From positions 832,001 through 896,000 of the forward strand of contig CBDBLV010000005.1 of the NCBI GenBank assembly GCA_965207225.1: a stretch of DNA of 64,000 bases. Reading direction: 5' to 3'. Below the pieces are notes generated by a model. It saw only the letters and a program-made list of their open reading frames with translations, had not been told where the DNA came from and did not search any database. Source of the DNA: Dehalococcoidia bacterium. GTDB lineage: Bacteria; Chloroflexota; Dehalococcoidia; Plut-88900. The translations under genes and the position numbers were made by a program. Below, in pieces: positions 1 through 64,000 of this stretch. Positions within the stretch are counted from its first letter, which is position 1. The number at the start of each line of letters is the position of its first letter.

Positions 1-359
1 GAGGTGGTCTTGAAGTCGATGATCCCGTAGCTCCCGTCCTCGAACTCCAGCACCGAGTCGAACCGACCCCGTATAAAGCACGTCGACTCCCGGCCCGGCA
101 CCGCCAGCGCCCGGGACTCGACCCAGCTCTCCCCGTACTTCACCACCCCCGGGGGAAGAGTTCCCGAAATCTCCGAATTCGGCCTGCCGTTGAAATATTC
201 GTTCATTAGCTGGTCGATAACGCTGAAGATGCCGGGGAAGGGGGTGCGCGGCCGAAAAAACCCTCGGGCCACCTTGAGGTAGAAGCACCGCTTGCACTCC
301 TCCCAAAGAAACGCAAAGTCCGAAGGGCTCAGCTTCCAGTTTTTGGTGGAAACGGTCAC
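1..359 (-). CDS. PD-(D/E)XK nuclease family protein (RecB/Cas4-like), C-terminus runs off the window
   Basis: Manual translation from GTG at 359, which overlaps the upstream stop: ...LSPSDFAFLWEECKRCFYLK...IRGRFDSVLEFEDGSYGIIDFKTT. Contains the D...DxK nuclease motifs. Not in the ORF track. Confidence 0.8.
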   Translation of the reverse strand, partial: MTVSTKNWKLSPSDFAFLWEECKRCFYLKVARGFFRPRTPFPGIFSVIDQLMNEYFNGRPNSEISGTLPPGVVKYGESWVESRALAVPGRESTCFIRGRFDSVLEFEDGSYGIIDFKTT

Positions 360-718
360 GGCTGGGAAGTCGAAAAGAGAGGCCTGGCGCCCCAGTGCTC
401 CGTTATCTTCCCCTCCGCCACCCGCATCCTGTGCTCTGTCGAGCAATTGGCCTCCGATCTTTGACCGCGCTCTTCCAAGGTCAGAGCTACTAGGCCATCC
501 TCTTCGGTTAGTGCTGAGATCCTGTATTCTGAGCCGACTTCGAAAAGCCGGCGGGACGCTATAGCCTGCTTCAAGACCTCCCGGTCTGAAGGCAACCCCG
601 GCGGCCCCGCGTGCTCCCGAAAGTCCCCCGCCACCAACTCATCAATCAGCATCATCCGACCCCCGTTCACCACCTCCTCCACCAACCGACGCACAACCTC
701 AGACTTTTCAGAGTCCAT
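356..718 (-). CDS. SnoaL-like/ester cyclase family protein
   Basis: VVRRLVEEVVNGG...IDELVA N-terminus and EGKITEHW C-terminus, typical of the NTF2/SnoaL fold. Confidence 0.7.
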   Translation of the reverse strand: MDSEKSEVVRRLVEEVVNGGRMMLIDELVAGDFREHAGPPGLPSDREVLKQAIASRRLFEVGSEYRISALTEEDGLVALTLEERGQRSEANCSTEHRMRVAEGKITEHWGARPLFSTSQP

Positions 719-737
719 TCAATGGACCCCGGCGGGA

Positions 738-1286
738 CTACTCCACTTCCAGTATCTTCAAGATCTGCGGTATAGCCGTCTCCGCCCGACCCTTCAGCGC
801 TTCCGGCGTCAGCCTTCCAATCGGGTGATTGATTATGGCGAAAGGATAGTCCGGTATACCCTGTATCTCGGCAATCGCCTTCGCCTGATTCACGAATTCG
901 CTCGTAATTATCACTGCTGAGGGTACGCCCAGCTTTTCCAGTTCGATTCCGTCGTGCAAACTGCACTGAGAGCAGGAGCCTCAGTCCCCGACCGCTACTA
1001 CGGCGAAATCGCTCTCCTTTGCCAGTTCCGCCACCGTGTCTTCCGGTGCGGGTCGCGATGAATCCGGCTTGCTCGTAGCCTTCACGTACTTAAGCTCAAA
1101 CTGTTCGCCCAGCAGGTCCCCCACCATTTGCAAAAGCTCGGCTGCATTCAGCTTCCCGTTAGAAAGCAGCCCCAACACCTTCCCGTCTAGTCTTCCAGGT
1201 CTCGGCGCCATCTCCGCAGTCGCGTCCAGGGCCCCCGCCCGAGGGTCCATCACCGTGATGCCCCCGTTTCTCGTCTCCGTTGTCAT
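738..1286 (-). CDS. UGSC-family selenoprotein (TGA at 983-981 read as Sec)
   Basis: ORFs 981..1493 and 738..959 are in frame across a single TGA, giving VGD-U-GSCSQCSLHDG. ATG at 1286 has an AAGGAG RBS. Downstream hairpin at 939-963. Confidence 0.85.
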
Positions 1287-1315
1287 ATCGTGCTCCTTTG
1301 CCGGCTCTTGGCCCT

Positions 1316-2368
1316 CTACATTCCGGGTATCTGTTTCGTTACCGACTTCGTTGCCGTTCCCCCACCCCACGGCAGGATCGTGCAGAAGAATCCCCCCGCC
1401 GTGCCCCCGGCCACCAATACCATCAGGTCGTCTGGACTCTCTACAACCGATACAACATCCGTTTCTTCGTGAGGCTCGCTTCTTGCGCTCCATCCACGGT
1501 CCAGCGTATCCCAGAATGAATACTCACGCTTGGTAGCTTCAAAGAGATGGTTCTTGACCTCTTGCTTGGACCATCCCTCTTCCCGCACGTGGAGGAGCAT
1601 CTCGGGGCTTATTACCACCATCATCTCCCCGCCCTCGGGCATTCCATTCGCGACCATTAACCCCGCTATCGAGTTAAGGATCCCTTCTCCCGTGTGACTC
1701 CCGTGGTCGCTCCCCTGTATCGGGGCGTTTCCGGCGTACACCGTCACTGCACTCGACTCCAGGGGCAGTCCCCGCTCGACGTGCAGCGGTTGCCACGGGC
1801 TCAGCTCCTCGTTCTCTGCGAAGCAGTAGCTGTACTTGCCCGGATGCCCGAACGTCGACTTGTCCAGTATCCCAGGCACCGACCCGCACACGTTCATGAT
1901 TATCAGCCGGATCGCCCGACCAATCGTCGCATTCGACCTCTTCGTCGGCCCAAAGAGATTGTTGGCGTAGTTGATGTCCAGCTCTTTCACAATCGGCCCG
2001 TGCACCAGCACCATGTGCCCCGTCCCGGCCGTACTCGCCGACGTACCGTGCAGATTGAACTCCTCTTCGCACATCGCCGACATCGCAGTGGTCACCACAG
2101 GCATGTACTCGGGCTTGCAACCCGCCATGATAGCGTTGATCGCCACCTTCTCAGCCGTGATTTCCCGCTTCCGGGTGGGAATCGTCCCAACAACATCCTT
2201 CGCCCCCAGCCCCGCCGCATCCAGAAACCGCGCCACCATGTCTGGCGTCGGCGGCACCACCGGCAGCCCGTCCGTTAACCCCTGCTCGAAATAAAACTCT
2301 ATAGCCTCGACCGTATCCGGCACCTGGAAAGTCTGAGAAGCGAGTTGGCCCTCTGCCATATACGACAA
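1316..2368 (-). CDS. Conserved protein typically associated with UGSC proteins (TDGLPVVPPT family)
   Basis: TDGLPVVPPT, EKVAINAIMAGC and NATIGRA motifs; co-oriented directly upstream of the UGSC gene. Confidence 0.75.
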   Translation of the reverse strand: MSYMAEGQLASQTFQVPDTVEAIEFYFEQGLTDGLPVVPPTPDMVARFLDAAGLGAKDVVGTIPTRKREITAEKVAINAIMAGCKPEYMPVVTTAMSAMCEEEFNLHGTSASTAGTGHMVLVHGPIVKELDINYANNLFGPTKRSNATIGRAIRLIIMNVCGSVPGILDKSTFGHPGKYSYCFAENEELSPWQPLHVERGLPLESSAVTVYAGNAPIQGSDHGSHTGEGILNSIAGLMVANGMPEGGEMMVVISPEMLLHVREEGWSKQEVKNHLFEATKREYSFWDTLDRGWSARSEPHEETDVVSVVESPDDLMVLVAGGTAGGFFCTILPWGGGTATKSVTKQIPGM

Positions 2369-2528
2369 CCCCCAAAAGAGTCAAATGAAAAGCCCCAGCA
2401 TCTTATCACAGCCCTTTAATGCCCCACCATCCCCACCACCTTTTCCCATCCCAATGCCCCACGAGTGTACAAGCAAAACTCCCTGAATCTACACTGGCTG
2501 TCATCACTTCTATCACTCCCCCAGTACC

Positions 2529-2578
2529 AAACTAGAGGGATGCACCTGCGCCCTGGCGCAGGTGCATCCCTCTAGTTT
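2529..2578. repeat. Perfect 24-bp-arm inverted repeat (palindrome)
   Basis: AAACTAGAGGGATGCACCTGCGCC-CT-GGCGCAGGTGCATCCCTCTAGTTT. Confidence 0.95.
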
Positions 2579-2741
2579 TTCCTCCCTTCTCCCTTAAAGG
2601 CCCTAAGGGAAAGGGGGATAAAGAGGGTGATGGTTCCTCTCCCCTTGTGCGGCGCCACTCACCCTGAACAGGGTCGAAGGGTGGGTAAGGGATGGCCCAC
2701 CCCCGTCCCCACCCCATGTTAAACTTCACCCCCTGAGAACC

Positions 2742-3587
2742 ATGCAAGACCCCCAGCCCCATACCACCTTCGCCCGACTCATGGCCCCGCCCCACCGGGA
2801 CATCAACCTCTCACGCGCCGTCCTCCTAATAGCCCAGTCCGAGTACCCAGACCTCGACATCCCCCACTACCTTCAGGCAATCGAAGACCTCGGCCATCGC
2901 GTCCGCGCCAACACCCTCGATGACTCCATCATGGCCCCCATCCAGACCCTGAACCACGTCCTCTTCGATGAAGAGAGCTTCCGTGGCAATGAGGAAGAGT
3001 ACTACGACCCCCTAAACAGTTACCTGAACGATGTCATAGACAGAAAAGTCGGCATACCCATCACCCTCTCAGTCCTCTACATGGAGGTCGCCCGGCACGC
3101 CGGCCTCAACGTCAGGGGTGTCAGCTTCCCCGGCCACTTTATCGTCAAGCACGAGACCCCTGAAGGCCCTCTCTTCGTCGACCCCTTCTACGGCGGCATG
3201 GTCCTCGAGAAAGAGCACCTCGCCCAGAGGCTCCGACTCGCTGGCGGCGGCTTCATGCCCTTCCGTGACCACCACCTCGCCGCTAGCACCGACGCCCAGA
3301 TCGTCACCCGCATGCTCAACAACCTCAAGGGTATCTACGCCTCCCGCCGGGACTACGAAAAGGTCCTCGCGTTCACCCAAATGCTTCTCGACGTATCCCC
3401 CTGGGACCTCGACGAGGTCCGCGACCGTGGCAAAGTCCACCTCCAGCTTAAGAATTACCAGCCCGCCCTCGCCGATCTGGAGACCTACCTCCAGTTCAGC
3501 CCCGACGCCGAAGACGCCGAGGTCATAGGCCGCAGCGTCCAGTACCTCAAGGGACTAGTTCCTAGGGGTCCTGTACAGGAGTCCTGA
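2742..3587 (+). CDS. SirB1-family protein (transglutaminase-like + TPR)
   Basis: YYDPLNSYLNDVIDRKVGIPITLS, FPGHF and RMLNNLK motifs; C-terminal TPR. Confidence 0.9.
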   Translation: MQDPQPHTTFARLMAPPHRDINLSRAVLLIAQSEYPDLDIPHYLQAIEDLGHRVRANTLDDSIMAPIQTLNHVLFDEESFRGNEEEYYDPLNSYLNDVIDRKVGIPITLSVLYMEVARHAGLNVRGVSFPGHFIVKHETPEGPLFVDPFYGGMVLEKEHLAQRLRLAGGGFMPFRDHHLAASTDAQIVTRMLNNLKGIYASRRDYEKVLAFTQMLLDVSPWDLDEVRDRGKVHLQLKNYQPALADLETYLQFSPDAEDAEVIGRSVQYLKGLVPRGPVQES

Positions 3588-3589
3588 CC

Positions 3590-4549
3590 TTGACACTCAT
3601 CATCCAAGAAGACGAAGTCGCCCGACTCCTCACCATGCAGCACACCCTCGACGCTGTCGAAGGGTCATTCCGTAGCCAGGGTGAAGGCACTTCCATCAAC
3701 CGCTCCCGGCGTCGCTTCCACATCCCCGGTAAAGGCAGCATGCAACTCATGTCCGGCATCTGCTACTACAGGGAAGCCATGGGCCTCAAGGTCTATACCT
3801 CCTACCGCACTGGCACCCGGTTCATGGTCCTCCTATTCAGCGCCGAGACTGGAGATCTACTCTCCATCATCCAGGCTGACCATCTCGGCCGTATGCGCAC
3901 CGGCGCAGCCTCCGGCATAGCTACCAAATTCCTCTCCAAAGAAAGCTCAAAGACGGTCGGCATGATTGGCTCCGGTGGCCAGGCCGCCACCCAGCTTGAG
4001 GCCGTATGCGCAGTCCGCAACATCAATTCCGCCCGAGTCTTCAGCCGCCGCCCCGAGCCCCTCGCCGCCTTCTGCACAACCATGTCCCGGAAGCTCGCCA
4101 TCGATGTTTCCCCCGCCCCCTCGCCCGAGGAAGCCGTCACCGATGCAGACGTTGTCATCACCATAACCAACTCCCGCGACCCTGTCGTCAAAGGCGAATG
4201 GATCGCCGAAGGCGCCCACATCAACGCCGCCGGCAGCAACTCCCTCGTCCGCAAGGAGCTAGACAACGACGCCATCCGGAGGTCTGACCTCATCACCGTC
4301 GACTCCCGTGAACAGGCCCGACTCGAATGCGGGGACCTCCTCATCGCCACCGAGCGCGGTGCCGTAAGCTGGGAGACCGTAACAGACCTCGGCGACGTAG
4401 TTTCCGGCAAGACCCCTGGCCGCACTTCCAACACCCAGATTACCCTATTCGAGTCCCAGGGCCTCGCCATCCAGGACATCGCCACCGCCATCAAACTCTA
4501 CGAGCTCGCCCTTGAACAGGGTCTGGGCCAACACATAGACATCTTCTAG
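3590..4549 (+). CDS. Ornithine cyclodeaminase/mu-crystallin family protein
   Basis: RTGAASG, GSGGQA Rossmann motif, HINAAGSN, FESQGLAIQD. Confidence 0.9.
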   Translation: MTLIIQEDEVARLLTMQHTLDAVEGSFRSQGEGTSINRSRRRFHIPGKGSMQLMSGICYYREAMGLKVYTSYRTGTRFMVLLFSAETGDLLSIIQADHLGRMRTGAASGIATKFLSKESSKTVGMIGSGGQAATQLEAVCAVRNINSARVFSRRPEPLAAFCTTMSRKLAIDVSPAPSPEEAVTDADVVITITNSRDPVVKGEWIAEGAHINAAGSNSLVRKELDNDAIRRSDLITVDSREQARLECGDLLIATERGAVSWETVTDLGDVVSGKTPGRTSNTQITLFESQGLAIQDIATAIKLYELALEQGLGQHIDIF

Positions 4550-4564
4550 GGAAGGGAGCACCCC

Positions 4565-5485
4565 ATGGAATACCAGGTCTGGTTAAACGGTGAATTCATG
4601 CCCCGCAGCGAGGCAAAAATCGGCCTCACCGACAGAGGCTTCAGGCTCGGCGATGTCGTCTTCGACACCTCCCGCACCTTCAACGGTAAGGTCTTCCGAC
4701 TCGAGGACCACATCGACCGCCTCTACCGCTCCCTCACCTACGTCCGCATCGACCCCGGCATGTCCAAAGAGGAAATGACCGACGTCACCCTCGACGTCGT
4801 CCAGCGCAATGAGTCCGTCAGGGAGTCGGGTGACGACTACATGATCAGCCAGTTCGTCACCCGAGGCGAAGGTGGCCGTTCCGCCAAGCCCATGACCCCC
4901 AACATTGTCATTTGGGTCGACCCCCTCGACCACGCCCGCATCGCCCCCCTCTACAGCGACGGCGCCCACGTCGTTATCCCCAAGATCAGGAGCTATCCTT
5001 CCGACGCCCTTGACCCCAAGATCAAGCACTACAGCCGACTCAACTTCGTACTCGCCGAACTTGAGGCAACCGACATCGACCCCGAGGCCTTCCCTGTCCT
5101 CACAGACGCCAACGGCAACCTCACCGAGAGCATCGGTTCCAACTTCTTCATCGTCACCGACGGCAAAATACGCACCGCCGGAGATTCGGCCATCCTCCAG
5201 GGCGTCACCCGCAAAGTTATCAGGGAACTGGCCGATCAGCTGGGAATCCCCTTCATCGAGGAGAATATCCAGCCCTACGACGCCTACACCGCCGATGAGG
5301 CCTTCCTTGCTACCACCCCTTATTGCGTTGTCCCAGTCGGCAGAGTCGACACCCGCACCGTGGGAATGGAGACCCCCGGCCCCATCACCCAGCAGCTAAT
5401 GGCCGCCTTCTCCGAACTAGCCGGCTTCGACATCGTCGAACAGTCCATCACCCGCGCCAAAGCCCTCGCCGCCGCCACATCCTAA
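4565..5485 (+). CDS. PLP-dependent class IV aminotransferase (BCAT/D-amino acid type)
   Basis: DRGFRLGDVVFDT, HIDRL, catalytic KHYSRLN, ILQGVTR, ADEAFL. Confidence 0.9.
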   Translation: MEYQVWLNGEFMPRSEAKIGLTDRGFRLGDVVFDTSRTFNGKVFRLEDHIDRLYRSLTYVRIDPGMSKEEMTDVTLDVVQRNESVRESGDDYMISQFVTRGEGGRSAKPMTPNIVIWVDPLDHARIAPLYSDGAHVVIPKIRSYPSDALDPKIKHYSRLNFVLAELEATDIDPEAFPVLTDANGNLTESIGSNFFIVTDGKIRTAGDSAILQGVTRKVIRELADQLGIPFIEENIQPYDAYTADEAFLATTPYCVVPVGRVDTRTVGMETPGPITQQLMAAFSELAGFDIVEQSITRAKALAAATS

Positions 5486-5646
5486 CTCCCCACCTCTCCT
5501 GTGTTATTCCGATGCCCCGCAGGATGGATTCCGGCTCGGGGGTTGGAATGGCGGGAAGGGGGTGGGGGGTATGGTATATTGGCGGGGGTGGAGACCATTT
5601 GTAGCTGCGCACATACGGCTCGGGATCGCTTGCCCGGGGAGGGTGA

Positions 5647-7149
5647 GTGATGGCGCTTCCGGCGTCGCTTTCAGTGCTGCTTTCGACGCCGCGACGGCGC
5701 CGGGTGCTGGTTGCGATGGCGGCGGGGCATATCCTGACGCAGATGTCGAGCCTGCCGGTGGCGTTGTCGGTGGCGACGCTGGCGGAGCATTTCGAGGTGG
5801 GGATCGATGAGGCGGCGTGGATTGTCATTATCTATCTTCTAGCGCTGGGGAGCGGCGCGCTGCTGGGGGCGCGGCTGGGGGACCGGTACGGGCACAGCCG
5901 GGTCTACGTGCTGGGGGTGATGGCCTCGACGCTGGGGGCGGGGTTGATCGTGGTGGCGCAGTCGCTGTGGGAGGTGATGGCGTTCAGGGCGCTTTCGGGG
6001 GTGGGGGCGGCGCTGATGATCGGGAATGCCAATGCGATCCTGGCATCCACGTTCCCGGTGAATGAGCGGGGTCGGGCATTTGCGGTGCCGATCATGGGGT
6101 CGAGGCTGGGGACGCTGTTCGGGCTGGCCAGCTTCGGGTTGTCGCTGGAGTTTGCGACCTGGCGGATAGCGTTTGCGACGTTCCTGCCGATTGGGGTCCT
6201 GGCCGTCGTATCGTCTTTCGGGTTGCTCAGGGGGCCTCAGGCGGAGTCGGAGGTGGAGGAGAGGCGGGACACGGGGCCGATAGACTTCATCGGGGCGGGG
6301 TTGATCGTGGCGTGTGCGTCGGTGCTGATCCTGTCTACGAACCACTTACACCCGGGCGAGGAGTCGTTCACGTCGCCCGATGCATTGACGTACCACCTGC
6401 CGATGCACGCGCTGTTCTTCGTGCTGCTGGGGGTGTTTGCGCTGGTGGAGCGCAAGGTGAGCAACCCGATGGTCGACTTCCGGCACTTCCAGCACAAATA
6501 CTTCACGATGTCGCTGGTGTCGAACGTGGCTTTTCACTTTTCGATGCTGGCGGCGATGACGCTGGTGCCGATACTGATGGAGGAGGGGTTCGGGCTGTCG
6601 CCGATATTCGTGACGTTCGTGCTGATACCGAACCAGAGCGTCGGGCTGGTGATGCCGATGATAGCGGGGTGGTTGTACGACAAGCACGGGTCCCGGCTGT
6701 TCCGGCCATTGGCGATGGTGACGATAGCGTCGGGGTTCCTGGCGCTGGGGCTACTGGCGCCGAACATAAGCTGGTGGATTGTGCCGTTCCTGATGCTGCC
6801 GATCACGATGGGGACGGCGATATTCAACCCGATAAATAACGCGACGGTGATGAGCGCGCTGCCGCTGGAGCACCGAGGTGTGGCGTCGGGGCTTTTGGAG
6901 ACGACTCGGGAGCTGGGGCACGCGATCGGGGCGACGGCCTCGGCGACGGCGCTTTCGATGTTCATACCGGCGTTCGTGAACGACCTGACACAGGCCGAGG
7001 CGCAGGCACACTACTTTGAGGGGTTCCGGGTTTCGACGATGATGGTGATGGGGGTGCTGCTGGCGGGAGCGGTGATTGCGTACTTCCACAAGTCGAGGCC
7101 CCGGGCGGGGGTGGTGTCGGGGGCACGGGTGGGGGCGGCTGCGGGGTAG
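5647..7149 (+). CDS. MFS transporter (DHA2-like)
   Basis: Many TM helices; motif A GARLGDRYGHSR; ERGRAF. Confidence 0.9.
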   Translation: MMALPASLSVLLSTPRRRRVLVAMAAGHILTQMSSLPVALSVATLAEHFEVGIDEAAWIVIIYLLALGSGALLGARLGDRYGHSRVYVLGVMASTLGAGLIVVAQSLWEVMAFRALSGVGAALMIGNANAILASTFPVNERGRAFAVPIMGSRLGTLFGLASFGLSLEFATWRIAFATFLPIGVLAVVSSFGLLRGPQAESEVEERRDTGPIDFIGAGLIVACASVLILSTNHLHPGEESFTSPDALTYHLPMHALFFVLLGVFALVERKVSNPMVDFRHFQHKYFTMSLVSNVAFHFSMLAAMTLVPILMEEGFGLSPIFVTFVLIPNQSVGLVMPMIAGWLYDKHGSRLFRPLAMVTIASGFLALGLLAPNISWWIVPFLMLPITMGTAIFNPINNATVMSALPLEHRGVASGLLETTRELGHAIGATASATALSMFIPAFVNDLTQAEAQAHYFEGFRVSTMMVMGVLLAGAVIAYFHKSRPRAGVVSGARVGAAAG

Positions 7150-7278
7150 GTTGGTTCTTAGGACTATTGAAGAAGCGGGCTCGGGTCTCCGCCCGTAGGG
7201 CAGTGCGGAAGCCGCGGGGGCAGCTGCGTAGCAGCGGTAACTGACAGGTGTTACAATTCCCTTGAAGGGGATGTATCC

Positions 7279-7494
7279 ATGACTACCGTAGAACATCCAA
7301 TTACCCGTTCCGAACTCCGGGAAGAACTGAATGAGCTACGCCGCGAGTTCAGGGAACACTATGCGACTAAAGCGGACCTATCCGAGTTGAAAGCTGCCTT
7401 GCGAGGCGACCTGAACAAGGTCATCATCGGTCTAGCAAGTTTGCAACTGATTGGTCTCGGCGCCGTTGCCGCAATAATGGGATTCCTGGCATAA
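7279..7494 (+). CDS. Small coiled-coil + C-terminal TM protein (DUF1640-like)
   Basis: YATKADL motif, hydrophobic C-terminus, RBS GAAGGGG. Confidence 0.65.
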   Translation: MTTVEHPITRSELREELNELRREFREHYATKADLSELKAALRGDLNKVIIGLASLQLIGLGAVAAIMGFLA

Positions 7495-7525
7495 GGCTAC
7501 GACTCGGGATAGCCACCGGGAGTCG

Positions 7526-8662
7526 GTGGGGAGCAGAACTATGCGAGAGATATTTGAGGAAGTCGGGGGGTTGATTGAGAGGGAGAGGCCGTTTGCACTG
7601 GCGACGGTGGTGAGGACCAAGGGGTCGACGCCGCAGAAGCCGGGGTCGAAGATGCTGGTGCGGGAAGACGGTTCTTTTGCGGGGACTCTCGGGGGCGGGT
7701 GCATAGAGGCGGACGCGTACACTGCTTCCAAGCTGGCCATGGCGGAGGGCACTCCGGCAGACGTGCAAGGGTTCACCCTAAATGACGACCTGGCGGCGCA
7801 GGACGGGCTGGTGTGCGGCGGGACGATGTATATCATGATAGACCAGCCGCAGAAGGACCCGATGTTCGACCAGTACACGCAGGAGATAAACGCGGCATAC
7901 TGGGGCGAGGGCGGGGTAGCGCTGGCGATGGTTACTCAGAAGGGCGCGATGTCGGGGGAGGTGGGGACCAAGCTGCTTATAAGGGAGGACGGCTCAAGGG
8001 TTGGGTCCTTGGGGGACGATTCGCTTGACGATGCGGCGGCGGAGTTGGCGTTCAAGGCGATGGACTTCGGTCGGCAGGACTTTATATCGACTAAAGACGG
8101 GACCGAGATATATGTCGAGGCGTTCACGAGCCCGGCTACGGTGGTTTTGGTTGGGGGTGGGCATGTCTCATATGCGATCTACAAGCTGGCGACGTTCCTC
8201 GGATACCGGACGCGGGTCGTGGACGACCGGGAGCAGTTCGGTAACGCGGAGAGGTTCCCGGAGGCAGACAAGATAGTGGTTGACGAGTACGACTCGGGGA
8301 TAAGGGATGTCGGGATCACGGCGAATTCGTTCGTGGTGGTGGCGACCCGGGGACACAAATACGACGACATGGCGCTGCTGGAAGCGGCGAAGTCGCCGGC
8401 GAAGTTCATAGGGCTTCTCGGGAGCAGACGGAAGGCGCTGCTGATATTCCCGACGCTGCTGTCGTCCGGGGTGTCGTTGGAGCGGGTGAGCGAGATCAGG
8501 ACGCCGGTGGGATTGAACCTCGGGGGGCGGACGCCGGAGTCGATAGCGTTGAGCGTGATGGCGGAGATCGAGATGGTGAGGTACGGGGGTGACGGGGTGT
8601 CAATGAAGATGGATGAGAAGCTGGTGCTGAAGGCTCGAGAGAAGGCGGGGGTGTTGGCGTAA
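7526..8662 (+). CDS. XdhC/CoxI family molybdoenzyme maturation factor
   Basis: GSTPQKPGSKM, GTLGGGCIEA, CGG, GGGHVS, TRGHKYD, GLLGSRRK. Confidence 0.9.
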   Translation: MGSRTMREIFEEVGGLIERERPFALATVVRTKGSTPQKPGSKMLVREDGSFAGTLGGGCIEADAYTASKLAMAEGTPADVQGFTLNDDLAAQDGLVCGGTMYIMIDQPQKDPMFDQYTQEINAAYWGEGGVALAMVTQKGAMSGEVGTKLLIREDGSRVGSLGDDSLDDAAAELAFKAMDFGRQDFISTKDGTEIYVEAFTSPATVVLVGGGHVSYAIYKLATFLGYRTRVVDDREQFGNAERFPEADKIVVDEYDSGIRDVGITANSFVVVATRGHKYDDMALLEAAKSPAKFIGLLGSRRKALLIFPTLLSSGVSLERVSEIRTPVGLNLGGRTPESIALSVMAEIEMVRYGGDGVSMKMDEKLVLKAREKAGVLA

Positions 8663-8727
8663 GGGTTCGTTTTGCAGGGCGTCCTTGCGCTGCGCGGGTC
8701 TGCTTACCTGAGTTTGGGCAACAGGCT

Positions 8728-8768
8728 TCACCCTCACCCTAGCCCTCTCCCATCAAGGGAGAGGGGAC
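8728..8768. repeat. REP-like palindromic intergenic repeat, copy 1
   Basis: TCACCCTCACCCTAGCCCTCTCCCATCAAGGGAGAGGGGAC; 38/41 identical to 12751-12791. Confidence 0.85.
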
Positions 8769-8805
8769 TGAACTCCCCACCCCAAGTTCCTCGCGGGGCT
8801 TCTGA

Positions 8806-9441
8806 ATGACGTTGTTTTCAGGCGGGATTTGGGGGGTGTTGCTGGCGGCGGGGCTTTCTACGCGAATGGGTGAACCCAAGGCATTGCTGCCGTGGATGGG
8901 GTCGACGATGGTGGAGTATCAGTTGGAGCAGTTGGGGGCGTCTCGGGTGGAGGGGGTGGTGGTTGTGCTGGGGCATGAGGCGGAGTCGGTGATGGGTCGG
9001 GTGACGGGATGGAGGGGGGTGAAGGTTGTGGTGAACCGGGAGTATGAGAGGGGTAGGGCGTCTTCTGTGGTGGCGGGGGTGAGCGCAGTACCAACTGAAG
9101 CCACGGGCATTCTGATATTGAACGTGGACCAGCCTCGGCCCTCGTGGCTGATTAATGAGGTGGTGGAAGGTCATTTCGAGGAAGAAGCTCGGATTACGAT
9201 ACCGGTGCACGGGGGTCGGAGGGGGCATCCGACGGTGTTCGACGGGAGCCTGAGGGAGGAGATGCTGGGGATCACGGAGGAGGGGCTGGGGTTGAAGGAG
9301 GTGGGGAGAAGGGACAGGGGTAGGGTGGGATATGTAGAGGTTTCGTCGTCGCTGGTCTACCTGGACATGAATACGCCGGAGGAGTACCGGGAGGGGCTGG
9401 GCCGGGTGGGGGAGTTTGCGGGGCGGGAGTGTGGTCTATGA
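8806..9441 (+). CDS. Molybdenum cofactor cytidylyltransferase-like nucleotidyltransferase (MocA family)
   Basis: LLAAGLSTRMGEPKALL, VDQP, RGHP, DMNTPEEY; adjacent to xdhC. Confidence 0.85.
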   Translation: MTLFSGGIWGVLLAAGLSTRMGEPKALLPWMGSTMVEYQLEQLGASRVEGVVVVLGHEAESVMGRVTGWRGVKVVVNREYERGRASSVVAGVSAVPTEATGILILNVDQPRPSWLINEVVEGHFEEEARITIPVHGGRRGHPTVFDGSLREEMLGITEEGLGLKEVGRRDRGRVGYVEVSSSLVYLDMNTPEEYREGLGRVGEFAGRECGL

Positions 9442-10014
9442 ACAGTGCTTAACGAATGCTTCTTCAAATCCAGCTAGGCCAAAAGTAGCCTGGTTACCTC
9501 CATGGGCGATTTCAAGTTGTTCGTTCTTTGGAAATTCCCGTATGAAATCTTGAGTATTTAGTCGATCTTCAGTAGAGACTGTCCTGAATAGAGGTTCTTG
9601 TCGAACAACCCTTTTCCGAGAAATGATGCTTCCATACCATTCGAATGAGTAAGTCTTGACCTCGTTGTCCTTACCAAATCTTTCGGTTGTGTTGACGGTT
9701 TCTAGGCTACCGAGTAATAGTGCGTTGGGCCAATCAATCGCTGCAAAGTCTAGATCACAGCTTGCAAATAGGACTGCATCGTCATCTTTGGCCTTTACTG
9801 CAACACCAGGAAAATCGATCGTCGAATCGATATCTAATTGTGCAGGCCTACTATCAGAAAACCATCGCTGTTTGGATTGAGTGGGCTTAATAGGCTCAGG
9901 GTCAGCGTTAGATTCTGGGGAATCCCCATCAGTAGGAACCTGCACACCGAACTCGCAGGCAATCAATGTTGTGGTTATCAAAGCGATGCTTAGCAGGGCT
10001 ATTTTGACGTTCAT
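9436..10014 (-). CDS. Hypothetical lipoprotein (lower-GC insert)
   Basis: MNVKIALLSIALITTTLIA-C signal peptide with lipobox; AT-richer than the flanks. Confidence 0.6.
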   Translation of the reverse strand: MNVKIALLSIALITTTLIACEFGVQVPTDGDSPESNADPEPIKPTQSKQRWFSDSRPAQLDIDSTIDFPGVAVKAKDDDAVLFASCDLDFAAIDWPNALLLGSLETVNTTERFGKDNEVKTYSFEWYGSIISRKRVVRQEPLFRTVSTEDRLNTQDFIREFPKNEQLEIAHGGNQATFGLAGFEEAFVKHCS

Positions 10015-10192
10015 GTTTAGTATGCCCGCGGTTAAATGCTGAGCTAGTCTCTTTGGGTTACCGTCGCACGATTTACACCATCCTGTAAAGTGTTGTCCTG
10101 GTTGAGAGGCTGGTGAATATATTGAGAACAATCATCTCGGAGTTTACGACTGGATTTCTACAAGCATCGGCACCGCGGTCCTTAATATCGGA

Positions 10193-10675
10193 ATGGGGAT
10201 TAAGATGGTAACTTGGCTAGCAACACCTTGGATAACAGTGGGGATACCTGCGATCATAACAGTGATAATCACGTTTTTTGTGTTCTATCCTCGCCGATAT
10301 GGCGACGACCGGAGAGCTTACGTAATTGTATGGCTTCAAATAGTGATATTGCTTGCTGCGCTAGCGGTTGTCGTACAAGAGTGGGACAAGGGGAAATTAG
10401 CTCCGGAAGAGATAGTAGGAGTGGCTGCTGCATTATGCTTTATGATCCGCGGAAGGTACGCCGCCGCTTGTTTTATGGGCATTGCCGTAGGCCTTGGGGT
10501 GCTGCACAGAATCGGGCTTGCTGATGTCGAGCGCAGTCCAATGATGATCGCAGTTATTGTCATAGTTATCATGATAACAGAGGAGGCGGAAAAGCTATCT
10601 AGCAGAAAACGTAAGATACAAGCCCACGATGGCAACAACGCGTGGGAGCAGTGCAACGTCAAAGTTGATAGATAG
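10193..10675 (+). CDS. Hypothetical membrane protein (lower-GC insert)
   Basis: About 5 hydrophobic segments. Confidence 0.55.
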   Translation: MGIKMVTWLATPWITVGIPAIITVIITFFVFYPRRYGDDRRAYVIVWLQIVILLAALAVVVQEWDKGKLAPEEIVGVAAALCFMIRGRYAAACFMGIAVGLGVLHRIGLADVERSPMMIAVIVIVIMITEEAEKLSSRKRKIQAHDGNNAWEQCNVKVDR

Positions 10676-10876
10676 CCCGCCATTCTCGCCTCGCACTTCT
10701 TCTGCTCGACAAGGTATGGGATCGGGCCTGTGCCACGCGCGTTTCGCCGACGGGAAAACTGCACTAAGGACTAGTGGAAAGGGTGCAGGAGAATCGAGGT
10801 AAAGGCCCCAATCCCACGTTCGGCGTCGCGGACTCCCTGATAAGTCAGGGGAGGGTTTAGGGAAGGGAAGTCGGGT

Positions 10877-11005
10877 CTAACCGCCCGACTTGAAAATGTC
10901 GCCGAGCTTAGACAGGAGAATCAGGACTCCCACGGAGACGAGCAGGGCACCTATACCTACGGCCAAGCCGGAGAATGAGGAGATCAGTTCCGCGGTTTCC
11001 GACAT
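10877..11005 (-). CDS. 42-aa single-TM small protein (unannotated)
   Basis: GGAGG RBS then MSETAELISSFSGLAVGIGALLVSVGVLILLSKLGDIFKSGG*; paralogous to 11122-11268. Confidence 0.75.
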   Translation of the reverse strand: MSETAELISSFSGLAVGIGALLVSVGVLILLSKLGDIFKSGG

Positions 11006-11121
11006 TACACACCTCCCAGGGCAAAGCCCTGATAACTAACACACCCGGACTCGGAAAGGGCAGTGCGAACGTATCACACTCTGGCGCTAAAATCAATAGG
11101 TGGGCCAGTCCGGGAAAGCGG

Positions 11122-11268
11122 TTAGTCGGAGTCGTCTCCGCCGGGCATCGATTCCAAGACTTTCTTAACCTTTAGCACGAGGTAGAGGACCCCTAAGGAT
11201 ACGAGCAGCGCCGCCACCGCAACTGTCAGACCAGAGAATGCCGTAACCAAAAATGCAATATCTTCCAT
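11122..11268 (-). CDS. 48-aa single-TM small protein
   Basis: MEDIAFLVTAFSGLTVAVAALLVSLGVLYLVLKVKKVLESMPGGDDSD; shares FSGL.V...ALLVS.GVL.L..K with the neighbour. Confidence 0.7.
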   Translation of the reverse strand: MEDIAFLVTAFSGLTVAVAALLVSLGVLYLVLKVKKVLESMPGGDDSD

Positions 11269-11382
11269 TCCATAACTCCCGAGGTTGCATCCTCTTATGG
11301 CCGCTTCCGCCACTAACAATGCCCTAAGGACGGGTTTCACTATAACATGTCCGGCAGTCCACGTAACGAGACGCGACCTTGC

Positions 11383-11411
11383 TTGACAAGGTATGGGGTC
11401 GGGCCTATGTT
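11383..11411 (+). promoter_or_regulatory. Sigma70-type promoter of the CoA-transferase gene
   Basis: TTGACA-17 nt-TATGTT, followed by an AGGAGG RBS and ATG 11456. Confidence 0.65.
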
Positions 11412-11455
11412 ACGCGCATTCTCAGAGTGCAGATTTCACAGGAGGTAGTCGGCCA

Positions 11456-12658
11456 ATGATGGCGTTGGAAGGCCTTCGAATAATCGACATGACGATATGG
11501 CAGCACGGGCCGGTCTCGACGGCGATGCTGGCGGATATGGGCGCCGAAGTCATAAAGGTGGAGGAGCGGCGGTCGGGGGATCCGGGAAGGTACCTTGCGA
11601 CGTGGAACTTCGGCAATAACGGAGGCAATGACCTTAACTACTACTTTGAGAACAACAACCGCAACAAAAAGAGCCTGGCGCTAGACCTGAAGACTGCCGA
11701 GGGAAAAGAGATCCTGAAGCGGCTAATCAAGAAGTCGGATGCGTTCGTGTCGAACTTCCGGGAGGCTTCATTAAAGAGGTTGGGGTTCGACTATGAGTCG
11801 GTGCACGAGATGAACCCGAAGCTGGTGTACTCGGCGGGATACGGGTTTGGGCCGAAAGGGCCGGACTCGGCGAGACCTTCGGCGGACCTGGCGGCGCAGG
11901 CCCGGGGTGGGATCATGAGCCAGATCCAGAAATCGGCGCCGATGCAAGTATGGGGCGGGATGGCTGACCAGACGGGGGCGTTCATGCTGTGCCTCGGCAC
12001 GACGATGGGCTTGTTGACAAGGGAGAGGACAGGGATAGGGCAGAAGGTAGAGGAGTCGTTGTTCGGGACGCAGCTGGCGGTAGGTGCGCTAATGGCGCAG
12101 GGGACGCTGTTCTCCGGGCAGGTGCCGGGGGAATACACGCGCCGGGCGCTGAGCCCGTTCTGGAACGTGTACAAGACGAAAGACGAGAAGTGGTTGTGCT
12201 TGTCGGTGCTGGACATGGAGCGGGACTGGGAGGCGACGTGCCGGGCGCTGGACTTGGAGTGGATGATGGAAGACCCGAGGTTTGTGTCGGGGCAGGACAG
12301 GGTGTTCAAGCACAGCGATACCCTGATAGGCATCCTGGAAGAGAGGTTTGCAGAGAAGACGAGGGAGGAGTGGACGAAGATCCTCGACGCTACAGACGTG
12401 CTGTGGGCGCCCGTGCAGAACTACATGGAGGCGCTATCGGACGAGCAGACGATTGCGAACGAGTACGTGGTGGAGATCGACCACCCAAATGCGGGGAAGG
12501 TGAAAATGCTGGGGCTGCCGATCCAGTTCAGCGAGACACCAGGGAAGGTGAGGAGCGGTGCGCCGGAGCTGGGACAGCATACGGAAGAGGTGTTGACGGA
12601 GGTGCTGGGATATTCGTGGGACGAGGTGGTTGGGTTGAAGGACAAGCAGGTTATCTAG
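11456..12658 (+). CDS. CaiB/BaiF family (class III) CoA-transferase
   Basis: LADMGAEVIKVE, GDPGR, NRNKKSLALDLK, SNFR, APELGQHTEEVL. Confidence 0.93.
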   Translation: MMALEGLRIIDMTIWQHGPVSTAMLADMGAEVIKVEERRSGDPGRYLATWNFGNNGGNDLNYYFENNNRNKKSLALDLKTAEGKEILKRLIKKSDAFVSNFREASLKRLGFDYESVHEMNPKLVYSAGYGFGPKGPDSARPSADLAAQARGGIMSQIQKSAPMQVWGGMADQTGAFMLCLGTTMGLLTRERTGIGQKVEESLFGTQLAVGALMAQGTLFSGQVPGEYTRRALSPFWNVYKTKDEKWLCLSVLDMERDWEATCRALDLEWMMEDPRFVSGQDRVFKHSDTLIGILEERFAEKTREEWTKILDATDVLWAPVQNYMEALSDEQTIANEYVVEIDHPNAGKVKMLGLPIQFSETPGKVRSGAPELGQHTEEVLTEVLGYSWDEVVGLKDKQVI

Positions 12659-12750
12659 GGTCGGGAGAGCCGGCATGACCATCCTACCCACCCAGGGCAG
12701 CCACAAGGGTTTGCCTCTACGCGGGAGGGAGGACGTCCCACTCCTAAGAA

Positions 12751-12791
12751 TCACCCTCACCCTAACCCTCTCCACTCAAGGGAGAGGGGAC
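12751..12791. repeat. REP-like palindromic intergenic repeat, copy 2
   Basis: Near-identical to 8728-8768. Confidence 0.85.
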
Positions 12792-12839
12792 CGGACACCT
12801 CGCGAGGCCTCGGAATTGCAGGAATGAGAAGGTTGTTTA

Positions 12840-14042
12840 ATGGTTGACGGTAGCTACAAGTACATTGTGATTGGGAAGGGGATGATTGGGTCGGGGGTGG
12901 CGCGGCATTTGGCGGAGCGGACGGACGGAGTGGCGCTAATAGGGCCGGACGAGCCGCGGGACAAGGCGAGCCACGACGGGGTGTTTGCGGACCACTACGA
13001 TGAGGGTCGGATAACGCGGATCCTGGACCCCCACATTGTCTGGGCTAAGCTGGCGCGGGAGTCGATCAGGCGGTACCGGGAGATGGAGGAACGGTCGGGG
13101 ATTTCGTTTTATCACGAGGTGGGACAGCTATCGGTGGGGCCGATGGACAGGGCAGTGTCGGAATACGTGCCCGACTCCCTCCAGGTGATGGTCGACCTGA
13201 AGGAGCACTTTCAAAAGCTGGAGGCGAAGGAGCTAGCGGCACGGTTTCCAAAGCTGAACTTCGAGCCGCAGTGCACGGGGCTGTACCAGTCCATCGATGC
13301 GGGGCATATCAGCGCGCGGGGGATAGTGGAGGCGGAGGTGGCCCTGGCAAAGATAGATGGGGCGGAAGTCATAAGCGAGGAAGCGGTATCGGTGGAGAGC
13401 GGGTCGGGCGGGGTGGAGGTGAGGACGTCGGGGGGAGGGGTGTACAGGGCCGAGAAGGTGATGGTGGCGACGGGGGCGTTCACGCGGGACTCGGGGCTTG
13501 TGCCGAGGGCGCTGGAGGTGGACGTGCTGGCTGCGAACGTGATTTACATAGAGCTAACGAAATCGGAGGCGGCGGACCTCATAGATTTGCCGAGCATGAT
13601 CTACATGACGGGCCGGGAGAACGACAGCTGCTACATAGTGCCGCCGGTGCAGTACAGGGACGGGAAGTACCGGATGAAGATAGGGGGGTCGGAGGACCAC
13701 GAGAGTCTCGGGAGCATGGAGGAGATAAAGGGGTGGTTCCGGGGGTCGGGGGACCCGGCGGAGCGGGACAGGCTCTGGGCGAAGATCAGGGATGCGATTC
13801 CGTACCTGCAGTCGCTGCCGGACGATAGGGTGACGCTGGATACGTGTGCGGTAAGCAAGACGCCCAGCGGAATGCCGTACATAGACATGGTTGACGACCG
13901 GGTCGGGGTGGCGACGGGGGGGAACGGGCTGGCGGCGAAGTCGGGGGACGAGATTGGCCGGTTGGGGGCGTTGACTTTGCTGGGTGGGGAGTGGGAGTCG
14001 GACTTGGATGCGGGGTTGTTTCGGGTTGGGGTACGGGTGTAA
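12840..14042 (+). CDS. FAD-dependent oxidoreductase (sarcosine oxidase/DAO-like)
   Basis: IVIGKGMIGSG dinucleotide-binding motif, HYDEGRITR, GGNGLAAKSGDEIGRL. Confidence 0.85.
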   Translation: MVDGSYKYIVIGKGMIGSGVARHLAERTDGVALIGPDEPRDKASHDGVFADHYDEGRITRILDPHIVWAKLARESIRRYREMEERSGISFYHEVGQLSVGPMDRAVSEYVPDSLQVMVDLKEHFQKLEAKELAARFPKLNFEPQCTGLYQSIDAGHISARGIVEAEVALAKIDGAEVISEEAVSVESGSGGVEVRTSGGGVYRAEKVMVATGAFTRDSGLVPRALEVDVLAANVIYIELTKSEAADLIDLPSMIYMTGRENDSCYIVPPVQYRDGKYRMKIGGSEDHESLGSMEEIKGWFRGSGDPAERDRLWAKIRDAIPYLQSLPDDRVTLDTCAVSKTPSGMPYIDMVDDRVGVATGGNGLAAKSGDEIGRLGALTLLGGEWESDLDAGLFRVGVRV

Positions 14043-14372
14043 GCGCGTTCCCGCCGATTAACCATACGCGTACCTCCTCCGCTCGACCCTTCGACTCCGC
14101 TCATGGTGAGCAGCCCCGCGCCTCGGGTGAGGGTGATCCCAGGGTGAGGGCTGGGCATCCTGTCCTGTTCCCTCCCTGGGAAAGGCATATCCAAAATGCA
14201 GTGTATTTTTGATATGTCACTTTTTTCTTGGGGGTGAGGACCGCTCACCCACCAGGAGAAAAGCTCCCACTAATCAATCAAATCCATGCCTGAAAATGCA
14301 AAACAATCAAAAGTCGCCCCCCCTGTGCTATAGTCGCCCTGCCCATCAACCGGACGCAAAGCGAATGACTCC

Positions 14373-15002
14373 ATGACCACACCCCTCTCCGTAACCATCT
14401 ACTCCGACTACATATGACCCTGGTGCTACATCACGTCGGTGCGGCTGGACAAGGTCAAATCTGAACTCGGGCCCCGGGTCGACTTCCAATGGAGGAGCTA
14501 CGCCCTCCTCATGGGCCGCGCCGACTCCCGCCTCGTCACCCCCCACAGCCGAACCTCCCGCGCCGCCGCCGCAGAAGCCGAACCCCAAGCCCGCTTCGAG
14601 CCCTGGGCCCCGGACAAGGCCTACATCTCCTCCAGCCTGCCCGCCCTCGAAGCCGCCAAGTGTGCCGCCCTCCAGGGCCCCGACGCCTTCCAGGCCTACC
14701 ACACCGCCCTCTTCCGAGCCATGTTCGTAGACAGCATCGACATCAGCGACTACAACGAGCTAACTTCCCTCGCCGCCCGGGAAGGCCTGGACCCCGACCG
14801 CTTTCGCCGTGACCTCGAAGGTGGACAGCAAAAGGTGACCGTCATTGGAGAGCACCTGGAAATGGTCATGGAGCACGGCGAAGCTCCCTCTGGCCTGCCC
14901 CTCGTCCTCATCCAGGGCCGCGACCCCATTGTCGGCGCCGCCCCCGCCGACCTCTACGTCAGGATACTCGAACGAGCCCTAGCCAGGCAGAAAGCAGGCT
15001 GA
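14373..15002 (+). CDS. DsbA/FrnE-family selenoprotein (UxxC; TGA 14415-14417)
   Basis: ATG 14373 reads MTTPLSVTIYSDYI-TGA-PWCY in frame with ORF 14439..15002; the TGA occupies the first Cys of the CPWC motif. Confidence 0.88.
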
Positions 15003-15008
15003 CCCCCC

Positions 15009-15317
15009 ATGGCAGTGATGAGGCTCACAGCCTTCACCCCCAAACCCGGCAACGAGGAGCGTGTCACAAACCTCCTCGAAGCTCTCGACACCGCCTTCTC
15101 ACTCCAGCAGGGCTACGTCCTCGGCCTCCGCTTTACCGGTCAGGCCGGATCACCGGAGATCGGCCGCATCTTCGTATGGGAGTCCCCCGAACTCGCCGAC
15201 GCCGCAGAGACCTCCCCCGAGGCCTCTCCCCTCTCCCGTCGCATCGAAGCCCTCTCCGAAGACTCGCGACTGGACCGCAGCTTCGACCTCCAGGGATACG
15301 CCTTGCGCCCCGGCTAG
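15009..15317 (+). CDS. Antibiotic biosynthesis monooxygenase-like (dimeric alpha/beta barrel) protein
   Basis: About 100 aa; KPG.EE...VWES pattern. Confidence 0.55.
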   Translation: MAVMRLTAFTPKPGNEERVTNLLEALDTAFSLQQGYVLGLRFTGQAGSPEIGRIFVWESPELADAAETSPEASPLSRRIEALSEDSRLDRSFDLQGYALRPG

Positions 15318-15736
15318 TCAGGCAGAACAGCGATCACGTCGACTTCCAGCAGCAAATCGGGCCTGGCCAGCCCTGCCACCACAATCGAGGTTACCGCCCG
15401 GGGCCTGACCTCGCCCAGCGCCGCCTTCCGGGCCCGGCTCATCCCTGCAAAGTTATCCTGTCCAACCACGAACTGGAAAACCTTCACTATGTCGTCCATG
15501 CTCGCCCCGACGTAGGACAGAATGGTCTCGATGTGTCTCCAGATTGCCAAGCCCTGGGCTTCCACGTCGCTTCCGCCCTCGGCTTCACCGTCAATGCCCC
15601 GCGCTGTCTGCCCCGAGATGTGGATCGTGTTCCCGACCCTTATCGCATGGCTGATCTTCTGGTGCTCCGGGAATGACCAGATTCCCGGCACCTTGTAGCT
15701 GGCCCAATGCTTCTTGCCGGTCTGAGTCATAGTCAT
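15314..15736 (-). CDS. Rid (YjgF/RidA) family protein
   Basis: SHAIRVGNTIHISGQ, DDIVKV, LLEVDVIA. Confidence 0.85.
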   Translation of the reverse strand: MTMTQTGKKHWASYKVPGIWSFPEHQKISHAIRVGNTIHISGQTARGIDGEAEGGSDVEAQGLAIWRHIETILSYVGASMDDIVKVFQFVVGQDNFAGMSRARKAALGEVRPRAVTSIVVAGLARPDLLLEVDVIAVLPD

Positions 15737-16134
15737 TCCGCAATCTCCGCGACAACGTCCACTTCCAGCAGCAGCTCCGGCTTCACCAGCCCCGACACCA
15801 CTATTGCGGTCATGCACCTCAGGGGGTCCTCACCCAGCACCTTCCTCCGCGCCCGGGACATCCCCGCAAAGTTGTCAGCTCCCACCACGAACTGGAACCC
15901 CTTCACAACGTCGTCCATCGAAGCCCCGGCAGCCTCAAGCACCTTCTTGATGTTGCCCCAGATGTAGTCACCCTGAGCCTCAACGTCACCCTCACCCACC
16001 ACGTTCCCATCCGGGTCCAGGGCCACCTGCCCCGAGATGTACACCGTATTCCCAGCCCTTATCGCGTGCGCTATCTTCAGGTTGTCCTTGTACGAAAATA
16101 TGCCGTCAACGTTTATCTCTTCCCAGTGATGCAT
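15733..16134 (-). CDS. Rid (YjgF/RidA) family protein, tandem paralog
   Basis: AIRAGNTVYISGQVA, DDVVK, LLEVDVVA; shares FQFVVG.DNFAGMSRAR with the neighbour. Confidence 0.85.
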   Translation of the reverse strand: MHHWEEINVDGIFSYKDNLKIAHAIRAGNTVYISGQVALDPDGNVVGEGDVEAQGDYIWGNIKKVLEAAGASMDDVVKGFQFVVGADNFAGMSRARRKVLGEDPLRCMTAIVVSGLVKPELLLEVDVVAEIAE

Positions 16135-16310
16135 CGTTATTCCTCTCTGTTTCTCTGTTCCGGGGCCCGCGCCCCGATTTGCCGCATGGGATGATATTCC
16201 CGTCTTCCGTGGGTGTCAAAGCGGCGCATTTTGCCTGCTCCGCTCACCTTTCCAGGCCGCCGCCCAGACAAAACAGACCCTTTCGGCTCATCCTGTCCTC
16301 CCAGCCCCCA

Positions 16311-16766
16311 TTACCCGACAGGGTCGCTAACCGACTGCTCCTTTGCACTGCAACTACTGCATATGCCGAATATCGCGAAATGGTCCAGGTCAGCCTCGAA
16401 TTCGTACTCCTGCTTGAGGGCCACCCGCACCGGCTCCAGGAACCGGTGATGGTCGATGTCCAGGGTTGTCCCGCACTCCCGGCACACTATGTGGTGGTGC
16501 CGCTGGTCCTGTGTCAGCTCGTACTGGTAGGCCCCGCTCCCGAGGTCTATCTCGACCAGCAGCCGCTGGCGCTTTAGCAGTTGGATCGTCCGGTACACCG
16601 TCGCTATGTCTATGAAAGGATAGCTCTTCTTGACCCTTTCGTGGATATTCTCCGCAGTCATGTGCCCCGAGCTCGACGCAATCGCCGAAAGGATCATCAC
16701 CCGTTGAGGCGTCAGCCTGAAACCTGCAGTTCTCAGGGTTTCTAGGAGCTCGTCTGCCTTCGACAA
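16311..16766 (-). CDS. fur: Fur-family transcriptional regulator
   Basis: RLTPQR, ATVYRT, HHHIVCRECG, GICSSC. Confidence 0.9.
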   Translation of the reverse strand: MSKADELLETLRTAGFRLTPQRVMILSAIASSSGHMTAENIHERVKKSYPFIDIATVYRTIQLLKRQRLLVEIDLGSGAYQYELTQDQRHHHIVCRECGTTLDIDHHRFLEPVRVALKQEYEFEADLDHFAIFGICSSCSAKEQSVSDPVG

Positions 16767-16827
16767 TTGTCACACTCCGAGACCTGATCTACAGACACCC
16801 CGCCAATACTGGAGCGCCTTGGGCCCC

Positions 16828-18123
16828 TCACCCGACGGAAACTGAAACGGGCGTCGGCGTACCCTGCAGAGACCACGGCCCCGACTTTTCTATCTTCACG
16901 TTGACCATGCAGCCCGTCAGGTCCTTTTCCTCTACGGGGAAGAAGACCAGCTTGTTCGTGCGTGTGCGCCCCTGCCACTTCCCGCGGTTGCGTCTCTCTA
17001 CCAGCACTTCCTGCTCACTACCAACCAGCGTTTCGTTTATATCCGTAGCTATTCTCTTCTGCACTTCCTCAATCACGTGCAGCCGCCGTATCTTCTCATC
17101 CTGATCGAGGTCGTCGTCGATCTTGCGGAAGGCAATAGTACCGGGCCTCACCGAGTACGGAGCTACGTGCACCTTGTCGAATCGCACTTCCTCCAGAATG
17201 TCCACTGTTCGCTGGAACTGGGCCTGGGTCTCGTTGGCGAATCCCACGATGATGTCTGTGCTCATTGATACGCCCGGGATAGTCTCTCGGATTCGCTCCG
17301 TCAACTCCAGGTACTCCCCCGACGTGTACCCCCGACGCATCACCTCCAGTACATCGTCGTCTCCAGCCTGGATAGGCAGGTTGATGTGCTCACAGACCTT
17401 GGGCAGGGATGCCACCGACTCGATGAGCTTTTGGCTCATGTCGTTGGGATGAGAGGTTAGGAAACGGATCCGCTCTATGCCGTCTATGGGGTCAAGCTCT
17501 GTCAGGAGGTCGGCCAGGTCTGTAGAGTCGGAGAGATCTTGTCCATAGGAGTCGACGTTCTGTCCTAGAAGCGTGACCTCTTTCACACCCTTCTCCGCTA
17601 AAGCCGCAACTTCTTCGAACAGTTCAGGAATGGGCCTGCTGCGCTCCCGCCCCCGGCGATAGGGGATGATGCAGAAAGTGCAGAACTTGTCGCACCCGTG
17701 AATGATCGGTACGTTCACGCTGATCTTCGGGTGTGTGGGTGTCAGTGTTCCCAGGTTGTCAAGGCACGTACCGTCGTCATCCGTCAGGCGGCGAATCAGT
17801 GGGTCGAAACCCTGGGGTCTCATAAAGACATCAACATGAGGAAAGCGCTTTTTGAGCGATTCGTCCCGGGGCCCGACCATGCACCCCATCAGCGCGATGG
17901 TCATGTCCGGGTCCCGACGCTTGAGGGGTTTCAGGGAGTTCAGCCGTCCCGCCACCTTGTCTTCCACGCCCTGCCTGACCACACAGCTGTTCAGCACTAT
18001 TACGTCGGCTTCCTCTATGTCTGGCGAGTGCTTATGCCCCATCTTCTCCAGGGCGCTGGCCAAGCGCTCAGAGTCCGCCTCATTCATCTGGCAGCCTACG
18101 GTCCAAATGTGGTAGCCGGCCAC
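16828..18123 (-). CDS. miaB: tRNA-2-methylthio-N6-dimethylallyladenosine synthase
   Basis: GCQMNEADSE, NSCVVR, radical SAM CDKFCTFC, RIRFLTSHP, TRAM domain. Confidence 0.95.
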   Translation of the reverse strand: MAGYHIWTVGCQMNEADSERLASALEKMGHKHSPDIEEADVIVLNSCVVRQGVEDKVAGRLNSLKPLKRRDPDMTIALMGCMVGPRDESLKKRFPHVDVFMRPQGFDPLIRRLTDDDGTCLDNLGTLTPTHPKISVNVPIIHGCDKFCTFCIIPYRRGRERSRPIPELFEEVAALAEKGVKEVTLLGQNVDSYGQDLSDSTDLADLLTELDPIDGIERIRFLTSHPNDMSQKLIESVASLPKVCEHINLPIQAGDDDVLEVMRRGYTSGEYLELTERIRETIPGVSMSTDIIVGFANETQAQFQRTVDILEEVRFDKVHVAPYSVRPGTIAFRKIDDDLDQDEKIRRLHVIEEVQKRIATDINETLVGSEQEVLVERRNRGKWQGRTRTNKLVFFPVEEKDLTGCMVNVKIEKSGPWSLQGTPTPVSVSVG

Positions 18124-18126
18124 CCG

Positions 18127-18726
18127 TCAGTCCTCCAGCAGGTCTAGGAAAGCATCGAGGCGCAAGGGATTGGAGTAGAACTTGTACAGCCGCATCATGT
18201 CGTTGTAGTTCTCATCCAGGAGTAGCCCGACCTTGCTCGATACACAGTCCTGGATCGTCACCGTATGGAAGTCGTGCTGGTAGGCGTCTATCACAGTTGT
18301 TAGCACGCACGCGTTGGCCGTCACCCCAGACACCACTATCAGCTCCGTCCGCAGCCCGTTTAGCAGGCCGGCCAAATCCGTCTGAAAGAAACAGCTGAAC
18401 CGACGCTTGTCTATAACATAGTCCCCCGCCCCGGGAGTTAGCTCAGGCACTATCTCGACTCCCATAGTCCCCTCCACGCAGTGTACCGGTTCTGAGTCCC
18501 CCTCCCGACCCCTGTCTACTCCGTTCGCCCGGTGCACTTCTCTTGTGAATATCACGGGCGCTCCCCGGGAGCGCATAACGTCGCATAAGCGACGAGTGTT
18601 GTCGATTAGAGAATCGGCGTCGGCGCAGGCGTAAGGAGACCCGGGATCCAGGAAGTCGTGCTGCATATCTATGACGATAAGCGCCGACCTGTCCATCAGA
18701 CCCGGTATTTGTGACGTTTCAAGCAT
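18127..18726 (-). CDS. Isochorismatase/cysteine hydrolase family protein
   Basis: ALIVIDMQHDF, KRRFSCF, GVTANACV catalytic triad motifs. Confidence 0.9.
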   Translation of the reverse strand: MLETSQIPGLMDRSALIVIDMQHDFLDPGSPYACADADSLIDNTRRLCDVMRSRGAPVIFTREVHRANGVDRGREGDSEPVHCVEGTMGVEIVPELTPGAGDYVIDKRRFSCFFQTDLAGLLNGLRTELIVVSGVTANACVLTTVIDAYQHDFHTVTIQDCVSSKVGLLLDENYNDMMRLYKFYSNPLRLDAFLDLLED

Positions 18727-18754
18727 GGCAAAACAGCAATTCAGATTCTTGAAA

Positions 18755-18774
18755 AGTGGCGGAGGGAGTGGGAT
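18755..18774. repeat. att site: 20-bp direct repeat of the tRNA-Ser 3' end
   Basis: AGTGGCGGAGGGAGTGGGAT identical at 48113-48132. Confidence 0.95.
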
Positions 18775-19514
18775 CAGTCTTTAGCTATGAATTTGGGTGA
18801 TTTACCTGTTGATTCCCACATCCTTTACCACGATTGGCGGGACTCAGAAATTGAACTTATTCTAGTGCTTCTATTGTATCCACGTGCCCCGTAATTCGTC
18901 CACTTGCGCTGCCCGCAGGCCTGATACCTTCATTGGCGATGAGTACTTGCCAGCAGGTAGGTCTTCGGGTCGGACTGCTTCGGCAAGACACTCAGGTGGG
19001 CTGGATACGCGCGTCCGAATTCTTGAACCTTCAAGCGTAATTCGAGTTCTGGATTGTGGACCCTCGCATGCTTTACTGCGAGATATTTACTAGGGGATCC
19101 CAGCACAAATGAACCTAAGTTGGCGCAACAGGAGTTAACCTGAACCTTTGTCTGTCGAGCTAGAGGTTCACTTGTTCGTACAGAAGCCCTCAAAACATAG
19201 ACAGACAGCGACTTTCAGTCACTTATCCACGATTTGCAGAAGTTGATTGGGTATAGTCTGACTATCCGCGGCCAGGTCAACTGTAGCGAATGAGACACTA
19301 TGGCCTTGGATGATAGCTGACTTGTTGTAGTTAACTCCTAAAGACGGATACAGCAGGACGCCCGTCGACGAGTGCGCGATCGAGTCGTGAAGTGATTCTT
19401 GGGAGCACGAGTAGGTCTAAAGCTGGTACGAATGCCCACTCTTCAGAGTTTGTATTCCAAACTTGCTGTTATCGATGATCGAAGTGAATTTAGTTTCAAT
19501 GTTGATCGTATTTT

Positions 19515-21464
19515 TCAATACGGTTCTGTGATCCAAGTGAGTTTCCGATTGTCTGAACTCGAATCCAAAAGGTCCCTGAAGTCGCTCTCCCAGAATATCA
19601 GGGAGGCCTGAAGCAGCCCTACGTAGAGTTCATCGAAGCCTGCTTTAAGTAGCTCTTCAACAAACCTATCAAAGTCCCAGAAATCCAAGTCAGGTCGGCT
19701 GGCGTAATCGGCTAGCTCAACGTCCTTCGCCATTGATATGAATAGGCCGGACACGCTCTGGATGGGATCCGCGGTGCCCAATGCCTCCTCAACAACTGAC
19801 CGGTGGGTGTCCACGAGACGCAACGTCTCATAAAATTTGCCGATGTGCTGATCAAGGTCGCGCGCAGAGTCAGATTGTCCCTTAACCTCGATGACCTTGC
19901 ACTCACTTCCGGCGGCGGTGAACCGTATCCCGATCGAATCGATTTCTCTCTTGATATCTGGTGGAAATGTCACATTAAGCGATATTCTTACTTGGGGGTA
20001 GCCGGATTGGGAGAGTAACTGGGCGGAGAGCAACTCAGGGATTGCCCTTCTAATACCCTGCATGATCCTCTCCTGCTTTTTGAATTGATCGAGAAGGCGT
20101 AGGAACGGTCGAGAGTCGCAGAGAGACAACAGACTCTCCACGGGCACGTCGTCCAGGTGAGTCCATTCAATGTCCCTGCCCAACCTCTTCGCAAGGTCGT
20201 TGATTAGGGCAACCCGTTGATCGTCGCTCGGGTTCAGCCCCTCGGCTATATATGGGCGGTCGAACACCCACCATTCCGAGGAGGTACCCGAGGACATGCG
20301 CAGCGCCAACGAGACCTCGTTTGGTTCATTCACCTCCGAACCGTGAACTATCCTCAAGATTTCGATGGGGTGCTTATCTGGAAGCTCAAGTGCAAGACCG
20401 GAGACTATGATTTCGATGTGCCTTCTGCTTGCGGAATCACGCGAAGCGATGAGCTTCGGTCGCTTGCCCAGGAGCGCTGCCAGTCTGTCCACGGGGTCGG
20501 CCAACGTCACTTTAGCGGACAGAGACGGCAGGATTCTGGGTGGCAGCGCCGTGGGCTGTTTCAAGCCGTAGTCCAGCCCCTCAAGGTCTAGGCTGGGAGT
20601 GACCCGAAATATACGCCTTCCGGCTTTCCAACATCTGCCCGGGTCTGAGTTCTGTTGAAGCAGTTTGTGAGGGTTCTCCAGGGCTTCACTCCATTGAGCG
20701 GTCTCTTGAAGAGACACTGTGACAGCGGAGAGCTTTCCTATCAACCAATGGGGCTTGAATTCCGTGTGGTCGTATTCCGGCAACATTCTCATTTGGTCAC
20801 GATGGGTTTGAATGTCGAACATCGACTCGCCCGGCAGTTCCAAGTGCTTCCATTCAGTAGCCTTACGCCTCCCATACCGGAACTTCGGAGAGCCTACGTC
20901 TTCGAACCAGGAGGATTGAAGTAGACCGACCGTGCCCAGGAGAAGAATCTGATCAAGACTTTGATTCTGGCCGCTGTCAGCCCGGCCCGAAACACGGCAG
21001 GTGTGCGCAACTTCCAGGAGTTCATCGGCGATCTGCTCCACCCTTTGGTTTACCTCCGATAACTTCTCCCACGAAACGCCTGCACGAAGATACGCTGTTA
21101 TCACATCATCTATACCACTTGTTACCCTAGCAAGCTCGGAATCCGGATCGGTTAAGGCTGCTCTCAACTTCGTCAGATCGTCTCCCTGAACGATGTTCCA
21201 CCACCTGTATAGATGGTAGTCCGGCTCCAATCCGAGAAGTCCCGGAGAGTAGATGATTCCATCGAGGAGGCCCCATAGTCCGGACTGGACGACAAGCTTA
21301 TAGCCAAGGGCCAAGTCATTCTCCTTTACCCCGGTTTCTGAAAAAACATGGTTACGTATCTCCAGCATGCGGTCGAATGCTGTTACGCTGCATAAAGACT
21401 TAATCAGCATCGCATTCGACATTAGTTTGAGGCGGTCGGCTTGGGTCAGTCGGTCTTCAATCAT
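19515..21464 (-). CDS. Hypothetical protein with a C-terminal PD-(D/E)XK restriction-endonuclease-like domain
   Basis: ELLSAQLL...REIDSIGIR...KVIEVKG motif near the C-terminus. Confidence 0.65.
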   Translation of the reverse strand: MIEDRLTQADRLKLMSNAMLIKSLCSVTAFDRMLEIRNHVFSETGVKENDLALGYKLVVQSGLWGLLDGIIYSPGLLGLEPDYHLYRWWNIVQGDDLTKLRAALTDPDSELARVTSGIDDVITAYLRAGVSWEKLSEVNQRVEQIADELLEVAHTCRVSGRADSGQNQSLDQILLLGTVGLLQSSWFEDVGSPKFRYGRRKATEWKHLELPGESMFDIQTHRDQMRMLPEYDHTEFKPHWLIGKLSAVTVSLQETAQWSEALENPHKLLQQNSDPGRCWKAGRRIFRVTPSLDLEGLDYGLKQPTALPPRILPSLSAKVTLADPVDRLAALLGKRPKLIASRDSASRRHIEIIVSGLALELPDKHPIEILRIVHGSEVNEPNEVSLALRMSSGTSSEWWVFDRPYIAEGLNPSDDQRVALINDLAKRLGRDIEWTHLDDVPVESLLSLCDSRPFLRLLDQFKKQERIMQGIRRAIPELLSAQLLSQSGYPQVRISLNVTFPPDIKREIDSIGIRFTAAGSECKVIEVKGQSDSARDLDQHIGKFYETLRLVDTHRSVVEEALGTADPIQSVSGLFISMAKDVELADYASRPDLDFWDFDRFVEELLKAGFDELYVGLLQASLIFWESDFRDLLDSSSDNRKLTWITEPY

Positions 21465-21938
21465 TCGGGCTCTCCAAACTTGACGTTAACTGCCTATTCG
21501 CTGGCTTTATTGGAACAGATCCATGGCATGCAGGTTTACCGGCTCCAGCAACAGATAGTTTACCCATACCCGTTGCTTTTGGACTCCAAAAGGCCTGCCT
21601 GCCCTGTTTGGTAAGGCAGGGCGCTACACCAGGCGTCCCGGTCAGTTTGCGGTGGCGGATACGAGGAGGAGGCCGGTGTCGGCGTATTCGGTGAGCCAGT
21701 CTCTGCCGTCCACGTGGTAATTCGTCCCGTTCGCTAGCGACCAGCCTACCCCGGACGACAGTCCCACAGAGGGGGCGGACTCTACGGAAGTCGTCCTAAA
21801 CGGACGAGTTATGAGTACAGTATGCGGTGGTGGCCTAAACACCCGTTTGTCCACCTGACTGGGGCTGACGGTCCATATGAATAGCCCTACGATGTTCACG
21901 AAGTATTTCCACTGAGATCTAGAACATCGTGAGGTCAT

Positions 21939-22817
21939 ATGAACACTTCAGCCCAAGTCCCGTCAGTTAATTTCCACCTATGGAAGCCCTGCAATATGAA
22001 GTGCAGATTCTGCTTCGCCACTTTCCAGGATGTCGGGCACGTAGTCATGCCTAGCGGACACCTACCCCGCGAAGCGTCCATAGCTGTCGTGGAGGCACTG
22101 GCCGAGGCCGGCTTCGACAAAATCAATTTCGCCGGTGGGGAGCCCATCCTTTGCCCATGGCTACCTGATTTGATACGGCGAGCCCGAGAATTGGGGCTCA
22201 CCACCTCCATAGTCACTAACGGCAGTTTCATCACGCCTGAATGGATGGATCGTGTAGATGGCTGTCTGGACTGGGCGGCGGTAAGCATAGACACGGTGGA
22301 TCCGGAAAAGTTGATGCGCATGGGGAGAAGCACGCGCACCGGTCCAATGAGCGAGGCCGACTACCTGCGGGTCATGGATATGCTCAGACAGCGCGGCATT
22401 CGACTGAAGGTCAATACTGTGGTGACGAGGATAAACTACAATGAGGAATTGGCTGGTTTCATAGCCAAAGCCGGGCCGGAACGCTGGAAACTACTTCAAG
22501 TGCTGCCCGTCAGGGGCCAGAATGATGGATCGGTGGACAGCATGGTGATCACCAGCGAAGAATTCGCCCGCTACGTAGCACGAAATCGATACGTGGAGTC
22601 TAGGGGCATTGTGGTGGTGCCGGAAAGCAATGATCTGATGACCGGCAGCTACGTGATGATCGACCCGGCTGGACGCTTCTTCGACAATGTGGCCGGTACT
22701 CATGTCTACAGCCGCCCCATTAACCAGGTTGGTGTCGAAGCGGCGTTGAGGCAGGTATCGATCGACACAGACAAGTTCAAGTTGCGGGGTGGTCTGTATG
22801 AATGGCAAAGAGCCTGA
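21939..22817 (+). CDS. Prokaryotic viperin (radical SAM antiviral ddhNTP synthase)
   Basis: SVNFHLWKPCNMKCRFCFATF, KINFAGGEP, SIVTNGS, KVNTVV, RWKLLQ, ESNDLMTGSYVMIDPAGRF, RGGLYEW: all viperin hallmarks. Confidence 0.93.
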   Translation: MNTSAQVPSVNFHLWKPCNMKCRFCFATFQDVGHVVMPSGHLPREASIAVVEALAEAGFDKINFAGGEPILCPWLPDLIRRARELGLTTSIVTNGSFITPEWMDRVDGCLDWAAVSIDTVDPEKLMRMGRSTRTGPMSEADYLRVMDMLRQRGIRLKVNTVVTRINYNEELAGFIAKAGPERWKLLQVLPVRGQNDGSVDSMVITSEEFARYVARNRYVESRGIVVVPESNDLMTGSYVMIDPAGRFFDNVAGTHVYSRPINQVGVEAALRQVSIDTDKFKLRGGLYEWQRA

Positions 22818-22824
22818 GGACTAT

Positions 22825-25383
22825 ATGACTGAACACGAGGTGATGCCCCACCTTCCCACTAGCGGCCAAATACTGGGAGCAATAGTCACAAGACTGGGCA
22901 TCAAACACACCCAATTCCAGAGTCGGACGGCCCGCCGTTACTTCTCAGCCGATTTGGAACACCTCGTTAAGGATTCCTCCAGGGACAAGATCATAGCAAC
23001 GATCGCTGAAGTGCTAACCCGCTCCGGGCTGGTTGCGGCGCCGCAGGAAGAAGTGGACGACTACAGGCAATCTGCGTTGGCCTCCATGCTCCGTTGGCAT
23101 GCCGACCATTGGGACCTGCTGCGGTCGTTCGTTCGCCGTAGGACAATGAGAGTCCTGCCCGGTAACTTGCCAAAGGTGTGGGAGGCATACGTCAGGCTCG
23201 CCATCATCGACCTTGCCCTTAGAGTATCCGCCTATCTGCATCTTGCCGGATCGTCCCCAGCAGCAATGGATTTCCTCGCCTGGGCGAGCCATACAGGTCG
23301 AGGTGGCTATCTCAACCAAAAGCGTCGGCAGACTTCTCTCTCCCTTGAAGAGTTTGCAGAGGCTGTAGGCGTGACAGACAACACCGTCGATGCCTGGATG
23401 TATCACGGTGCTCGGCCGTCCAGTGACAACCTCGCGAAGATAGCCGAGACGCTGGCTAACGAAATTCCAGATTCAAATGCAGCGGACATTGCCCTTGAAC
23501 TGCGGGCCCTGTACTGGGTCAGTGACGTCGCCGCTCTGTTGTCCGAGCACATCGGAGGCCGGGCTACAGAAAAGGTCATCGGGCAATTGCGCCGGTACGC
23601 TGAAGCAACCTATCGTGCAATAGAAGAACAGTTTTCGACCGAAAACCGGTCTGAAGACCTCACGGTGCTGGCGGACTTGGGAGTTGGCGCCCGCCTTGCG
23701 AGACCCCTGCTGGCTTCATTAATCGAACACGAGCCGGATGACGGATGGCGGGAAGATCTTCGGGCCACTGGAATGGACTGGGTCCGACGCGTCCTCTCGG
23801 TAAATCTGGACGTTCACCTTGTGGAGGTGGACGACCTCATCCGTAAGACTGATGGGCGTTTTCTTGACGATTGGGATGTTAGCAACCCCGAGGCTTATGC
23901 TCATTACCGGCGTTCCATGGAACTGCGGATGCAGGGGAAACTCCACGAGGCCCTGGCCGAGGTCGAGATTGCTGTCCGGCTAGACCCCCTGGATCCGGCG
24001 AATCACTGTACGCTGGGGTCAGTGAAGACGGGCATAGGCATTGCACGTGAGGATACGGCTCTTATCAAAGAGGGCCTGAATGCATTGTGGCTGGCGGTGA
24101 CGCTTGACCCCAACTGGATCCTCCCATGGACCGAAATCGGCTTGGTGCTACACCATACCGACAGGTCGGCGGAAGCTGTAGAGCACCTGCGAAACGTGAA
24201 TCCGGAACGCGGACCTCTGGATTCGAAATACTACAGCGCACTAGGGGCTGCATACTGGAAGCTGGGTGAGCTGCCCGAAGCCTTGGCAGCGTTCGAGACG
24301 TCACTCGAACTGGACCCTGAGGAGACTTCCGCTTTGCTGGCAGCATCAGAGCTCGCCTTTTTGATTGGCGACGACGAAAAGCACCGGCGGTATCTCAAAG
24401 GGGCCAGGCATTTCGGAGCGGACGAAGACACCCTCAGAGTTTGGGAACTGCTGCGGCAGTTCGGAGAGAAGGGTCAGGACAAGGCTGAAACGGCCGAGCA
24501 TGACCGGAAAATCGCCATCATGGATGCAGTCATCAAGCTAAACCCTGGCGATGACTATGCCTACTTCGCCAGAGGCCGGTCGCATTTCGCCAAGGGTGAC
24601 GAAGACCTTGCCATTGCGGATTTGGACGCCGTTCTACGGTTGAATCCCGACCATGCGGGGGCCCATCTGATACGGGGCGTTCTGATGGGAAACCGGGGAC
24701 AGTGGAAACGTGTGATCACTGACATGACGGAACTTATCCGGCTCAGACCTGATGACCCTGAGGCCTACTATCGTCGGGGCATGGCCTATGGCGAACTGGA
24801 CCTGTTGGATGAGTCGCTAGTCGATTTGTGCGAAGCCATCCGCCTTAAACCCGATCATGCCGAAGCCCACCGTTCCCGAGGTGATTGCCTTCGTTACAAG
24901 GGAGAATACGATAAGGCAATCGTAGACTTCGATGTCGCACTAGAACTCGACCCGAAGAATGCAGCGGCATACATAGGCCGCGGAGCAGCATACCGCATGA
25001 AGGGTGATCTCGACCTGGCCATTGCAGACTACGACGCAACGTTGCGTCTCAAACCCCGAGACCCGCTTGCTTATAGGTTTCGCGGAGATGCCCACACTGC
25101 CAACAGGAACTACGAGCAGGCTATCTCAGACTGCGACATGGCGCTGAAGCTCAGACCTTGCGACCAGATAGCCTACTTCACTCGCGGCAATGCCCATCTA
25201 TTCAGTGGAAGACTTGAATCGGCGTTAGCGGATTTCAATGCGGCAATTGAACTCGAGCCCGTCAGCGGGCGGTTCATTCATGGCCGTGGGGTAGTTCGCG
25301 AATTGTTGGGCGATGGACAAAGCGCTGGTGAGGACTATCAAAAGGCCAGAGATCTGGGGTACAACGTTGACGATATCGAATAG
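22825..25383 (+). CDS. XRE-type HTH + multi-TPR protein
   Basis: HTH segment SLEEFAEAVGVTDNTVDAWMYHGARPS; more than 10 TPRs (A..RG....GD...AI.D....L.L.P). Likely start ATG 22825, whose GAGGA RBS overlaps the viperin stop. Confidence 0.85.
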   Translation: MTEHEVMPHLPTSGQILGAIVTRLGIKHTQFQSRTARRYFSADLEHLVKDSSRDKIIATIAEVLTRSGLVAAPQEEVDDYRQSALASMLRWHADHWDLLRSFVRRRTMRVLPGNLPKVWEAYVRLAIIDLALRVSAYLHLAGSSPAAMDFLAWASHTGRGGYLNQKRRQTSLSLEEFAEAVGVTDNTVDAWMYHGARPSSDNLAKIAETLANEIPDSNAADIALELRALYWVSDVAALLSEHIGGRATEKVIGQLRRYAEATYRAIEEQFSTENRSEDLTVLADLGVGARLARPLLASLIEHEPDDGWREDLRATGMDWVRRVLSVNLDVHLVEVDDLIRKTDGRFLDDWDVSNPEAYAHYRRSMELRMQGKLHEALAEVEIAVRLDPLDPANHCTLGSVKTGIGIAREDTALIKEGLNALWLAVTLDPNWILPWTEIGLVLHHTDRSAEAVEHLRNVNPERGPLDSKYYSALGAAYWKLGELPEALAAFETSLELDPEETSALLAASELAFLIGDDEKHRRYLKGARHFGADEDTLRVWELLRQFGEKGQDKAETAEHDRKIAIMDAVIKLNPGDDYAYFARGRSHFAKGDEDLAIADLDAVLRLNPDHAGAHLIRGVLMGNRGQWKRVITDMTELIRLRPDDPEAYYRRGMAYGELDLLDESLVDLCEAIRLKPDHAEAHRSRGDCLRYKGEYDKAIVDFDVALELDPKNAAAYIGRGAAYRMKGDLDLAIADYDATLRLKPRDPLAYRFRGDAHTANRNYEQAISDCDMALKLRPCDQIAYFTRGNAHLFSGRLESALADFNAAIELEPVSGRFIHGRGVVRELLGDGQSAGEDYQKARDLGYNVDDIE

Positions 25384-25800
25384 AAAAATGGAAACATTAC
25401 CTGTCGCAAACTGCGCCTGCTTGACCCTTTTGAAATAAGAAAACTCGCTGGGATGTAAACGGATACTGCGTACACGAATTATCCGATTTCGTTGATGGTG
25501 AAGGTGGCCTCTCCCGTGGAGGGACTTGAAGACATGGTGCTGGAGCCAGAAGCTGTCGGAAGGAAAGGTGATGGGGGTTAGCCTGGAGCCTATCCGGTTC
25601 GGTAGAAATGACCGCTCCGAAAAGACCGAATAGGAAGAGGAATGGCCGCCGCGAAGCTGCACCTGGGCTGTTGCATCCGCTACTAACAACACTCCCACTA
25701 GCCAAGCAGGCAATGCTGCATCACCGTGTTACAGTGATTCCCCCGATGGAGTGTTTAGATCATCAGCCTCCAGGAGCTCCATTCGTGTAGTGTAATTCGT

Positions 25801-26211
25801 GTCGATAGCCTCGGTCTTAGCGACACCAGATGGGGTTCGGAGTCGGTGTTGGACTGGTCAACTTTGTCGGTCTGAGTGGACGCGGTAGTGTCAGTTGTCA
25901 AAGACGGAACGCAATCCCCTACGTTGGCGGAAAATTATTCGGGGTAATTCCGTTCCAGGCTCTAGCTCAGCGAAAGCTGAGCAACGTACACGGTGATGAC
26001 TCACAATCGCGCCTGAACGGGATTATAGGATCCGATCAGAGCCCGAATTGGAGGGCGGAGCCATCCCTAGTCGAGAGGTAGCTCCTTCACGGGAACGTCC
26101 ACGACAACGGATAGGCTCTTATCAGAAGACTCTCGGAATGAAGGGGGTCGGATTCTGACATGGATCCCGGCTGGGAGAAGAGGCAGTACCCCGACTGCAC
26201 TCATCTCCTAG
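25801..26211 (+). ncRNA. Putative large structured non-coding RNA (unassigned family)
   Basis: Multiple nested helices rich in G-U pairs on the + strand, a GAAA-tetraloop hairpin (25965-25982), and a candidate pseudoknot (loop 26188-26193 with 25940-25945). No credible ORF. Confidence 0.6.
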
Positions 26212-26213
26212 AC

Positions 26214-26301
26214 ATGGGGATCGGGGAAAGGCAGACGCGCTGCACTTGGAATGCAGTTGCCATTCGTGTCCGTAGGGGTTCGAGTCCCCTCACCCTCACC
26301 A
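26214..26301 (+). tRNA. tRNA-like element: class II (Leu-like) body, anticodon TGG (Pro), degenerate acceptor/D stem
   Basis: GGCAGACGC D-loop region, CTGCA-CTTGGAA-TGCAG anticodon arm, ~17-nt variable region, AGGGG-TTCGAGT-CCCCT T-arm, 3' ACCA. Confidence 0.7.
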
Positions 26302-26359
26302 CCTCTCATGATAAACTTCCCTCGCAATACCGATGCATGCTTAGAAGGGGACTGTAAAG

Positions 26360-26638
26360 ATGACTGATGATTCGCTCAAACTCTTCCAAGACGCACTGCA
26401 GAACGATATCCCCATGTCCAAGCTTCCTACTAGGACTCTAGCCGCCTTCTTCGTATCTGTAGCTCACGCTGCCGTGGAGACCGATGCAGAAACGTTTATG
26501 AGTCATCTAAGTCAAGCCATCGTGAAGGCGCATCAAAAATATCCGAAAATTCTTGTAGACGACGAGAAACCACTTCTAAAGCTCCTTGAAATGCTTCAGG
26601 AGACAGTCGAGGACTTAAGTCGCCGCCGGCCTTCCTAA
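26360..26638 (+). CDS. Hypothetical helical protein
   Basis: 92-aa ORF with AGGGG RBS; no recognised motif. Confidence 0.55.
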   Translation: MTDDSLKLFQDALQNDIPMSKLPTRTLAAFFVSVAHAAVETDAETFMSHLSQAIVKAHQKYPKILVDDEKPLLKLLEMLQETVEDLSRRRPS

Positions 26639-26797
26639 TTTCTTCGAGCATCACTCTAATCTCTTGCTTCCGGTGTCCTATCGCACATTAGCCCCTTTTT
26701 TCGCGCTGGTACCTCAGCTGGTCATACGCGATTTACTGGAACTCAGTTACACCCGCAGACTCCACCAGTGGTATCCTGCTGGTAGAATGGCCCTACT

Positions 26798-27328
26798 GTG
26801 AATATACGAATTGCTGGGATGTCAGACTATCCACCAGCTTGGGCCCAACTCCTGACCGATAGGCCAGTCGAGCAATTTCTGCGTCGAGCAGTCATATACA
26901 CGCATGAGATCGACTACCTGGTTTTGGTATCCCCCTTCATTGGGCCACTTAAGGGAGTCTCTCCGAGCATGTCGAGGTTGATAAAGAGGATTGAAAGAGA
27001 CCGAATCCCCACCTATGTCGTCACTAATGAGCCAGATAAGCCTTCCCAGCAGAAGGCGGTTGACATGCTCTCAAAATGCCGCTACACGGAGATCCGTTAC
27101 AACGCTTCCTTGCACGCGAAAGTTTACGTTTGCAAGGCACGCCAAAATGGGTTCGCGATGCTAGGATCTGGAAACTTAACAGCAACCTCGATTTCAAAAA
27201 AGATTGAAGTGGGCATTATGATCAGAGATAAAGGACCGGGAGTCTACGTCTTCAACGACTTATGGCGGTGGGGGTCTCACAGACTCCGCACACTAAGCGA
27301 AAGTAAATTGATCAAGGGCATGTCCTGA
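26798..27328 (+). CDS. Stand-alone phospholipase D-family (HKD) nuclease
   Basis: VSPFI, LHAKVY, GSGNLT, IEVGI motifs. Confidence 0.85.
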   Translation: MNIRIAGMSDYPPAWAQLLTDRPVEQFLRRAVIYTHEIDYLVLVSPFIGPLKGVSPSMSRLIKRIERDRIPTYVVTNEPDKPSQQKAVDMLSKCRYTEIRYNASLHAKVYVCKARQNGFAMLGSGNLTATSISKKIEVGIMIRDKGPGVYVFNDLWRWGSHRLRTLSESKLIKGMS

Positions 27329-27482
27329 GAGTGGGCCCACGGGAGATATCCGCATTGTAGAAGGTCTCCTATCATTTTATGCGGCAGTAGCCACTACACC
27401 TGTAGGTCTCGAAATCCAAACCCAGTGACCTCATTTTCTGGAAAAGCACTAATCTCAGATGAAAACACAGGAGGATCGTTAA

Positions 27483-28643
27483 GTGGAATTTAAAGACTGG
27501 TTTTGCCTTAATGCACGTGACAGCTTCACGATAGACCCTTTGATCTATCCCTCCGACGACCGGTTCTACTTTGGACGGTCAGACATCAAATCTAGGCTAT
27601 TTGCCCAAATCAAAAGGTCTTTCATCGATCCCGGTGTGCCAAAAGTAGTGCTCTTCGGTGCCTACGGTACAGGTAAGACCCAGACTCTGCACCATATCGA
27701 TCATTACCTGAAGACATCTCCCCCTAAATCGCTCCGCCACAAGCCTAGAGCAGTGCACGTCGTCCTTGAGATGAGTAGCAAGTCCTCCTACAGGGAATGG
27801 CACCTCCAGTTACTGGAGGCATTGTCTCGGGACACGGTTACCACATGGGTGGAGAGAGCGTTTGAGAAGGCACCAGACTGGGACGAGTTCTTGAAGAGGA
27901 CACTAAACGACCCGAACCTAATCCAGGCCGTGAAAAACCTCCGAGGAGGAGGGGAGCCGCCCCTCACAGCTTGGAAATGGCTTACAGGCCAGAAGCTCTC
28001 CGCAGCGGAACTGCAGCGGCTTAACTTGACCAGGAGCCTGGGTGACGTTGGGTCTGGCGATTTGGTGAATGCCATCGTAGCACTGGGTAGACTAGCCACA
28101 GAGAGCAGCGGTGAGAAGTTGATACTCCTAATGGATGAGGCCGAGTCGTTTAGCCGCATACGAGACGTAGATGCAGTCGAGTCAGTCCACAACTATCTGC
28201 GCCGCTTAGCAGATCAACAGAACTCGTCACTTGGGTTCGTGATTTCCACTTTTGCCAATATTGAAGACGACATGCCGGACATAATCCAGCGGGCAGACGT
28301 CAGGTCGAGGATAGGCGCCAGCAACTACCTCGAGATCCCACCACTGCCCGGTGTCGAGGATGTCAAGGCCTTCCTTGAGGAGCTATTGCAGGAGCTGATA
28401 GACCAGGATATGGCAGAGGCACGGATCCAAGAGAAAGGCTTGAGTTCTACCCGGGAGACCTACCCGTTCGACGCTGAGGGGTTCGGCCTACTTTGTGACT
28501 ATGCGTCGCAAGACCCTGTAAAGGCACTCCCGCGGAACATTATTCACGCAGTGAACGAGTGTGCCATCTCCGCATGGGACCTGGAGAGTCTAGTGATTGA
28601 TAGCACTATCATTAATGAAGTAGCACCTCTAGTCTTTTCCTAG
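27483..28643 (+). CDS. P-loop AAA+-type ATPase 1
   Basis: Walker A GAYGTGKT, Walker B LLMDEAE, putative arginine finger DVRSRI, YPF...PRNII lid. Confidence 0.85.
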   Translation: MEFKDWFCLNARDSFTIDPLIYPSDDRFYFGRSDIKSRLFAQIKRSFIDPGVPKVVLFGAYGTGKTQTLHHIDHYLKTSPPKSLRHKPRAVHVVLEMSSKSSYREWHLQLLEALSRDTVTTWVERAFEKAPDWDEFLKRTLNDPNLIQAVKNLRGGGEPPLTAWKWLTGQKLSAAELQRLNLTRSLGDVGSGDLVNAIVALGRLATESSGEKLILLMDEAESFSRIRDVDAVESVHNYLRRLADQQNSSLGFVISTFANIEDDMPDIIQRADVRSRIGASNYLEIPPLPGVEDVKAFLEELLQELIDQDMAEARIQEKGLSSTRETYPFDAEGFGLLCDYASQDPVKALPRNIIHAVNECAISAWDLESLVIDSTIINEVAPLVFS

Positions 28644-28645
28644 AG

Positions 28646-30016
28646 ATGAAACGATTCACGATCCGTCCAGCAATTTCCCACGGCCGACCAGTGCGAATTG
28701 GTAGTGGAGACTCGAAAGGCGACTGGGTGTCCCTTGGCAGGCTCGCTGAGGCCGGACCAGCCTCTCAAGTCCAGCACGACCTAAGTGGTGAGCACGTGGT
28801 GGCGATCGTTGGGAAGCGGGGTTCGGGAAAGTCGTATGCTCTCGGAGCCCTCCTCGAGGGCTTGGCAATCGGAGAGGCGGGATCAGCCCTCGCCAGTACA
28901 GACCGTAGAAGGGCAGTATTGCTCTTCGATACGCTGGGCATCTTCCAATGGATGGATGTCCCGGTAACCGCAGCCAACAATTCACCAGAAGTGCAGAGAC
29001 AATACCAGTCCCGGTCTGGCTGGGACCTTCCTGAAGCTGCGGTAGACGCCTTGGTCTGGAGGCCGCGTGGGCCCGGTCCAGCTCCACCACAACAGATGGA
29101 ACTCGTGGTCAAGCATAGTGACCTTGATGTCTCCGACTGGGCTTACCTCTTCGGTTTAGACCTGCTCCAAGACCGCATGGGGCAGTTGCTGAATGACGCT
29201 TTCTACAAAGTCACCACCGAAGGCTGGTATGCGGGAAGCACACCGAAGGCGCCGACGCAGGACTACAGCCTAGCTAACGTCATTGAATGCATAAACTCGG
29301 ATCCCGAGTTGAACACTACATATCAGTCGGAGACTAGGCGGGCGATAGTCCAACAGCTCACGACGTACTCCAGAAACCCGGTTTTTGGTGAAGACGGGGT
29401 AGGATTGCGGGAGCTATTGAAGCCCGGATACATCAGCGTCGTTGTAATGAACCGGATGAATACGGGGCTCCGCTTCGCACTCATCACTTCGATAGTTAGG
29501 CGCCTCATGCGCTCTAGGATCGCAGCGTCCGAGATCGAAAAAGAGCTGAGGATCCGGGGTAACATGACTCAGGAGCAACGCTTATCGCTTGAGGCCCAGT
29601 TAGCGGACGCCGTACCACCAACATGGATAGCTGCTGACGAGGCACAGAACTTCCTTCCTTCGGAGCGGAATACCGGGGCATCGGAAGTGCTAATTCAGTT
29701 GGTTAGAGAAGGGAGGAACTATGGCCTCTCGTTCGTTGTCACTACACAGCAGCCAACCGCGATTGACCCGAGGATAATGGCCCAGGTGGACACTTTGATG
29801 GCCCACAAGCTGACAGTGCAGGCTGACATTGAACAGATTCGCAGGAACCTAAAGAGCCAGCTACCATCCCAGATAAGGTATGGACACCGAGAACTCGGAC
29901 TCGAAGGGCTGCTTCACGAGCTTGATGTCGGCCAAGCAGTCGTATCCAACACCGATGCCCCTAGGACTCTTGTCATAGATGTGAGACCCCGGCTGTCTGT
30001 GCACGGGGGGTTCTAA
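28646..30016 (+). CDS. HerA/FtsK-family ATPase (DUF87-like)
   Basis: HVVAIVGKRGSGKSY, IAADEAQNF, LVREGRNYGLSFVVTTQQP. Confidence 0.9.
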   Translation: MKRFTIRPAISHGRPVRIGSGDSKGDWVSLGRLAEAGPASQVQHDLSGEHVVAIVGKRGSGKSYALGALLEGLAIGEAGSALASTDRRRAVLLFDTLGIFQWMDVPVTAANNSPEVQRQYQSRSGWDLPEAAVDALVWRPRGPGPAPPQQMELVVKHSDLDVSDWAYLFGLDLLQDRMGQLLNDAFYKVTTEGWYAGSTPKAPTQDYSLANVIECINSDPELNTTYQSETRRAIVQQLTTYSRNPVFGEDGVGLRELLKPGYISVVVMNRMNTGLRFALITSIVRRLMRSRIAASEIEKELRIRGNMTQEQRLSLEAQLADAVPPTWIAADEAQNFLPSERNTGASEVLIQLVREGRNYGLSFVVTTQQPTAIDPRIMAQVDTLMAHKLTVQADIEQIRRNLKSQLPSQIRYGHRELGLEGLLHELDVGQAVVSNTDAPRTLVIDVRPRLSVHGGF

Positions 30017-31264
30017 GTGTATTCCGACCTAGGCCTACGGAGACCCAGCGTATTAGATACACCACGGAGGTCCATGCAACGGCTCGGCTTACTAAAGTTG
30101 CTCGTAGGCGTATCAGCCCGGGGGTCTGCGAACACCCTCCTATCGACCGGTGGGCAAGTGATCAAAGCTCTGACCAGCAAGGTAGTCCTCCCCTGGGACA
30201 ACCGAACCGCCTCCTATGTCCGCTCTGCGCTCTCGGTGCAGACAAACGCAAGGCTCAGGGAACAAGCCGCCGGCTTTTTGTCACCAGGGTACTCTGGACC
30301 TCGGCAAGTCGCTTTAGAGCTACAGGACGCTTACCTCGCCCTCGGCCGTCTCCCGTCCCGCCGGGGCCGCTTGGCAACTACAGACGATTCGAGGTTTCCG
30401 CATTGGGGGATAGCGTTAGGACTGACTAGGAAAGAGCCCTTTGACCCCCTGGTACGCGGGAACCTTCTCCTTAAACTAACTAAGGATGCGGAGCTTTTGG
30501 GATTCAGCCAATTTGACCCCTTGGTCAACCCCTTAGAGCTGACCAGGCCCCAACGGGTGTTTTTTATGTACGTCATCTTAAAGAGAGACCTCAGCATCCT
30601 GGTGCCCCTATATGAGCGGCTGGCAGAGCTTAACGGAACGTTTTCTGATATGGAAGCGGGGGATCTGTTGCCAGAGTTGTATTTCTCGGCCTCTAAGGCA
30701 CTCAAGCGCACGGGCAGGGGCGGGAACGACTCAGTCTGGGCGAACCAACTCGCTGAGACGGCCTCGGCTATAAGGGCACGCCAAGGCAAGTCCTACGGCA
30801 AAACCGTAAGGGAGCAGACCGTAACCCCCCGGCTAGAGCCGTTTGTTGATCTAGGCATACTCGCCAAGACTTCCGCATATTCTTACGAGTATCGTTTCAC
30901 TCCTGAGGGACGGGAATTTTTCTCCAATATGAAAGGGAAGTGGAACGGTTCATTCTCCTGGTTTGGCAAGGAGGCCGCAACTGTTTTCGGATATGGAGAC
31001 AGGGAGGTGTCGAGGGACACCGAATTACTCAGGCTCCTTTTTTCGGCTTGGGGGGAGATCAAGAGCCACCTAGGTTATTCTCCCATCGATGAGACCCTGC
31101 TCTTAGGACTGATTCATGGCCTTGAGGAAGGAGCTGGCTGGTTTGACTTGGGCAAAGCCTACAATACGCTACGCTCTGCCCAGAAGGCAGTGCCGGGACT
31201 TCTCAGGTTTAACATGGACCGGTACGGCCGCCTTTCGGTCGTCCGATTTATGCGTCCCCCATAG
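30017..31264 (+). CDS. Hypothetical protein, possibly tandem winged-helix
   Basis: Abuts the HerA stop; PRLEPFVDLGIL...YRFTPEG resembles a wHTH wing. Confidence 0.65.
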   Translation: MYSDLGLRRPSVLDTPRRSMQRLGLLKLLVGVSARGSANTLLSTGGQVIKALTSKVVLPWDNRTASYVRSALSVQTNARLREQAAGFLSPGYSGPRQVALELQDAYLALGRLPSRRGRLATTDDSRFPHWGIALGLTRKEPFDPLVRGNLLLKLTKDAELLGFSQFDPLVNPLELTRPQRVFFMYVILKRDLSILVPLYERLAELNGTFSDMEAGDLLPELYFSASKALKRTGRGGNDSVWANQLAETASAIRARQGKSYGKTVREQTVTPRLEPFVDLGILAKTSAYSYEYRFTPEGREFFSNMKGKWNGSFSWFGKEAATVFGYGDREVSRDTELLRLLFSAWGEIKSHLGYSPIDETLLLGLIHGLEEGAGWFDLGKAYNTLRSAQKAVPGLLRFNMDRYGRLSVVRFMRPP

Positions 31265-31270
31265 TATGTC

Positions 31271-32383
31271 ATGAATAGTGACTTCAGCCATTTGTTCATC
31301 ACTAGGTGGCCGTTTCGGACAGTGCCCGACGCTGAGTCAAGTAAGCTATGGGCCGACCGGTCACGTCTCCGTGCTCAAGTCAAAAAGCTGTTGTGGCGCT
31401 GGGGCCGCAGCGACCAAAGTACCATCCACCTTATGTGGGCCGACCTCGGCGCCGGCAAGAGCCATACCCTGAGGCACATACAGTCGCGCCTGTTGGACTC
31501 GCCTGAGTCGGGAATGTATCCCATCTATTCCGTGATGCCGCGGGAACTGCGGACGTTCCTCGATGTGTACCAAGCCATACTCGCTGGCCTAGACCTAAAC
31601 CGGTTGGGACAGATGTCTGTGGCTGCCCTTCGTGCCGAAGGGTCCAAAGACAAATTGGTCAAGAACGCATTCCCCGGTCTACCTGAAGCGGTCACGGCGT
31701 TAGTGGCGCTGCAGGCTGAGAGCGAAAGTGACCGGACAGTTGCCGCTCAGTGGCTCAGAGGTACGCGGGGCCTCACGAAGCGTGACCTACGGCCGCTGGG
31801 AGCTATCCGGAGCATCAAGACCACCGATGAGGCAGTCGCAGCCCTTAGCGGGATCATGTATGTCGTCAGAGTGGCAGAGAAAACGAGTAGGTTCGTAGTG
31901 ATGTTGGACGAAGCCCAACGCCTTGGGCAGGCTTCAAATAAGGTTCGCCAAGACGTCAACGTGGGGTTGCAGACTTGGTACGACTCTAGTCCAAATAACC
32001 TCACCCTGATTATGTCGTTCGGAAGTGGGAACGAGGACTATGTCCGCCATATGGTCAGTCAAGAATTGCAGCGCCGTGAAGACTATGACCGCTTGCGACT
32101 CGAGCTGTTCGAGCCCGCAGAAATAGTCGAATTTGTTGCCGATCTCCTGCAACAGAGCCGGTCAGGCGAACCACCACATGAGTGGTTCCCCTTCACGGAG
32201 ACCCTCGTCTGCGAACTTGCGACACGTATGTGCAACAACGGAGGAGTGACCGCCGGAGCAATAATGAAGGCCTTTAACGCCGTACTGACAGAACTGGACT
32301 ATGAGATCGGAACTGGCGACGGTGACGAGGTAGGGGAAGCTTCCTTAGTTAGGAGGGGGCTTGAAGCGTTAGAGACCGGTTAG
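31271..32383 (+). CDS. P-loop AAA+-type ATPase 2
   Basis: Walker A ADLGAGKS, Walker B VMLDEAQ, ELQRR, WFPF; architecture parallels ATPase 1. Confidence 0.85.
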   Translation: MNSDFSHLFITRWPFRTVPDAESSKLWADRSRLRAQVKKLLWRWGRSDQSTIHLMWADLGAGKSHTLRHIQSRLLDSPESGMYPIYSVMPRELRTFLDVYQAILAGLDLNRLGQMSVAALRAEGSKDKLVKNAFPGLPEAVTALVALQAESESDRTVAAQWLRGTRGLTKRDLRPLGAIRSIKTTDEAVAALSGIMYVVRVAEKTSRFVVMLDEAQRLGQASNKVRQDVNVGLQTWYDSSPNNLTLIMSFGSGNEDYVRHMVSQELQRREDYDRLRLELFEPAEIVEFVADLLQQSRSGEPPHEWFPFTETLVCELATRMCNNGGVTAGAIMKAFNAVLTELDYEIGTGDGDEVGEASLVRRGLEALETG

Positions 32384-32404
32384 CCTTTCTGGAGGTGGGA
32401 CTCC

Positions 32405-32887
32405 ATGTCAGATGACCTCGTCTGGGACTCAGCTGATGACCCCGGCTGGGATATTTATGACGAGCTGTGGCCCCACATCCGGCACCTGGAGCATGAGGCA
32501 GGCGAAGGGAGGCTCCCCAGGTGTGCATTTGAGGGGCGGTGTGAGGACTGTCCTGTAGCGTCCGGGAAGACGTGTCCGATCTCAACTGATAACGACTTTA
32601 TCTCGCTATTGCTCTACTACAGTGCGACCGATTCCGGACTGAGTCAACTCACGGCCCAGTCATCGCAGTCGTGGACTCAAACAGTTAGAGAACAACGGTT
32701 GAACTTGATTGCGAGGGTCTTGCAGAGGAACAAACTAGCGATGCACTGGGAACTGGTTGCGAAAATAGTGAAGGAGGAAGAGCCTGTGCTGTTCCCGTCG
32801 CCTAGGTCAGTCCTTGCTACCCTCAGGGGTAACCCTGAACGTTTCTCAATGGAATCGCCCGGTTCATATTTCCTAAACGCGGACTGA
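32405..32887 (+). CDS. Small Cys-cluster protein with a putative C-terminal winged helix
   Basis: C-x5-C-x2-C-x7-C (CAFEGRCEDCPVASGKTC); MHWELVAKIV...SVLATL...F....PGSYFL; GGAGG RBS. Confidence 0.6.
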   Translation: MSDDLVWDSADDPGWDIYDELWPHIRHLEHEAGEGRLPRCAFEGRCEDCPVASGKTCPISTDNDFISLLLYYSATDSGLSQLTAQSSQSWTQTVREQRLNLIARVLQRNKLAMHWELVAKIVKEEEPVLFPSPRSVLATLRGNPERFSMESPGSYFLNAD

Positions 32888-33109
32888 TCATTCCTGCAGC
32901 TTGGCCGCTGGTGACGGTTAAGTCAGTACCTTGACTCCTAAGTCCCCACTTACTGTGGGCATTGAGGCCGAGGTAACCTTGAAAGTTAATTGTTGTGTCA
33001 CTACAATACCACTGACTCAAGAAAAAGGCGGCCAACGTAGACATGTTATCGTCCGCGCCGGGCATTCCTCACCTTTCGGGCTCCTTACAAAGAGTGGATG
33101 TAGCATAAG

Positions 33110-33310
33110 ATGCCCCTCGAAGATTACCTCACAGCTATCGAGGCTGCGCGCCGGCTCCGTGTGCATCCGGAGACCGTAAAGCGCCTCTGCAGGCAGGGTG
33201 ACCTCCCCGCGGAGAAAGTCCACAATACGTGGTTGATACACCAGGACACGCTCGCAGTGTTCGCCGGGACGTACGACCCACGGCCTGGGGCTAAGAGGCG
33301 GCTGCTCTAG
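33110..33310 (+). CDS. Excisionase-like (MerR/HTH_17) DNA-binding protein
   Basis: YLTAIEAARRLRVHPETVKRLCRQGDLPAEKV..TWLI. Confidence 0.85.
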   Translation: MPLEDYLTAIEAARRLRVHPETVKRLCRQGDLPAEKVHNTWLIHQDTLAVFAGTYDPRPGAKRRLL

Positions 33311-33311
33311 T

Positions 33312-34526
33312 ATGGAAATCGACAATCGCTCACACATATCCCTCTTCACGGGAGCCGGGGGGCTAGACCTCGGGATAGACCGGTCGGGCTTTACCACCCT
33401 TGTAGCCGTCGAAAAGGACAAGTATGCCCAGGAGACCCTCAGGTCTAACAGGGCACATTTCGAGTTCCCCAGCTTCGAGTTGCTCGCTGATGCGACCGAG
33501 TTAACAGGGGAAGACCTGCTAAACGCGGCGGGAGTCAAGAGGGGGAACCTAGACTTGCTGAGCGGTGGCCCGCCTTGCCAGGCCTTTAGCACGGCAGGTC
33601 ACCGCGCTTCTCTCTCTGATCCCCGCGGGAGCCTACTCGGCCGGTTCCTACAACTCGTAGGGGAACTCGAGCCAAGGTTCTTCGTCCTCGAGAACGTACG
33701 CGGCGTCCTGTCCGCGGCCCTCAGGCACCGCCCCCTCGATAGGCGGGGGGAGGGACATGAACCGCTCAGTGAGGACGAGGAGCTGGGTAGCCTCCTCAGT
33801 TCCGTGATCCTTCCATGGATCACCGTACGTCTGCGTTACCAAGTCTCATATGGCCTAGTGAATTCCGCGGACTACGGCGTACCTCAGTTACGCCACAGGG
33901 TCGTCTTCATAGGGAGCCGGGATCACGAGCTAAGTGGCTGTGGACAACCCCCCAGCATTGGGGATCTGGTGCCGGCGACCCACTCCGGGCAGCCAGACAG
34001 CGCTCTGCCTCCGTGGCGTACCCTAAGGGACGCCTTGGCCAGACTACCGGTCACCGACTCCGAAGGTGCACGTTACAGTCCGGCGAGGGCGGCGGTGATG
34101 AGGAATGTGCCCCAAGGCAGGAACTGGCGCTTCCTGAGGGACAACTTCGGGGATGACTACCTGCGCTCGGTCATGGGAGGGGCATATGACTCTACCGGGG
34201 GCCGCGTCGGCTTCTGGCGCAGGCTCAACCTGGATAAACCGTCCCCGACACTGCCGGCCAGCCCGGTTCAGAAGGCGACGAGCCTCTGCCACCCCACGGA
34301 GACTAGGCCCTTGAGTGTGCGGGAGTACGCGCGCGTGCAACAGTTCCCCGACGACTATGTCTTCGCCGGCCCGACCTCGGCCAAATATACGCAGATCGGC
34401 AATGCCGTGCCAGTAGGACTGGCCTACGCGGTAGGAAGGGCGGTCGGTCGGTTCTACCTAGGCAATAGGGTTGCGAAGGATCCGGGGGTGCCCCAAGTCC
34501 AGCCCGAACTACTCCCGGCTGGGTAG
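33312..34526 (+). CDS. DNA (cytosine-5)-methyltransferase
   Basis: Motif I FTGAGG, IV GGPPCQ, VI ENV, VIII QLRHRV, X YTQIGNAVP. Confidence 0.95.
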   Translation: MEIDNRSHISLFTGAGGLDLGIDRSGFTTLVAVEKDKYAQETLRSNRAHFEFPSFELLADATELTGEDLLNAAGVKRGNLDLLSGGPPCQAFSTAGHRASLSDPRGSLLGRFLQLVGELEPRFFVLENVRGVLSAALRHRPLDRRGEGHEPLSEDEELGSLLSSVILPWITVRLRYQVSYGLVNSADYGVPQLRHRVVFIGSRDHELSGCGQPPSIGDLVPATHSGQPDSALPPWRTLRDALARLPVTDSEGARYSPARAAVMRNVPQGRNWRFLRDNFGDDYLRSVMGGAYDSTGGRVGFWRRLNLDKPSPTLPASPVQKATSLCHPTETRPLSVREYARVQQFPDDYVFAGPTSAKYTQIGNAVPVGLAYAVGRAVGRFYLGNRVAKDPGVPQVQPELLPAG

Positions 34527-34542
34527 GCCCTGGGGTGACAGT

Positions 34543-35292
34543 CTACGGGAACTTAGGTACCATCTCTGCCCAGTTGACCTCGCCTTCCCGGTTGGCCAAG
34601 CCCTCCAGAGTGAGGTACTCCACCAGGCGATCAACTACCCTGACCTTCTCGGCTTCGAACCTGACGTAATCCAGAGGGTTGCGGCCCAGGGCCTCGCTGA
34701 GCCTCTCCAGGAAGCTCTCTCCTGCGCCGAAGTACTCCCACATACACTCACCGACGAGCCAGAGGATCCCCTCGTCGGTCGTGGTTTTCTTACGCTTACC
34801 CCTGGCTACGGCTTTGACCATCACAACCCTGGTGCCCTCCTGGGCGAGTGGGTTGTCGTCGGTGGCCCTCTGACCTTCCCAATACCGTTTGGCGCGGCCT
34901 AAGTTGGTAGCCGTCGCCTCGGTTATGTCACCGTTTGACGTAGAGAGCCCGGACTTTAGGTTGATCACCCTCAGCTCGCCCGGCATCGCTTGGATGAAGT
35001 CTATTCCCTTGTAGCCGGTCAGCCTCTTCTGGGCCAGAGTCACCTTCTGGGGACCCAGTACTTGGAGAATCCTCTCGTACAGGAAACCCATCGTCATTTC
35101 CATAGTGGCAACCAAACGGTGCTCGACTAGCTGCCTCGCCAGCCCTCGGGAGTCGCTTATGCCGAGGCCGCGGTACATGTTCAGGTCGCGTTTCTCGAGC
35201 AAATCCTTGGCCTTAACCTTGCGCGGGGCCTCTTCGGCGTATGCGTTCCACGCCTGAACCACCTTGTCCAACTGGCCTTTGGTGATCGCCAT
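34543..35292 (-). CDS. Putative type II restriction endonuclease
   Basis: Convergent with the MTase; MGFLYE...GIDF...INLKSG PD-(D/E)XK-like motif. Confidence 0.7.
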   Translation of the reverse strand: MAITKGQLDKVVQAWNAYAEEAPRKVKAKDLLEKRDLNMYRGLGISDSRGLARQLVEHRLVATMEMTMGFLYERILQVLGPQKVTLAQKRLTGYKGIDFIQAMPGELRVINLKSGLSTSNGDITEATATNLGRAKRYWEGQRATDDNPLAQEGTRVVMVKAVARGKRKKTTTDEGILWLVGECMWEYFGAGESFLERLSEALGRNPLDYVRFEAEKVRVVDRLVEYLTLEGLANREGEVNWAEMVPKFP

Positions 35293-35505
35293 TGCTGTCC
35301 CCTTACGGCTCTAGGGTCATCCGCCAGTTTACACCTATATTGGTTCGAACTGCACAACATCGCCCGGAGACAACATCAAAGGGAGCGCATTTACCTAGTA
35401 AACAAACCGGGCCCGAGAGTCTCTTGTAACGACGTCTTTACTAAGGTACAAGCATGCCATCTCTAAGGACTCGAATATGGACCAATATCATAGGAGGTTC
35501 CAGAT

Positions 35506-35784
35506 ATGGAAACAGTCACCGCTTTACGGACAATTCACCGAGGGATGGCAGTAAGCGACGGACAAGGGCTGACGCTGTATGTAGGTGCTATGACCCTGGG
35601 CCAGCTAGGCAGGCAGGCGAAAGTGGACATGTGGAGTCCTTCGAACGCTGACGAGTAACAACGCCCCCTTGTAGGCCGGTGGCTCCGAGCACTGGCCCAG
35701 TATCTCATTGACCAACTGTCCAGAAGGCAGACTACCTCGCTGAAAATCAAACTCCCACCAGTCGCATACGGGGGTGTGCCGTAA
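35506..35784 (+). pseudogene. Remnant of a DGQHR/DndB-like protein N-terminus
   Basis: AGGAGG RBS; ...LYVGAMTLGQL...VDMWSPSNADE*QRPL..RWLRALAQYL, with TAA (35656) at the Y of the conserved YQR motif; rest of the gene missing. Confidence 0.5.
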
Positions 35785-35943
35785 GGGCCTATACATTAGA
35801 ATCTCCGGGTATCATCTCTTCCGGATATGCTGACCGATCTGCAGTACTGGTGCGTCCTGTCCGTGCGTGGCTGTCGGAGGCCTAAGATCGGGGAGACTGC
35901 GCACTATTAGTATAACGAACATCACCACTGGGAGCCCGGTGTA

Positions 35944-36630
35944 ATGCCTAGACGACACAGCCTTTGTAAGGCAGTGGCAATCAGGAGCGCCCTGCTCTCC
36001 TGGGGAACAGATCACCAGCGGCACTTCCCGTGGCGGTCCGCAGGGCTGTCGGTCTATGCTGTGCTAATTGCGGAAGTACTGCTGAAACGTACTACTGCGA
36101 CAGCCGCTGCCCGTGTCTTCCCGTCATTTGTCACTCTGTTCCCCGACCTCAGGAGTATCAGGTATGCCCAGGTGAGTCGGCTTGAGAGGGCACTCGCTTC
36201 CGTGGGACTCCACCGACAGCGTGCCAGGGGGCTGAAGGCGATTGCGGAGTATCTGACCACAAAGCACGAAGGGCAAGTCCCCGATAGCTTAAACGAGTTG
36301 GAGAAGGTTCCTCACTTGGGCCCATATTCTGCCAGGGCGGTCTTGTCCTTCGGACACAACATCCCAGCCGCCATCGTCGATTCTAACGTGATTAGGGTCT
36401 TGGGAAGGGTGTATACGAGACTGATCGGTACGTCCCCTTCCCTATCTGCCACCCAAGCTCTCGCCGATACGCTCCTTGACGCCGGAGACCACAAGACATT
36501 CAATTGGGCTCTGCTGGACTTAGGTGCCTTGGTCTGCCGCTATGACAGGCCACTGTGCGGGCAGTGTCCTCTGGCGGGCTCATGCGACTACTTTGACCTC
36601 CAGTCGGCGACAGGGAGCCAACCTGGCTGA
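35944..36630 (+). CDS. HhH-GPD Fe-S DNA glycosylase, Mig-like (T:G mismatch)
   Basis: FPWR, EVLLKRTTA (not the MutY QQT), GPYSA, VDSNVIRV, C-x6-C-x2-C-x5-C. Confidence 0.8.
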   Translation: MPRRHSLCKAVAIRSALLSWGTDHQRHFPWRSAGLSVYAVLIAEVLLKRTTATAAARVFPSFVTLFPDLRSIRYAQVSRLERALASVGLHRQRARGLKAIAEYLTTKHEGQVPDSLNELEKVPHLGPYSARAVLSFGHNIPAAIVDSNVIRVLGRVYTRLIGTSPSLSATQALADTLLDAGDHKTFNWALLDLGALVCRYDRPLCGQCPLAGSCDYFDLQSATGSQPG

Positions 36631-37454
36631 CCTTCATGGCTGGAGTATAGAGAGCAGAAGAGCGAAATCGGCAAAGGCGTCGCGGCTGACCTCGATGTCT
36701 GGGGAGTTGGGTGTGCGCGTACATATCTTTCCTGTGCCCAGCAACATCGGCACATGTCTCTATTAGATGTCCTTACAAGCCTACACAAGCCACGAGCTTT
36801 ATCTCCAAAACTTTCGGCCGGATCCGATGGCAAGGCGAATGAACATGGCAATCAAACCGAGAACCTGCATTAGAACCTCCTTCGCTTGTGTCCACACTGG
36901 CATCCGCAGTGAGAGACGGGAGTGGTTGGGGACTGAAGGTGTACGCGTTCCTGCCGAGGCCGGATGCGCTAAGGGAGGATTGGGGATTCGGGTGGGGCCC
37001 GGACACTGAGGCGTTGAGGAGGTATCACCTGATCTGGGGAGGAGGGATGCAGGGGACGAAACCGCCCCCTGGGGGAGAAGGGTAACCGGGGCTGTGGTTA
37101 CTCAAGAGTGGCATGCGACTAGGCTTAACAAACCAGCCTAGGCGCAGGGCGTATTGGGGCCAGGGTCTCCGAGGGCCGAGTGGGATGTTAGCACTCCGAC
37201 CTCTGTGGCGGTGTCCCTCGGGCCAAACCATGGGGAGAGCAAGGCTCGATCCTTCTGGTCGTGGCCCTGGGAGGCTGTTCGGGGAGCAACGCTCGACCCT
37301 GTGCAGCTTATCCCGGGTTCGTAGGACTAAAACCCTCCAGGTTTGCTAACGTGGAAACGCTGGAAAAAAGCCAGTCAGCAATTTCATTATTGCCCGACAG
37401 GTGTGCTTGAAGGAAGGGTCTTAAGACAGCATTTGGCGCCGCCGCAACACATCA

Positions 37455-37495
37455 CTTACTCCCAAGCCAATCCCTTACTCCCAAGCCAATCCCTT
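37455..37495. repeat. 19-bp tandem duplication
   Basis: CTTACTCCCAAGCCAATCC x2 plus CTT. Confidence 0.9.
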
Positions 37496-38369
37496 CCTCC
37501 CTCCCCGCCTACTTGCACCACAGTCCCAGGTTCAGGATCCTCCGTACCCACCTCAACGTTTTCCGCCTTTGCAAGGCCACCTGTGTGTAGTGGAGGGCCG
37601 CGTGGCGCCATCGGGTCTGGCCCACGGCGCCCGAACCCCCGCAAGGGCTGGGTCTCGGGTGGGAGTTTCAGCCCGTGTTCCTCAAGCATGGCCAGCTCAA
37701 GCACCAGCAACCTCTCTTGGGCCAGAAGCCACGATAGATGCTTCCCTTGGTAGGGATGCTCTTCCCTCATCCGGCGCCACTCATCCACCAGGGGCCATTC
37801 AGCGCCGTAGACCTCGGGGGCATCCTCGGCGGGACCCTCGGTGACTACCTCGGGGTTCTCCCGTTTCGGTCGCCACTGTTTCTTGGCACTCAACCTTTCT
37901 ACCGATGGCACAGCACAATGGATTAGAGGTTCCCATTCCACTGTTCTATGTACACCAGCTTCCGAGGCCCGGGATCTGTCTCTACCCATATCTGGCCTTC
38001 CTAGGGCATTCTCCTTCCCCTAACCATCGACGCCTTCTCCTTCAATGGGCGAATTAAGGTTTCCAGGGTCTCCCACAACTCAGACACGTCCTCTTCCAAT
38101 TGCTGGACGCGTTCTTCCAATCCTTCCTACCCAGGAGTCTCGGTGCCCTACCCATCTTGCAGCAGCCTCCCCAGGGCCTTGGCCATGTGATCGGTGATCC
38201 GGCCCGCATCATGCGCCCGGGCCACGGTCTTGTAGTTGACCCCGAGCAACCAGGCCGCACCAACCCTTCCTTTCTGTTGCACAAAGTCACGGAACATGGC
38301 GTTCAAATGACGTCGCCTCGCTCCAACTCCCTGCAATTCGACATTCCCGTTCACTCTTATCTCACTCAT
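37456..38369 (-). pseudogene. Fragmented element gene (N-terminal HTH-like piece plus C-terminal piece)
   Basis: HTH-like AAWLLGVNYKTVARA segment ends at an early stop; a downstream protein-like frame (EVYGAEWPLVDEWR...LELAMLEEHGLKLPPE) is broken by frameshifts. Confidence 0.45.
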
Positions 38370-38684
38370 TGGTGACCTCCTTCCAACCACGTTCTGTAGG
38401 AGGCCCTTCACGATGTTCCAGCAATATATCCCGGTCCTCCTGGAGCCTTGGCACAAACAGGATTCCCAGCACGCTTCCATGTCACCACACCCGGCATTCC
38501 AGACTGGATGCGTTCGAAGGATAGCCTGCACACGGTCCACGGGTTTATTCGGGGCATCCGTACGCCTTCAGCACGCAGGGCATCTGTCTGCTGTCCTCTC
38601 TTCCCCAGTCCTTAGACTGTCACCTTCAGCGAATCGCTACTGCATCCCTCATTTAATCGCCTGGCCTGATGAGGAATAATTCAG

Positions 38685-38739
38685 CGCTGACACTCTCCAT
38701 TCATCCGACCCCGGGAAGCGGCGCCGCTGACACTCTCCA
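38685..38739. repeat. 15-bp direct repeats upstream of the relaxase-like gene
   Basis: CGCTGACACTCTCCA at 38685-38699 and 38725-38739. Confidence 0.85.
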
Positions 38740-39236
38740 ATTGGACCGCTTCATCCCTTTCACCCTCGTCCTCAGTGAAACTCTTCAACCCGTTTCACCG
38801 ATGACGGGACATAGTGCCCCATTTCCCTAGTGGCAGTTGTCCACCTACCCCCGGCCCAACGATGGGGTAACTGGGACATCTTGTGCCTAAGCTCGCACCA
38901 CCACACTGCGACCGACACTTTACTGACATTGCTTGCTACCTAGTTGCAAAATAGCCAATTTTCACCTGATTTGGCTTGGCCACGACGCTATAATTCCCCT
39001 TGGACAGAAATGGATTATCTGTACTACCCCGGACCTTCAAACGGGAACATTGCCATACAGACTTGATTTGAGCAGCGAAAAGCCCGCTCAAGGAAGCACC
39101 ACGGAACCTCCAAAGTAACCACCGCACTGGTAGATTCATGGGTTTGGTCTTGGTGAACTACTCATGAACGTCTCACGGTTCGATATCAGTTGTTGGAGAT
39201 GCCCTCCGCTGGAAGCCGCCATGGAATTGAAACATC

Positions 39237-40934
39237 ATGGAACCGATGGCCCGATACACGCATATTCTGAGGTACGTGGCCTCCATGCCGTTTTTGGACC
39301 GGCTGGAGTTGGCAGCAGTCATGCGCATCGCGGACCGGACGACGCACGAGGCAGTGGCCGACCTCTGCGAGGATGGGTTCTTCAGTTCAATTCGCCACGC
39401 CACTCAGCACACTGCATCCACTCGCAGGCTCTGCATCACTTCTAGGGGCCTGAGATACCTGGCTCGCGAAGATGGTTTCGACGCCTATGAGATGCTTGGT
39501 CGCTATCCAGTTTCAGAACACTGGAAGCGGATTCTCCTACAGCGGCTGGATGCCGTAGCAGTAATTTACCGAGTGGCCTCCTCCCTGGCCTTTGCTGGTG
39601 GCCCCATCCGATTCCGTTGGTACCGCAGATCTCCCTTAGATGCCGCCGTGGTGCTGGAAGACGAGCGCACTATAGGCATCGTAAGGCAGGGATTGACCTC
39701 TGACAGGACCGGATTTTCGAAGAGAGTCTGGCGACTTCTCGATGGTGCAAGGCCCAATTGCCTGCTTGTGATCACACCCGACGAGATGCGCCTCCGAAAT
39801 GCCCGACACCTATTGAGGCGATCCCGGGAACCGGTGTTCCTAACGACGGAAAGAAATGCGGCGCGAGTAACGTCCAAGCTTGGGGTCTGGCATAGGGTTT
39901 CCTCGGACGCCTGGTACGATTTAAGTTCAGCCCTGTCTGACGTATTCCGTGATGGTTTAGTCCCAAGAGAGCAGCCACTCTCGAGGATGGTCGTGCTAAA
40001 CGATCTGGCAACACCCGACAGAAAACAGGATGTTGCCGACCACCTGCTCCCGGCGGTGTTGAAACCGGCGGAGAAGCGCGCTCTTGACGTCATCTACGAC
40101 TGGCCATGGATAACCGCCTCTGAGCTTGCAGCTCTGATGGGAGTCTCCGCTCAACGTATATCGCAGGTCGCCGTCCCACTCATCAATGTCGGCCTAATAT
40201 GTAGAACCCGTATGGAGGGCCAGGACCGACTTGGTCTGACAGATAAGGGACTGGCAGTCCTAGCCAAGCGGGACCGTACATCCGTAGGCAGGCTGCGTAA
40301 GCAGTGGAGCTCGGAGTCCACTGGCGATAGCGAGCCTACAACATGGCGGGAAATACTCGGGAGGCGGAGCAGGCTGTTGGCCAGGAACATGGAGCACACT
40401 GAGGCGGTGCATGACTTCTTGGCCAGCCTTTCGAGGCAGGCAAAGGACAAGGGATACGAGGTGGTTCAAATAGACCCTCCACACCGGGCATCTCGATACT
40501 TCTGGTACAACTACAAGCTCTATTCCATCCATCCTGATGCCTTCGGGATGCTGAGAAGGGGTGAAGAATTGATGCCCTTCTTCCTTGAGTGGGAGAGGAG
40601 GGCGGTGAGGCCTGGGACAATGTCTGCAAGGCTTGCCCCCTACCTGCGGTATTACTCATCACATGCTCCTCTGGACGATCATGGAGTGCTGCCCCTGGTG
40701 CTAATGGTCTTCGACGAACACATGGTGGAGTCTAGGTTCCTTCGGGTGGCGAAGGAAGGGACGGAGAGGATGGGGATAGATGTACCCCTGTGGGTCTCTC
40801 ACAAGGAGGTATTGTTGAAATTGGGGCCGCTGGGCGAGTCGTGGCGCAGCCCGCAATCCTTGGAGCGAGGTGCTTTTCCCGGGAAATCTCGACACCGAGG
40901 AACGACGTTAACCTCTCACCTCCGGGACGCCTAA
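39237..40934 (+). CDS. Replication-relaxation (Replic_Relax) family protein
   Basis: wHTH followed by HTEAVHDF...IHPDAFG...FFLEWER...YLRYY; an apparently degenerate copy of the same module in the N-terminal half. Confidence 0.75.
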   Translation: MEPMARYTHILRYVASMPFLDRLELAAVMRIADRTTHEAVADLCEDGFFSSIRHATQHTASTRRLCITSRGLRYLAREDGFDAYEMLGRYPVSEHWKRILLQRLDAVAVIYRVASSLAFAGGPIRFRWYRRSPLDAAVVLEDERTIGIVRQGLTSDRTGFSKRVWRLLDGARPNCLLVITPDEMRLRNARHLLRRSREPVFLTTERNAARVTSKLGVWHRVSSDAWYDLSSALSDVFRDGLVPREQPLSRMVVLNDLATPDRKQDVADHLLPAVLKPAEKRALDVIYDWPWITASELAALMGVSAQRISQVAVPLINVGLICRTRMEGQDRLGLTDKGLAVLAKRDRTSVGRLRKQWSSESTGDSEPTTWREILGRRSRLLARNMEHTEAVHDFLASLSRQAKDKGYEVVQIDPPHRASRYFWYNYKLYSIHPDAFGMLRRGEELMPFFLEWERRAVRPGTMSARLAPYLRYYSSHAPLDDHGVLPLVLMVFDEHMVESRFLRVAKEGTERMGIDVPLWVSHKEVLLKLGPLGESWRSPQSLERGAFPGKSRHRGTTLTSHLRDA

Positions 40935-40977
40935 TGAGCAGGATCAGCTCAGCCTGCAATAACCGAAAGGAAAGCTC

Positions 40978-41007
40978 TTGACAAGTTATTGTAGAACCTG
41001 ATATACT
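40978..41007 (+). promoter_or_regulatory. Sigma70-type promoter for the STAND operon
   Basis: TTGACA-18 nt-TATACT with extended TG. Confidence 0.65.
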
Positions 41008-41039
41008 GGCCGTATCATACATTCTGTATTTGATTGTCA

Positions 41040-44000
41040 ATGTCTATCATAAACCTGAAATCATTCCGGCAGCGGTTGGGGCTTACCCAGGCTACGGTTG
41101 CCCAGCGGTTGGGGGTTGCTCCCAACACCGTGGCGCGTTGGGAGCGCGGTGAGTTACCGACTCCAGAGTGGGCGGCTCAAATACTTAATGGGATGGCAGA
41201 ACATACACGGTCCGGGACCGCAGTCACTCGTCCTGAAGGCGTAGTCCTGGATCCCCACCACAAGGCGATTCTGGAAGGTCTGCAAGGTCATTTGGACCGA
41301 GACGTATTTGAGTCCTGCGCTGTGGAGCTGGTGCGAAAGGATGAATGGAGGGTGGTACCGGTGTCAGGAGGCGGCGATGACGGTTTCGATGGCGCTGTCG
41401 CCGATCCTGATGGCGAACCATATCCTCTTATTGTCACGACAGGCAAAGATGCTCTAGGCAATTTAAAGAAAAACCTCAAATCCCTACGGCGTAAGGGCTG
41501 GACAGCCGACAAGGCGATATTCGCTACCTCAAGGCGTATTCTCGGGAGCACGCGCCGAAACCTACGGGATGCAGCAAGAGAACTCGGTGTTACGCTCGTG
41601 CAGGCCTATGACCAGCATTGGTTTGCCTATCGCCTCTATGAGAACCCTTCGTGGTGCAAACGTCTGCTGGGTTTAACGGGAAGACCTCGTGCATTGAGCG
41701 TCTTCCCGATCACAAAGCGCCCTGTGCTGGGTGACGCCGTGTTGGGACGAGAGCAAGAGATGCAGTGGCTTATTAACCGGCAGCGAGATTGCTTACTCGT
41801 CGGCGGGCCAGGATCCGGCAAGACCTTCCTGCTCAGGGCGCTTGTAAATCAGGGGCAAGCTTTGTTTCTTGTGGATGATAACCGTGAACAGATAGCCAAC
41901 GATCTCAGGGAGTTGAATCCTCCCGCAGTCATCATTGACGATGCCCATGTTCGCCCCGAGCTCATTGAGAGCTTTATGCAGATTCGCAAGGAGGTGGGGG
42001 CGGAAGATGTGCGAGTCATCGCTACTTGCTGGCCTAGTAATACATCAGATGTTCGCGCCTCGCTGAACCTGACGAATGAAGACGTATACACATTGAATCT
42101 CCTCGACGCTGACACCATTATCGGAATCCTCAAATCCGTGGGACTGGAAGGCCCCGACGCATTGCTGGGAATCATACGTGAACAGTCAGCCGGCAGGCCG
42201 GGGCTAGCCGCTACGCTGGCTCACCTCTGTCTGTCAGGAGATATCAAGCAGGTGGTGAGTGGTGAAGCAGTGCTGAACCAACTTGTAGGGGGCGTTAATC
42301 GTATTCTCGACCTGGATGCCAGGAAGCTGCTCGCACCTTTCGCTCTAGCAGGAGATGCGGGAGCTACTCAGGACGAAGTGGCGATGTATCTCGGAGTCTC
42401 AAGGCTTGAAGTCGCCACCAAGTTAGCGGTGTTGGCTGCCGCCGGAGTTGTACTAGAGAGGCCGCAGCGAGCTAGACCTGATGCATCGCCTCCTATTTCA
42501 GTTGAGCCGGAACCAATGCGGTGGGTGCTCGTAAGGGACGCATTCTTCGGGGGTGTTGGCTCTCTTGATCATCGGCCACTGCTGGACCTGCTTGGCAATC
42601 GCAGGGATGCAGTAGGAACACTTATCGGGGCGCGGTCTAGAGGAGTTGGCATTCCCATCTTGCCCACCCTTTTAGAGGGTGTGGATTCCCCGGAGCTTTG
42701 GTCACGTTACGCCTCCTTGGGACGATCCGAGACGGCGTATGTGATGGATCATAAACCGGAGCTAATTCAAACAATCGCACAGTCCGGCCTAAGGTATTTC
42801 CCGGAGAGGGTGATACCAATGCTTCTGGATAAGGTCCAAAGACGCGATTATGGGTCTCTTATTGAAAACCACGGAGCCTTTAACGAAATCCAGCAATGGG
42901 TGGACGGTGATTCGCCAGCGATCTCGGCTGACGACATCGTGGGTCGGCGCATCGTACTGATTCGAGAGGTCAAACGGTGGTGGAAGGACTCTCAGCGTGA
43001 TCATGTGGCAATTCATGCCATGTGCATGGTGCTGATGCCTGAGACCGAACATATCTCCCCGGATCCCGGATCCGGTTCAAGAATCACAATCGAGCGGTAC
43101 ACATTCTCCAAGCCTGTACTAGAAAGACTCTCTGAGCATTGGCCCTCGGTGCTGGAAGTGATAAGCAACGCTACAGAGGTCCCATGGAACGATCTCTTTC
43201 GATTGATTTCAACATGGCATTACAAGGGACATAGAAGGGGGCAGATTCCGGAAGACTTACACTCCATGAAGAGGGAGTTCGCGAAGCGGATGCTTCTGGA
43301 CATTGCAGCCGCTAGTCGAAACCACCCGGGTGTTCAGAGCAGGATTCAGAGAGAGGCAATCCGCCTAGAGTTCAACCTGGAACTAAACCTCGATCCCGAT
43401 TTCGAAGCCGTATACCCGCATATGCTCACCTACAACACGGAGGAACATGCGAAGCAGGTCAGCCTGCTCGCCGAGCGACTTAACGGTCGATCAATAGAAG
43501 ATGTGGCTGCACTTCTTAAGCGTTTACAAAAGGATGCTAGTCTCGCCGAAATGCAAGCACCAAGCCCGGTGTTGCCTGAAGCCTGCAATTTGCTGGCTGA
43601 ATTGACCAGGGATCCACTATTGGCTGCGACGACATTCATGAACTATCAGCTACCGGATTATGTGGTTCATCCGTTTCTGGCAAGGGCCTCCACTGAGGAT
43701 TGCGCGGGATGGCAGTCTGCGATCCACAAGTGCCTCCAGGGCAATTTCTATGAGCATGTGGCAGTCTCAACCATCATGACACACCCAGAATCGCCTGCAG
43801 ACTTGTTGTCGGAAGCAGTGTCGAGGGCTAGGAGATTATGGGGTAGGCTACGTTGGCTTTTCAACGGAGACCGGATTCCCGATGCAACACTAGAAGCGTT
43901 CCTCAACTCCGACGATCGCGGATTGGCAGCCACCGCCGCCATTGCCTATTGGGTGAGACTGCATGAGCAGGGCATGGACGGACCGGACAGCAGATCTTGG

Positions 44001-44651
44001 AGACAGGCCATCGTAGGAGCCACACTGGATGACATGGACAGTTTTCTGCTCGGTGAACACTGGTTCGGCCTGATCCTGTCCAGCAACGGTGAACTGGCTG
44101 CCGACTGGTTGGTCTCGACGCTCCGCCGTGACCATGAATGGTCCAGCTTAACGAATCTCAACAATACGCAGAAAGAGGTAGTGGAAAGGGCCATAGGGGT
44201 GCTGAACTTGGACCAGCGACGCCGGGTATTGCAAGAACTTCCCTCCGGCCTAGTAATGCCACCCTTCGAAATCGCCAGGATGCTCCTGGGGGATGACATA
44301 GGCCTTTACCGTGAAATGCTGGAATCGAACGAACTTGAAGACTATCATCTTGCACCGCTCTCGGGAGACCCGAACTGGGGCTGGGCTGCGAGAGCAAAGA
44401 TCGCTTTGGAAGCGGGAAAGTCCATTGATGAGATTGTTGATGCAAGCTATAGAACTGGCGGATTCACAGTCTGGGGGGGATCCGAAAGTACGATGTGGCG
44501 CGGAAGGCGGCTGGCCTTCGAAGAACTTAAAAGAACTCATGGTTCCGACCCTGACATTCGGAAGATTGCCCAGCAGGGTATAGAGCTTATGGGTCGGCGC
44601 GAGAAGGGGGCAGAGGAGAGGGAGCACTTAGAGGCTGTATATGGGATCTAA
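41040..44651 (+). CDS. XRE-HTH + Mrr-like nuclease + STAND-type NTPase + helical sensor (Avs-like)
   Basis: LTQATVAQRLGVAPNTVARWERG; FESCAVEL...GGDDGFDG; LGRE...GGPGSGKT...IIDDAH...AGRPGL; ~700-aa helical C-terminus. Confidence 0.78.
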   Translation: MSIINLKSFRQRLGLTQATVAQRLGVAPNTVARWERGELPTPEWAAQILNGMAEHTRSGTAVTRPEGVVLDPHHKAILEGLQGHLDRDVFESCAVELVRKDEWRVVPVSGGGDDGFDGAVADPDGEPYPLIVTTGKDALGNLKKNLKSLRRKGWTADKAIFATSRRILGSTRRNLRDAARELGVTLVQAYDQHWFAYRLYENPSWCKRLLGLTGRPRALSVFPITKRPVLGDAVLGREQEMQWLINRQRDCLLVGGPGSGKTFLLRALVNQGQALFLVDDNREQIANDLRELNPPAVIIDDAHVRPELIESFMQIRKEVGAEDVRVIATCWPSNTSDVRASLNLTNEDVYTLNLLDADTIIGILKSVGLEGPDALLGIIREQSAGRPGLAATLAHLCLSGDIKQVVSGEAVLNQLVGGVNRILDLDARKLLAPFALAGDAGATQDEVAMYLGVSRLEVATKLAVLAAAGVVLERPQRARPDASPPISVEPEPMRWVLVRDAFFGGVGSLDHRPLLDLLGNRRDAVGTLIGARSRGVGIPILPTLLEGVDSPELWSRYASLGRSETAYVMDHKPELIQTIAQSGLRYFPERVIPMLLDKVQRRDYGSLIENHGAFNEIQQWVDGDSPAISADDIVGRRIVLIREVKRWWKDSQRDHVAIHAMCMVLMPETEHISPDPGSGSRITIERYTFSKPVLERLSEHWPSVLEVISNATEVPWNDLFRLISTWHYKGHRRGQIPEDLHSMKREFAKRMLLDIAAASRNHPGVQSRIQREAIRLEFNLELNLDPDFEAVYPHMLTYNTEEHAKQVSLLAERLNGRSIEDVAALLKRLQKDASLAEMQAPSPVLPEACNLLAELTRDPLLAATTFMNYQLPDYVVHPFLARASTEDCAGWQSAIHKCLQGNFYEHVAVSTIMTHPESPADLLSEAVSRARRLWGRLRWLFNGDRIPDATLEAFLNSDDRGLAATAAIAYWVRLHEQGMDGPDSRSWRQAIVGATLDDMDSFLLGEHWFGLILSSNGELAADWLVSTLRRDHEWSSLTNLNNTQKEVVERAIGVLNLDQRRRVLQELPSGLVMPPFEIARMLLGDDIGLYREMLESNELEDYHLAPLSGDPNWGWAARAKIALEAGKSIDEIVDASYRTGGFTVWGGSESTMWRGRRLAFEELKRTHGSDPDIRKIAQQGIELMGRREKGAEEREHLEAVYGI

Positions 44652-44721
44652 GCTCTTCTGAATGGAGATCACATTCTGAAAGCCTAGAGATGTCCACTTG
44701 AAATGAGAACGGAAGTCCACC

Positions 44722-45954
44722 ATGCAACGAATTGTGTATGTACCCACACGCGTTAGGGTGCCTCAAGAATATCTTATTGGCGAGGAGAGCCAGGGACTGA
44801 AGGTGTTCCGTCGCTTGATCCCCCCATTCATTCACGTTGAAATCATCCGACAGGGCACACCCGAATACGATGATCTCACCGTGCAGTCAGTCGCATTTGA
44901 CGCTGGAGAGAATTTCGCCGCCAATGTTATTGAGTACATATCCCGTCTGATTGATGAGCGAATGGGACAAAGCTCGAAGGAGTTCTACACCTCAACGATC
45001 GGCAATGACAATATATTGGACGCGGATGGAAAGAAACTCGGCATCCCGTTGGTTAAGGCAATGATCGCTGAGATGGCTGAAAACCAGGACTCCGATTACA
45101 TCGAAGGGGTGAAGAAGGTTTACCTGATTCATCCTCCACAACTTGAAAGGGAACTCAATAGCCATCTAGTCCCCCTTCTCGTGCCAGCGATCGCTTGTTC
45201 CAGGTCGGAGAGATTGATCAGTGTCGATGTAGGCCAAATGATGCGACAATTCGTGGTCGAACCGTACGCGATGGATCTCACAACACGACCTTCAGCGGAC
45301 CAAAGATGGTTGATTGTTCATATGTACAATCCTGATATGCCCGCCTTGGCCATTGGCGTGGAGGATCAAGGCCCGATGACATTCAAGGAGCCTACGCCAT
45401 TGCTTGCAGATACGGAAGTTGCCGAGGACTGGGCGATAAACCTACTAGGGGACTATCTCCGCGACACCGGGGTAGATGTCCGGGGTGTCTGCCACGAACC
45501 CAATGGACCCAAGACCTATCCGGACTACACAGCACAGCTAGATGGGGTGCCGTGGGATTTCGAGATTACCCGAGTGTTGGGCGACATACTTGAAACGCGC
45601 CACATACTAGACAAACCTCGGAACGCAAGAAATATGATGCACAGGGCAGTTCAGAGTCCTCCATTAGGGGTAGGAGATGTGGAAGCAGCCTTGGAATACG
45701 CGATCAAGAGCAAGGAGCGAAAGCGTAGGGTTGATGGGACGACACGCAGTCTCTGCCTTGTATTGCTCAATCCCTTGGATATGGACCTAAGCACCCGATC
45801 GGCTGCGTGGAAAGGCATGGATCTGAGTGCGTTTGATGCTATTGCCCTAATAAATGGTTATTCACAACCGAGCATAGAATTTATGAAGGGACGATTCCTA
45901 CTAGGCGGGCGATTACCGGACACGGGAGAGGCATCTAATGACGGCGCCGGATAA
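44722..45954 (+). CDS. Hypothetical protein with a C-terminal PD-(D/E)XK-like domain
   Basis: E.WA...HEPNGPKTYPDY......WDFEIT motif. Confidence 0.6.
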   Translation: MQRIVYVPTRVRVPQEYLIGEESQGLKVFRRLIPPFIHVEIIRQGTPEYDDLTVQSVAFDAGENFAANVIEYISRLIDERMGQSSKEFYTSTIGNDNILDADGKKLGIPLVKAMIAEMAENQDSDYIEGVKKVYLIHPPQLERELNSHLVPLLVPAIACSRSERLISVDVGQMMRQFVVEPYAMDLTTRPSADQRWLIVHMYNPDMPALAIGVEDQGPMTFKEPTPLLADTEVAEDWAINLLGDYLRDTGVDVRGVCHEPNGPKTYPDYTAQLDGVPWDFEITRVLGDILETRHILDKPRNARNMMHRAVQSPPLGVGDVEAALEYAIKSKERKRRVDGTTRSLCLVLLNPLDMDLSTRSAAWKGMDLSAFDAIALINGYSQPSIEFMKGRFLLGGRLPDTGEASNDGAG

Positions 45955-46654
45955 CTTCAAGTGCACATCGTGTGAGGGTCATCACGACAAACAAGCGTTC
46001 GTTTCACATGCCGCTGATGACGCCGAGATCGCGGACAAATTGAAGCATGCCTGCTGTGAAGTAGGCGTTGCGCCATACCTATTCGAATTTAGCACCGAGT
46101 CCAGTTCCCTGGGACGCCCAGCCGATGTTCTGGCACAAGCGGTCGCGGCAAGCGCGTTCATCTTCGTTCTGCTTGGCAAATCAGTTTCAGGGGCATTCTG
46201 GACTCAGGCGTGGATAGGATTCGAGGTGGGGATATCTAAGGGAATCGCTATCGAAACAAATATACCCAAGAATGTGGTCGTGCTTCAGGACATACACCAG
46301 GGAATAAAGGTGTCTGTTCCAATGCTTGATGAACTCTTTTTGTTCGACTTCGATTCTGCAGGAGGCTGGCACCAATACAAGGACCTTGTTCTGGTCCTAG
46401 CAAACGTGACTAGCTCCCTTGAGTTCTACAAGGCGGGTAATAGATTCCGGAGCGCAACCCTTTCAGCTCAGGTAAAGTGTGCACAGTGCAAGAATCAATA
46501 CGAAGCTTGGATTGCAAAGGACGATGTTGGCAAACTAGGAAAGGGCTTGAATGCCATCAAGAACACGCCGGAATTACATGCCGAATGCACCATCGAGTGC
46601 CCTTCGTGCGACAAGATGGTGACACGGTACTTCAAACAGATGCTTCATTCATGA
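45938..46654 (+). CDS. TIR-like domain protein with zinc-ribbon motifs
   Basis: AFVSHAADD, FIFVLLG, WIGFEVG (catalytic Glu position); CxxC motifs CTSC, CAQC, CPSC. Confidence 0.7.
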   Translation: MTAPDNFKCTSCEGHHDKQAFVSHAADDAEIADKLKHACCEVGVAPYLFEFSTESSSLGRPADVLAQAVAASAFIFVLLGKSVSGAFWTQAWIGFEVGISKGIAIETNIPKNVVVLQDIHQGIKVSVPMLDELFLFDFDSAGGWHQYKDLVLVLANVTSSLEFYKAGNRFRSATLSAQVKCAQCKNQYEAWIAKDDVGKLGKGLNAIKNTPELHAECTIECPSCDKMVTRYFKQMLHS

Positions 46655-46800
46655 GTGAAATGAAGAAAACTCATGGAGTGATTTGGCCTCGCAAAGCACT
46701 AGGCCAGGAGGAATGAACTTTCTGGCCTACCTGTATTCGTGGAGTATCCTGACTGTTAAAGTTCGTGGTCATCCGCCCCAGATTTGCCGTTCCATCAAAC

Positions 46801-47955
46801 TTATTGTTCGCGGATCAGGTAGTCTGCCCAGAGCTGCATTAGTGTGCGTCTACGCTCAAACAAGTCTGAACGGGCGTATGCCCGCTCGGTGGAATTACCC
46901 AGGCTGTGGGCAAGGGCCGCCTCGGAGACTACCCATGGGGTATCCGTCTGCTCCAGTGTCCAGTTCTTGAAGCTGCTGCGGAATCCGTGGACGGTGGCAC
47001 GTTCAGCCAGCCCGACGGAACGCAGTACCTTCGTCAAAGTCATATCGGACATCGGAGACCCTGCCTTTTGAACCGAAGGGAACAATAGCCCAGAATCGTC
47101 GCGCAGTACTGATGCCTCACCAAGTAGGTCGAGGGTTTGCCTGCTGAGGGGTACCCGGTGTTCCGTTCCAGCCTTCATTCGCCTAGACGGAATCCGCCAT
47201 TCGCGTCCCTGCAGGTTCATCTCGTCCCAGGTTGCACCCCTTGCTTCACCCGAACGTGCAGCTGTCAGGACAAGGAAGCGGAAGCATAGCTTCGTAGCCA
47301 ACGACGCCTGAGACGACTCAACTGTCGCTAGGGCATCCCCAACCGCCTGGTAGGGAAGTGCTCTGAAGTGGGCCTTCACCTTCGGCATGGGAGGCAAGGC
47401 GCCGTCAATCGGCTCCCCAGCCGGGTTGGACTCGACGAAGCCGTGGGCCATGGCCCACCGGAAAATGGCTCTCATGCGCTGACGCACCCGTCGGGCTGTC
47501 TCGGGCCGGGATGACCATATGGGAGTGAGAACACTTAGTACATCTCCCCGCTCTATCCTGTCCAAGGACGTGTGGCCCAACTTCGGCATGGCGTGGCGCT
47601 CCAGGGTCTGAATCCAGCCTGAAGCGTGACGGGGGTTGCGCCACCGGGGCCTATTGGCTTCATGGACAGCGTAAGCGGCTTCCCTGAACGTTGGCATTGC
47701 AGGGGATCGCTTTTCGGCCACTGGGTCTCGACCCTCAGCAATTGCGGCCCTATGATCAACTGCCTTTTCACGAGCCTGGGCGAGGCTGACGGAAGGATAT
47801 CCGCCCAAGCCGATATCGCGTCGGCGTCCATCGACAGTGATGCGTAGAACCCACGATTTCCGACCGGCTTTGCTGATGAAAAGGTGCAGGCCGCCGCCAT
47901 CAGAGTAGCGCCCTGGATCCTTCAGGGCCTTTACCCGAGTTGCAGAGAGGGCCAC
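46801..47955 (-). CDS. P4-like tyrosine integrase
   Basis: Arm domain PGRYSDGGGLHL...IGLGGYPSVSLAQARE; catalytic R (ARSGE), K, HGFR, H, Y. GTG start with GGAGG RBS. Confidence 0.95.
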   Translation of the reverse strand: MALSATRVKALKDPGRYSDGGGLHLFISKAGRKSWVLRITVDGRRRDIGLGGYPSVSLAQAREKAVDHRAAIAEGRDPVAEKRSPAMPTFREAAYAVHEANRPRWRNPRHASGWIQTLERHAMPKLGHTSLDRIERGDVLSVLTPIWSSRPETARRVRQRMRAIFRWAMAHGFVESNPAGEPIDGALPPMPKVKAHFRALPYQAVGDALATVESSQASLATKLCFRFLVLTAARSGEARGATWDEMNLQGREWRIPSRRMKAGTEHRVPLSRQTLDLLGEASVLRDDSGLLFPSVQKAGSPMSDMTLTKVLRSVGLAERATVHGFRSSFKNWTLEQTDTPWVVSEAALAHSLGNSTERAYARSDLFERRRTLMQLWADYLIREQ

Positions 47956-48114
47956 AGATACCTCCAAAAATCCCAAATTGTTCCCACGAATGTTACCACA
48001 GTTGTTGTGGGAACTCAAAAGATTAGGAGGGTGAGAGAAGGTAGACCAAATGGCAATATTAGCTATGGAGCAAGCGTAAAACGAGAAAAAAGAGGATGTC
48101 TAAAAGAGTTGTAG

Positions 48115-48206
48115 TGGCGGAGGGAGTGGGATTCGAACCCACGATCCAGGTCTCCCCAGATAAGCGCTTAGCAGGCGCCCGCACTAGGCCACTATGCGAT
48201 CCCTCC
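48115..48206 (-). tRNA. tRNA-Ser(GCT)
   Basis: GGAGGGA...CT-GCT-AA anticodon loop, long variable arm, GTTCGAATCC, TCCCTCCGCCA. Confidence 0.97.
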
Positions 48207-48207
48207 G

Positions 48208-48648
48208 CTAATGGGAAACGGGCTCTCTCACGGACGGCACACAGCCCTCGACCCACTCGCCCCGCCCGTGCTCGTCCACCTCTTTCTTCCAGATGGGCAC
48301 TTCTTCCTTTATCCGGTCAATGATATACCGACAAGCCTCGAACGCCTCCGCCCGGTGAGGAGTCCCGACCGCAATAATCACGCTCGGCTCCCGAAGCTCC
48401 AGCCGCCCGACCCTGTGGGCCACCGCAATGTCCGGGTTATCCCAGCGCACCAGCGCCTCATCCACGATCTGGGCCATCTTCTTTGCCGCCATCTCCTTGT
48501 ATGCGTCGTACTCCATGTAAGCGAGACGGGTCGGGCCAGTGAAGTCGCGCACCGTGCCCAGGAAGACTGCAAGGCCGCCGTTTTCGTTCTTGTTCACCGC
48601 TGTGATGAACTCGGCGGCGTCGATGGGCTGTTCGGTTATCTTGATCAA
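48208..48648 (-). CDS. moaE: Molybdopterin synthase catalytic subunit
   Basis: FLGTVRD, YDAYKEMA, HRVGRL, HRAEAFEAC, PIWKKE. Confidence 0.95.
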   Translation of the reverse strand: MIKITEQPIDAAEFITAVNKNENGGLAVFLGTVRDFTGPTRLAYMEYDAYKEMAAKKMAQIVDEALVRWDNPDIAVAHRVGRLELREPSVIIAVGTPHRAEAFEACRYIIDRIKEEVPIWKKEVDEHGRGEWVEGCVPSVREPVSH

Positions 48649-48896
48649 CTCCGTCCTCCACTCACGGGAGGAATCAGGGCCACTTCGTCCCCGTCTCCCA
48701 GTGCATGATCCATTGGGACGTACTCGCCATTCACTGCCACCACCAGCCTTCCTCCACCTTCGAACAGGCCGGGATGAAGGTCGGACAGACGCTCCATCAG
48801 CGTAGCGGAAGTAGCCCCTTCCTCCAAGTAAATGGCCTCCTCCTTTAACCCGGCGCGTTCCCGGTATATGGCGAAGAATCGGGTGTTGACTCTCAG
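48645..48896 (-). CDS. moaD: Molybdopterin synthase sulfur carrier (CTG start; C-terminal GG-RS)
   Basis: Frame extends upstream to CTG-RVNTRFFAIYRERAG with a GGAGG RBS; AVNGEY...GDEVALIPPVSGG. Confidence 0.88.
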   Translation of the reverse strand: MRVNTRFFAIYRERAGLKEEAIYLEEGATSATLMERLSDLHPGLFEGGGRLVVAVNGEYVPMDHALGDGDEVALIPPVSGGRS

Positions 48897-49107
48897 GCCT
48901 CGCCTCCCCGGATACAGGATTAATCCGACTTCAAATTATAGCGAAGCGGCTGGGGAGTGTCTAACGGATGCTTTGTTATACTCTCTCTATGCAACCGTTG
49001 TGCATGGAGATGCTGGAGTAATGGCTGGAGAAGAGGTCAGGGCCCGTGTCATAGGACGTAGAGCGCACTGGGGACGAATCTCCCTCTGCCCGCATTAAGA
49101 ACCATAC

Positions 49108-50160
49108 TTGGCCAAACTAACTCCCCCTTCCACATCCGTACTGATCAAAATTAACCTGGTTTTTCTGGCACTCGCTGTCGGCGCCGGGGCCGGAACATTC
49201 AGTTACCTGGGCTTTACTGAAGTACGGCAGATCAATGAACTAATCGTCGAAGACAGGGAACGCTTGGCACAACTTGAAGCCGCCCCGACCGTTACCCCCC
49301 AGCCCTCCCCCTCCCCAATCCCAGATCCCACCCCGCAACCCACCTCCACACCCCAGCCCACCGCCACATCTCGTCCTTCTGCCACTCCCCAGCCTACTGC
49401 CACTCCCATAAGCTTTCCGCCCACCCCCACCCCCCAACCAACGGCTACCCCCATACCCCTACCGCCCACAGTCACCCCCATAAGCCTGCCCCCCACTCCC
49501 ACACCATCACCCTCATGGAATGATCTCTACACTCAGATCAGACGCTCGGTAGTCAAAGTGGAGACCGCAGGAGGCTTCGGTGCAGGGTGGGTGTACGAAG
49601 AAGGTTGGCTTCTTACCGCAGCCCATGTGGTCAAGGGATACAGGATGGTAACCATCCATTTTCAAGACGCGGACGGTGAGGAGCAATCGGAAATGGTGGA
49701 AGTGCTGGGCAGGGACCGGCTCCGGGACATTGCTGCCATAGAGTTCAAGGAACTAGACCTTCCGCCCATCACTGGTCGACGCGATGTCGAAGCTAGGGAC
49801 GGCGGAGAGCCGGTGTTTATCTTGGGTTTCTCATCCGACCCGCCGATAGGCTTCCCAAGCACGAGGTCCGGCATCCTCACTACCGTCTCCGAACTAGATT
49901 GGCTCGGGGACCTGAAAGCGATTGAGACCGACGCAGCCGTCGACCCGGGCGATTCGGGGGGTCCAATCCTGGATATAGATGGCAACGTCATAGGCGTAGC
50001 CCAAGCGACCGTAACAAGATCTGGTTCAACCAGGATACAAGGCAGACAGCTGGCCATCGGGGTTCGGGAGGTCGAAGCCGTGTGGGAGCGGCTAAAAAAT
50101 AATGAGCGCTTAAACCAAGATTCCGACTACTGGATACATCGCCGGTTTGAAGAGGACTAG
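49108..50160 (+). CDS. Membrane-anchored trypsin-like (S1C) serine protease with Pro/Thr linker
   Basis: TM segment, PTATP repeats, TAAHV, DIA, GDSGGP. Confidence 0.9.
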   Translation: MAKLTPPSTSVLIKINLVFLALAVGAGAGTFSYLGFTEVRQINELIVEDRERLAQLEAAPTVTPQPSPSPIPDPTPQPTSTPQPTATSRPSATPQPTATPISFPPTPTPQPTATPIPLPPTVTPISLPPTPTPSPSWNDLYTQIRRSVVKVETAGGFGAGWVYEEGWLLTAAHVVKGYRMVTIHFQDADGEEQSEMVEVLGRDRLRDIAAIEFKELDLPPITGRRDVEARDGGEPVFILGFSSDPPIGFPSTRSGILTTVSELDWLGDLKAIETDAAVDPGDSGGPILDIDGNVIGVAQATVTRSGSTRIQGRQLAIGVREVEAVWERLKNNERLNQDSDYWIHRRFEED

Positions 50161-50245
50161 AAGAGCTTGAATCTACGGCTGCTCCGCCTCTTATGCGCGG
50201 AGACTGCACCCCAACACCGGTGAAGTACCAGCTTATCTACTCCAG

Positions 50246-51385
50246 CTATTCCAACGTTCGGTCAATCACATATTGGTGCAACCGGTGGGTCAGTTGCTCA
50301 CGGTGGCTGTATCGCCCCCGACCCGCAAGCCGTGACTTCATCCCCCTGTGCGCCGATTCGCATACGGCCGTGTCCTCACTCATTATCTGTACCCGGGCTT
50401 CCTCCAGTTTCGCGGCGGCATCCGCAAAGGCTGGGTGATTCATCGCAGCCTCCGGGAAGCAGCTGCCCATCAATAGACGGCAGCGGTCGGGGCCCAGAGG
50501 CAGGGTGACGCCATAGTTCATGCCTACGGCGTTGTTTATGAGCACCATGTTGGGATAGATGATGACTATGACTAACTCCCGTGCCTGCTCGTCCGAAAGC
50601 GCGGGATTGGGAGGCAGTACCGACTCCCCGGAAAGAGTTTGCGCTTCCCCCGACTTCCGACCTAGCAGCATCTCCCAAGTCTCCTGACTCTCCTGCGGAG
50701 CGAAGGCTTGAGTCGGGAAATAGGGTGCTATCGAACGGGCATGGGCATAGTTGACGTGATATTCCTCGGCGGTATTGTCAACATAGATCTTCCAGTTACA
50801 GGCCAGATCGTATTGCTGCCGGTCATGCAGCTTCATATCTTTCATGTCGTAGGGCGCCAGACGGCTGGACAGACTCTCCAGCCGCTGATCGAACGGTTTG
50901 GCCCCTGGGTCCAGGTTCACGAAAATGAACCCCTCCCACTGGGCCAACTTCAAAGGCGGCAAACAGTAGAGCGATTTCTCGAAATCCCGTGTCCTCTCCA
51001 TGTCCGGCGCCCCGACCAGCTCTCCGGACAAAGAATATGTCCACCCGTGGTACGGGCACTGGAAAAACCGCGCGTTCCCTTCTCCCGACGCCACCAGCGT
51101 CGAGCGGTGACGGCACACCGGCGAGAAAGCGTGCATCTCCCCCGACTGGTCCAGTGAAACGCAGATGGGCGCCTCCGGCCAGTCAACAGTGAAGTAATCG
51201 CCCGGCTTCTGCAGCTGGTCAACCCGCCCGACACACAACCACTCCTTGAGGAAAATGTTCTCTATCTCCCGCTCATAGAACTCGGGCGAAGTAAAGAAAT
51301 AAGGTGGCGGTAAGGAAGAGTCGAGGACTGGAGCCCGCGTCAGTTCAAAATCGTTAGGGACAATCTGGCCTCGGGAGGAAGACAT
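50246..51385 (-). CDS. Rieske non-heme iron oxygenase alpha subunit
   Basis: CRHR...CPYHGW Rieske motif; NWK...EEYHVNYAH; ED. Confidence 0.92.
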   Translation of the reverse strand: MSSSRGQIVPNDFELTRAPVLDSSLPPPYFFTSPEFYEREIENIFLKEWLCVGRVDQLQKPGDYFTVDWPEAPICVSLDQSGEMHAFSPVCRHRSTLVASGEGNARFFQCPYHGWTYSLSGELVGAPDMERTRDFEKSLYCLPPLKLAQWEGFIFVNLDPGAKPFDQRLESLSSRLAPYDMKDMKLHDRQQYDLACNWKIYVDNTAEEYHVNYAHARSIAPYFPTQAFAPQESQETWEMLLGRKSGEAQTLSGESVLPPNPALSDEQARELVIVIIYPNMVLINNAVGMNYGVTLPLGPDRCRLLMGSCFPEAAMNHPAFADAAAKLEEARVQIMSEDTAVCESAHRGMKSRLAGRGRYSHREQLTHRLHQYVIDRTLE

Positions 51386-51407
51386 GGCAGTGTGTCGGGG
51401 GTTTTGC

Positions 51408-52526
51408 TCAGTCTAGGCTGAACCCGTACAACTTCGCGGCATTCCCCCCGACTATCTTCCGCATCTCCCCCTCCGGTAGATCAGCGAAGGTGCGGGTAAT
51501 GACCTCTCGGGAGTGAGGAAACGTACCCTCGTCGTGGGGATAGTCGCTGCCCCACATCAAACAGTCGACCCCCGTCACGTCCCGGTTCCTCAGTCCAATC
51601 ACGTCGTCCCCGAAGGTCACGTATCCTTGCCTCTTCCAGTACTCACTGGGCTTCATTGTCAGCTTTGGCTCGTGCCACATGTGCCGCTTTTCGTATAACT
51701 CATCGAGCACCAGCAGGTACCAGGCAAGCCATCCAATGCCGCATTCTACGAGGACGAAGTTGAGGTCGGGGTGGCGTTCCAGGACGCCGGCGGCAGTTAG
51801 CATGGTCATGGGGCTCATGCCTTCGGTCATCCCCAGCCCGATGTAAATCATGTCTGCCCCGTAGGAATGGACTTCACCACGGTCTTCCGGAATCTGATTC
51901 CCTGCCCGGGTGAAGACATGAAAACTCAGAGGCACTTTCAGTTCGTCCATGGCGTCCCAGAAGGGTTCGTAGTCGGGTCTGTTGTAGGGTAGGTCTGGCA
52001 TTCCGACTGGCAGTGAAAAGGACCGGTATCCGAGCTTCGATGTCCTCTTCGCCTCCGTTATGGCCTCCTCGATGTCCGCCATTGGGATGCACGCAGACGG
52101 GACGAACCTGTCCATGTTTCCGGTGAAGGTTTCGTGGTACCAGTCGTTATACATGGCGCAGAATCCGGTCTGGTAGCCGGGATCGGGCGCAGTTAGGGCG
52201 CTGAAAATAGCTTGGGGATAGATGACCTCTGCACTCACACCGTCTTCCTCGAGGTCTGCAATCCTCAGCGGGATGTCGGTCCCCGAAGCTCGACCACTTC
52301 GCTCTCCCCGTTCATCCCTGAACTCCCTGCGCTTGTCCTCCTCAGTCAACCGGGAGGCGGCTACGTCCAGCCTGATGGGCCGCTGACCTTCCTGAACAAG
52401 GTAGGATGCGCCATTTCGTTTCTCCACGCGAGGGGCTCGGGCTCGCAGGTCGGCTGGTAGCCTTTCGAAAATATCGTCCGGCTCCATTGCATGGGAATCC
52501 GCCGATATGATCTTCATTTCCGACAT
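51408..52526 (-). CDS. Amidohydrolase family protein
   Basis: ISADSH, SFH, ECGIGW, WGSDYPH. Confidence 0.9.
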   Translation of the reverse strand: MSEMKIISADSHAMEPDDIFERLPADLRARAPRVEKRNGASYLVQEGQRPIRLDVAASRLTEEDKRREFRDERGERSGRASGTDIPLRIADLEEDGVSAEVIYPQAIFSALTAPDPGYQTGFCAMYNDWYHETFTGNMDRFVPSACIPMADIEEAITEAKRTSKLGYRSFSLPVGMPDLPYNRPDYEPFWDAMDELKVPLSFHVFTRAGNQIPEDRGEVHSYGADMIYIGLGMTEGMSPMTMLTAAGVLERHPDLNFVLVECGIGWLAWYLLVLDELYEKRHMWHEPKLTMKPSEYWKRQGYVTFGDDVIGLRNRDVTGVDCLMWGSDYPHDEGTFPHSREVITRTFADLPEGEMRKIVGGNAAKLYGFSLD

Positions 52527-52662
52527 GAAGCATCCTCCTTCATTGCCTTGCTGATTAAGGAAAGTATCTCACATGGGTGCTATGCCCGATACAGGAGCCG
52601 TCCCCTCGTTCCTGTACAATGCCTTTCGATTCCACGAAGGCCTGAAAACTAAAGGCGCAACC

Positions 52663-53781
52663 ATGAAGGTAGAACGGATAGGAGAGTCGGGGGCGCTGTC
52701 CCAGAAGACACGGGCCGGGGCCTGGATTTTCGTATCTGGGCAAAGGCCCAAGTCCGAAAATGGGTCCACCCTCGGATTAGGTGACTTCGAAGCCCAGGCA
52801 GATGCTGCCCTCGAGTCCCTCGCCCAGACCCTCAACCAGGCCGGCGCCACTCTCTCCGATGTCGTGAAACTCACTGCTTACGTGGTAAGGCCGCGGGATA
52901 TCGATAGGTTCTCCGACGTCTGCGTCCGCACCTTCCCCACCCAGCCCCCCACCGGGACTACAGTAGCAGTGTCCTCCCTTCAGGACCCCGACGCCCTGAT
53001 CGAAATCGAAGCCTCTGCTTACCTCAAATCTGAGAGCAACAAGTCCATCGCCTGGTCACATTTCCGCACTGGTCCCTTCTCTGAGAGGGTCAGGTGCGGG
53101 AACACTATTCTCATTTCCGGCCAAACGGCTAGGACGCCCTCAGCGGACTTCGCCACCCAGCTTTACAGTGTGTATGACAAGATCAACGAGGGCCTGGCCC
53201 GTTTAGGTGCCGAGCAGAAACACCTCGTCAAGATTAACTACTTTATCGCCAACCCCCTCTACTACCGCCAGCTCTACCGCATCCGCGAAGAGGTTTTCAA
53301 ATTGGACTGGCCCGGCGACTCCGTAATCTCCGTCCGGGCCCTGGACGAGCCTGGTGTATTGGTTGAATGCGACGCCGTGGCCCTCGCCCCGACCTCAAAA
53401 GCCGAATTCGTCAACTCCCCCGACCTTCCCCCTCCCTTCAACTTTAGTAACGTTGTAGTCGCCGATGGTCTTGCCTACGTGTCTGGTCAGGTGGCTCGGG
53501 ACAAACACAAGAACTTGGTGTTGCCCGGAGACTTCGGGGCGCAGTTCAGGCAGGCGCTTGGTAACATCGAGATAGCCCTCAACTCCATCGGGTGCTCGCT
53601 CGATGAAGCGGTCAAGCTCTCTTGCTTCATCAGCCATCCCGCCTACTTCGAAGAGTCGTTGGCGATAAGAAGGGAGGTGTTCGGGGTGAGAGCGCCTGCG
53701 GTCACCACCGTGTCCGTAGACAGCATGGGCGGCTTCCCGGAGGCCCTCTGCGAAGTAGACGCCATCGCCGCTATTCCCTGA
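52663..53781 (+). CDS. Triple-domain Rid (YjgF) protein
   Basis: Three repeats of the SGQ...VK...E.(D/E)A.A Rid module. Confidence 0.85.
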   Translation: MKVERIGESGALSQKTRAGAWIFVSGQRPKSENGSTLGLGDFEAQADAALESLAQTLNQAGATLSDVVKLTAYVVRPRDIDRFSDVCVRTFPTQPPTGTTVAVSSLQDPDALIEIEASAYLKSESNKSIAWSHFRTGPFSERVRCGNTILISGQTARTPSADFATQLYSVYDKINEGLARLGAEQKHLVKINYFIANPLYYRQLYRIREEVFKLDWPGDSVISVRALDEPGVLVECDAVALAPTSKAEFVNSPDLPPPFNFSNVVVADGLAYVSGQVARDKHKNLVLPGDFGAQFRQALGNIEIALNSIGCSLDEAVKLSCFISHPAYFEESLAIRREVFGVRAPAVTTVSVDSMGGFPEALCEVDAIAAIP

Positions 53782-53812
53782 TCACACAGTGTAAGAGACA
53801 CAGTCTGCCATT

Positions 53813-55276
53813 ATGGACTGGATAACCCGGTACAACAGAAGCGTCGTATCCCCCGAAGAGGCCGTCGAAATCGTGAAGCCCGGCGCCCGGGTCATGCTCG
53901 ACCCCAGCGTCACCAACGACATCCCCAATGCTCTTGCCGCCCGAGGCGGTGAACTGTCTGACGTCAGGATAATGTTCCAGGGCCCCTTTGAGGAGCAGGA
54001 CTGGCTTAAGGAAGGATACGAAGGTGGCTTCGACCTCGTTGGACAGTTCTATCTCGGGGCGTTCTCCCGACCAGTTCACGACAGAAGGCGGATGGACTAC
54101 TACCCCATGATCATGTCCCACCAGTTTAAGCCCTACGTCGAGAGGAGAGAGCCCCAATTTGAGGCGGACGTGGCCATCATCCACGTCTCAACGCCCGACG
54201 AACTGGGCTACTGCAGCTTCGGCGCAGGCATCTGGGACTGCCGTAGATGGGCCCAGACAGCAGAGAAAGTCATTGCCCAGCACGACCCCACCTTCATCCG
54301 AACCTACGGCGACAACTACATCCACTTGTCGAATATCGACAGATCGGTGCATTACACGCCCGTTGAAATAACCGTAGAAGAGGCGATGGCAATCATAGAA
54401 GGGGTAGAGGACGCCGAAGTTAAGGCGGCGATGTTGAGATTCCTGCCTGATATGTCGGGAGTGGAGCGAGAGAAATGGGCCCCCTACCTTTGCAGCAAGA
54501 GCATCGCGGAAGTGCATGCCATAGCCCAGGACTTGGGCTGGGGAGACCCTCCGGAGGAGGACAAACCTTTCGCAGACTACGTTGCGGAGCTGGTACCCGA
54601 TGGGAGCACCATACAGATAGGCGTCGGCACCCCGGGCCGCTACCTGCCCAGGCTCGGCGCATTTGACTCGAAGAAGGATCTGGGCTGGCATTCGGAAATG
54701 GCATGCCCAGGAGTATTGGATCTGGTAAAGACAGGCATCATCAACGGCAGCCACAAGACCATTCACAGGGATAAACTCATCGGCACCAGCGTACACGGCT
54801 CCAGTCCCAGTGAGATACAGTGGGCCCACATGAACCCATTGATAGAACTCTACGACGCCGAGTACGTCATCAATGTCCACACCGTGGCCGCCCACGACAA
54901 CTACCGGGCCATCAACAACGCCATCAGCGTGGACCTGACAGGCCAGATTAACTCGGAGACCATCGGCACCCGACTTTGGAACGGAACTGGCGGACAGACC
55001 GAGCTGCACCTGGGTGCCGTTCTATCGAAAGGTGGTATGGCGATCACGTTGTTGCGGTCTACGGCGTTAGGGGGTGAGGTGTCACGGATAGTCCCCCAGC
55101 TTCCGGAAGGCGGCGTTGTTACTATCCCCCGCACTTTCGCCGACACCGTTGTAACGGAATTCGGCATCGCGAGGCTCCTTGGCAAGTCCCAGAGGGAACG
55201 CGCAGAAGAGATGATCTCCGTTGCCCACCCCGACTTCCGAACTGACCTCCATAAAGCAGCTCAAGGGCTCTTCTAG
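53813..55276 (+). CDS. Acetyl-CoA hydrolase/4-hydroxybutyrate CoA-transferase family
   Basis: DGSTIQIGVG, HSEM, INNAISVDLTGQ, GTGGQ, VVTEFGIA, AHPDFR. Confidence 0.9.
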   Translation: MDWITRYNRSVVSPEEAVEIVKPGARVMLDPSVTNDIPNALAARGGELSDVRIMFQGPFEEQDWLKEGYEGGFDLVGQFYLGAFSRPVHDRRRMDYYPMIMSHQFKPYVERREPQFEADVAIIHVSTPDELGYCSFGAGIWDCRRWAQTAEKVIAQHDPTFIRTYGDNYIHLSNIDRSVHYTPVEITVEEAMAIIEGVEDAEVKAAMLRFLPDMSGVEREKWAPYLCSKSIAEVHAIAQDLGWGDPPEEDKPFADYVAELVPDGSTIQIGVGTPGRYLPRLGAFDSKKDLGWHSEMACPGVLDLVKTGIINGSHKTIHRDKLIGTSVHGSSPSEIQWAHMNPLIELYDAEYVINVHTVAAHDNYRAINNAISVDLTGQINSETIGTRLWNGTGGQTELHLGAVLSKGGMAITLLRSTALGGEVSRIVPQLPEGGVVTIPRTFADTVVTEFGIARLLGKSQRERAEEMISVAHPDFRTDLHKAAQGLF

Positions 55277-55324
55277 CCGTGACCCGCTTGCCTGCTCCGC
55301 TATCTATAAAAGAGACGGCCTACT

Positions 55325-55354
55325 TTGACAATAAGACCGCCCTTGCAGTAAAAT
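55325..55354 (+). promoter_or_regulatory. Sigma70 promoter of rplU-rpmA-rpmE
   Basis: TTGACA-18 nt-TAAAAT just upstream of in-frame GTG 55363 / ATG 55372. Confidence 0.7.
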
Positions 55355-55371
55355 GGCCGTTCGTGAGCGCA

Positions 55372-55743
55372 ATGAAGGACTACGCAATCTTCCAGTCCGG
55401 TAGCCGGCAGTACAGGGCATCCGTCGGGGACACCCTCGTTCTGGACAAGTTGCCTGTCGAACCTGGCAGCCCCGTAGAATTTGACCAGGTTCTTCTCGTC
55501 TCCAAGAAGGGAGACGTCAGGATCGGCGCCCCAACCCTGTCCGGCGCCAAGGTCAAAGCCCGAGTCTTGGAACAGGGCCGAGACAAAAAAGTAATCGTAT
55601 TCAAGTACAAGTCGAAAATCCGCTACCGCAGGAAGACCGGCCACCGGCAGGACCACACCAAGGTTGCGATTGAAGGAATTAACGTCGGTCGGGCCCGGAA
55701 GTCCAGGGCAAAACAATCAACGAAGAGTGAAGGCGAAGACTGA
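55372..55743 (+). CDS. rplU: 50S ribosomal protein L21
   Basis: [11 protein letters not shown]...KVIVFKYK...GHRQ. Confidence 0.96.
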
Positions 55744-55997
55744 TGGCTCATAAGAAGGGCGGCGGCAGCAGCAGAAACGGCCGAGACAGCCAGGGCCAGA
55801 GGCTCGGGGTGAAGAGATACGGCGGGGAGCTGGTCACGGCGGGATCGATCATCGTGCGACAACGGGGAACTAGGATACACCCGGGAGACAACGTGGGTGT
55901 CGGGAGAGACCATACTCTATTCGCATTGACCGACGGCCGGGTGGAGTTCCAGCGACACTCCAAGTACCGCAAGAAGGTAAGCATAGCCCCTGCATAA
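55743..55997 (+). CDS. rpmA: 50S ribosomal protein L27
   Basis: [16 protein letters not shown]...RQRGT. Confidence 0.98.
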
Positions 55998-56009
55998 CCA
56001 GGCCAGACC

Positions 56010-56213
56010 ATGAAGACGGAAATACACCCGACCTACCAGCGCTGCACTGTCACCTGCGGAAGTTGTGGCACCACCTTCGAAACAGGCTCCACCCTCCCCG
56101 AGATCCGACTGGAGCTCTGCAGCAAGTGCCACCCCTTCTTCACCGGCCAGCAGAGGATCGTGGACAGCGGCGGAAGGGTCGAGCAATTCAAGAGAAGGTA
56201 CGGCATCAAGTAA
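56010..56213 (+). CDS. rpmE: 50S ribosomal protein L31 (Zn-binding form)
   Basis: MKTEIHP..CGSCG...[10 protein letters not shown]. Confidence 0.97.
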
Positions 56214-56277
56214 AATTGGTTCTGACCGGTCACCTGAGGGAGCTTGTGTGCTCCCTCTTTTGATTTAAGGAGAAACC

Positions 56278-57204
56278 TTGGCAAAACGGGTCCCCTACGG
56301 CGGCCAGGCCGTCATTGAAGGGGTGATGATACGGGGCAGGAACAACATCGCCATCGCCGTGCGCCGCCCCGACAACGAGATCCAGCTCAAGACCGACCCC
56401 ATCCAGGGCCTCTTCACCGGTACGCTCAAAAAGGTGCCCTTGGTTAGAGGATTCATCACCTTGCTGGAGGTGATGGTCATCGGCACCCGGGCACTGATGT
56501 ACTCGGCCCAGGTGGCTATCGACGAAGCCGAAGACGAGGATGGAAAGAAAGTCGAAGCAGGCTCGGAGACTGGCTTCATGCTGTGGGCTACCATGCTCGT
56601 CGGGCTGGCCTTCGGGATTGCTGTGTTCTTCGTCGGGCCTGTCTTCCTCAACGAGTGGCTGGATGACCGAATAAGCTCGGCGGCGGTGCTGAACGTCATC
56701 GAGGGAGCGGTCAGGCTGGGGTTGTTCCTCGGATATATCATCCTGATAGGCAGGATGAAGGATATCCAGAGAGTGTTCGCCTACCACGGGGCAGAACACA
56801 TGTCGATCCACGCGATGGAGCACGAGGAGGACCTCACCGTAGACAACGTGCGAAAGTACACTACCCTCCACCCGAGATGCGGTACGGCCTTCCTGCTGCT
56901 CGTCGTCCTGATTGCCATTCTAGTGTTCCTGGCCCTCGGACACCCGCCGCTGTGGATCAGGATCGTGTCCCGGATTGCCCTGCTGCCCGTGATAGCCGGC
57001 ATCTCCTACGAGGTGCTCAGGATTCATGGTCGGTATGCGGGCAACCGGCTGTTGAAGGTGCTCCTGGGTCCCGGGCTGCTGCTCCAAATGTTGACGACTC
57101 GGAGACCAGATGACGACCAGATAGAGGTAGCCATCGCCGCCCTCAATGGCGCCATCGCCGCCGACGAGGCTGAAGTCGCTCCCACTCCCGCTCCCGCCTC
57201 CTGA
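56278..57204 (+). CDS. DUF1385 membrane protein
   Basis: GGQAVIEGVM, YHGAEH, HPRCGTAF; usual position after rpmE. Confidence 0.92.
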   Translation: MAKRVPYGGQAVIEGVMIRGRNNIAIAVRRPDNEIQLKTDPIQGLFTGTLKKVPLVRGFITLLEVMVIGTRALMYSAQVAIDEAEDEDGKKVEAGSETGFMLWATMLVGLAFGIAVFFVGPVFLNEWLDDRISSAAVLNVIEGAVRLGLFLGYIILIGRMKDIQRVFAYHGAEHMSIHAMEHEEDLTVDNVRKYTTLHPRCGTAFLLLVVLIAILVFLALGHPPLWIRIVSRIALLPVIAGISYEVLRIHGRYAGNRLLKVLLGPGLLLQMLTTRRPDDDQIEVAIAALNGAIAADEAEVAPTPAPAS

Positions 57205-57260
57205 TCCACCGGCCGAGACTGCCCACTCCCTATATCACATCGCCCTATTACCCTGGCGCC

Positions 57261-57869
57261 CTAAGCCCATCCGTCATAGGCCACCACCTCAGAGAGGGGT
57301 TTGCGCTGGGTTGGACCAAAGCGACCCTTCGGGTACCCCAGTGGAATGCAGTAGACCACCTGGGCCTCAGCCGGCATGTTGAAGAGCTCGTGCACCCGAT
57401 CGTCTACGTCCGGATGAAGGGTCGTAAGAACCCCACCGATCCCCTGCCCCCTTGCCGCGAGCAGTAAGTTCTGCGCTGCAGGTATCACCGAGGCCATAGA
57501 CCCCACATCCCGGGAAGTGGCACAGACCAGCACGATGACGGGGGCGTTCCCAATCTCGTCGGCCAGCCTTCTGGCCGACTGGATGGTGCCCTTGCCGGGT
57601 GTGATATCTTTCGGAAAGATGCCTTGGTCCCGGCGCTTGGCCCACCACGCCTCGTGGTAGAGCTTGGCGAATTTCTCCTTCAGGCCCTCGTCCCGGATGA
57701 CAATGAAGCGCCAGGGCTGCAGGTTGGAGCCATTCGGCGCCTTGGTTGCGGCCTCCAGGGCGATATGGATGTCTTCGTCGGGGATCGGATCGGGCCTGAA
57801 GCGCCTTATGGCCCTCTGGGAGAACATCGCCTCGCCGAGGGACATGGTTAGCTTCTCTTCGCTGTTCAC
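57261..57869 (-). CDS. Nitroreductase family protein
   Basis: QRAIRRF, APNGSNLQPWRF, QNLLLAAR, LGYP; GTG start with AGGAGG. Confidence 0.9.
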   Translation of the reverse strand: MNSEEKLTMSLGEAMFSQRAIRRFRPDPIPDEDIHIALEAATKAPNGSNLQPWRFIVIRDEGLKEKFAKLYHEAWWAKRRDQGIFPKDITPGKGTIQSARRLADEIGNAPVIVLVCATSRDVGSMASVIPAAQNLLLAARGQGIGGVLTTLHPDVDDRVHELFNMPAEAQVVYCIPLGYPKGRFGPTQRKPLSEVVAYDGWA

Positions 57870-58002
57870 TGGATACCTCCTTGAGAGCACGCAGTAAATC
57901 TTGCCGGTGGTCTGCCATGGGCATTCTACTCAATTTCCTGGTGTGGGGGATGGGGCGTGTACAATACGGAGCACTAACGACCCAGAAACCGGAGCTCTAT
58001 AC

Positions 58003-59070
58003 ATGCCAATACTGACCGCCCAACAACTAAGGGACGTAGTCTACGAAATACTAGTTACCGCAGGGGCCACAGAGGATACGGCCGACACCGTTGCCGTCCA
58101 CCTCGCCGATGCCAACCTTACCGGCCACGACTCCCACGGCCTGATCCGAATCCCCGACTATGTTCAGAGAATAGAGGAGGGCCGCGTAGACCCTCAGGCC
58201 GAGCCAGCAATCGCCTACGAGCATAAGGCTGTCGCAAGCGTAGATGGACACGGTGTATTCGGCCAGGTCGGAGCGAAGTTCGCAACGGAGACGGCCATAC
58301 GCCTCGCCCGGGAGTACGGGATAGGCATGGTGACTATGTTCAATATCGCTCACTCAGGGCGATTCGGAACGTACCCGGAAATGGCAGCAAGACAGGGCAT
58401 GGCTGCCATCATGTTTGGCGGCAACCAGCTGGACAACGACTACGGGGTAGCCCCCTACGGCGGAACCAAAGGCCGTCTGGGGACAAACCCCTTTTCAATG
58501 GCGTTTCCCCACTCGGACGGTCGGGTGATTCTGCTGGACTTCGCAACTTCCGAGACGGCGGTGGGCAAGGTCAGGGTCTACCAGGCCAGGTCACAATCAC
58601 TGCCTGGCGAATGGCTATTGGACTCCGAGGGTAGGCCCAGCAGCGACCCCGAAGACTACTTCAACAATGGGACTATACTGCCCCTGGGCGGTTTGAGCAC
58701 CGGGCACAAAGGTTTCGCCCTGAGCATGTTCATGTTCCTCCTGGGAAGGACCCTCGGCCAGGACTCTCCAATCTCGTTTGAGGGGCAAGGACGATCCGTA
58801 GGGGACTCAACAATCATCGTCATTGACGTAAGCCGACTGAGAGAAGGTGACGGGCTAGCCAAGGACGTGGAATCGGTAATCGACTACACCAAGGACACGC
58901 CACTGATGTCGGGGTTCGATGAAATTCTTTACCCGGGCGAGAAAGAGGCGCGTATACGTAAGGAAAGACAAACAAACGGAGTCGAGGTGGAGGACGCCAC
59001 CTGGGCGCGGGTGCGCGCCACCATCGACCGGCTGGATATTGCGGACAAGCTGCCCGGCGTACCGGGCTAA
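58003..59070 (+). CDS. Ldh_2 family (malate/L-lactate/sulfolactate dehydrogenase-like)
   Basis: GHDSHG, HSGR, GTNP, DFATS, GHKG, YPGE. Confidence 0.9.
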   Translation: MPILTAQQLRDVVYEILVTAGATEDTADTVAVHLADANLTGHDSHGLIRIPDYVQRIEEGRVDPQAEPAIAYEHKAVASVDGHGVFGQVGAKFATETAIRLAREYGIGMVTMFNIAHSGRFGTYPEMAARQGMAAIMFGGNQLDNDYGVAPYGGTKGRLGTNPFSMAFPHSDGRVILLDFATSETAVGKVRVYQARSQSLPGEWLLDSEGRPSSDPEDYFNNGTILPLGGLSTGHKGFALSMFMFLLGRTLGQDSPISFEGQGRSVGDSTIIVIDVSRLREGDGLAKDVESVIDYTKDTPLMSGFDEILYPGEKEARIRKERQTNGVEVEDATWARVRATIDRLDIADKLPGVPG

Positions 59071-59143
59071 TCGACACCCCGAGGATTGTTCCAGTTTGTA
59101 GACTGGCGACCACCTAGACGCGTTCGCGTATCGGAGGGCAACT

Positions 59144-60280
59144 ATGATCATAGACGGCCACAACTACTGCTTCCCCCAGATGGACCTGCCCCAAGGCTAC
59201 GACACCCTTGCCGAAAAGATGCGCATGCTCCAGTCGGAATACGGAGGCCACTATCAGCCGCCGTGGCGCGTGCGAGACCGGAAGCGGTTCGACAACTCGG
59301 TGCTGGTCGACCCCGAGACCGGGCAACTGAGGGACATAAGGTGGACCCGTCATAACGGCAACATCGCATGGGAGTACGAGGGTGAGATTTACACGAAGCA
59401 GCACACCCCGCCCATGCTGCACAACCTGGAGTGCTCCGCCGAGGTGATGCTTGCGGAAATGGACTACGCCGGCATTGACATGGGAGTTCTGCATACATAT
59501 CCAACCATGGGACACCCGACCCACCTGAACGCATACATTCGAGACATCACCACCCGGTTCCCGGACAGGTTCCGTCGCACCGTCTACCTGAGAGAGGCCT
59601 CCATCCCCAACGATCCCGAAGCTGCGATCAAAGCGCTGGACCGGGAGCTGGCGGCGGGAGGCGTTGTCGGGTACCAGTTCATCCCTGGGTACTACTACAA
59701 CCCCAGCGGCGGCGTTGAAGAAGGGCACGATGTACCCTGGGACAGCGGCCCCATGCGCCCCTTCTGGGACGCTCTTGCCGAGCGGAACGTGCCCGTGTAC
59801 TTCACGTTAATCGGGGGCACGGCTGGAGGGACTTACCAGGCTTCCTGGACCGACGCCTACATAGAACAGCAGCGAATCATGGTTCGGTGGATGGAACGCT
59901 ACCCGCACCTGACCGCCATGATAACCCACGGCTTCCCGTGGATGCCCTTTATGCAAGGAGAGAGAATAGTCTTCCCCGAAGAGATATGGGAGCCATTCCA
60001 GTCGCGGAACTGCTACATGCAGATAGTGATAGTGATTCAGGTCGGGCGGAAGTGGGAGTACCCGTGGAAGGAAACGGAGTCGGCGCTGCAGGAGTGTGTG
60101 GACCGCATTGGATCAGACCGGCTTATCTGGGGCACCGACATGCCAATGGTGGCCCGATTCTGCACTTATACTCAGTGCCTGGACCAATTCCGAAAACACT
60201 GTGATTTCCTGACCGACGAGCAACGCGCAGACATCCTCGGAGGCACTGCTGCAAGACTGATGGGGGTGCAATTGGCGTAG
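59144..60280 (+). CDS. Amidohydrolase family protein
   Basis: IIDGHNY, THG, LIWGTDMP. Confidence 0.8.
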   Translation: MIIDGHNYCFPQMDLPQGYDTLAEKMRMLQSEYGGHYQPPWRVRDRKRFDNSVLVDPETGQLRDIRWTRHNGNIAWEYEGEIYTKQHTPPMLHNLECSAEVMLAEMDYAGIDMGVLHTYPTMGHPTHLNAYIRDITTRFPDRFRRTVYLREASIPNDPEAAIKALDRELAAGGVVGYQFIPGYYYNPSGGVEEGHDVPWDSGPMRPFWDALAERNVPVYFTLIGGTAGGTYQASWTDAYIEQQRIMVRWMERYPHLTAMITHGFPWMPFMQGERIVFPEEIWEPFQSRNCYMQIVIVIQVGRKWEYPWKETESALQECVDRIGSDRLIWGTDMPMVARFCTYTQCLDQFRKHCDFLTDEQRADILGGTAARLMGVQLA

Positions 60281-60430
60281 GGCTCGGCGCACCACGAACA
60301 GACCGCATTTCTCGAGGCCCTGTGCTTAAGTTGCACAGGGCCTCTTGACAGGTGCCTGTGGTATCATCGTGCGCACGGCAATCGGGAAGGAATTGCCCGG
60401 TCAATAGCTGAACAATGGAGGTGGCCCTAT

Positions 60431-61609
60431 ATGTCCGCGAACTGTAATTTCGAGGTCAGTAACGATTATCAGCCAGCAGGCGTCAGGTTCAACGTGAGCC
60501 TGAAGTCGGGGGGGAACGGGAGAGCTGCCTTCTCGGTGACGGTGGACGATCTATCGTCCGGCAACCAGATCGATTTCAGCCACGGCACCTGTCCAGCCGT
60601 CCACGATTTCATGCGGGGCTACACCCGCTGGTTGAACGGTCGAGGCGGCGTGGATGCGGAAATGGGTGATAACGCCATCACCGGTCCCGCGCAGGGTGAC
60701 TACTCTGCTGGTGAACTCCTGCAGGTGGCCTCCGGCGCCGTTGACATGATCGACCAGAAGTTCCCCAACTACCGGGACCCGATCATCAGCTCCGACGCCT
60801 ACAACGATATCGTCTACCACAAGGACGACGGCGTTGCGTGGCTCATGATCAACCGCCCCGAGACCTATAACGCCAAGCGCGGCATCACCATGGACGAAAT
60901 CGCCACCGCGCTCCTCGATGCGGCGGGCGATAACTCGATTCGGGTGGTGGTTATCTCGGGGGCCGGGCCCAACGGTTTCTGCACAGGCAACGACCAGTCC
61001 TACGACCCCGACGTTGAGAACGCCATGTACTCCGGTACAGCCAGGGTAGACCTGCACAGCATCGTCCCGCAGATGCCTCAGCCGGTCATCGCAGCGGTTG
61101 ATGGCTATGCCATAGGCTCGGGCAACATCCTGGCCTATCAGTCCGATTTCACCATCGCTACGACCCGTTCGCGGTTCGGGCAGACCGGGCCCCGGGTCGG
61201 GAGTCCTGCGGCTGGCCACACCGTCGCTGAGCTTGCCGGAAGGGTTGGCCAAAAGCGAGGTAGGGAGATCTGGATGGTCTGCCAGCAGTACACTGCCCAG
61301 GAAGCCTTCGACATGGGCCTTGTGAACAAGGTCGTTGAACCCGACGGCTTGTGGGCCGAGGTGGACCGGTGGATCAAGCTGATAAAGAACGTCAGCCCCG
61401 TCATCCTCCAGATGCAGAAGATATCCTTCCTGGAGTACAACGACCACATCTGGCCGGAGGTAGGGCCCGTGCAGAAGCACATCCCCGACTTCCTGGCTTC
61501 CGAGGAGTGCATGGAGCGTAGGACCGCCTTCCTGGAGCGCCGTCCCATCGACGATTCCAAGAACCAGCCCTACGTGAAGATCCCCATCGTCTCCCGACGC
61601 GGAGAATAG
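60431..61609 (+). CDS. Crotonase (MenB/BadI-like) with N-terminal extra domain
   Basis: INRPETYNA, FCTGNDQS, GYAIGSG, FGQTGPRVGS; ~115-aa unrelated N-terminus. Confidence 0.8.
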   Translation: MSANCNFEVSNDYQPAGVRFNVSLKSGGNGRAAFSVTVDDLSSGNQIDFSHGTCPAVHDFMRGYTRWLNGRGGVDAEMGDNAITGPAQGDYSAGELLQVASGAVDMIDQKFPNYRDPIISSDAYNDIVYHKDDGVAWLMINRPETYNAKRGITMDEIATALLDAAGDNSIRVVVISGAGPNGFCTGNDQSYDPDVENAMYSGTARVDLHSIVPQMPQPVIAAVDGYAIGSGNILAYQSDFTIATTRSRFGQTGPRVGSPAAGHTVAELAGRVGQKRGREIWMVCQQYTAQEAFDMGLVNKVVEPDGLWAEVDRWIKLIKNVSPVILQMQKISFLEYNDHIWPEVGPVQKHIPDFLASEECMERRTAFLERRPIDDSKNQPYVKIPIVSRRGE

Positions 61610-61625
61610 GTAAAGGACAACTGGG

Positions 61626-63248
61626 ATGCGGCCCATTCAAGATATCGCCGCCACTATCGGGCTCGACGAAACGTCCATAGTCCCCTACGGTCACTACAAA
61701 GCGAAGATACCCTTGGAGTCCGTCGATACGTCGGGCTCCAGGGGGAAAATGATAGTAGTCACCGGCATTACCCCCACCCGGGCCGGTGAAGGAAAGACAA
61801 CGGTTACTGTGGGCCTGACCCAGGGCCTGGGCAAACTGGGGCAGAAGGTGATTGCCAACCTGCGGGAGCCCTCCCTTGGCCCGATATTCGGGATCAAGGG
61901 CGGCGGCACCGGCGGTGGTAAAACCACGGTCATGCCCGAGGACGAGATCAACATCCACTTCACCGGAGACGCCCACGCCGTCGGCTCGGCCCATAATCTG
62001 CTCTCCGCCCTCACGGACAACGCTGCCCAGCGAGGCCAGATCGAAGGTTTTGGACCTGAGCACATCACCTGGCGAAGGGTCACGGACGTAGAAGACCGGG
62101 CCCTTCGCATCATAATGACAGGCATTGGCGGCGAGGCTAACGCCCCCGTACGCGAGACAGGCTTCGACATAGTTACCGCCTCGGAGGTGATGGCGATCCT
62201 GGCACTGGCATCGGGACTGGAAGATCTGAGATCTCGTATAGCCCGGATAGTAGTCGGGTTCACACGGGATGGCAGACCGGTAACGGCGGACGATGTGGGG
62301 GCAGTCGGGTCCATGATGTCCCTGCTCCGCTACGCCATTCAACCCAACCTGGTACAGACTGCGGAAGGGCAGCCCGTGATGGTCCATGCCGGGCCTTTCG
62401 GCAACATCGCCCACGGGTGTAGTTCCGTAGTGGCGGACAAGCTGGGACTCGCGCTCGCAGACTACGTTGTCACGGAGGCGGGCTTCGGGGCCGACCTGGG
62501 CTTCGAGAAGTTCATGCACATCAAGGCCCGTTTCAACGACGTCGAGCCCCATGCAGCGGTAATCGTGGCTTCAGTCAAGGCGCTCAAGTCCCATGCTGGC
62601 ATTCCCCTGTCGCAGCTAAACGAAGGCAACCCCCGGGCTGTCGTTGACGGTATGCCGAACTTGCTGCACCTTATCGGGATGATCCGTAGCTTCAACCTGC
62701 CGGTTGTCGTCGCCGTCAACCGCTTCCCGGCGGATACTGACGAAGAGATAGCCACGGTGCGAGGAGCCGTAGACGGACTCGACGGAGTGCAGTCTGCGGA
62801 AAGTCGGGGCTTCATCGAGGGCGGTGACGGATGCCTGGAACTGGCCCGGGCCGTAATGGATGCCAGCGCAGGGGAAAAGCCTGAAATCTCCTACCTCTAC
62901 CCGGAAGATGCTACCACTGAAGAAAAGGTGCTCGCCCTGGCCCAAAAGGTCTACAACGCCGACGATGTGGCCTGGGCCCCGGCAGCCCGCAGAAGACTGA
63001 AGACCTACGAGGATATGGGATGGGGCAAATGGCCCGTCTGCATGGCCAAGACCAACCTGTCCATTTCCCACAATGCGCGGCTGAAGGGAAGGCCATCGGG
63101 ATATACGTTTGAAATATCGGACGTCAGGGCGTCGGCGGGGGCCGGATTCATCTATCCGCTGGCCGGGACCATGGTGACAATGCCCGGACTGCCGGCTTCT
63201 CCGCGGGCCTTGGACGTAGACGAGAAAGGCAACATACTGGGGTTGTAA
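61626..63248 (+). CDS. fhs: Formate--tetrahydrofolate ligase
   Basis: TPTRAGEGKTT, REPSLGP, HAGPFGNIAHG, TEAGFGADLG, CMAKT, TMPGL. Confidence 0.97.
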   Translation: MRPIQDIAATIGLDETSIVPYGHYKAKIPLESVDTSGSRGKMIVVTGITPTRAGEGKTTVTVGLTQGLGKLGQKVIANLREPSLGPIFGIKGGGTGGGKTTVMPEDEINIHFTGDAHAVGSAHNLLSALTDNAAQRGQIEGFGPEHITWRRVTDVEDRALRIIMTGIGGEANAPVRETGFDIVTASEVMAILALASGLEDLRSRIARIVVGFTRDGRPVTADDVGAVGSMMSLLRYAIQPNLVQTAEGQPVMVHAGPFGNIAHGCSSVVADKLGLALADYVVTEAGFGADLGFEKFMHIKARFNDVEPHAAVIVASVKALKSHAGIPLSQLNEGNPRAVVDGMPNLLHLIGMIRSFNLPVVVAVNRFPADTDEEIATVRGAVDGLDGVQSAESRGFIEGGDGCLELARAVMDASAGEKPEISYLYPEDATTEEKVLALAQKVYNADDVAWAPAARRRLKTYEDMGWGKWPVCMAKTNLSISHNARLKGRPSGYTFEISDVRASAGAGFIYPLAGTMVTMPGLPASPRALDVDEKGNILGL

Positions 63249-63325
63249 GGGGTCGGTGGGGAGAAGGCTGTGATAGCATTAGATTCCGGCGGAATAGACC
63301 GGATGAAATATCAGGAGGAGCGGTA

Positions 63326-63616
63326 ATGTATCTAGTAAGGCGAGTATGCAGGACGGCACCGGGCAAGGCCGGCGATGTAGCGGCCGTTCTGGACAAGATC
63401 TGCGCAGCCTATGAGAAAAACGGTCGGTCCAAGGCTACCATCTATAAGGGCATGTTAGGCGGAGACACCGACGTCGTTTACTGCGAGTGGATGCAGGACA
63501 CGATCAAGCCTGCCACAGCCGATGAAATTCCCGCTTCGGTCTACACCGACGACGCGGAAATGCGGCCTCATCTTCTGAGTTACGACCTGGAAGTGTACGA
63601 AGCATTAGCACGGTAA
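63326..63616 (+). CDS. Hypothetical protein (small alpha/beta barrel-like)
   Basis: 96 aa with AGGAGG RBS. Confidence 0.6.
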   Translation: MYLVRRVCRTAPGKAGDVAAVLDKICAAYEKNGRSKATIYKGMLGGDTDVVYCEWMQDTIKPATADEIPASVYTDDAEMRPHLLSYDLEVYEALAR

Positions 63617-63742
63617 TGGTCGGAAGAGGGGCCGGATAATTCGGCCCGGAATCCAACAGAGTTGAGAAACCCTGCGTCAAAATCCGACGGCCTATGAAGG
63701 TCGGGCACGGAGGGTTCTCGTAACCGGACGTACGTAACTGGA

Positions 63743-64000
63743 ATGATCTCACGCAGACTGACTGCAGACCCGTTCCGCCAGGACACGGAACACAAGACCG
63801 GGTTACAAGCTGTTTACCAAAAAGTGGTGATCAGCATCCTGGTCTTCGTGCCTCTTGCAGCGACTGTATATGCCATATACGCGACCTGGGGCAGGCTGGT
63901 GGACTGGCTGGACCTGACACTGCTGTTCATCCTGTACCTCCTGGTGGGGTTGGGGGTCACCATAGGATTCCACCGTTATTTGGCCCACGGCAGCTTCAAG
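63743..64000 (+). CDS. Acyl-CoA (delta-9-type) desaturase, runs off the window
   Basis: Manual translation: two TM helices, then GVTIGFHRYLAHGSFK (His box 1). Confidence 0.85.
   Translation, partial: MISRRLTADPFRQDTEHKTGLQAVYQKVVISILVFVPLAATVYAIYATWGRLVDWLDLTLLFILYLLVGLGVTIGFHRYLAHGSFK

Follow-up and report, generated by a model that had tools for sequence, protein, structure and literature searches.

The window examined here, meaning the whole stretch of 64,000 nt that was analyzed, comes from a Dehalococcoidia bacterium (assembly GCA_965207225.1, contig CBDBLV010000005.1, positions 832,001-896,000, forward strand). It carries a two-gene cassette, composed of a viperin gene and a downstream gene for a large helix-turn-helix (HTH) and TPR protein, referred to below as the partner. 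The following features were assigned.

18755-48132, no strand: integrative island housing the cassette, 29.4 kb, bounded by 20-nt direct repeats
21846-21869, + strand: conserved upstream element, blocks A and B, seen in the aligned upstream DNA of 18 cassettes; candidate operator or activator site
21846-21854, + strand: block A, TTTGTCCAC, conserved in cassettes
21858-21869, + strand: block B, ACTGGGGCTGAC, abutting and overlapping the -35 hexamer
21865-21894, + strand: putative sigma-70-type promoter, with -35 CTGACG (21865-21870), a 17-nt spacer and -10 TACGAT (21888-21893)
21886-21894, + strand: block C, CCTACGATG, containing the -10 hexamer
21931-21934, + strand: viperin Shine-Dalgarno GAGG, 4 nt 5' of the ATG; CGTGAGGTC kept in most cassettes
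21939-22817, + strand: prokaryotic viperin (pVip), a radical-SAM enzyme of 292 aa, from an intact ORF, HMM matches and motifs
22816-22819, + strand: partner Shine-Dalgarno GAGG, 5 nt 5' of ATG 22825; equivalent junctions in 13 other cassettes
22825-25383, + strand: partner gene, 852 aa (861 aa from ATG 22798)
22825-23274, + strand: partner N-domain, aa 1-150, all-helical, no family match
23275-23559, + strand: XRE-type HTH, aa 151-245, from Pfam HTH_3, VIA-align and PHROG transcriptional regulators
23560-23934, + strand: helical middle domain, aa 246-370, already TPR-like in the second half
23935-24489, + strand: TPR block 1, aa 371-555, five repeats and a capping helix by helix count; in short and long forms
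24547-25362, + strand: TPR block 2, aa 575-846, eight exact 34-aa repeats; missing from short forms (about 530-590 aa)
46801-48018, - strand: island integrase

The viperin scored 305.8 bits against the NCBIfam model NF038283 (viperin_w_prok), for which the cut-off is 180, so that the complete gene named in the preliminary description was recovered. The PADLOC pVip models (E values of 1.4e-88 and 6.3e-81) and Pfam Radical_SAM (76.3 bits) were matched as well, and the eukaryote-type model TIGR04278 reached only 155 against a cut-off of 450, as expected for a prokaryotic form. Both the CxxxCxxC motif (C18, C22 and C25) and the GGEP motif (residues 66-69) were invariant across 18 aligned viperins. 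Prokaryotic viperins convert a nucleoside triphosphate into its 3'-deoxy-3',4'-didehydro (ddh) form, a chain terminator (ddhNTP), and by its family membership the viperin of the window should perform this chemistry. Since the ORFs are long and the HMM scores strong, viperin and partner are not chance reading frames. The match to the PADLOC pVip-kinase model was confined to the viperin half (profile positions 176-462 of 474), and in agreement with the preliminary description, no nucleotide kinase turned up near the cassette when the ORFs between 19515 and 36630 were scanned with Pfam and PADLOC.

The flanking direct repeats of the island were located at 18755-18774 and 48113-48132, the latter corresponding to the 3' end of a tRNA-Ser gene (48115-48206, - strand). 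The same island holds a restriction-modification (R-M) pair and HerA/PLD-like genes. In the survey of neighborhoods, other cassettes adjoined an integrase, an SMC-like ATPase or a helicase, and several were surrounded by ORFans or metabolic genes only.

The partner was found to be as large as the preliminary description had stated (about 850 aa), with the internal XRE HTH and the more than ten TPRs claimed for it. Pfam HTH_3 matched aa 177-222 of the 864-aa frame with 25.2 bits (cut-off 23). In VIA-align comparisons, the AF2 model of aa 151-243 superimposed on HigA 2ict (Z 9.8, rmsd 2.1, 80 aligned) and on CapH-NTD 7t5u (Z 9.0, rmsd 1.6, 65 aligned); Z values of 9-10 were obtained for HigA, CapH-NTD, P22 c2 and C.AhdI (1y7y), HigA antitoxins being best (Z 9.7-9.8). 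On this profile match and predicted fold, the partner HTH is a bona fide XRE domain. Its recognition helix reads ...GVTDNTVDAWMYHGARPS, and the segment DNTVDAW was constant inside the cassette clade and variable in distant relatives, in which the HTH itself was kept.

The TPRs were supported by a Pfam TPR_1 score of 169.9 bits, with 7 units individually significant, and the two blocks add up to about 13 repeats (5 + 8). The model of block 1 reached Z 18 in VIA-align with PilW, TTC0263 and PilF. A profile search of the PDB with the partner returned TPR matches alone. Searches of the partner with Pfam, NCBIfam, PADLOC and PHROGs revealed no catalytic domain, and the first three of these no P-loop NTPase (NACHT/NB-ARC).

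Residues 1-370 were modeled as one compact module (pTM 0.88), in which the HTH is internal and packed. Near-invariant residues of the N-domain include W96, D97, R124, D129 and R133, and in the middle domain W308 and W319 were nearly invariant. Foldseek searches with the 1-370 model gave nothing at E <= 1e-3 beyond similarities at the HTH level, among them weak matches to Stl repressors (prob 0.84-0.97, TMt about 0.36), and the best ESM Atlas score for aa 1-155 was uninformative at 0.76. The N-domain was compared as part of the 1-370 model, for which HTH matches filled the list, so no new fold is claimed; the middle domain was likewise compared within larger models, with HTH or TPR matches filling the lists. 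The arrangement of N-domain, HTH, middle domain and TPRs marks out a new protein family, with 314 representatives of clusters retrieved at E <= 1e-3, and within the 1-370 model no fold relative of the N-domain has been found so far.

The viperin stop codon (TGA, 22815-22817) overlaps the partner Shine-Dalgarno sequence, which agrees literally with the previously described overlap when translation starts at ATG 22825. Translation could also begin at a second ATG, at 22798, which would place the first 20 nt of the partner gene inside the viperin end. In the second cassette copy of the same genome only this upstream ATG is present, and the partner start in the window could therefore be either one. 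Across the 14 junctions listed, the partner began either 1-25 nt past the viperin stop or 20 nt ahead of that codon, and its Shine-Dalgarno sequence lay inside the viperin 3' end. Such an arrangement suggests near-equimolar synthesis of the two proteins.

Upstream of the viperin gene, a stretch of about 50 nt was conserved, with the form TTTGTCCRC..ACTGGGGCTGAC-N17-CCTACGATG. The element formed by blocks A and B covers about 24 nt of it and contained 11 invariant columns in the 18 aligned cassettes; DNA further upstream was unalignable, and no sequence conservation was seen across cassettes 3' of the partner stop. The element was likewise found in L072, L074 and L056, the last being the most divergent of the cassettes. 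The pattern TTGKCCN5ANTNGGGYTG had two matches in the 4.03-Mb genome, one in front of each cassette, and none in the control, and the element was absent before a solo third viperin of this genome and before stand-alone relatives of the partner. No Rfam family was matched in 21300-22100, and the conserved 5' element is therefore not a known RNA. The putative promoter was assigned from conservation and spacing, its -35 and -10 hexamers each having 4 of 6 consensus bases. A consensus promoter/terminator scan listed nothing at the upstream element because it needs 9 of 12 consensus bases. Of the sequencing runs listed as containing this DNA, four came from a single sample, and no RNA run was among them.

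Linkage of the two genes was strict. The survey for this partner near viperins elsewhere, suggested in the preliminary description, placed a viperin directly upstream of partner relatives (38-87% identity) in 23/23 loci having upstream DNA: all 17 genome contig loci, the two copies here, G197, G045, and both metagenome loci. The two genes shared the same strand in all of these loci, and the identity of the partner N-module fell to 38% across linked loci. Hence the partner did not prove unlinked to viperin in other genomes, the outcome said beforehand to speak against the proposal. No third gene recurred within ±6 kb of the cassettes (ORFs of 70 aa or more), and the flanks differed. In L024 the partner frame was broken and the viperin intact; an assembly error is possible there. 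A search for longer, fused viperins recovered kinase and histidine-phosphatase fusions. P0101 was rejected as a functional viperin-partner fusion, as it is a deletion product in which viperin aa 1-181 are joined to the partner from aa 17 onward.

Besides its two cassette copies, the genome of the window contains the solo third viperin mentioned above (54% identity), with no partner within ±5 kb. Viperin was present in 3 of 401 sampled Chloroflexota genomes, where four of the five viperin genes were partnered, and among the sampled genomes of genus g90 only in G197. Such a patchy distribution is typical of accessory defense genes. Distant relatives of the partner (27-32% identity) were solitary and located among housekeeping genes (ComEC, ProC, GrpE/DnaJ and PanC), and the family is therefore not defense-specific. 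No partner relatives were found in the set of viral contigs searched. One alignment of 64 sequences was too diverged for locus scans.

Pairwise distances of viperin and partner across cassettes were strongly correlated (Mantel r 0.92, 0/5000 permutations), a correlation to which shared species phylogeny can contribute. Between the two copies in the genome of the window, dN/dS was 0.16 and 0.24 for the two genes of the cassette, indicating purifying selection on both. The domains of the partner were evenly conserved, with identities of 0.66-0.71 in 10 long forms and dN/dS values of 0.22-0.26 between the two copies, and the TPRs were not hypervariable. Genes, domains, strict linkage and a conserved cis-element were thus all directly observed, and the two-gene viperin-HTH/TPR module proposed at the outset is upheld by the 23/23 linkage, the tight junctions, the correlated distances and the shared element.

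The proposal that the TPR array senses phage proteins fared differently. It gains no support from the even conservation of the partner domains or from the solitary distant relatives among housekeeping genes, and the lack of a diversifying signal in the TPRs leaves an infection sensor unsupported by sequence evolution. TPR solenoids in an antiviral context are shared with Avs/STAND NTPases and animal IFITs. Unlike Avs/STAND proteins, the partner has no NTPase domain and its TPRs are not hypervariable. IFIT1 chains appeared in the partner profile search with E 1.1e-14, compared with 5.9e-80 for consensus TPR proteins, a weak generic TPR match, and on this basis the parallel with IFITs is best taken as an analogy.

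The usual view of prokaryotic viperins is that of single-gene or kinase-assisted systems, and annotation tools call them as solo genes. Bernheim et al. reportedly described pVips in 2021 as occurring alone or with nucleotide kinases. In the accessible part of one source, nucleotide kinase partners are given for 12% of bacterial viperins (Shomar et al., bioRxiv 10.1101/2023.09.13.557418), and in that of another, HicA or RelE RNases are named as viperin partners (bioRxiv 10.1101/2023.12.08.570793). The enzyme of the cassette belongs to the same family as known pVips by its NF038283 equivalog score and radical-SAM motifs, and shares their island or accessory context. In place of the kinase, HicA or RelE partners named in those parts of the sources, the cassette has an HTH-TPR protein of 852 aa, and it lacks a kinase. 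No description of a viperin paired with an HTH/TPR protein was found in the literature searched, a search whose reach ended short of supplementary neighborhood tables; the control of prokaryotic viperin output was largely unaddressed there.

HTH regulators of defense operons are represented by CapH (with CapP) of CBASS, BrxR/CapW and the C-proteins of R-M systems. The cassette resembles them in an XRE-type HTH encoded together with an effector and in a conserved promoter-proximal site, and CapH-NTD and C.AhdI were among the structural matches of the partner HTH. Those regulators are small and usually encoded upstream of or divergently from the effector, and CapH works with a protease. In contrast, the HTH of the cassette is internal to an 852-aa protein with 13 TPRs, encoded 3' of the effector. 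No peptidase family was detected in the partner or its neighbors, and no third gene, CapP-like or other, was conserved nearby. RNPP-type regulators (PlcR, NprR, Rap, and AimR of phage arbitrium) combine an HTH with a following TPR peptide receptor, an order also seen in the partner. Both parts aligned with PlcR 2qfc (Z 13.9, 254 aligned, rmsd 17.7), and the TPR domains of Rap and NprR reached Z 14.2-14.7; generic TPR proteins scored higher (Z 18), so that a specific kinship is not indicated. Unlike in RNPP proteins, the partner HTH is not N-terminal but begins at aa 151 after a conserved 150-aa N-domain, and the TPR array is much longer. No recurrent third ORF of at least 70 aa that could encode a small signaling peptide was found within ±6 kb of the cassettes.

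We give roughly even chances to the reading that the cassette is a self-contained, horizontally mobile two-gene antiviral operon and that the partner, as an HTH regulator receiving its signal through the TPRs, controls the operon at the conserved element. A regulatory role via the HTH is plausible. The HTH would bind the upstream element and thereby autoregulate the operon, and the TPR solenoid would receive a signal by which viperin output is switched, the likeliest ligand being a conserved protein or peptide, as opposed to a rapidly evolving phage protein. We infer all three of these steps: DNA binding at the element, the sign of regulation and the nature of the signal. Some observations speak against a regulator. 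The element showed no evident dyad symmetry, XRE dimers usually bind palindromes, and the element may do no more than specify the promoter or sigma factor; in the predicted structure, the HTH lies inside the compact 370-aa module. For a simple repressor, 852 aa and tight coupling to the enzyme gene would be unusual, and a stoichiometric protein partner would fit better.

The main rival, considered rather unlikely, is a gating mechanism similar to toxin-antitoxin systems, in which the partner binds viperin through its TPR solenoid or N-module and keeps the enzyme inactive, the complex or free partner represses the promoter, and the enzyme becomes free once infection has removed or occupied the partner. 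The gene order resembles that of higBA-type modules, in which an effector gene precedes an overlapping HTH-protein gene; the partner HTH has the HigA fold (Z 9.8), and HigA antitoxins are its closest structural matches. The junction suggesting near-equimolar synthesis, the strict co-inheritance (23/23) with correlated distances of both genes, and the even TPR conservation, expected if viperin were the conserved ligand, all point in the same direction. On the other hand, type II antitoxins are small (about 100 aa) and neutralize a growth-arresting toxin, whereas the downstream protein of the cassette is about eight times as large and bears TPR arrays, and viperin is not, to our knowledge, in need of an antidote. 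Solo viperins exist, one of them in the genome of the window, so that viperin in principle needs none; L024 combines an intact viperin with a broken partner frame, subject to the possible assembly error, and distant partner relatives work without viperin.

It seems improbable that the partner acts as a co-effector or scaffold, with the HTH on invading or host DNA and the TPRs recruiting viperin or other proteins so that ddhNTP arises at the site of viral polymerases, or with a second antiviral activity of its own. The partner is large, solenoid-rich and, as predicted from junction and domains, expressed together with the enzyme, and its N-domain without known family could hold an unrecognized activity; yet no catalytic domain was detected, the cassette-specific promoter element would be left unexplained, and stand-alone relatives occur in housekeeping contexts. 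These relatives and the several neighborhoods with only ORFans or metabolic genes are what favors an equally doubtful non-defense role, in which the viperin-type enzyme makes a modified nucleotide for physiology under a regulator from a family otherwise controlling housekeeping functions. Against this stand the equivalog score shared with antiviral viperins and the PADLOC pVip matches, the island with its integrase, R-M and HerA/PLD-like genes and the integrase, SMC-like ATPase or helicase adjoining other cassettes, and the patchy distribution (3/401 genomes; G197 alone among sampled g90). That the two genes are chance neighbors with no functional link could be argued only from the abundance of TPR and HTH proteins, and is ruled out by 23/23 linkage across differing flanks, the overlapping junctions and the shared 5' element.

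The evidence suggests that viperin in the cassette is switched or gated rather than acting alone. With a dedicated, predicted DNA-binding TPR protein and a portable promoter element added to viperin, the cassette offers a system in which regulated or gated viperin immunity can be tested directly, and since four of the five sampled viperin genes were partnered, the paired form may be the norm for viperins in Chloroflexota. More tentatively, this viperin may be the first of its prokaryotic kind to carry an induction or gating circuit of its own, in which the partner TPRs would read an infection- or stress-linked signal and switch on ddhNTP synthesis at the cassette promoter or by enzyme release; the family would have been recruited once from housekeeping Chloroflexota HTH-TPR regulators. 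If true, the cassette would be a bacterial counterpart of the signal-induced viperin expression of animals.

On the + strand of the window (genome G000, contig C5, 832001-896000), ORFs of 292 aa (21939-22817) and 864 aa (22789-25383) were found in succession. The 292-aa ORF scored 305.8 bits against NCBIfam NF038283 (cut-off 180) and 76.3 bits against Pfam Radical_SAM, and matched the PADLOC pVip models with E-values of 1.4e-88 and 6.3e-81. Its CxxxCxxC and GGEP motifs are whole, in keeping with the complete viperin named in the preliminary description, and on sequence grounds the ORF is a prokaryotic viperin, filed as pVip. The junction with the downstream gene, referred to here as the partner, reads ...CC-TGA-GGACTAT-ATG and comprises the following features:

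22815-22817, + strand, viperin stop codon
22816-22819, + strand, GAGG at the junction
22825, + strand, partner ATG
22798, + strand, second partner ATG, giving a 20-nt overlap with the viperin end

The reported overlap between the viperin stop codon and the partner ribosome-binding site was thus recovered. In the second cassette copy of G000, the upstream ATG is the sole partner start present, so that either 22825 or 22798 may be the partner start codon; the coupling of the two genes holds whichever ATG is used. No kinase or other recognisable enzyme was found beside the pair, which agrees with the earlier statement that a nucleotide kinase is absent.

Counted from ATG 22825, the partner has 852 aa and is organised as follows:

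aa 1-150, helical N-domain
aa 151-245, XRE HTH (Pfam HTH_3 and VIA-align)
aa 246-370, helical middle domain
aa 371-555, five TPRs and a cap
between the TPR blocks, a short linker
aa 575-846, eight exact 34-aa TPR units

A large partner with an internal XRE HTH and more than 10 TPRs, as originally described, is therefore present. Pfam HTH_3 scored 25.2 bits (cut-off 23), and in VIA-align the HTH matched HigA 2ict (Z 9.8, rmsd 2.1, 80 residues aligned) and CapH-NTD 7t5u (Z 9.0, rmsd 1.6, 65 aligned). The AF2 models of residues 1-370 (pLDDT 92.3, pTM 0.88) and 151-560 (pLDDT 91.5, pTM 0.77) were confident predictions.

A word-indexed search with the N-terminal 440 aa of the partner returned 354 proteins at E <= 1e-3, the best 120 of which showed 62-100% identity. 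In genome_contigs, 19 partner loci were found, every one in Chloroflexota MAGs (Dehalococcoidia, SAR202). A same-strand viperin, 60-80% identical to that of the window, lies directly upstream in 17/17 loci with upstream DNA; in the other two, the contig ends 5 nt before the partner. Viperin is also directly upstream in G197 (partner identity 55%), on contig C6 of G045 (38%) and in both metagenome loci with upstream DNA. The proposed two-gene module was borne out by this survey of neighbourhoods in other genomes: linkage was kept in all 23 testable partner relatives at >= 38% identity, and chance adjacency of viperin and partner is excluded.

Within ±6 kb of the cassettes, clustering of ORFs of at least 70 aa showed recurrence of viperin and partner only. 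The flanks vary (integrase, SMC-like ATPase, FRG/pentapeptide protein, helicase, serpin, many ORFans), and sequence similarity among cassettes ends at the partner stop codon. Across 16 cassettes, pairwise viperin distances correlated with those of the partner N-module (aa 1-370; Mantel r 0.92, 0/5000 permutations), a value to which shared ancestry contributes. In G000, a second cassette (L058, C5:1469443-1472888; viperin 91%, partner 87% identity) is surrounded by ORFans and a serpin gene, while a third viperin (L057, C4:57059-57901; 54% identity) has no partner and lies between genes for a gamma-glutamyltranspeptidase and an MFS transporter. When 401 sampled Chloroflexota genomes were searched with a profile, most matches were TPR-only, and true N-module matches came from 7 genomes. 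Viperin is rare in this sample (3/401 genomes; 5 genes, 4 of them partnered), and among the genus g90 genomes sampled it occurs in G197 alone.

The evidence is computational throughout. The cassette genomes are all uncultured MAGs, and the claims rest on genomes other than G145, G038 and G227, which are flagged as unpublished. For G000, completeness is 92.3% and contamination 8.3%, but both of its cassettes lie on a single contig of 2.08 Mb. Two peptide patterns underlay the locus scans, so that more divergent cassettes or those of other phyla could be missed. The contigs of loci L007, L008, L071 and L073 all start 5 nt before the partner gene; these starts suggest that assembly broke at a repeated cassette, and the genomes concerned probably carry two copies each, as G000 does.

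An alignment of 183 nt upstream of 18 cassettes showed similarity starting about 95 nt before the ATG and none further out. It contains 11 invariant columns and three conserved blocks, the third following 17 nt after the second:

21846-21854, TTTGTCCRC
21858-21869, AACTGGGGCTGAC
21886-21894, CCTACGATG

CTGACG and TACGAT, separated by a 17-nt spacer and each with 4/6 consensus bases, form a putative -35/-10 promoter pair; the consensus promoter scan did not list this site, and Rfam gave no family match in the upstream region. Retention of the element extends to L056, the most divergent cassette, and to L072 and L074. The pattern TTGKCCN5ANTNGGGYTG has exactly two sites in the 4.03-Mb genome, both upstream of cassettes (reversed control, 0), and the element is absent from the regions preceding the solo viperin and the stand-alone partner relatives. 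Conserved among cassettes and, within G000, confined to its two copies, it therefore represents the cassette's own control region, for which the cassette-encoded HTH protein is the obvious candidate reader.

An exhaustive search with aa 1-370 gave 314, 174 and 57 cluster representatives at E <= 1e-3, <= 1e-10 and <= 1e-30, respectively. The entire N-module is alignable in distant representatives (21-33% identity, 540-640 aa), and an HTH followed by a few TPRs was kept in the 26 scanned. No viperin occurred within ±6 kb of five distant relatives (27-32%; G278, G318, G080, G170, G045), whose neighbours are ComEC, ProC, alpha/beta hydrolase, GrpE/DnaJ, aminotransferase, PanC and OTCase genes; this places the partner on one branch of a broader Chloroflexota HTH-TPR family that is not defence-specific. 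A small ORF with the motif ...NPNN..YW.SRG..[DE]RP.DW... precedes each stand-alone relative (L059-L063), with an acidic tail in the genus g90 versions. It may be a small partner protein at the place that viperin holds in the cassette.

Mean pairwise identity among 10 long-form cassettes
Viperin, 0.77
Partner N-domain, 0.69
Partner HTH, 0.66
Partner middle domain, 0.67
Partner TPR block 1, 0.71
Partner TPR block 2, 0.67

Between the two G000 copies, viperin has a dN/dS of 0.16 and the partner one of 0.24 (0.23 in the N-module, 0.22 in TPR block 1 and 0.26 in TPR block 2). Constraint on the TPR arrays thus equals that on the remainder of the partner, which argues against a sensor of variable phage proteins in an arms race and favours a conserved ligand. 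TPR block 2 is missing from short forms of about 530-590 aa. Three (L019, L021, L014) are truncations with TPR remnants past a premature stop; L013, L020, L023, L030 and L056 look genuine, so the minimal unit consists of the N-module and TPR block 1. Decayed cassettes comprise the three truncations, L012 and L025 with a broken viperin frame and L024 with a broken partner frame; in one protein, P0101, the sequence from partner aa 17 onward directly follows viperin aa 1-181. Some of these cases may be assembly errors.

A 20-nt direct repeat, AGTGGCGGAGGGAGTGGGAT, marks both ends of the 29.4-kb integrative island (18755-48132) in which the cassette sits; one copy is at 18755-18774, and the other (48113-48132) forms the 3' end of tRNA-Ser (48115-48206, -). 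To the left of the island are housekeeping genes (isochorismatase, MiaB-like, Fur). Besides an integrase and a relaxase-like gene, the island contains an R-M pair and a HerA/PLD/AAA cluster:

26798-32887, + strand, co-oriented cluster of six ORFs
33312-34526, + strand, Dcm-type C5 cytosine methyltransferase
34543-35292, - strand, EcoO109I-like endonuclease
46801-48018, - strand, tyrosine integrase

The cluster opens with a PLD-like protein (weak DrmC/ZacB matches) and an AAA ATPase (weak BrxD match). Next come a HerA-like/mads_8 ATPase and a 415-aa ORF with no family assignment, then an AAA_22 ATPase and a 160-aa ORF that likewise belongs to no family. The cluster as a whole is a candidate defence system and falls outside the PADLOC models. 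The R-M pair (33312-35292) is type II and convergent. At 39237-44651, a 565-aa Replic_Relax/MarR-like protein is followed by one of 1205 aa, which carries HTH_3 at its N-terminus and also a weak AAA/ORC-CDC6-like region, and two more ORFs without family lie at 44722-46654. The 649-aa ORF divergent from the cassette (19515-21464, -) had no Pfam, PADLOC or PHROGs match.

The best-supported reading, to which we give about an even chance, is that the viperin operon has its own HTH-TPR regulator, whose HTH would act at the conserved upstream element. Control of viperin by the TPR-HTH protein, as first proposed, is plausible; sensing of phage proteins by the TPRs gains no support from their sequence evolution. 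The main rival, toxin-antitoxin-like gating in which the partner would hold the viperin enzyme by protein-protein binding, is consistent with the order and coupling of the two genes, with the resemblance of the HTH to HigA and with the even conservation of the TPRs, but solo viperins exist, as do partner relatives without viperin, and we consider it rather unlikely. A scaffold or co-effector function of the partner is less probable still, and an equally small chance is given to a cassette role outside defence.

In the literature searched, the pVip partners reported are nucleotide kinases (bioRxiv 10.1101/2023.09.13.557418) and HicA or RelE RNases (bioRxiv 10.1101/2023.12.08.570793). No description of a viperin or pVip with a TPR or HTH partner was found in the literature searched, a scope lying outside the founding pVip paper and its supplements. 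The partner recalls the HTH-then-TPR order of RNPP regulators and AimR; however, its HTH is internal rather than N-terminal, RNPP structures matched its TPRs at Z 13.9-14.7, below generic TPR proteins at 18, and among ORFs of at least 70 aa no peptide gene is conserved near the cassette. Weighed against known systems, the partner is therefore placed in a new family, no membership in the RNPP, CapH/CapP, toxin-antitoxin, STAND or IFIT families having been found, and it may act as a regulator of HTH-TPR type that responds to a signal.

What the first reader, a model, noticed from the sequence alone, without database searches (positions are those of the whole stretch)
25801..26211. Unannotated ~410-nt highly structured RNA inside the defence island, abutting a tRNA-like element
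Seen: this region has no credible ORF and folds by eye into many nested helices. These are CGGTC/GACTG plus CGACACC/GGTGTTG (25812-25856); CTTTG/CAAAG plus CTGA/TCAG (25862-25903); TAATTCCGTT/AACGGGATTA plus CAGGC/GCCTG (25945-26025) enclosing a perfect GCTCAGC-GAAA-GCTGAGC tetraloop hairpin; GGATCC/GGATCC plus TCAGAGCCCGA/TCGGATTCTGA (26028-26167) enclosing a multibranch domain; and a terminal hairpin (26171-26211). The ACCCCG loop of that hairpin is complementary to CGGGGT at 25940-25945, a candidate long-range pseudoknot. Imperfect pairs are mostly G-U on the + strand, which suggests selection on RNA structure on that strand. Known: large ornate ncRNAs such as GOLLD and ROOL occur next to tRNAs in prophages and mobile elements. 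Inference: this is either a divergent member of such a class or a new RNA, possibly a component of the neighbouring viperin or PLD/ATPase systems.
Basis: partly seen in the sequence, partly recalled or inferred. Interest (0 to 1): 0.88.

Follow-up and report, generated by a model that had tools for sequence, protein, structure and literature searches.

The report
Orphan hairpin cluster beside decayed tRNA
A roughly 275-base stretch inside a mobile defence island folds into unusually stable stem-loops next to a worn-out leucine-type tRNA copy, but it has no relatives anywhere searched and belongs to neither neighbouring defence system, so it is probably a junction remnant and not a new ornate RNA.

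Summary
Only 25940-26213 folds better than shuffles: three adjacent domains give z -6.2, -3.1 and -4.7, each with 0 of 200 shuffles as stable. The first two helix sets (25806-25906) and the 550 nt upstream do not beat shuffles.

Rfam 15 has no match at gathering score. The best permissive match is a 13-bit tmRNA hit on the T-arm and acceptor.

The "tRNA-like element" (26215-26301) is a leucine-type class II tRNA copy with anticodon UGG and a damaged acceptor and D stem. ARAGORN calls it only at 95% threshold.

The stretch lies in a 29-kb island integrated at tRNA-Ser. It is single-copy. No DNA or covariance-model relative turned up in any collection searched.

The viperin/HTH-TPR module and the PLD/ATPase module are each conserved elsewhere without it. 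No RNA-seq run was listed.

Best reading: an orphan junction segment, made of a hairpin cluster plus a decayed tRNA copy, with at most a passive processing or stability role. A private novel RNA cannot be excluded or tested by covariation.

The parts
18755..18774 (.). Left copy of the 20-nt perfect direct repeat that marks the island boundary. It is a copy of the 3' end of tRNA-Ser.
   Evidence: family D7: 18755-18774 and 48113-48132, 100% identical
21939..25383 (+). Upstream module: prokaryotic viperin (21939-22817) and an HTH+TPR protein (22789-25383).
   Evidence: pVip 1.4e-88; viperin_w_prok 2.3e-91; HTH_3 plus TPR. Conserved as a pair in L034-L036, with similarity ending at 25362-25379.
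25384..25939 (+). ORF-free spacer with no fold beyond chance.
   Evidence: z +0.9, +0.6, -0.3, -0.5 and -0.3 for five sub-windows
25940..26027 (+). Domain 1. A long closing stem (25945-25960 with 26011-26025) encloses a junction with a perfect 7-bp GAAA-tetraloop hairpin (25965-25982) and two small hairpins.
   Evidence: -40.3 kcal/mol, z -6.2, 0 of 200 shuffles. Minus strand z -3.6. As DNA, z -3.95 and -4.2.
26028..26167 (+). Domain 2. A multibranch fold closed by the two GGATCC copies.
   Evidence: -57.5 kcal/mol, z -3.1, 0 of 200. Not significant with DNA parameters (z -0.95).
26168..26213 (+). Domain 3. An imperfect 16-bp hairpin whose loop, ACCCCG, is complementary to 25940-25945.
   Evidence: -24.4 kcal/mol, z -4.7, 0 of 200. 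Complementarity.
26215..26301 (+). Leucine-type class II tRNA-shaped element. Anticodon loop CUUGGAA (anticodon UGG at 26247-26249), UUCG-capped variable arm, intact T-arm, A73 and encoded CCA. The acceptor has 2 mismatches, the D stem has a G-G mismatch, and position 8 is G in that register.
   Evidence: alignment to the genome's own Leu tRNAs and to G003 tRNAs. (not called by ARAGORN at default). (called tRNA-Pro(tgg), 86 nt, at 95% threshold). (tRNA-clan best 13.3 bits).
26360..26638 (+). Orphan 92-aa ORF between the tRNA-like element and the PLD gene.
   Evidence: It finds only itself among 5.8 billion proteins and among 1.84 billion representatives read by HMMER. No Pfam, NCBIfam or PADLOC hit.
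26798..34526 (+). Downstream module: PLD-like nuclease, AAA ATPase (386 aa), HerA-like ATPase (456 aa), unknown 415-aa protein, AAA_22 ATPase (370 aa), a 160-aa ORF and a C5 DNA methylase.
   Evidence: The core genes are conserved together in 6 other genomes of the class.
46801..48206 (-). Tyrosine integrase (46801-48018) next to tRNA-Ser(GCT) (48115-48206). This is the island's integration site.

Best explanation
The 1.4-kb stretch 25384-26797 is an orphan junction segment inside a 29-kb tRNA-Ser-integrated defence island. It lies between two independently conserved defence modules.

The segment contains:
- about 550 nt of unstructured filler;
- a roughly 275-nt cluster of three stable stem-loop domains (25940-26213);
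- a decayed copy of a leucine-type class II tRNA (26215-26301);
- an orphan 92-aa ORF.

The tRNA-shaped element is most likely a leftover or cargo pseudo-tRNA of the kind that integration events leave in this genus.

The flanking operons run on the same strand, so the segment is probably read through. If so, the hairpin cluster and the tRNA-like fold would at most act passively. The tRNA-like fold could be an RNase P/Z entry point, and the hairpins could block exonucleases and so uncouple the two operons.

Shown: the fold stability, the orphan status, the module boundaries and the tRNA-Leu ancestry.
Inferred: transcription, any processing, and the scar origin.
For: Island bounds and integrase.

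Module boundaries:
- pVip+HTH-TPR relatives L034-L036 are 65-66% identical in protein, and nucleotide similarity stops at 25362-25379.
- A co-occurring variant contig, about 87% identical over 24769-25370, runs on with unlike sequence after 25370.
- The PLD-AAA-HerA-u415 genes are conserved in G304, G197, G479, G693, G450 and G586. Similarity starts at the PLD gene or, in G693 and G450, at the u415 gene that precedes it.

No relative of 25384-26215 beyond matches of 31 nt or less:
- own genome;
- 61 relatives;
- 401 genomes of the phylum;
- phage and plasmid collections;
- two exact 23-25-mers in viral contigs;
- the domain-1 covariance model in 151 genomes, best non-self 21.5 bits at E 0.024 per genome, and in 15 fetched loci.

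The 92-aa ORF is an orphan.

tRNA-Leu ancestry and damage.

Precedent in the same genus: in G007 a canonical tRNA-Leu(CAA) is followed about 680 nt later by a second copy with a mutated acceptor strand and anticodon CCA.

Stability of the three domains.
Against: - Three adjacent domains at z -6.2, -3.1 and -4.7, and a combined z of -4.4, are more structure than a neutral remnant needs.
- Domain 2 is significant only with RNA parameters, and the + strand folds better than the - strand. This hints at selection on an RNA.
- 25384-26420 has an excess of perfect inverted repeats: 7 ten-mers against 0.47 in shuffles, 0 of 300 shuffles as high, and only 2 of 126 windows of the 64-kb window as high. 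Direct repeats are at chance.
- No intact partner tRNA-Leu lies in the window, so the scar origin is an inference.
- G003 carries two well-formed Leu-type tRNAs with anticodons GCC and UGC. Such elements are therefore not always decayed.
- No transcript data exist for any part of this.
Confidence: 0.45

Rival explanations
1. A genuine, lineage-private structured non-coding RNA of about 275-365 nt. It would consist of three folded domains fused to, or processed at, a tRNA-like 3' module, be made from the + strand, and have a function of its own in the island. That function could be as a decoy, sensor or scaffold RNA for defence, or for control of the island.
For: - Sub-domain z-scores with 0 of 200 shuffles as stable, and z -4.4 for 25936-26304.
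- RNA parameters and the + strand are favoured.
- 9 G-U pairs and no A-C 1x1 mismatch in the + strand fold.
- Excess of inverted repeats, including four perfect long-range 10-11-mers. One of them has pairing probability 0.30, and forcing it costs 3.5 kcal/mol.
- An ORF-free gap of about 975 nt on the same strand as its neighbours.
- GOLLD and ROOL are reported near tRNAs and in prophages (PMC5737381, passages read).
Against: - No homologue in any collection searched, so there is no covariation evidence.
- No Rfam family.
- Not kept with either flanking system.
- No promoter-like or terminator-like site within 25384-26359 on the + strand; the sites found in the wider 21500-27500 scan are no more than shuffles give.
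- Hairpins of equal or greater z occur elsewhere in the window, at 2521, 14131-14176 and 21871.
- A single sequence selected by eye inflates the apparent significance.
Confidence: 0.2
2. A DNA-level element of the island. The hairpins would form in single-stranded DNA during rolling-circle replication or transfer, as a single-strand origin or an oriT-like site. Alternatively they would be protein-binding inverted repeats at the end of a former integrated element.
For: - The island encodes a Replic_Relax/MarR protein (39237-40934) and an integrase.
- Domains 1 and 3 remain significant with DNA parameters on both strands: z -3.95 and -4.2, and -3.8 and -3.0.
- Inverted repeats are in excess while direct repeats are not.
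- That single-strand origins are non-coding, strand-specific hairpin clusters is recalled knowledge, not from a call.
Against: - Domain 2 is not significant as DNA (z -0.95 and -1.3).
- The relaxase-like gene is 13 kb away.
- No similarity to plasmid records.
- No conserved origin motif was tested.
Confidence: 0.12
3. A functional, unusual tRNA with a leucine-type body and a UGG (proline) anticodon, carrying a long structured 5' leader. It would belong with the Leu-type tRNAs bearing non-leucine anticodons seen in related genomes. Bacterial LeuRS does not read the anticodon (recalled), so it could be leucylated and misread CCN codons.
For: - ARAGORN calls it at 95% threshold.
- The anticodon arm, UUCG variable arm, T-arm, A73 and CCA are intact.
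- Well-formed relatives exist with anticodons GCC and UGC in G003, CGC in G503 and CUC in G645.
- Irregular tRNAs linked to transposable elements or toxin-antitoxin loci are described in a review (PMC7609411, passage read).
Against: - In the register that keeps A73-CCA, the acceptor stem has two mismatches, position 8 is G, and the D stem has a G-G mismatch.
- The Rfam tRNA-clan score is at most 13.3 bits, against a gathering score of 29 for tRNA.
- The folded element alone is no more stable than shuffles (z -0.1).
- The G007 parallel looks like decay.
Confidence: 0.08
4. Chance or neutral sequence: hairpins left by local inverted duplications, with no function at either the RNA or the DNA level.
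For: - Orphan status everywhere searched.
- The whole gap folds no better than shuffles (z -1.7, 3 of 20 shuffles as good).
- Background 411-nt windows reach z -3.15 in 1 of 24.
- The region was picked by eye.
Against: - Three neighbouring sub-domains each had 0 of 200 shuffles as stable.
- The inverted-repeat excess had 0 of 300 shuffles as high.
- The perfect 10-11-mers do not extend into lower-identity flanks, as old duplications would.
Confidence: 0.12

Closest known systems
GOLLD and ROOL large ornate RNAs
   Same: Multi-domain predicted fold, position next to a tRNA-shaped gene, and location in a mobile element. PMC5737381 states that both are often near tRNAs and in prophages (passages read).
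   Different: No match to any Rfam 15 model, even at E<=10 over 25300-26500. The stable core is about 275 nt, against 581 nt on average for ROOL (same paper). No homologues exist, so there is no conserved structure.
tmRNA (RF00023)
   Same: T-arm, acceptor 3' strand and encoded ACCA give a weak whole-model alignment (13.3 bits, E 0.0056).
   Different: The score is far below gathering (47). ARAGORN finds no tmRNA or tag peptide here. In the register that keeps A73-CCA, position 70 is C and not the U of the G3-U70 pair. The genome has a canonical tmRNA elsewhere (142 bits, tag GKRQLALAA).
Duplicated or displaced tRNA gene copies at integration sites of genomic islands
   Same: A tRNA-Leu-like copy with a worn acceptor strand and an altered anticodon lies next to mobile DNA. 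G007 of the same genus shows the same pattern beside its canonical tRNA-Leu(CAA).
   Different: No intact partner copy is present in the window. The island itself uses tRNA-Ser, with only a 20-nt repeat.
Irregular or allo-tRNA-like genes of mobile elements
   Same: A long variable arm combined with an anticodon that does not fit the body. [quoted passage not shown]
   Different: This element has the ordinary 7/5 acceptor/T-stem layout and a Leu-type D loop, not the 8/4 or 9/3 layout that defines allo-tRNAs.
Single-strand origins of rolling-circle plasmids and conjugative elements (recalled, no call)
   Same: A non-coding, orientation-dependent cluster of imperfect hairpins in a mobile element that encodes a relaxase-like protein.
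   Different: Domain 2 is not stable as DNA. There is no sequence match in 72,556 plasmid records.

Membership tests
GOLLD / ROOL / HEARO / OLE and every other Rfam 15 family | Match to the family covariance model at its gathering score | tested here: not met
   the only match in the 64-kb window is tRNA-Ser. (E<=10, 25300-26500): only sR53 at 22.6 bits (gathering 49), mir-2162 at 16.3 (65) and tmRNA at 13.3 (47).
GOLLD / ROOL | Size and conserved multi-junction architecture across many homologues | tested here: not met
   The stable core is about 275 nt. No homologue was found.
GOLLD / ROOL | Location near tRNA genes and in prophage-like or mobile DNA | tested here: met
   It abuts a tRNA-shaped element inside an integrase-bounded island.
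tmRNA | Covariance-model score, tag reading frame, and alanine-type acceptor (G3-U70) | tested here: not met
   13.3 bits against a gathering score of 47. No tmRNA call by ARAGORN, even at 80% threshold. Position 70 is C in the A73-CCA register.
Canonical tRNA | Cloverleaf with paired acceptor and D stems and U8, detected by standard tools | tested here: inconclusive
   Not called at the ARAGORN default. Called as an 86-nt tRNA-Pro(tgg) at 95% threshold, with one acceptor mismatch in a shifted register. Rfam score is below gathering.
Component RNA of the viperin (pVip) module | Kept next to the module in relatives | tested here: not met
   In 3 of 3 related loci, and in one co-occurring variant contig, similarity ends at the HTH-TPR stop. 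Different genes follow: NYN and SWIM-domain genes in L034/L035, and unannotated, mostly opposite-strand ORFs in L036.
Component RNA of the PLD/AAA/HerA module | Kept upstream of the operon in relatives | tested here: not met
   0 of 6 related operons have a similar sequence, a tRNA or an R1 hit. At least 3 of 6 have no large upstream gap, and 1 of 6 (G304) has an unrelated ORF-poor gap of about 1 kb.
Integration scar (displaced tRNA copy) | Partial or decayed tRNA copy with an intact partner copy at the other end of an inserted element | tested here: inconclusive
   The decayed Leu-type copy is shown. No intact tRNA-Leu lies in the window. A parallel case exists in G007.
Single-strand origin / oriT | Strand-specific ssDNA hairpins that act with a cognate Rep or relaxase | not testable with these tools
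   Only DNA-parameter folds and the presence of a Replic_Relax gene 13 kb away.

The most novel reading that the evidence does not exclude
The island makes a private RNA of about 360 nt: three compact domains ending in a leucine-type tRNA mimic with a proline anticodon. This RNA is an active part of anti-phage defence or island control. It could be a tRNA-shaped bait or sensor whose cleavage, charging or processing is read out by the neighbouring nuclease/ATPase genes. Alternatively it could belong to a wider, undescribed set of island-borne Leu-type tRNAs with non-leucine anticodons that cause deliberate mistranslation.
Probability: 0.1. Interest if true: 0.75.

Novelty: new member of a known kind. 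Interest (0 to 1): 0.3.

Why it matters
If the conservative reading holds, this is an ordinary by-product of island assembly. Stable hairpins and a worn tRNA copy sit at the seam between two defence cassettes. The lesson is that a by-eye "ornate RNA" needs homologues before it counts.

It would matter only if the core proves to be a discrete transcript. A tRNA-mimic-tipped RNA private to a defence island would then be a new kind of RNA player in phage defence.

Two side results may be more useful than the RNA itself:
- A PLD-AAA-HerA-unknown(-AAA-C5 methylase) gene set recurs in 6 other genomes of the class.
- Leu-type tRNAs with non-leucine anticodons occur sporadically in this class.

Tried and rejected
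- RNA expression: the look-up of sequencing runs listed no RNA holder, only 4 DNA runs of one sample. This says nothing about expression.
- Read laying on those four runs gave one identical 22-kb contig over the region and no variants inside 25384-26797, so no population covariation could be read.
- Known RNA classes: rejected by Rfam.
- tmRNA: rejected.
- Permuted tmRNA: ARAGORN found none.
- Decayed protein gene: six-frame tblastn against the organism's own genome gave nothing below E 0.68. 7 ORFs had no Pfam hit at E<=1. The 83-aa ORF had no homologue.
- Repeat or MITE: the region is single-copy in the genome, and no terminal or direct repeats bound the segment.
- Remnant of the tRNA-Ser att site: the 24-nt tRNA-Ser 3' sequence occurs only at 48119. 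The repeat is at 18755, not here.
- Other tRNA fragments upstream: only 8-10-nt matches and one nhmmer hit at E 0.23.
- Alternative 5' acceptor strands at 26052 and 26143 pair with the 3' strand, but about five such matches are expected by chance in 900 nt (my estimate).
- Homologue hunts that found nothing.
- The PLD query in genome contigs gave one distant locus (L033) without a gap or tRNA.
- The gap after HTH-TPR in L035 is not structured (z -1.2).
- Supplements of the papers were not consulted.

Full report
**What is there.** The finding lies in a 975-nt gap (25384-26359) with no credible ORF.
- The gap follows an HTH+TPR protein gene (22789-25383), which itself follows a prokaryotic viperin gene (21939-22817).
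- It precedes a 92-aa ORF (26360-26638) and a run of + strand genes. These are a PLD-like nuclease, an AAA ATPase, a HerA-like ATPase, an unknown 415-aa protein, an AAA_22 ATPase, a 160-aa ORF and a C5 methylase.
- The whole set sits in a 29.4-kb island. A perfect 20-nt direct repeat (18755-18774 and 48113-48132) copies the 3' end of tRNA-Ser(GCT) at 48115-48206. A tyrosine integrase gene (46801-48018) lies beside that tRNA.

**Check of the observation.**
- As one 411-nt piece, the + strand folds to -163 kcal/mol, z -3.2, with 1 of 100 shuffles as good. The - strand gives z -2.2.
- Twenty-four random 411-nt windows of the same genome average z -0.8 (sd 1.1), and one reaches -3.15. The full span is therefore unusual but not extreme.
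- Splitting the span shows where the signal is:
  - 25806-25860 and 25858-25906 are at chance (z -0.5 and -0.3).
  - 25440-25810 is at chance or worse.
  - 25940-26027 (z -6.2), 26028-26167 (z -3.1) and 26168-26213 (z -4.7) each beat all 200 shuffles.
- 25936-26304 as a whole gives z -4.4, 0 of 100.
- The whole gap gives only z -1.7.
- In a 90-nt scan of 1007 + strand windows (1-45270), the best window of the region ranked sixth. It came behind hairpins at about 2521, 14131-14176, 2476 and 21871.
- On the - strand the three domains score z -3.6, -2.9 and -2.5.
- With DNA parameters, domains 1 and 3 stay significant on both strands, but domain 2 does not.
- The + strand fold has 9 G-U among 91 pairs and no A-C 1x1 mismatch. 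The - strand fold has 5 G-U among 90 pairs.
- The proposed pseudoknot extends to 8 bp, but a pair of that length is expected about once by chance in 400 nt (my estimate).
- An unexpected extra: 25384-26420 holds far more perfect inverted repeats than shuffles do. There are seven 10-mers against 0.47, and three 11-mers against 0.10, with 0 of 300 shuffles as high. Direct repeats are at chance, and only 2 of 126 windows of the 64-kb window do as well.
- Four of these are long-range pairs: 25472/25793, 25586/26108, 25719/25988 and 26211/26408. They compete with the local domains. Forcing one at a time costs 3.5-9.6 kcal/mol against an MFE of -348, and one has pairing probability 0.30.

**Known families.**
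- Rfam 15 at gathering scores finds only tRNA-Ser in the window.
- The permissive scan of 25300-26500 finds only three sub-threshold hits. The relevant one is tmRNA at 13.3 bits (gathering 47), resting on the T-arm, acceptor strand and ACCA.
- The genome has its own canonical tmRNA on another contig (142 bits; tag GKRQLALAA) and 49 tRNAs.
- The stretch is therefore not GOLLD, ROOL, HEARO, an intron, RNase P or tmRNA by the only membership test available.

**The tRNA-like element.** Aligned with the genome's own class II tRNAs, 26215-26301 is clearly leucine-type.
- The D-loop to anticodon-stem segment is identical over 14 nt to the genome's own tRNA-Leu(CAG).
- It has a UUCG-capped variable arm, an intact T-arm, A73 and encoded CCA.
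- Its anticodon loop reads CUUGGAA, giving anticodon UGG.
- The 5' part is damaged: two acceptor mismatches, G at position 8 and a G-G mismatch in the D stem.
- ARAGORN misses it at default and calls it tRNA-Pro(tgg) at 95% threshold.
- Its nearest relative is an 89-nt, well-formed Leu-type tRNA with anticodon GCC in a genome of the same genus (G003). A second such tRNA, with anticodon UGC, lies 575 nt further on in G003.
- A pattern search of 301 genomes of the class found six such tRNA-shaped elements, in 5 of the 301 genomes. They are the window's own, G003 twice, G007, G503 (CGC) and G645 (CUC). It also found three non-tRNA matches. The reversed control pattern gave three matches.
- In G007 the odd copy (CCA) sits about 680 nt downstream of the canonical tRNA-Leu(CAA). 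It differs from it in the acceptor 5' strand and the anticodon, which is the picture of a displaced, decaying duplicate.
- That is the best model for the window's element, although no intact partner is present here.

**Is the stretch part of a neighbouring system?** No.
- The pVip+HTH-TPR pair recurs in three metagenome loci (65-66% protein identity). Nucleotide similarity runs from 21845 or 22784 to 25362-25379 and stops there. NYN- and SWIM-domain genes follow in L034/L035, and unannotated, mostly opposite-strand ORFs follow in L036. None of the three has a tRNA.
- In the sample's own contigs, a second variant of the HTH-TPR gene (78 differences in 602 nt) runs on with unlike sequence after 25370.
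- The PLD-AAA-HerA-u415 genes recur in G304, G197, G479, G693, G450 and G586. Some of these also carry the AAA_22 and C5 methylase genes.
- None of the six has a similar sequence, a tRNA or a hit of the domain-1 model upstream.
- At least three of the six have no sizeable gap. Only G304 has an ORF-poor gap of about 1 kb, which is AT-rich, unrelated in sequence and itself fairly stable (z -3.2, 0 of 20).

**Homologues of the stretch itself.** None were found.
- The organism's own genome holds only the stretch itself.
- In 61 relatives, only the tRNA-like 3' part matched, plus one 22-nt match.
- In 401 genomes of the phylum, matches were 31 nt or less, at E of 0.003 or more.
- Among 50,697 phage records, only a 41-nt T-arm match was found, in two records of one phage. 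Among 72,556 plasmid records there was none.
- Two exact words searched in viral contigs found none.
- A covariance model of domain 1 searched in 151 genomes gave a best non-self hit of 21.5 bits, at E 0.024 per genome.
- The 92-aa ORF finds only itself among 5.8 billion proteins and among 1.84 billion representatives.
- Covariation, the decisive test, therefore cannot be run. No RNA run was listed.

**Interpretation.** The segment 25384-26797 is a private seam between two cassettes of a mobile defence island.
- The most economical account is a decayed Leu-type tRNA copy, with the adjoining end of whatever element carried it.
- It is probably read through from the co-oriented upstream operon. 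In that case the tRNA-like fold could be cut by RNase P/Z, and the hairpins could protect the upstream 3' end. This step is inferred, not shown.
- The strength and clustering of the folds, the RNA-specific stability of domain 2 and the inverted-repeat excess keep two other readings alive. One is a real private RNA on the + strand. The other is a single-stranded-DNA element of the island.
- I put the readings at 0.45 (junction remnant), 0.20 (private RNA), 0.12 (DNA-level element), 0.08 (working odd tRNA with leader) and 0.12 (no function at all).

**Novelty and score.** Nothing here can be filed under a known RNA family, but nothing shows a new one either.
- As a seam with a tRNA-derived remnant and hairpins, it is a new instance of a familiar kind of island architecture.
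- Interest is 0.3.
- The boldest reading still open is a tRNA-mimic-tipped defence RNA, or deliberate mistranslating Leu-type tRNAs on islands. I give it about 0.1.

Noticed in passing
window 18755-48132: A 29.4-kb island integrated at tRNA-Ser(GCT). It is bounded by a perfect 20-nt direct repeat, with a tyrosine integrase next to the tRNA. Its cargo includes a viperin, the PLD/ATPase set, a C5 methylase with an EcoO109I-like endonuclease, an HhH-GPD glycosylase, a Replic_Relax/MarR protein and a 1205-aa HTH/ORC-Cdc6-like ATPase.
   Followed up: partly
window 26798-34526; L040, L041, L062-L065: The genes for PLD-like nuclease, AAA (386 aa), HerA-like ATPase (456 aa) and an unknown 415-aa protein recur together in 6 other genomes of the class. 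An AAA_22 ATPase follows in 3 of them (L062-L064) and a C5 methylase in 2 (L063, L064). Gene order varies: the u415 gene comes first in G693 and G450. PADLOC gives only partial hits (DrmC, BrxD, mad8, HerA). This is a candidate uncharacterised methylation-linked defence system.
   Followed up: partly
window 21939-25383; L034-L036: A viperin gene overlapping the start of an 864-aa protein with an XRE-type HTH and many TPR repeats is conserved as a pair in three metagenome contigs and in a co-occurring strain variant. The pair looks like a unit.
   Followed up: partly
L018 1459-1547 and 2123-2211 (G003); L052 1489-1575 (G503); L053 1482-1569 (G645); L049 1481-1567 (G007): Leucine-type class II tRNAs with a long variable arm carry anticodons for other amino acids: GCC, UGC, CGC, CUC and CCA. 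The G003 pair is well formed and lies among small ORFs next to a methylase fragment. The G007 copy is a decayed duplicate about 680 nt after the canonical tRNA-Leu(CAA), with two small ORFs in between that were not analysed.
   Followed up: partly
window 2529-2578: A 23-bp perfect palindromic hairpin followed by a U-run, then a second hairpin. It lies in an intergenic gap. z is -8.3 for 2470-2615. It is probably a terminator.
   Followed up: partly
window 14125-14270: Three consecutive strong hairpins (z -5.75) after the + strand ORF that ends at 14042; a minus-strand ORF (14346-14702) ends about 75 nt downstream. Probably terminators.
   Followed up: partly
window 21860-21965: A long imperfect hairpin (z -4.5, 0 of 200 shuffles) spans the region just upstream of the viperin start codon (21939) and overlaps it. 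It could be a regulatory structure or an operator.
   Followed up: no
L040 5339-5434 (G304): A 17-bp perfect stem closes a roughly 60-nt interior, in the ORF-poor gap of about 1 kb upstream of the related PLD operon. It has no sequence similarity to the window's core.
   Followed up: partly
G000 contig C5:448353-448434 (outside the window): ARAGORN calls an 82-nt second tRNA-Arg(tcg) in addition to the 76-nt one on C4. Its sequence looks atypical.
   Followed up: no
window 25491-25552: A weak match to the archaeal C/D-box sRNA family sR53 (22.6 bits against a gathering score of 49, E 0.011). It lies in the unstructured part of the gap and is taken as chance.
   Followed up: no
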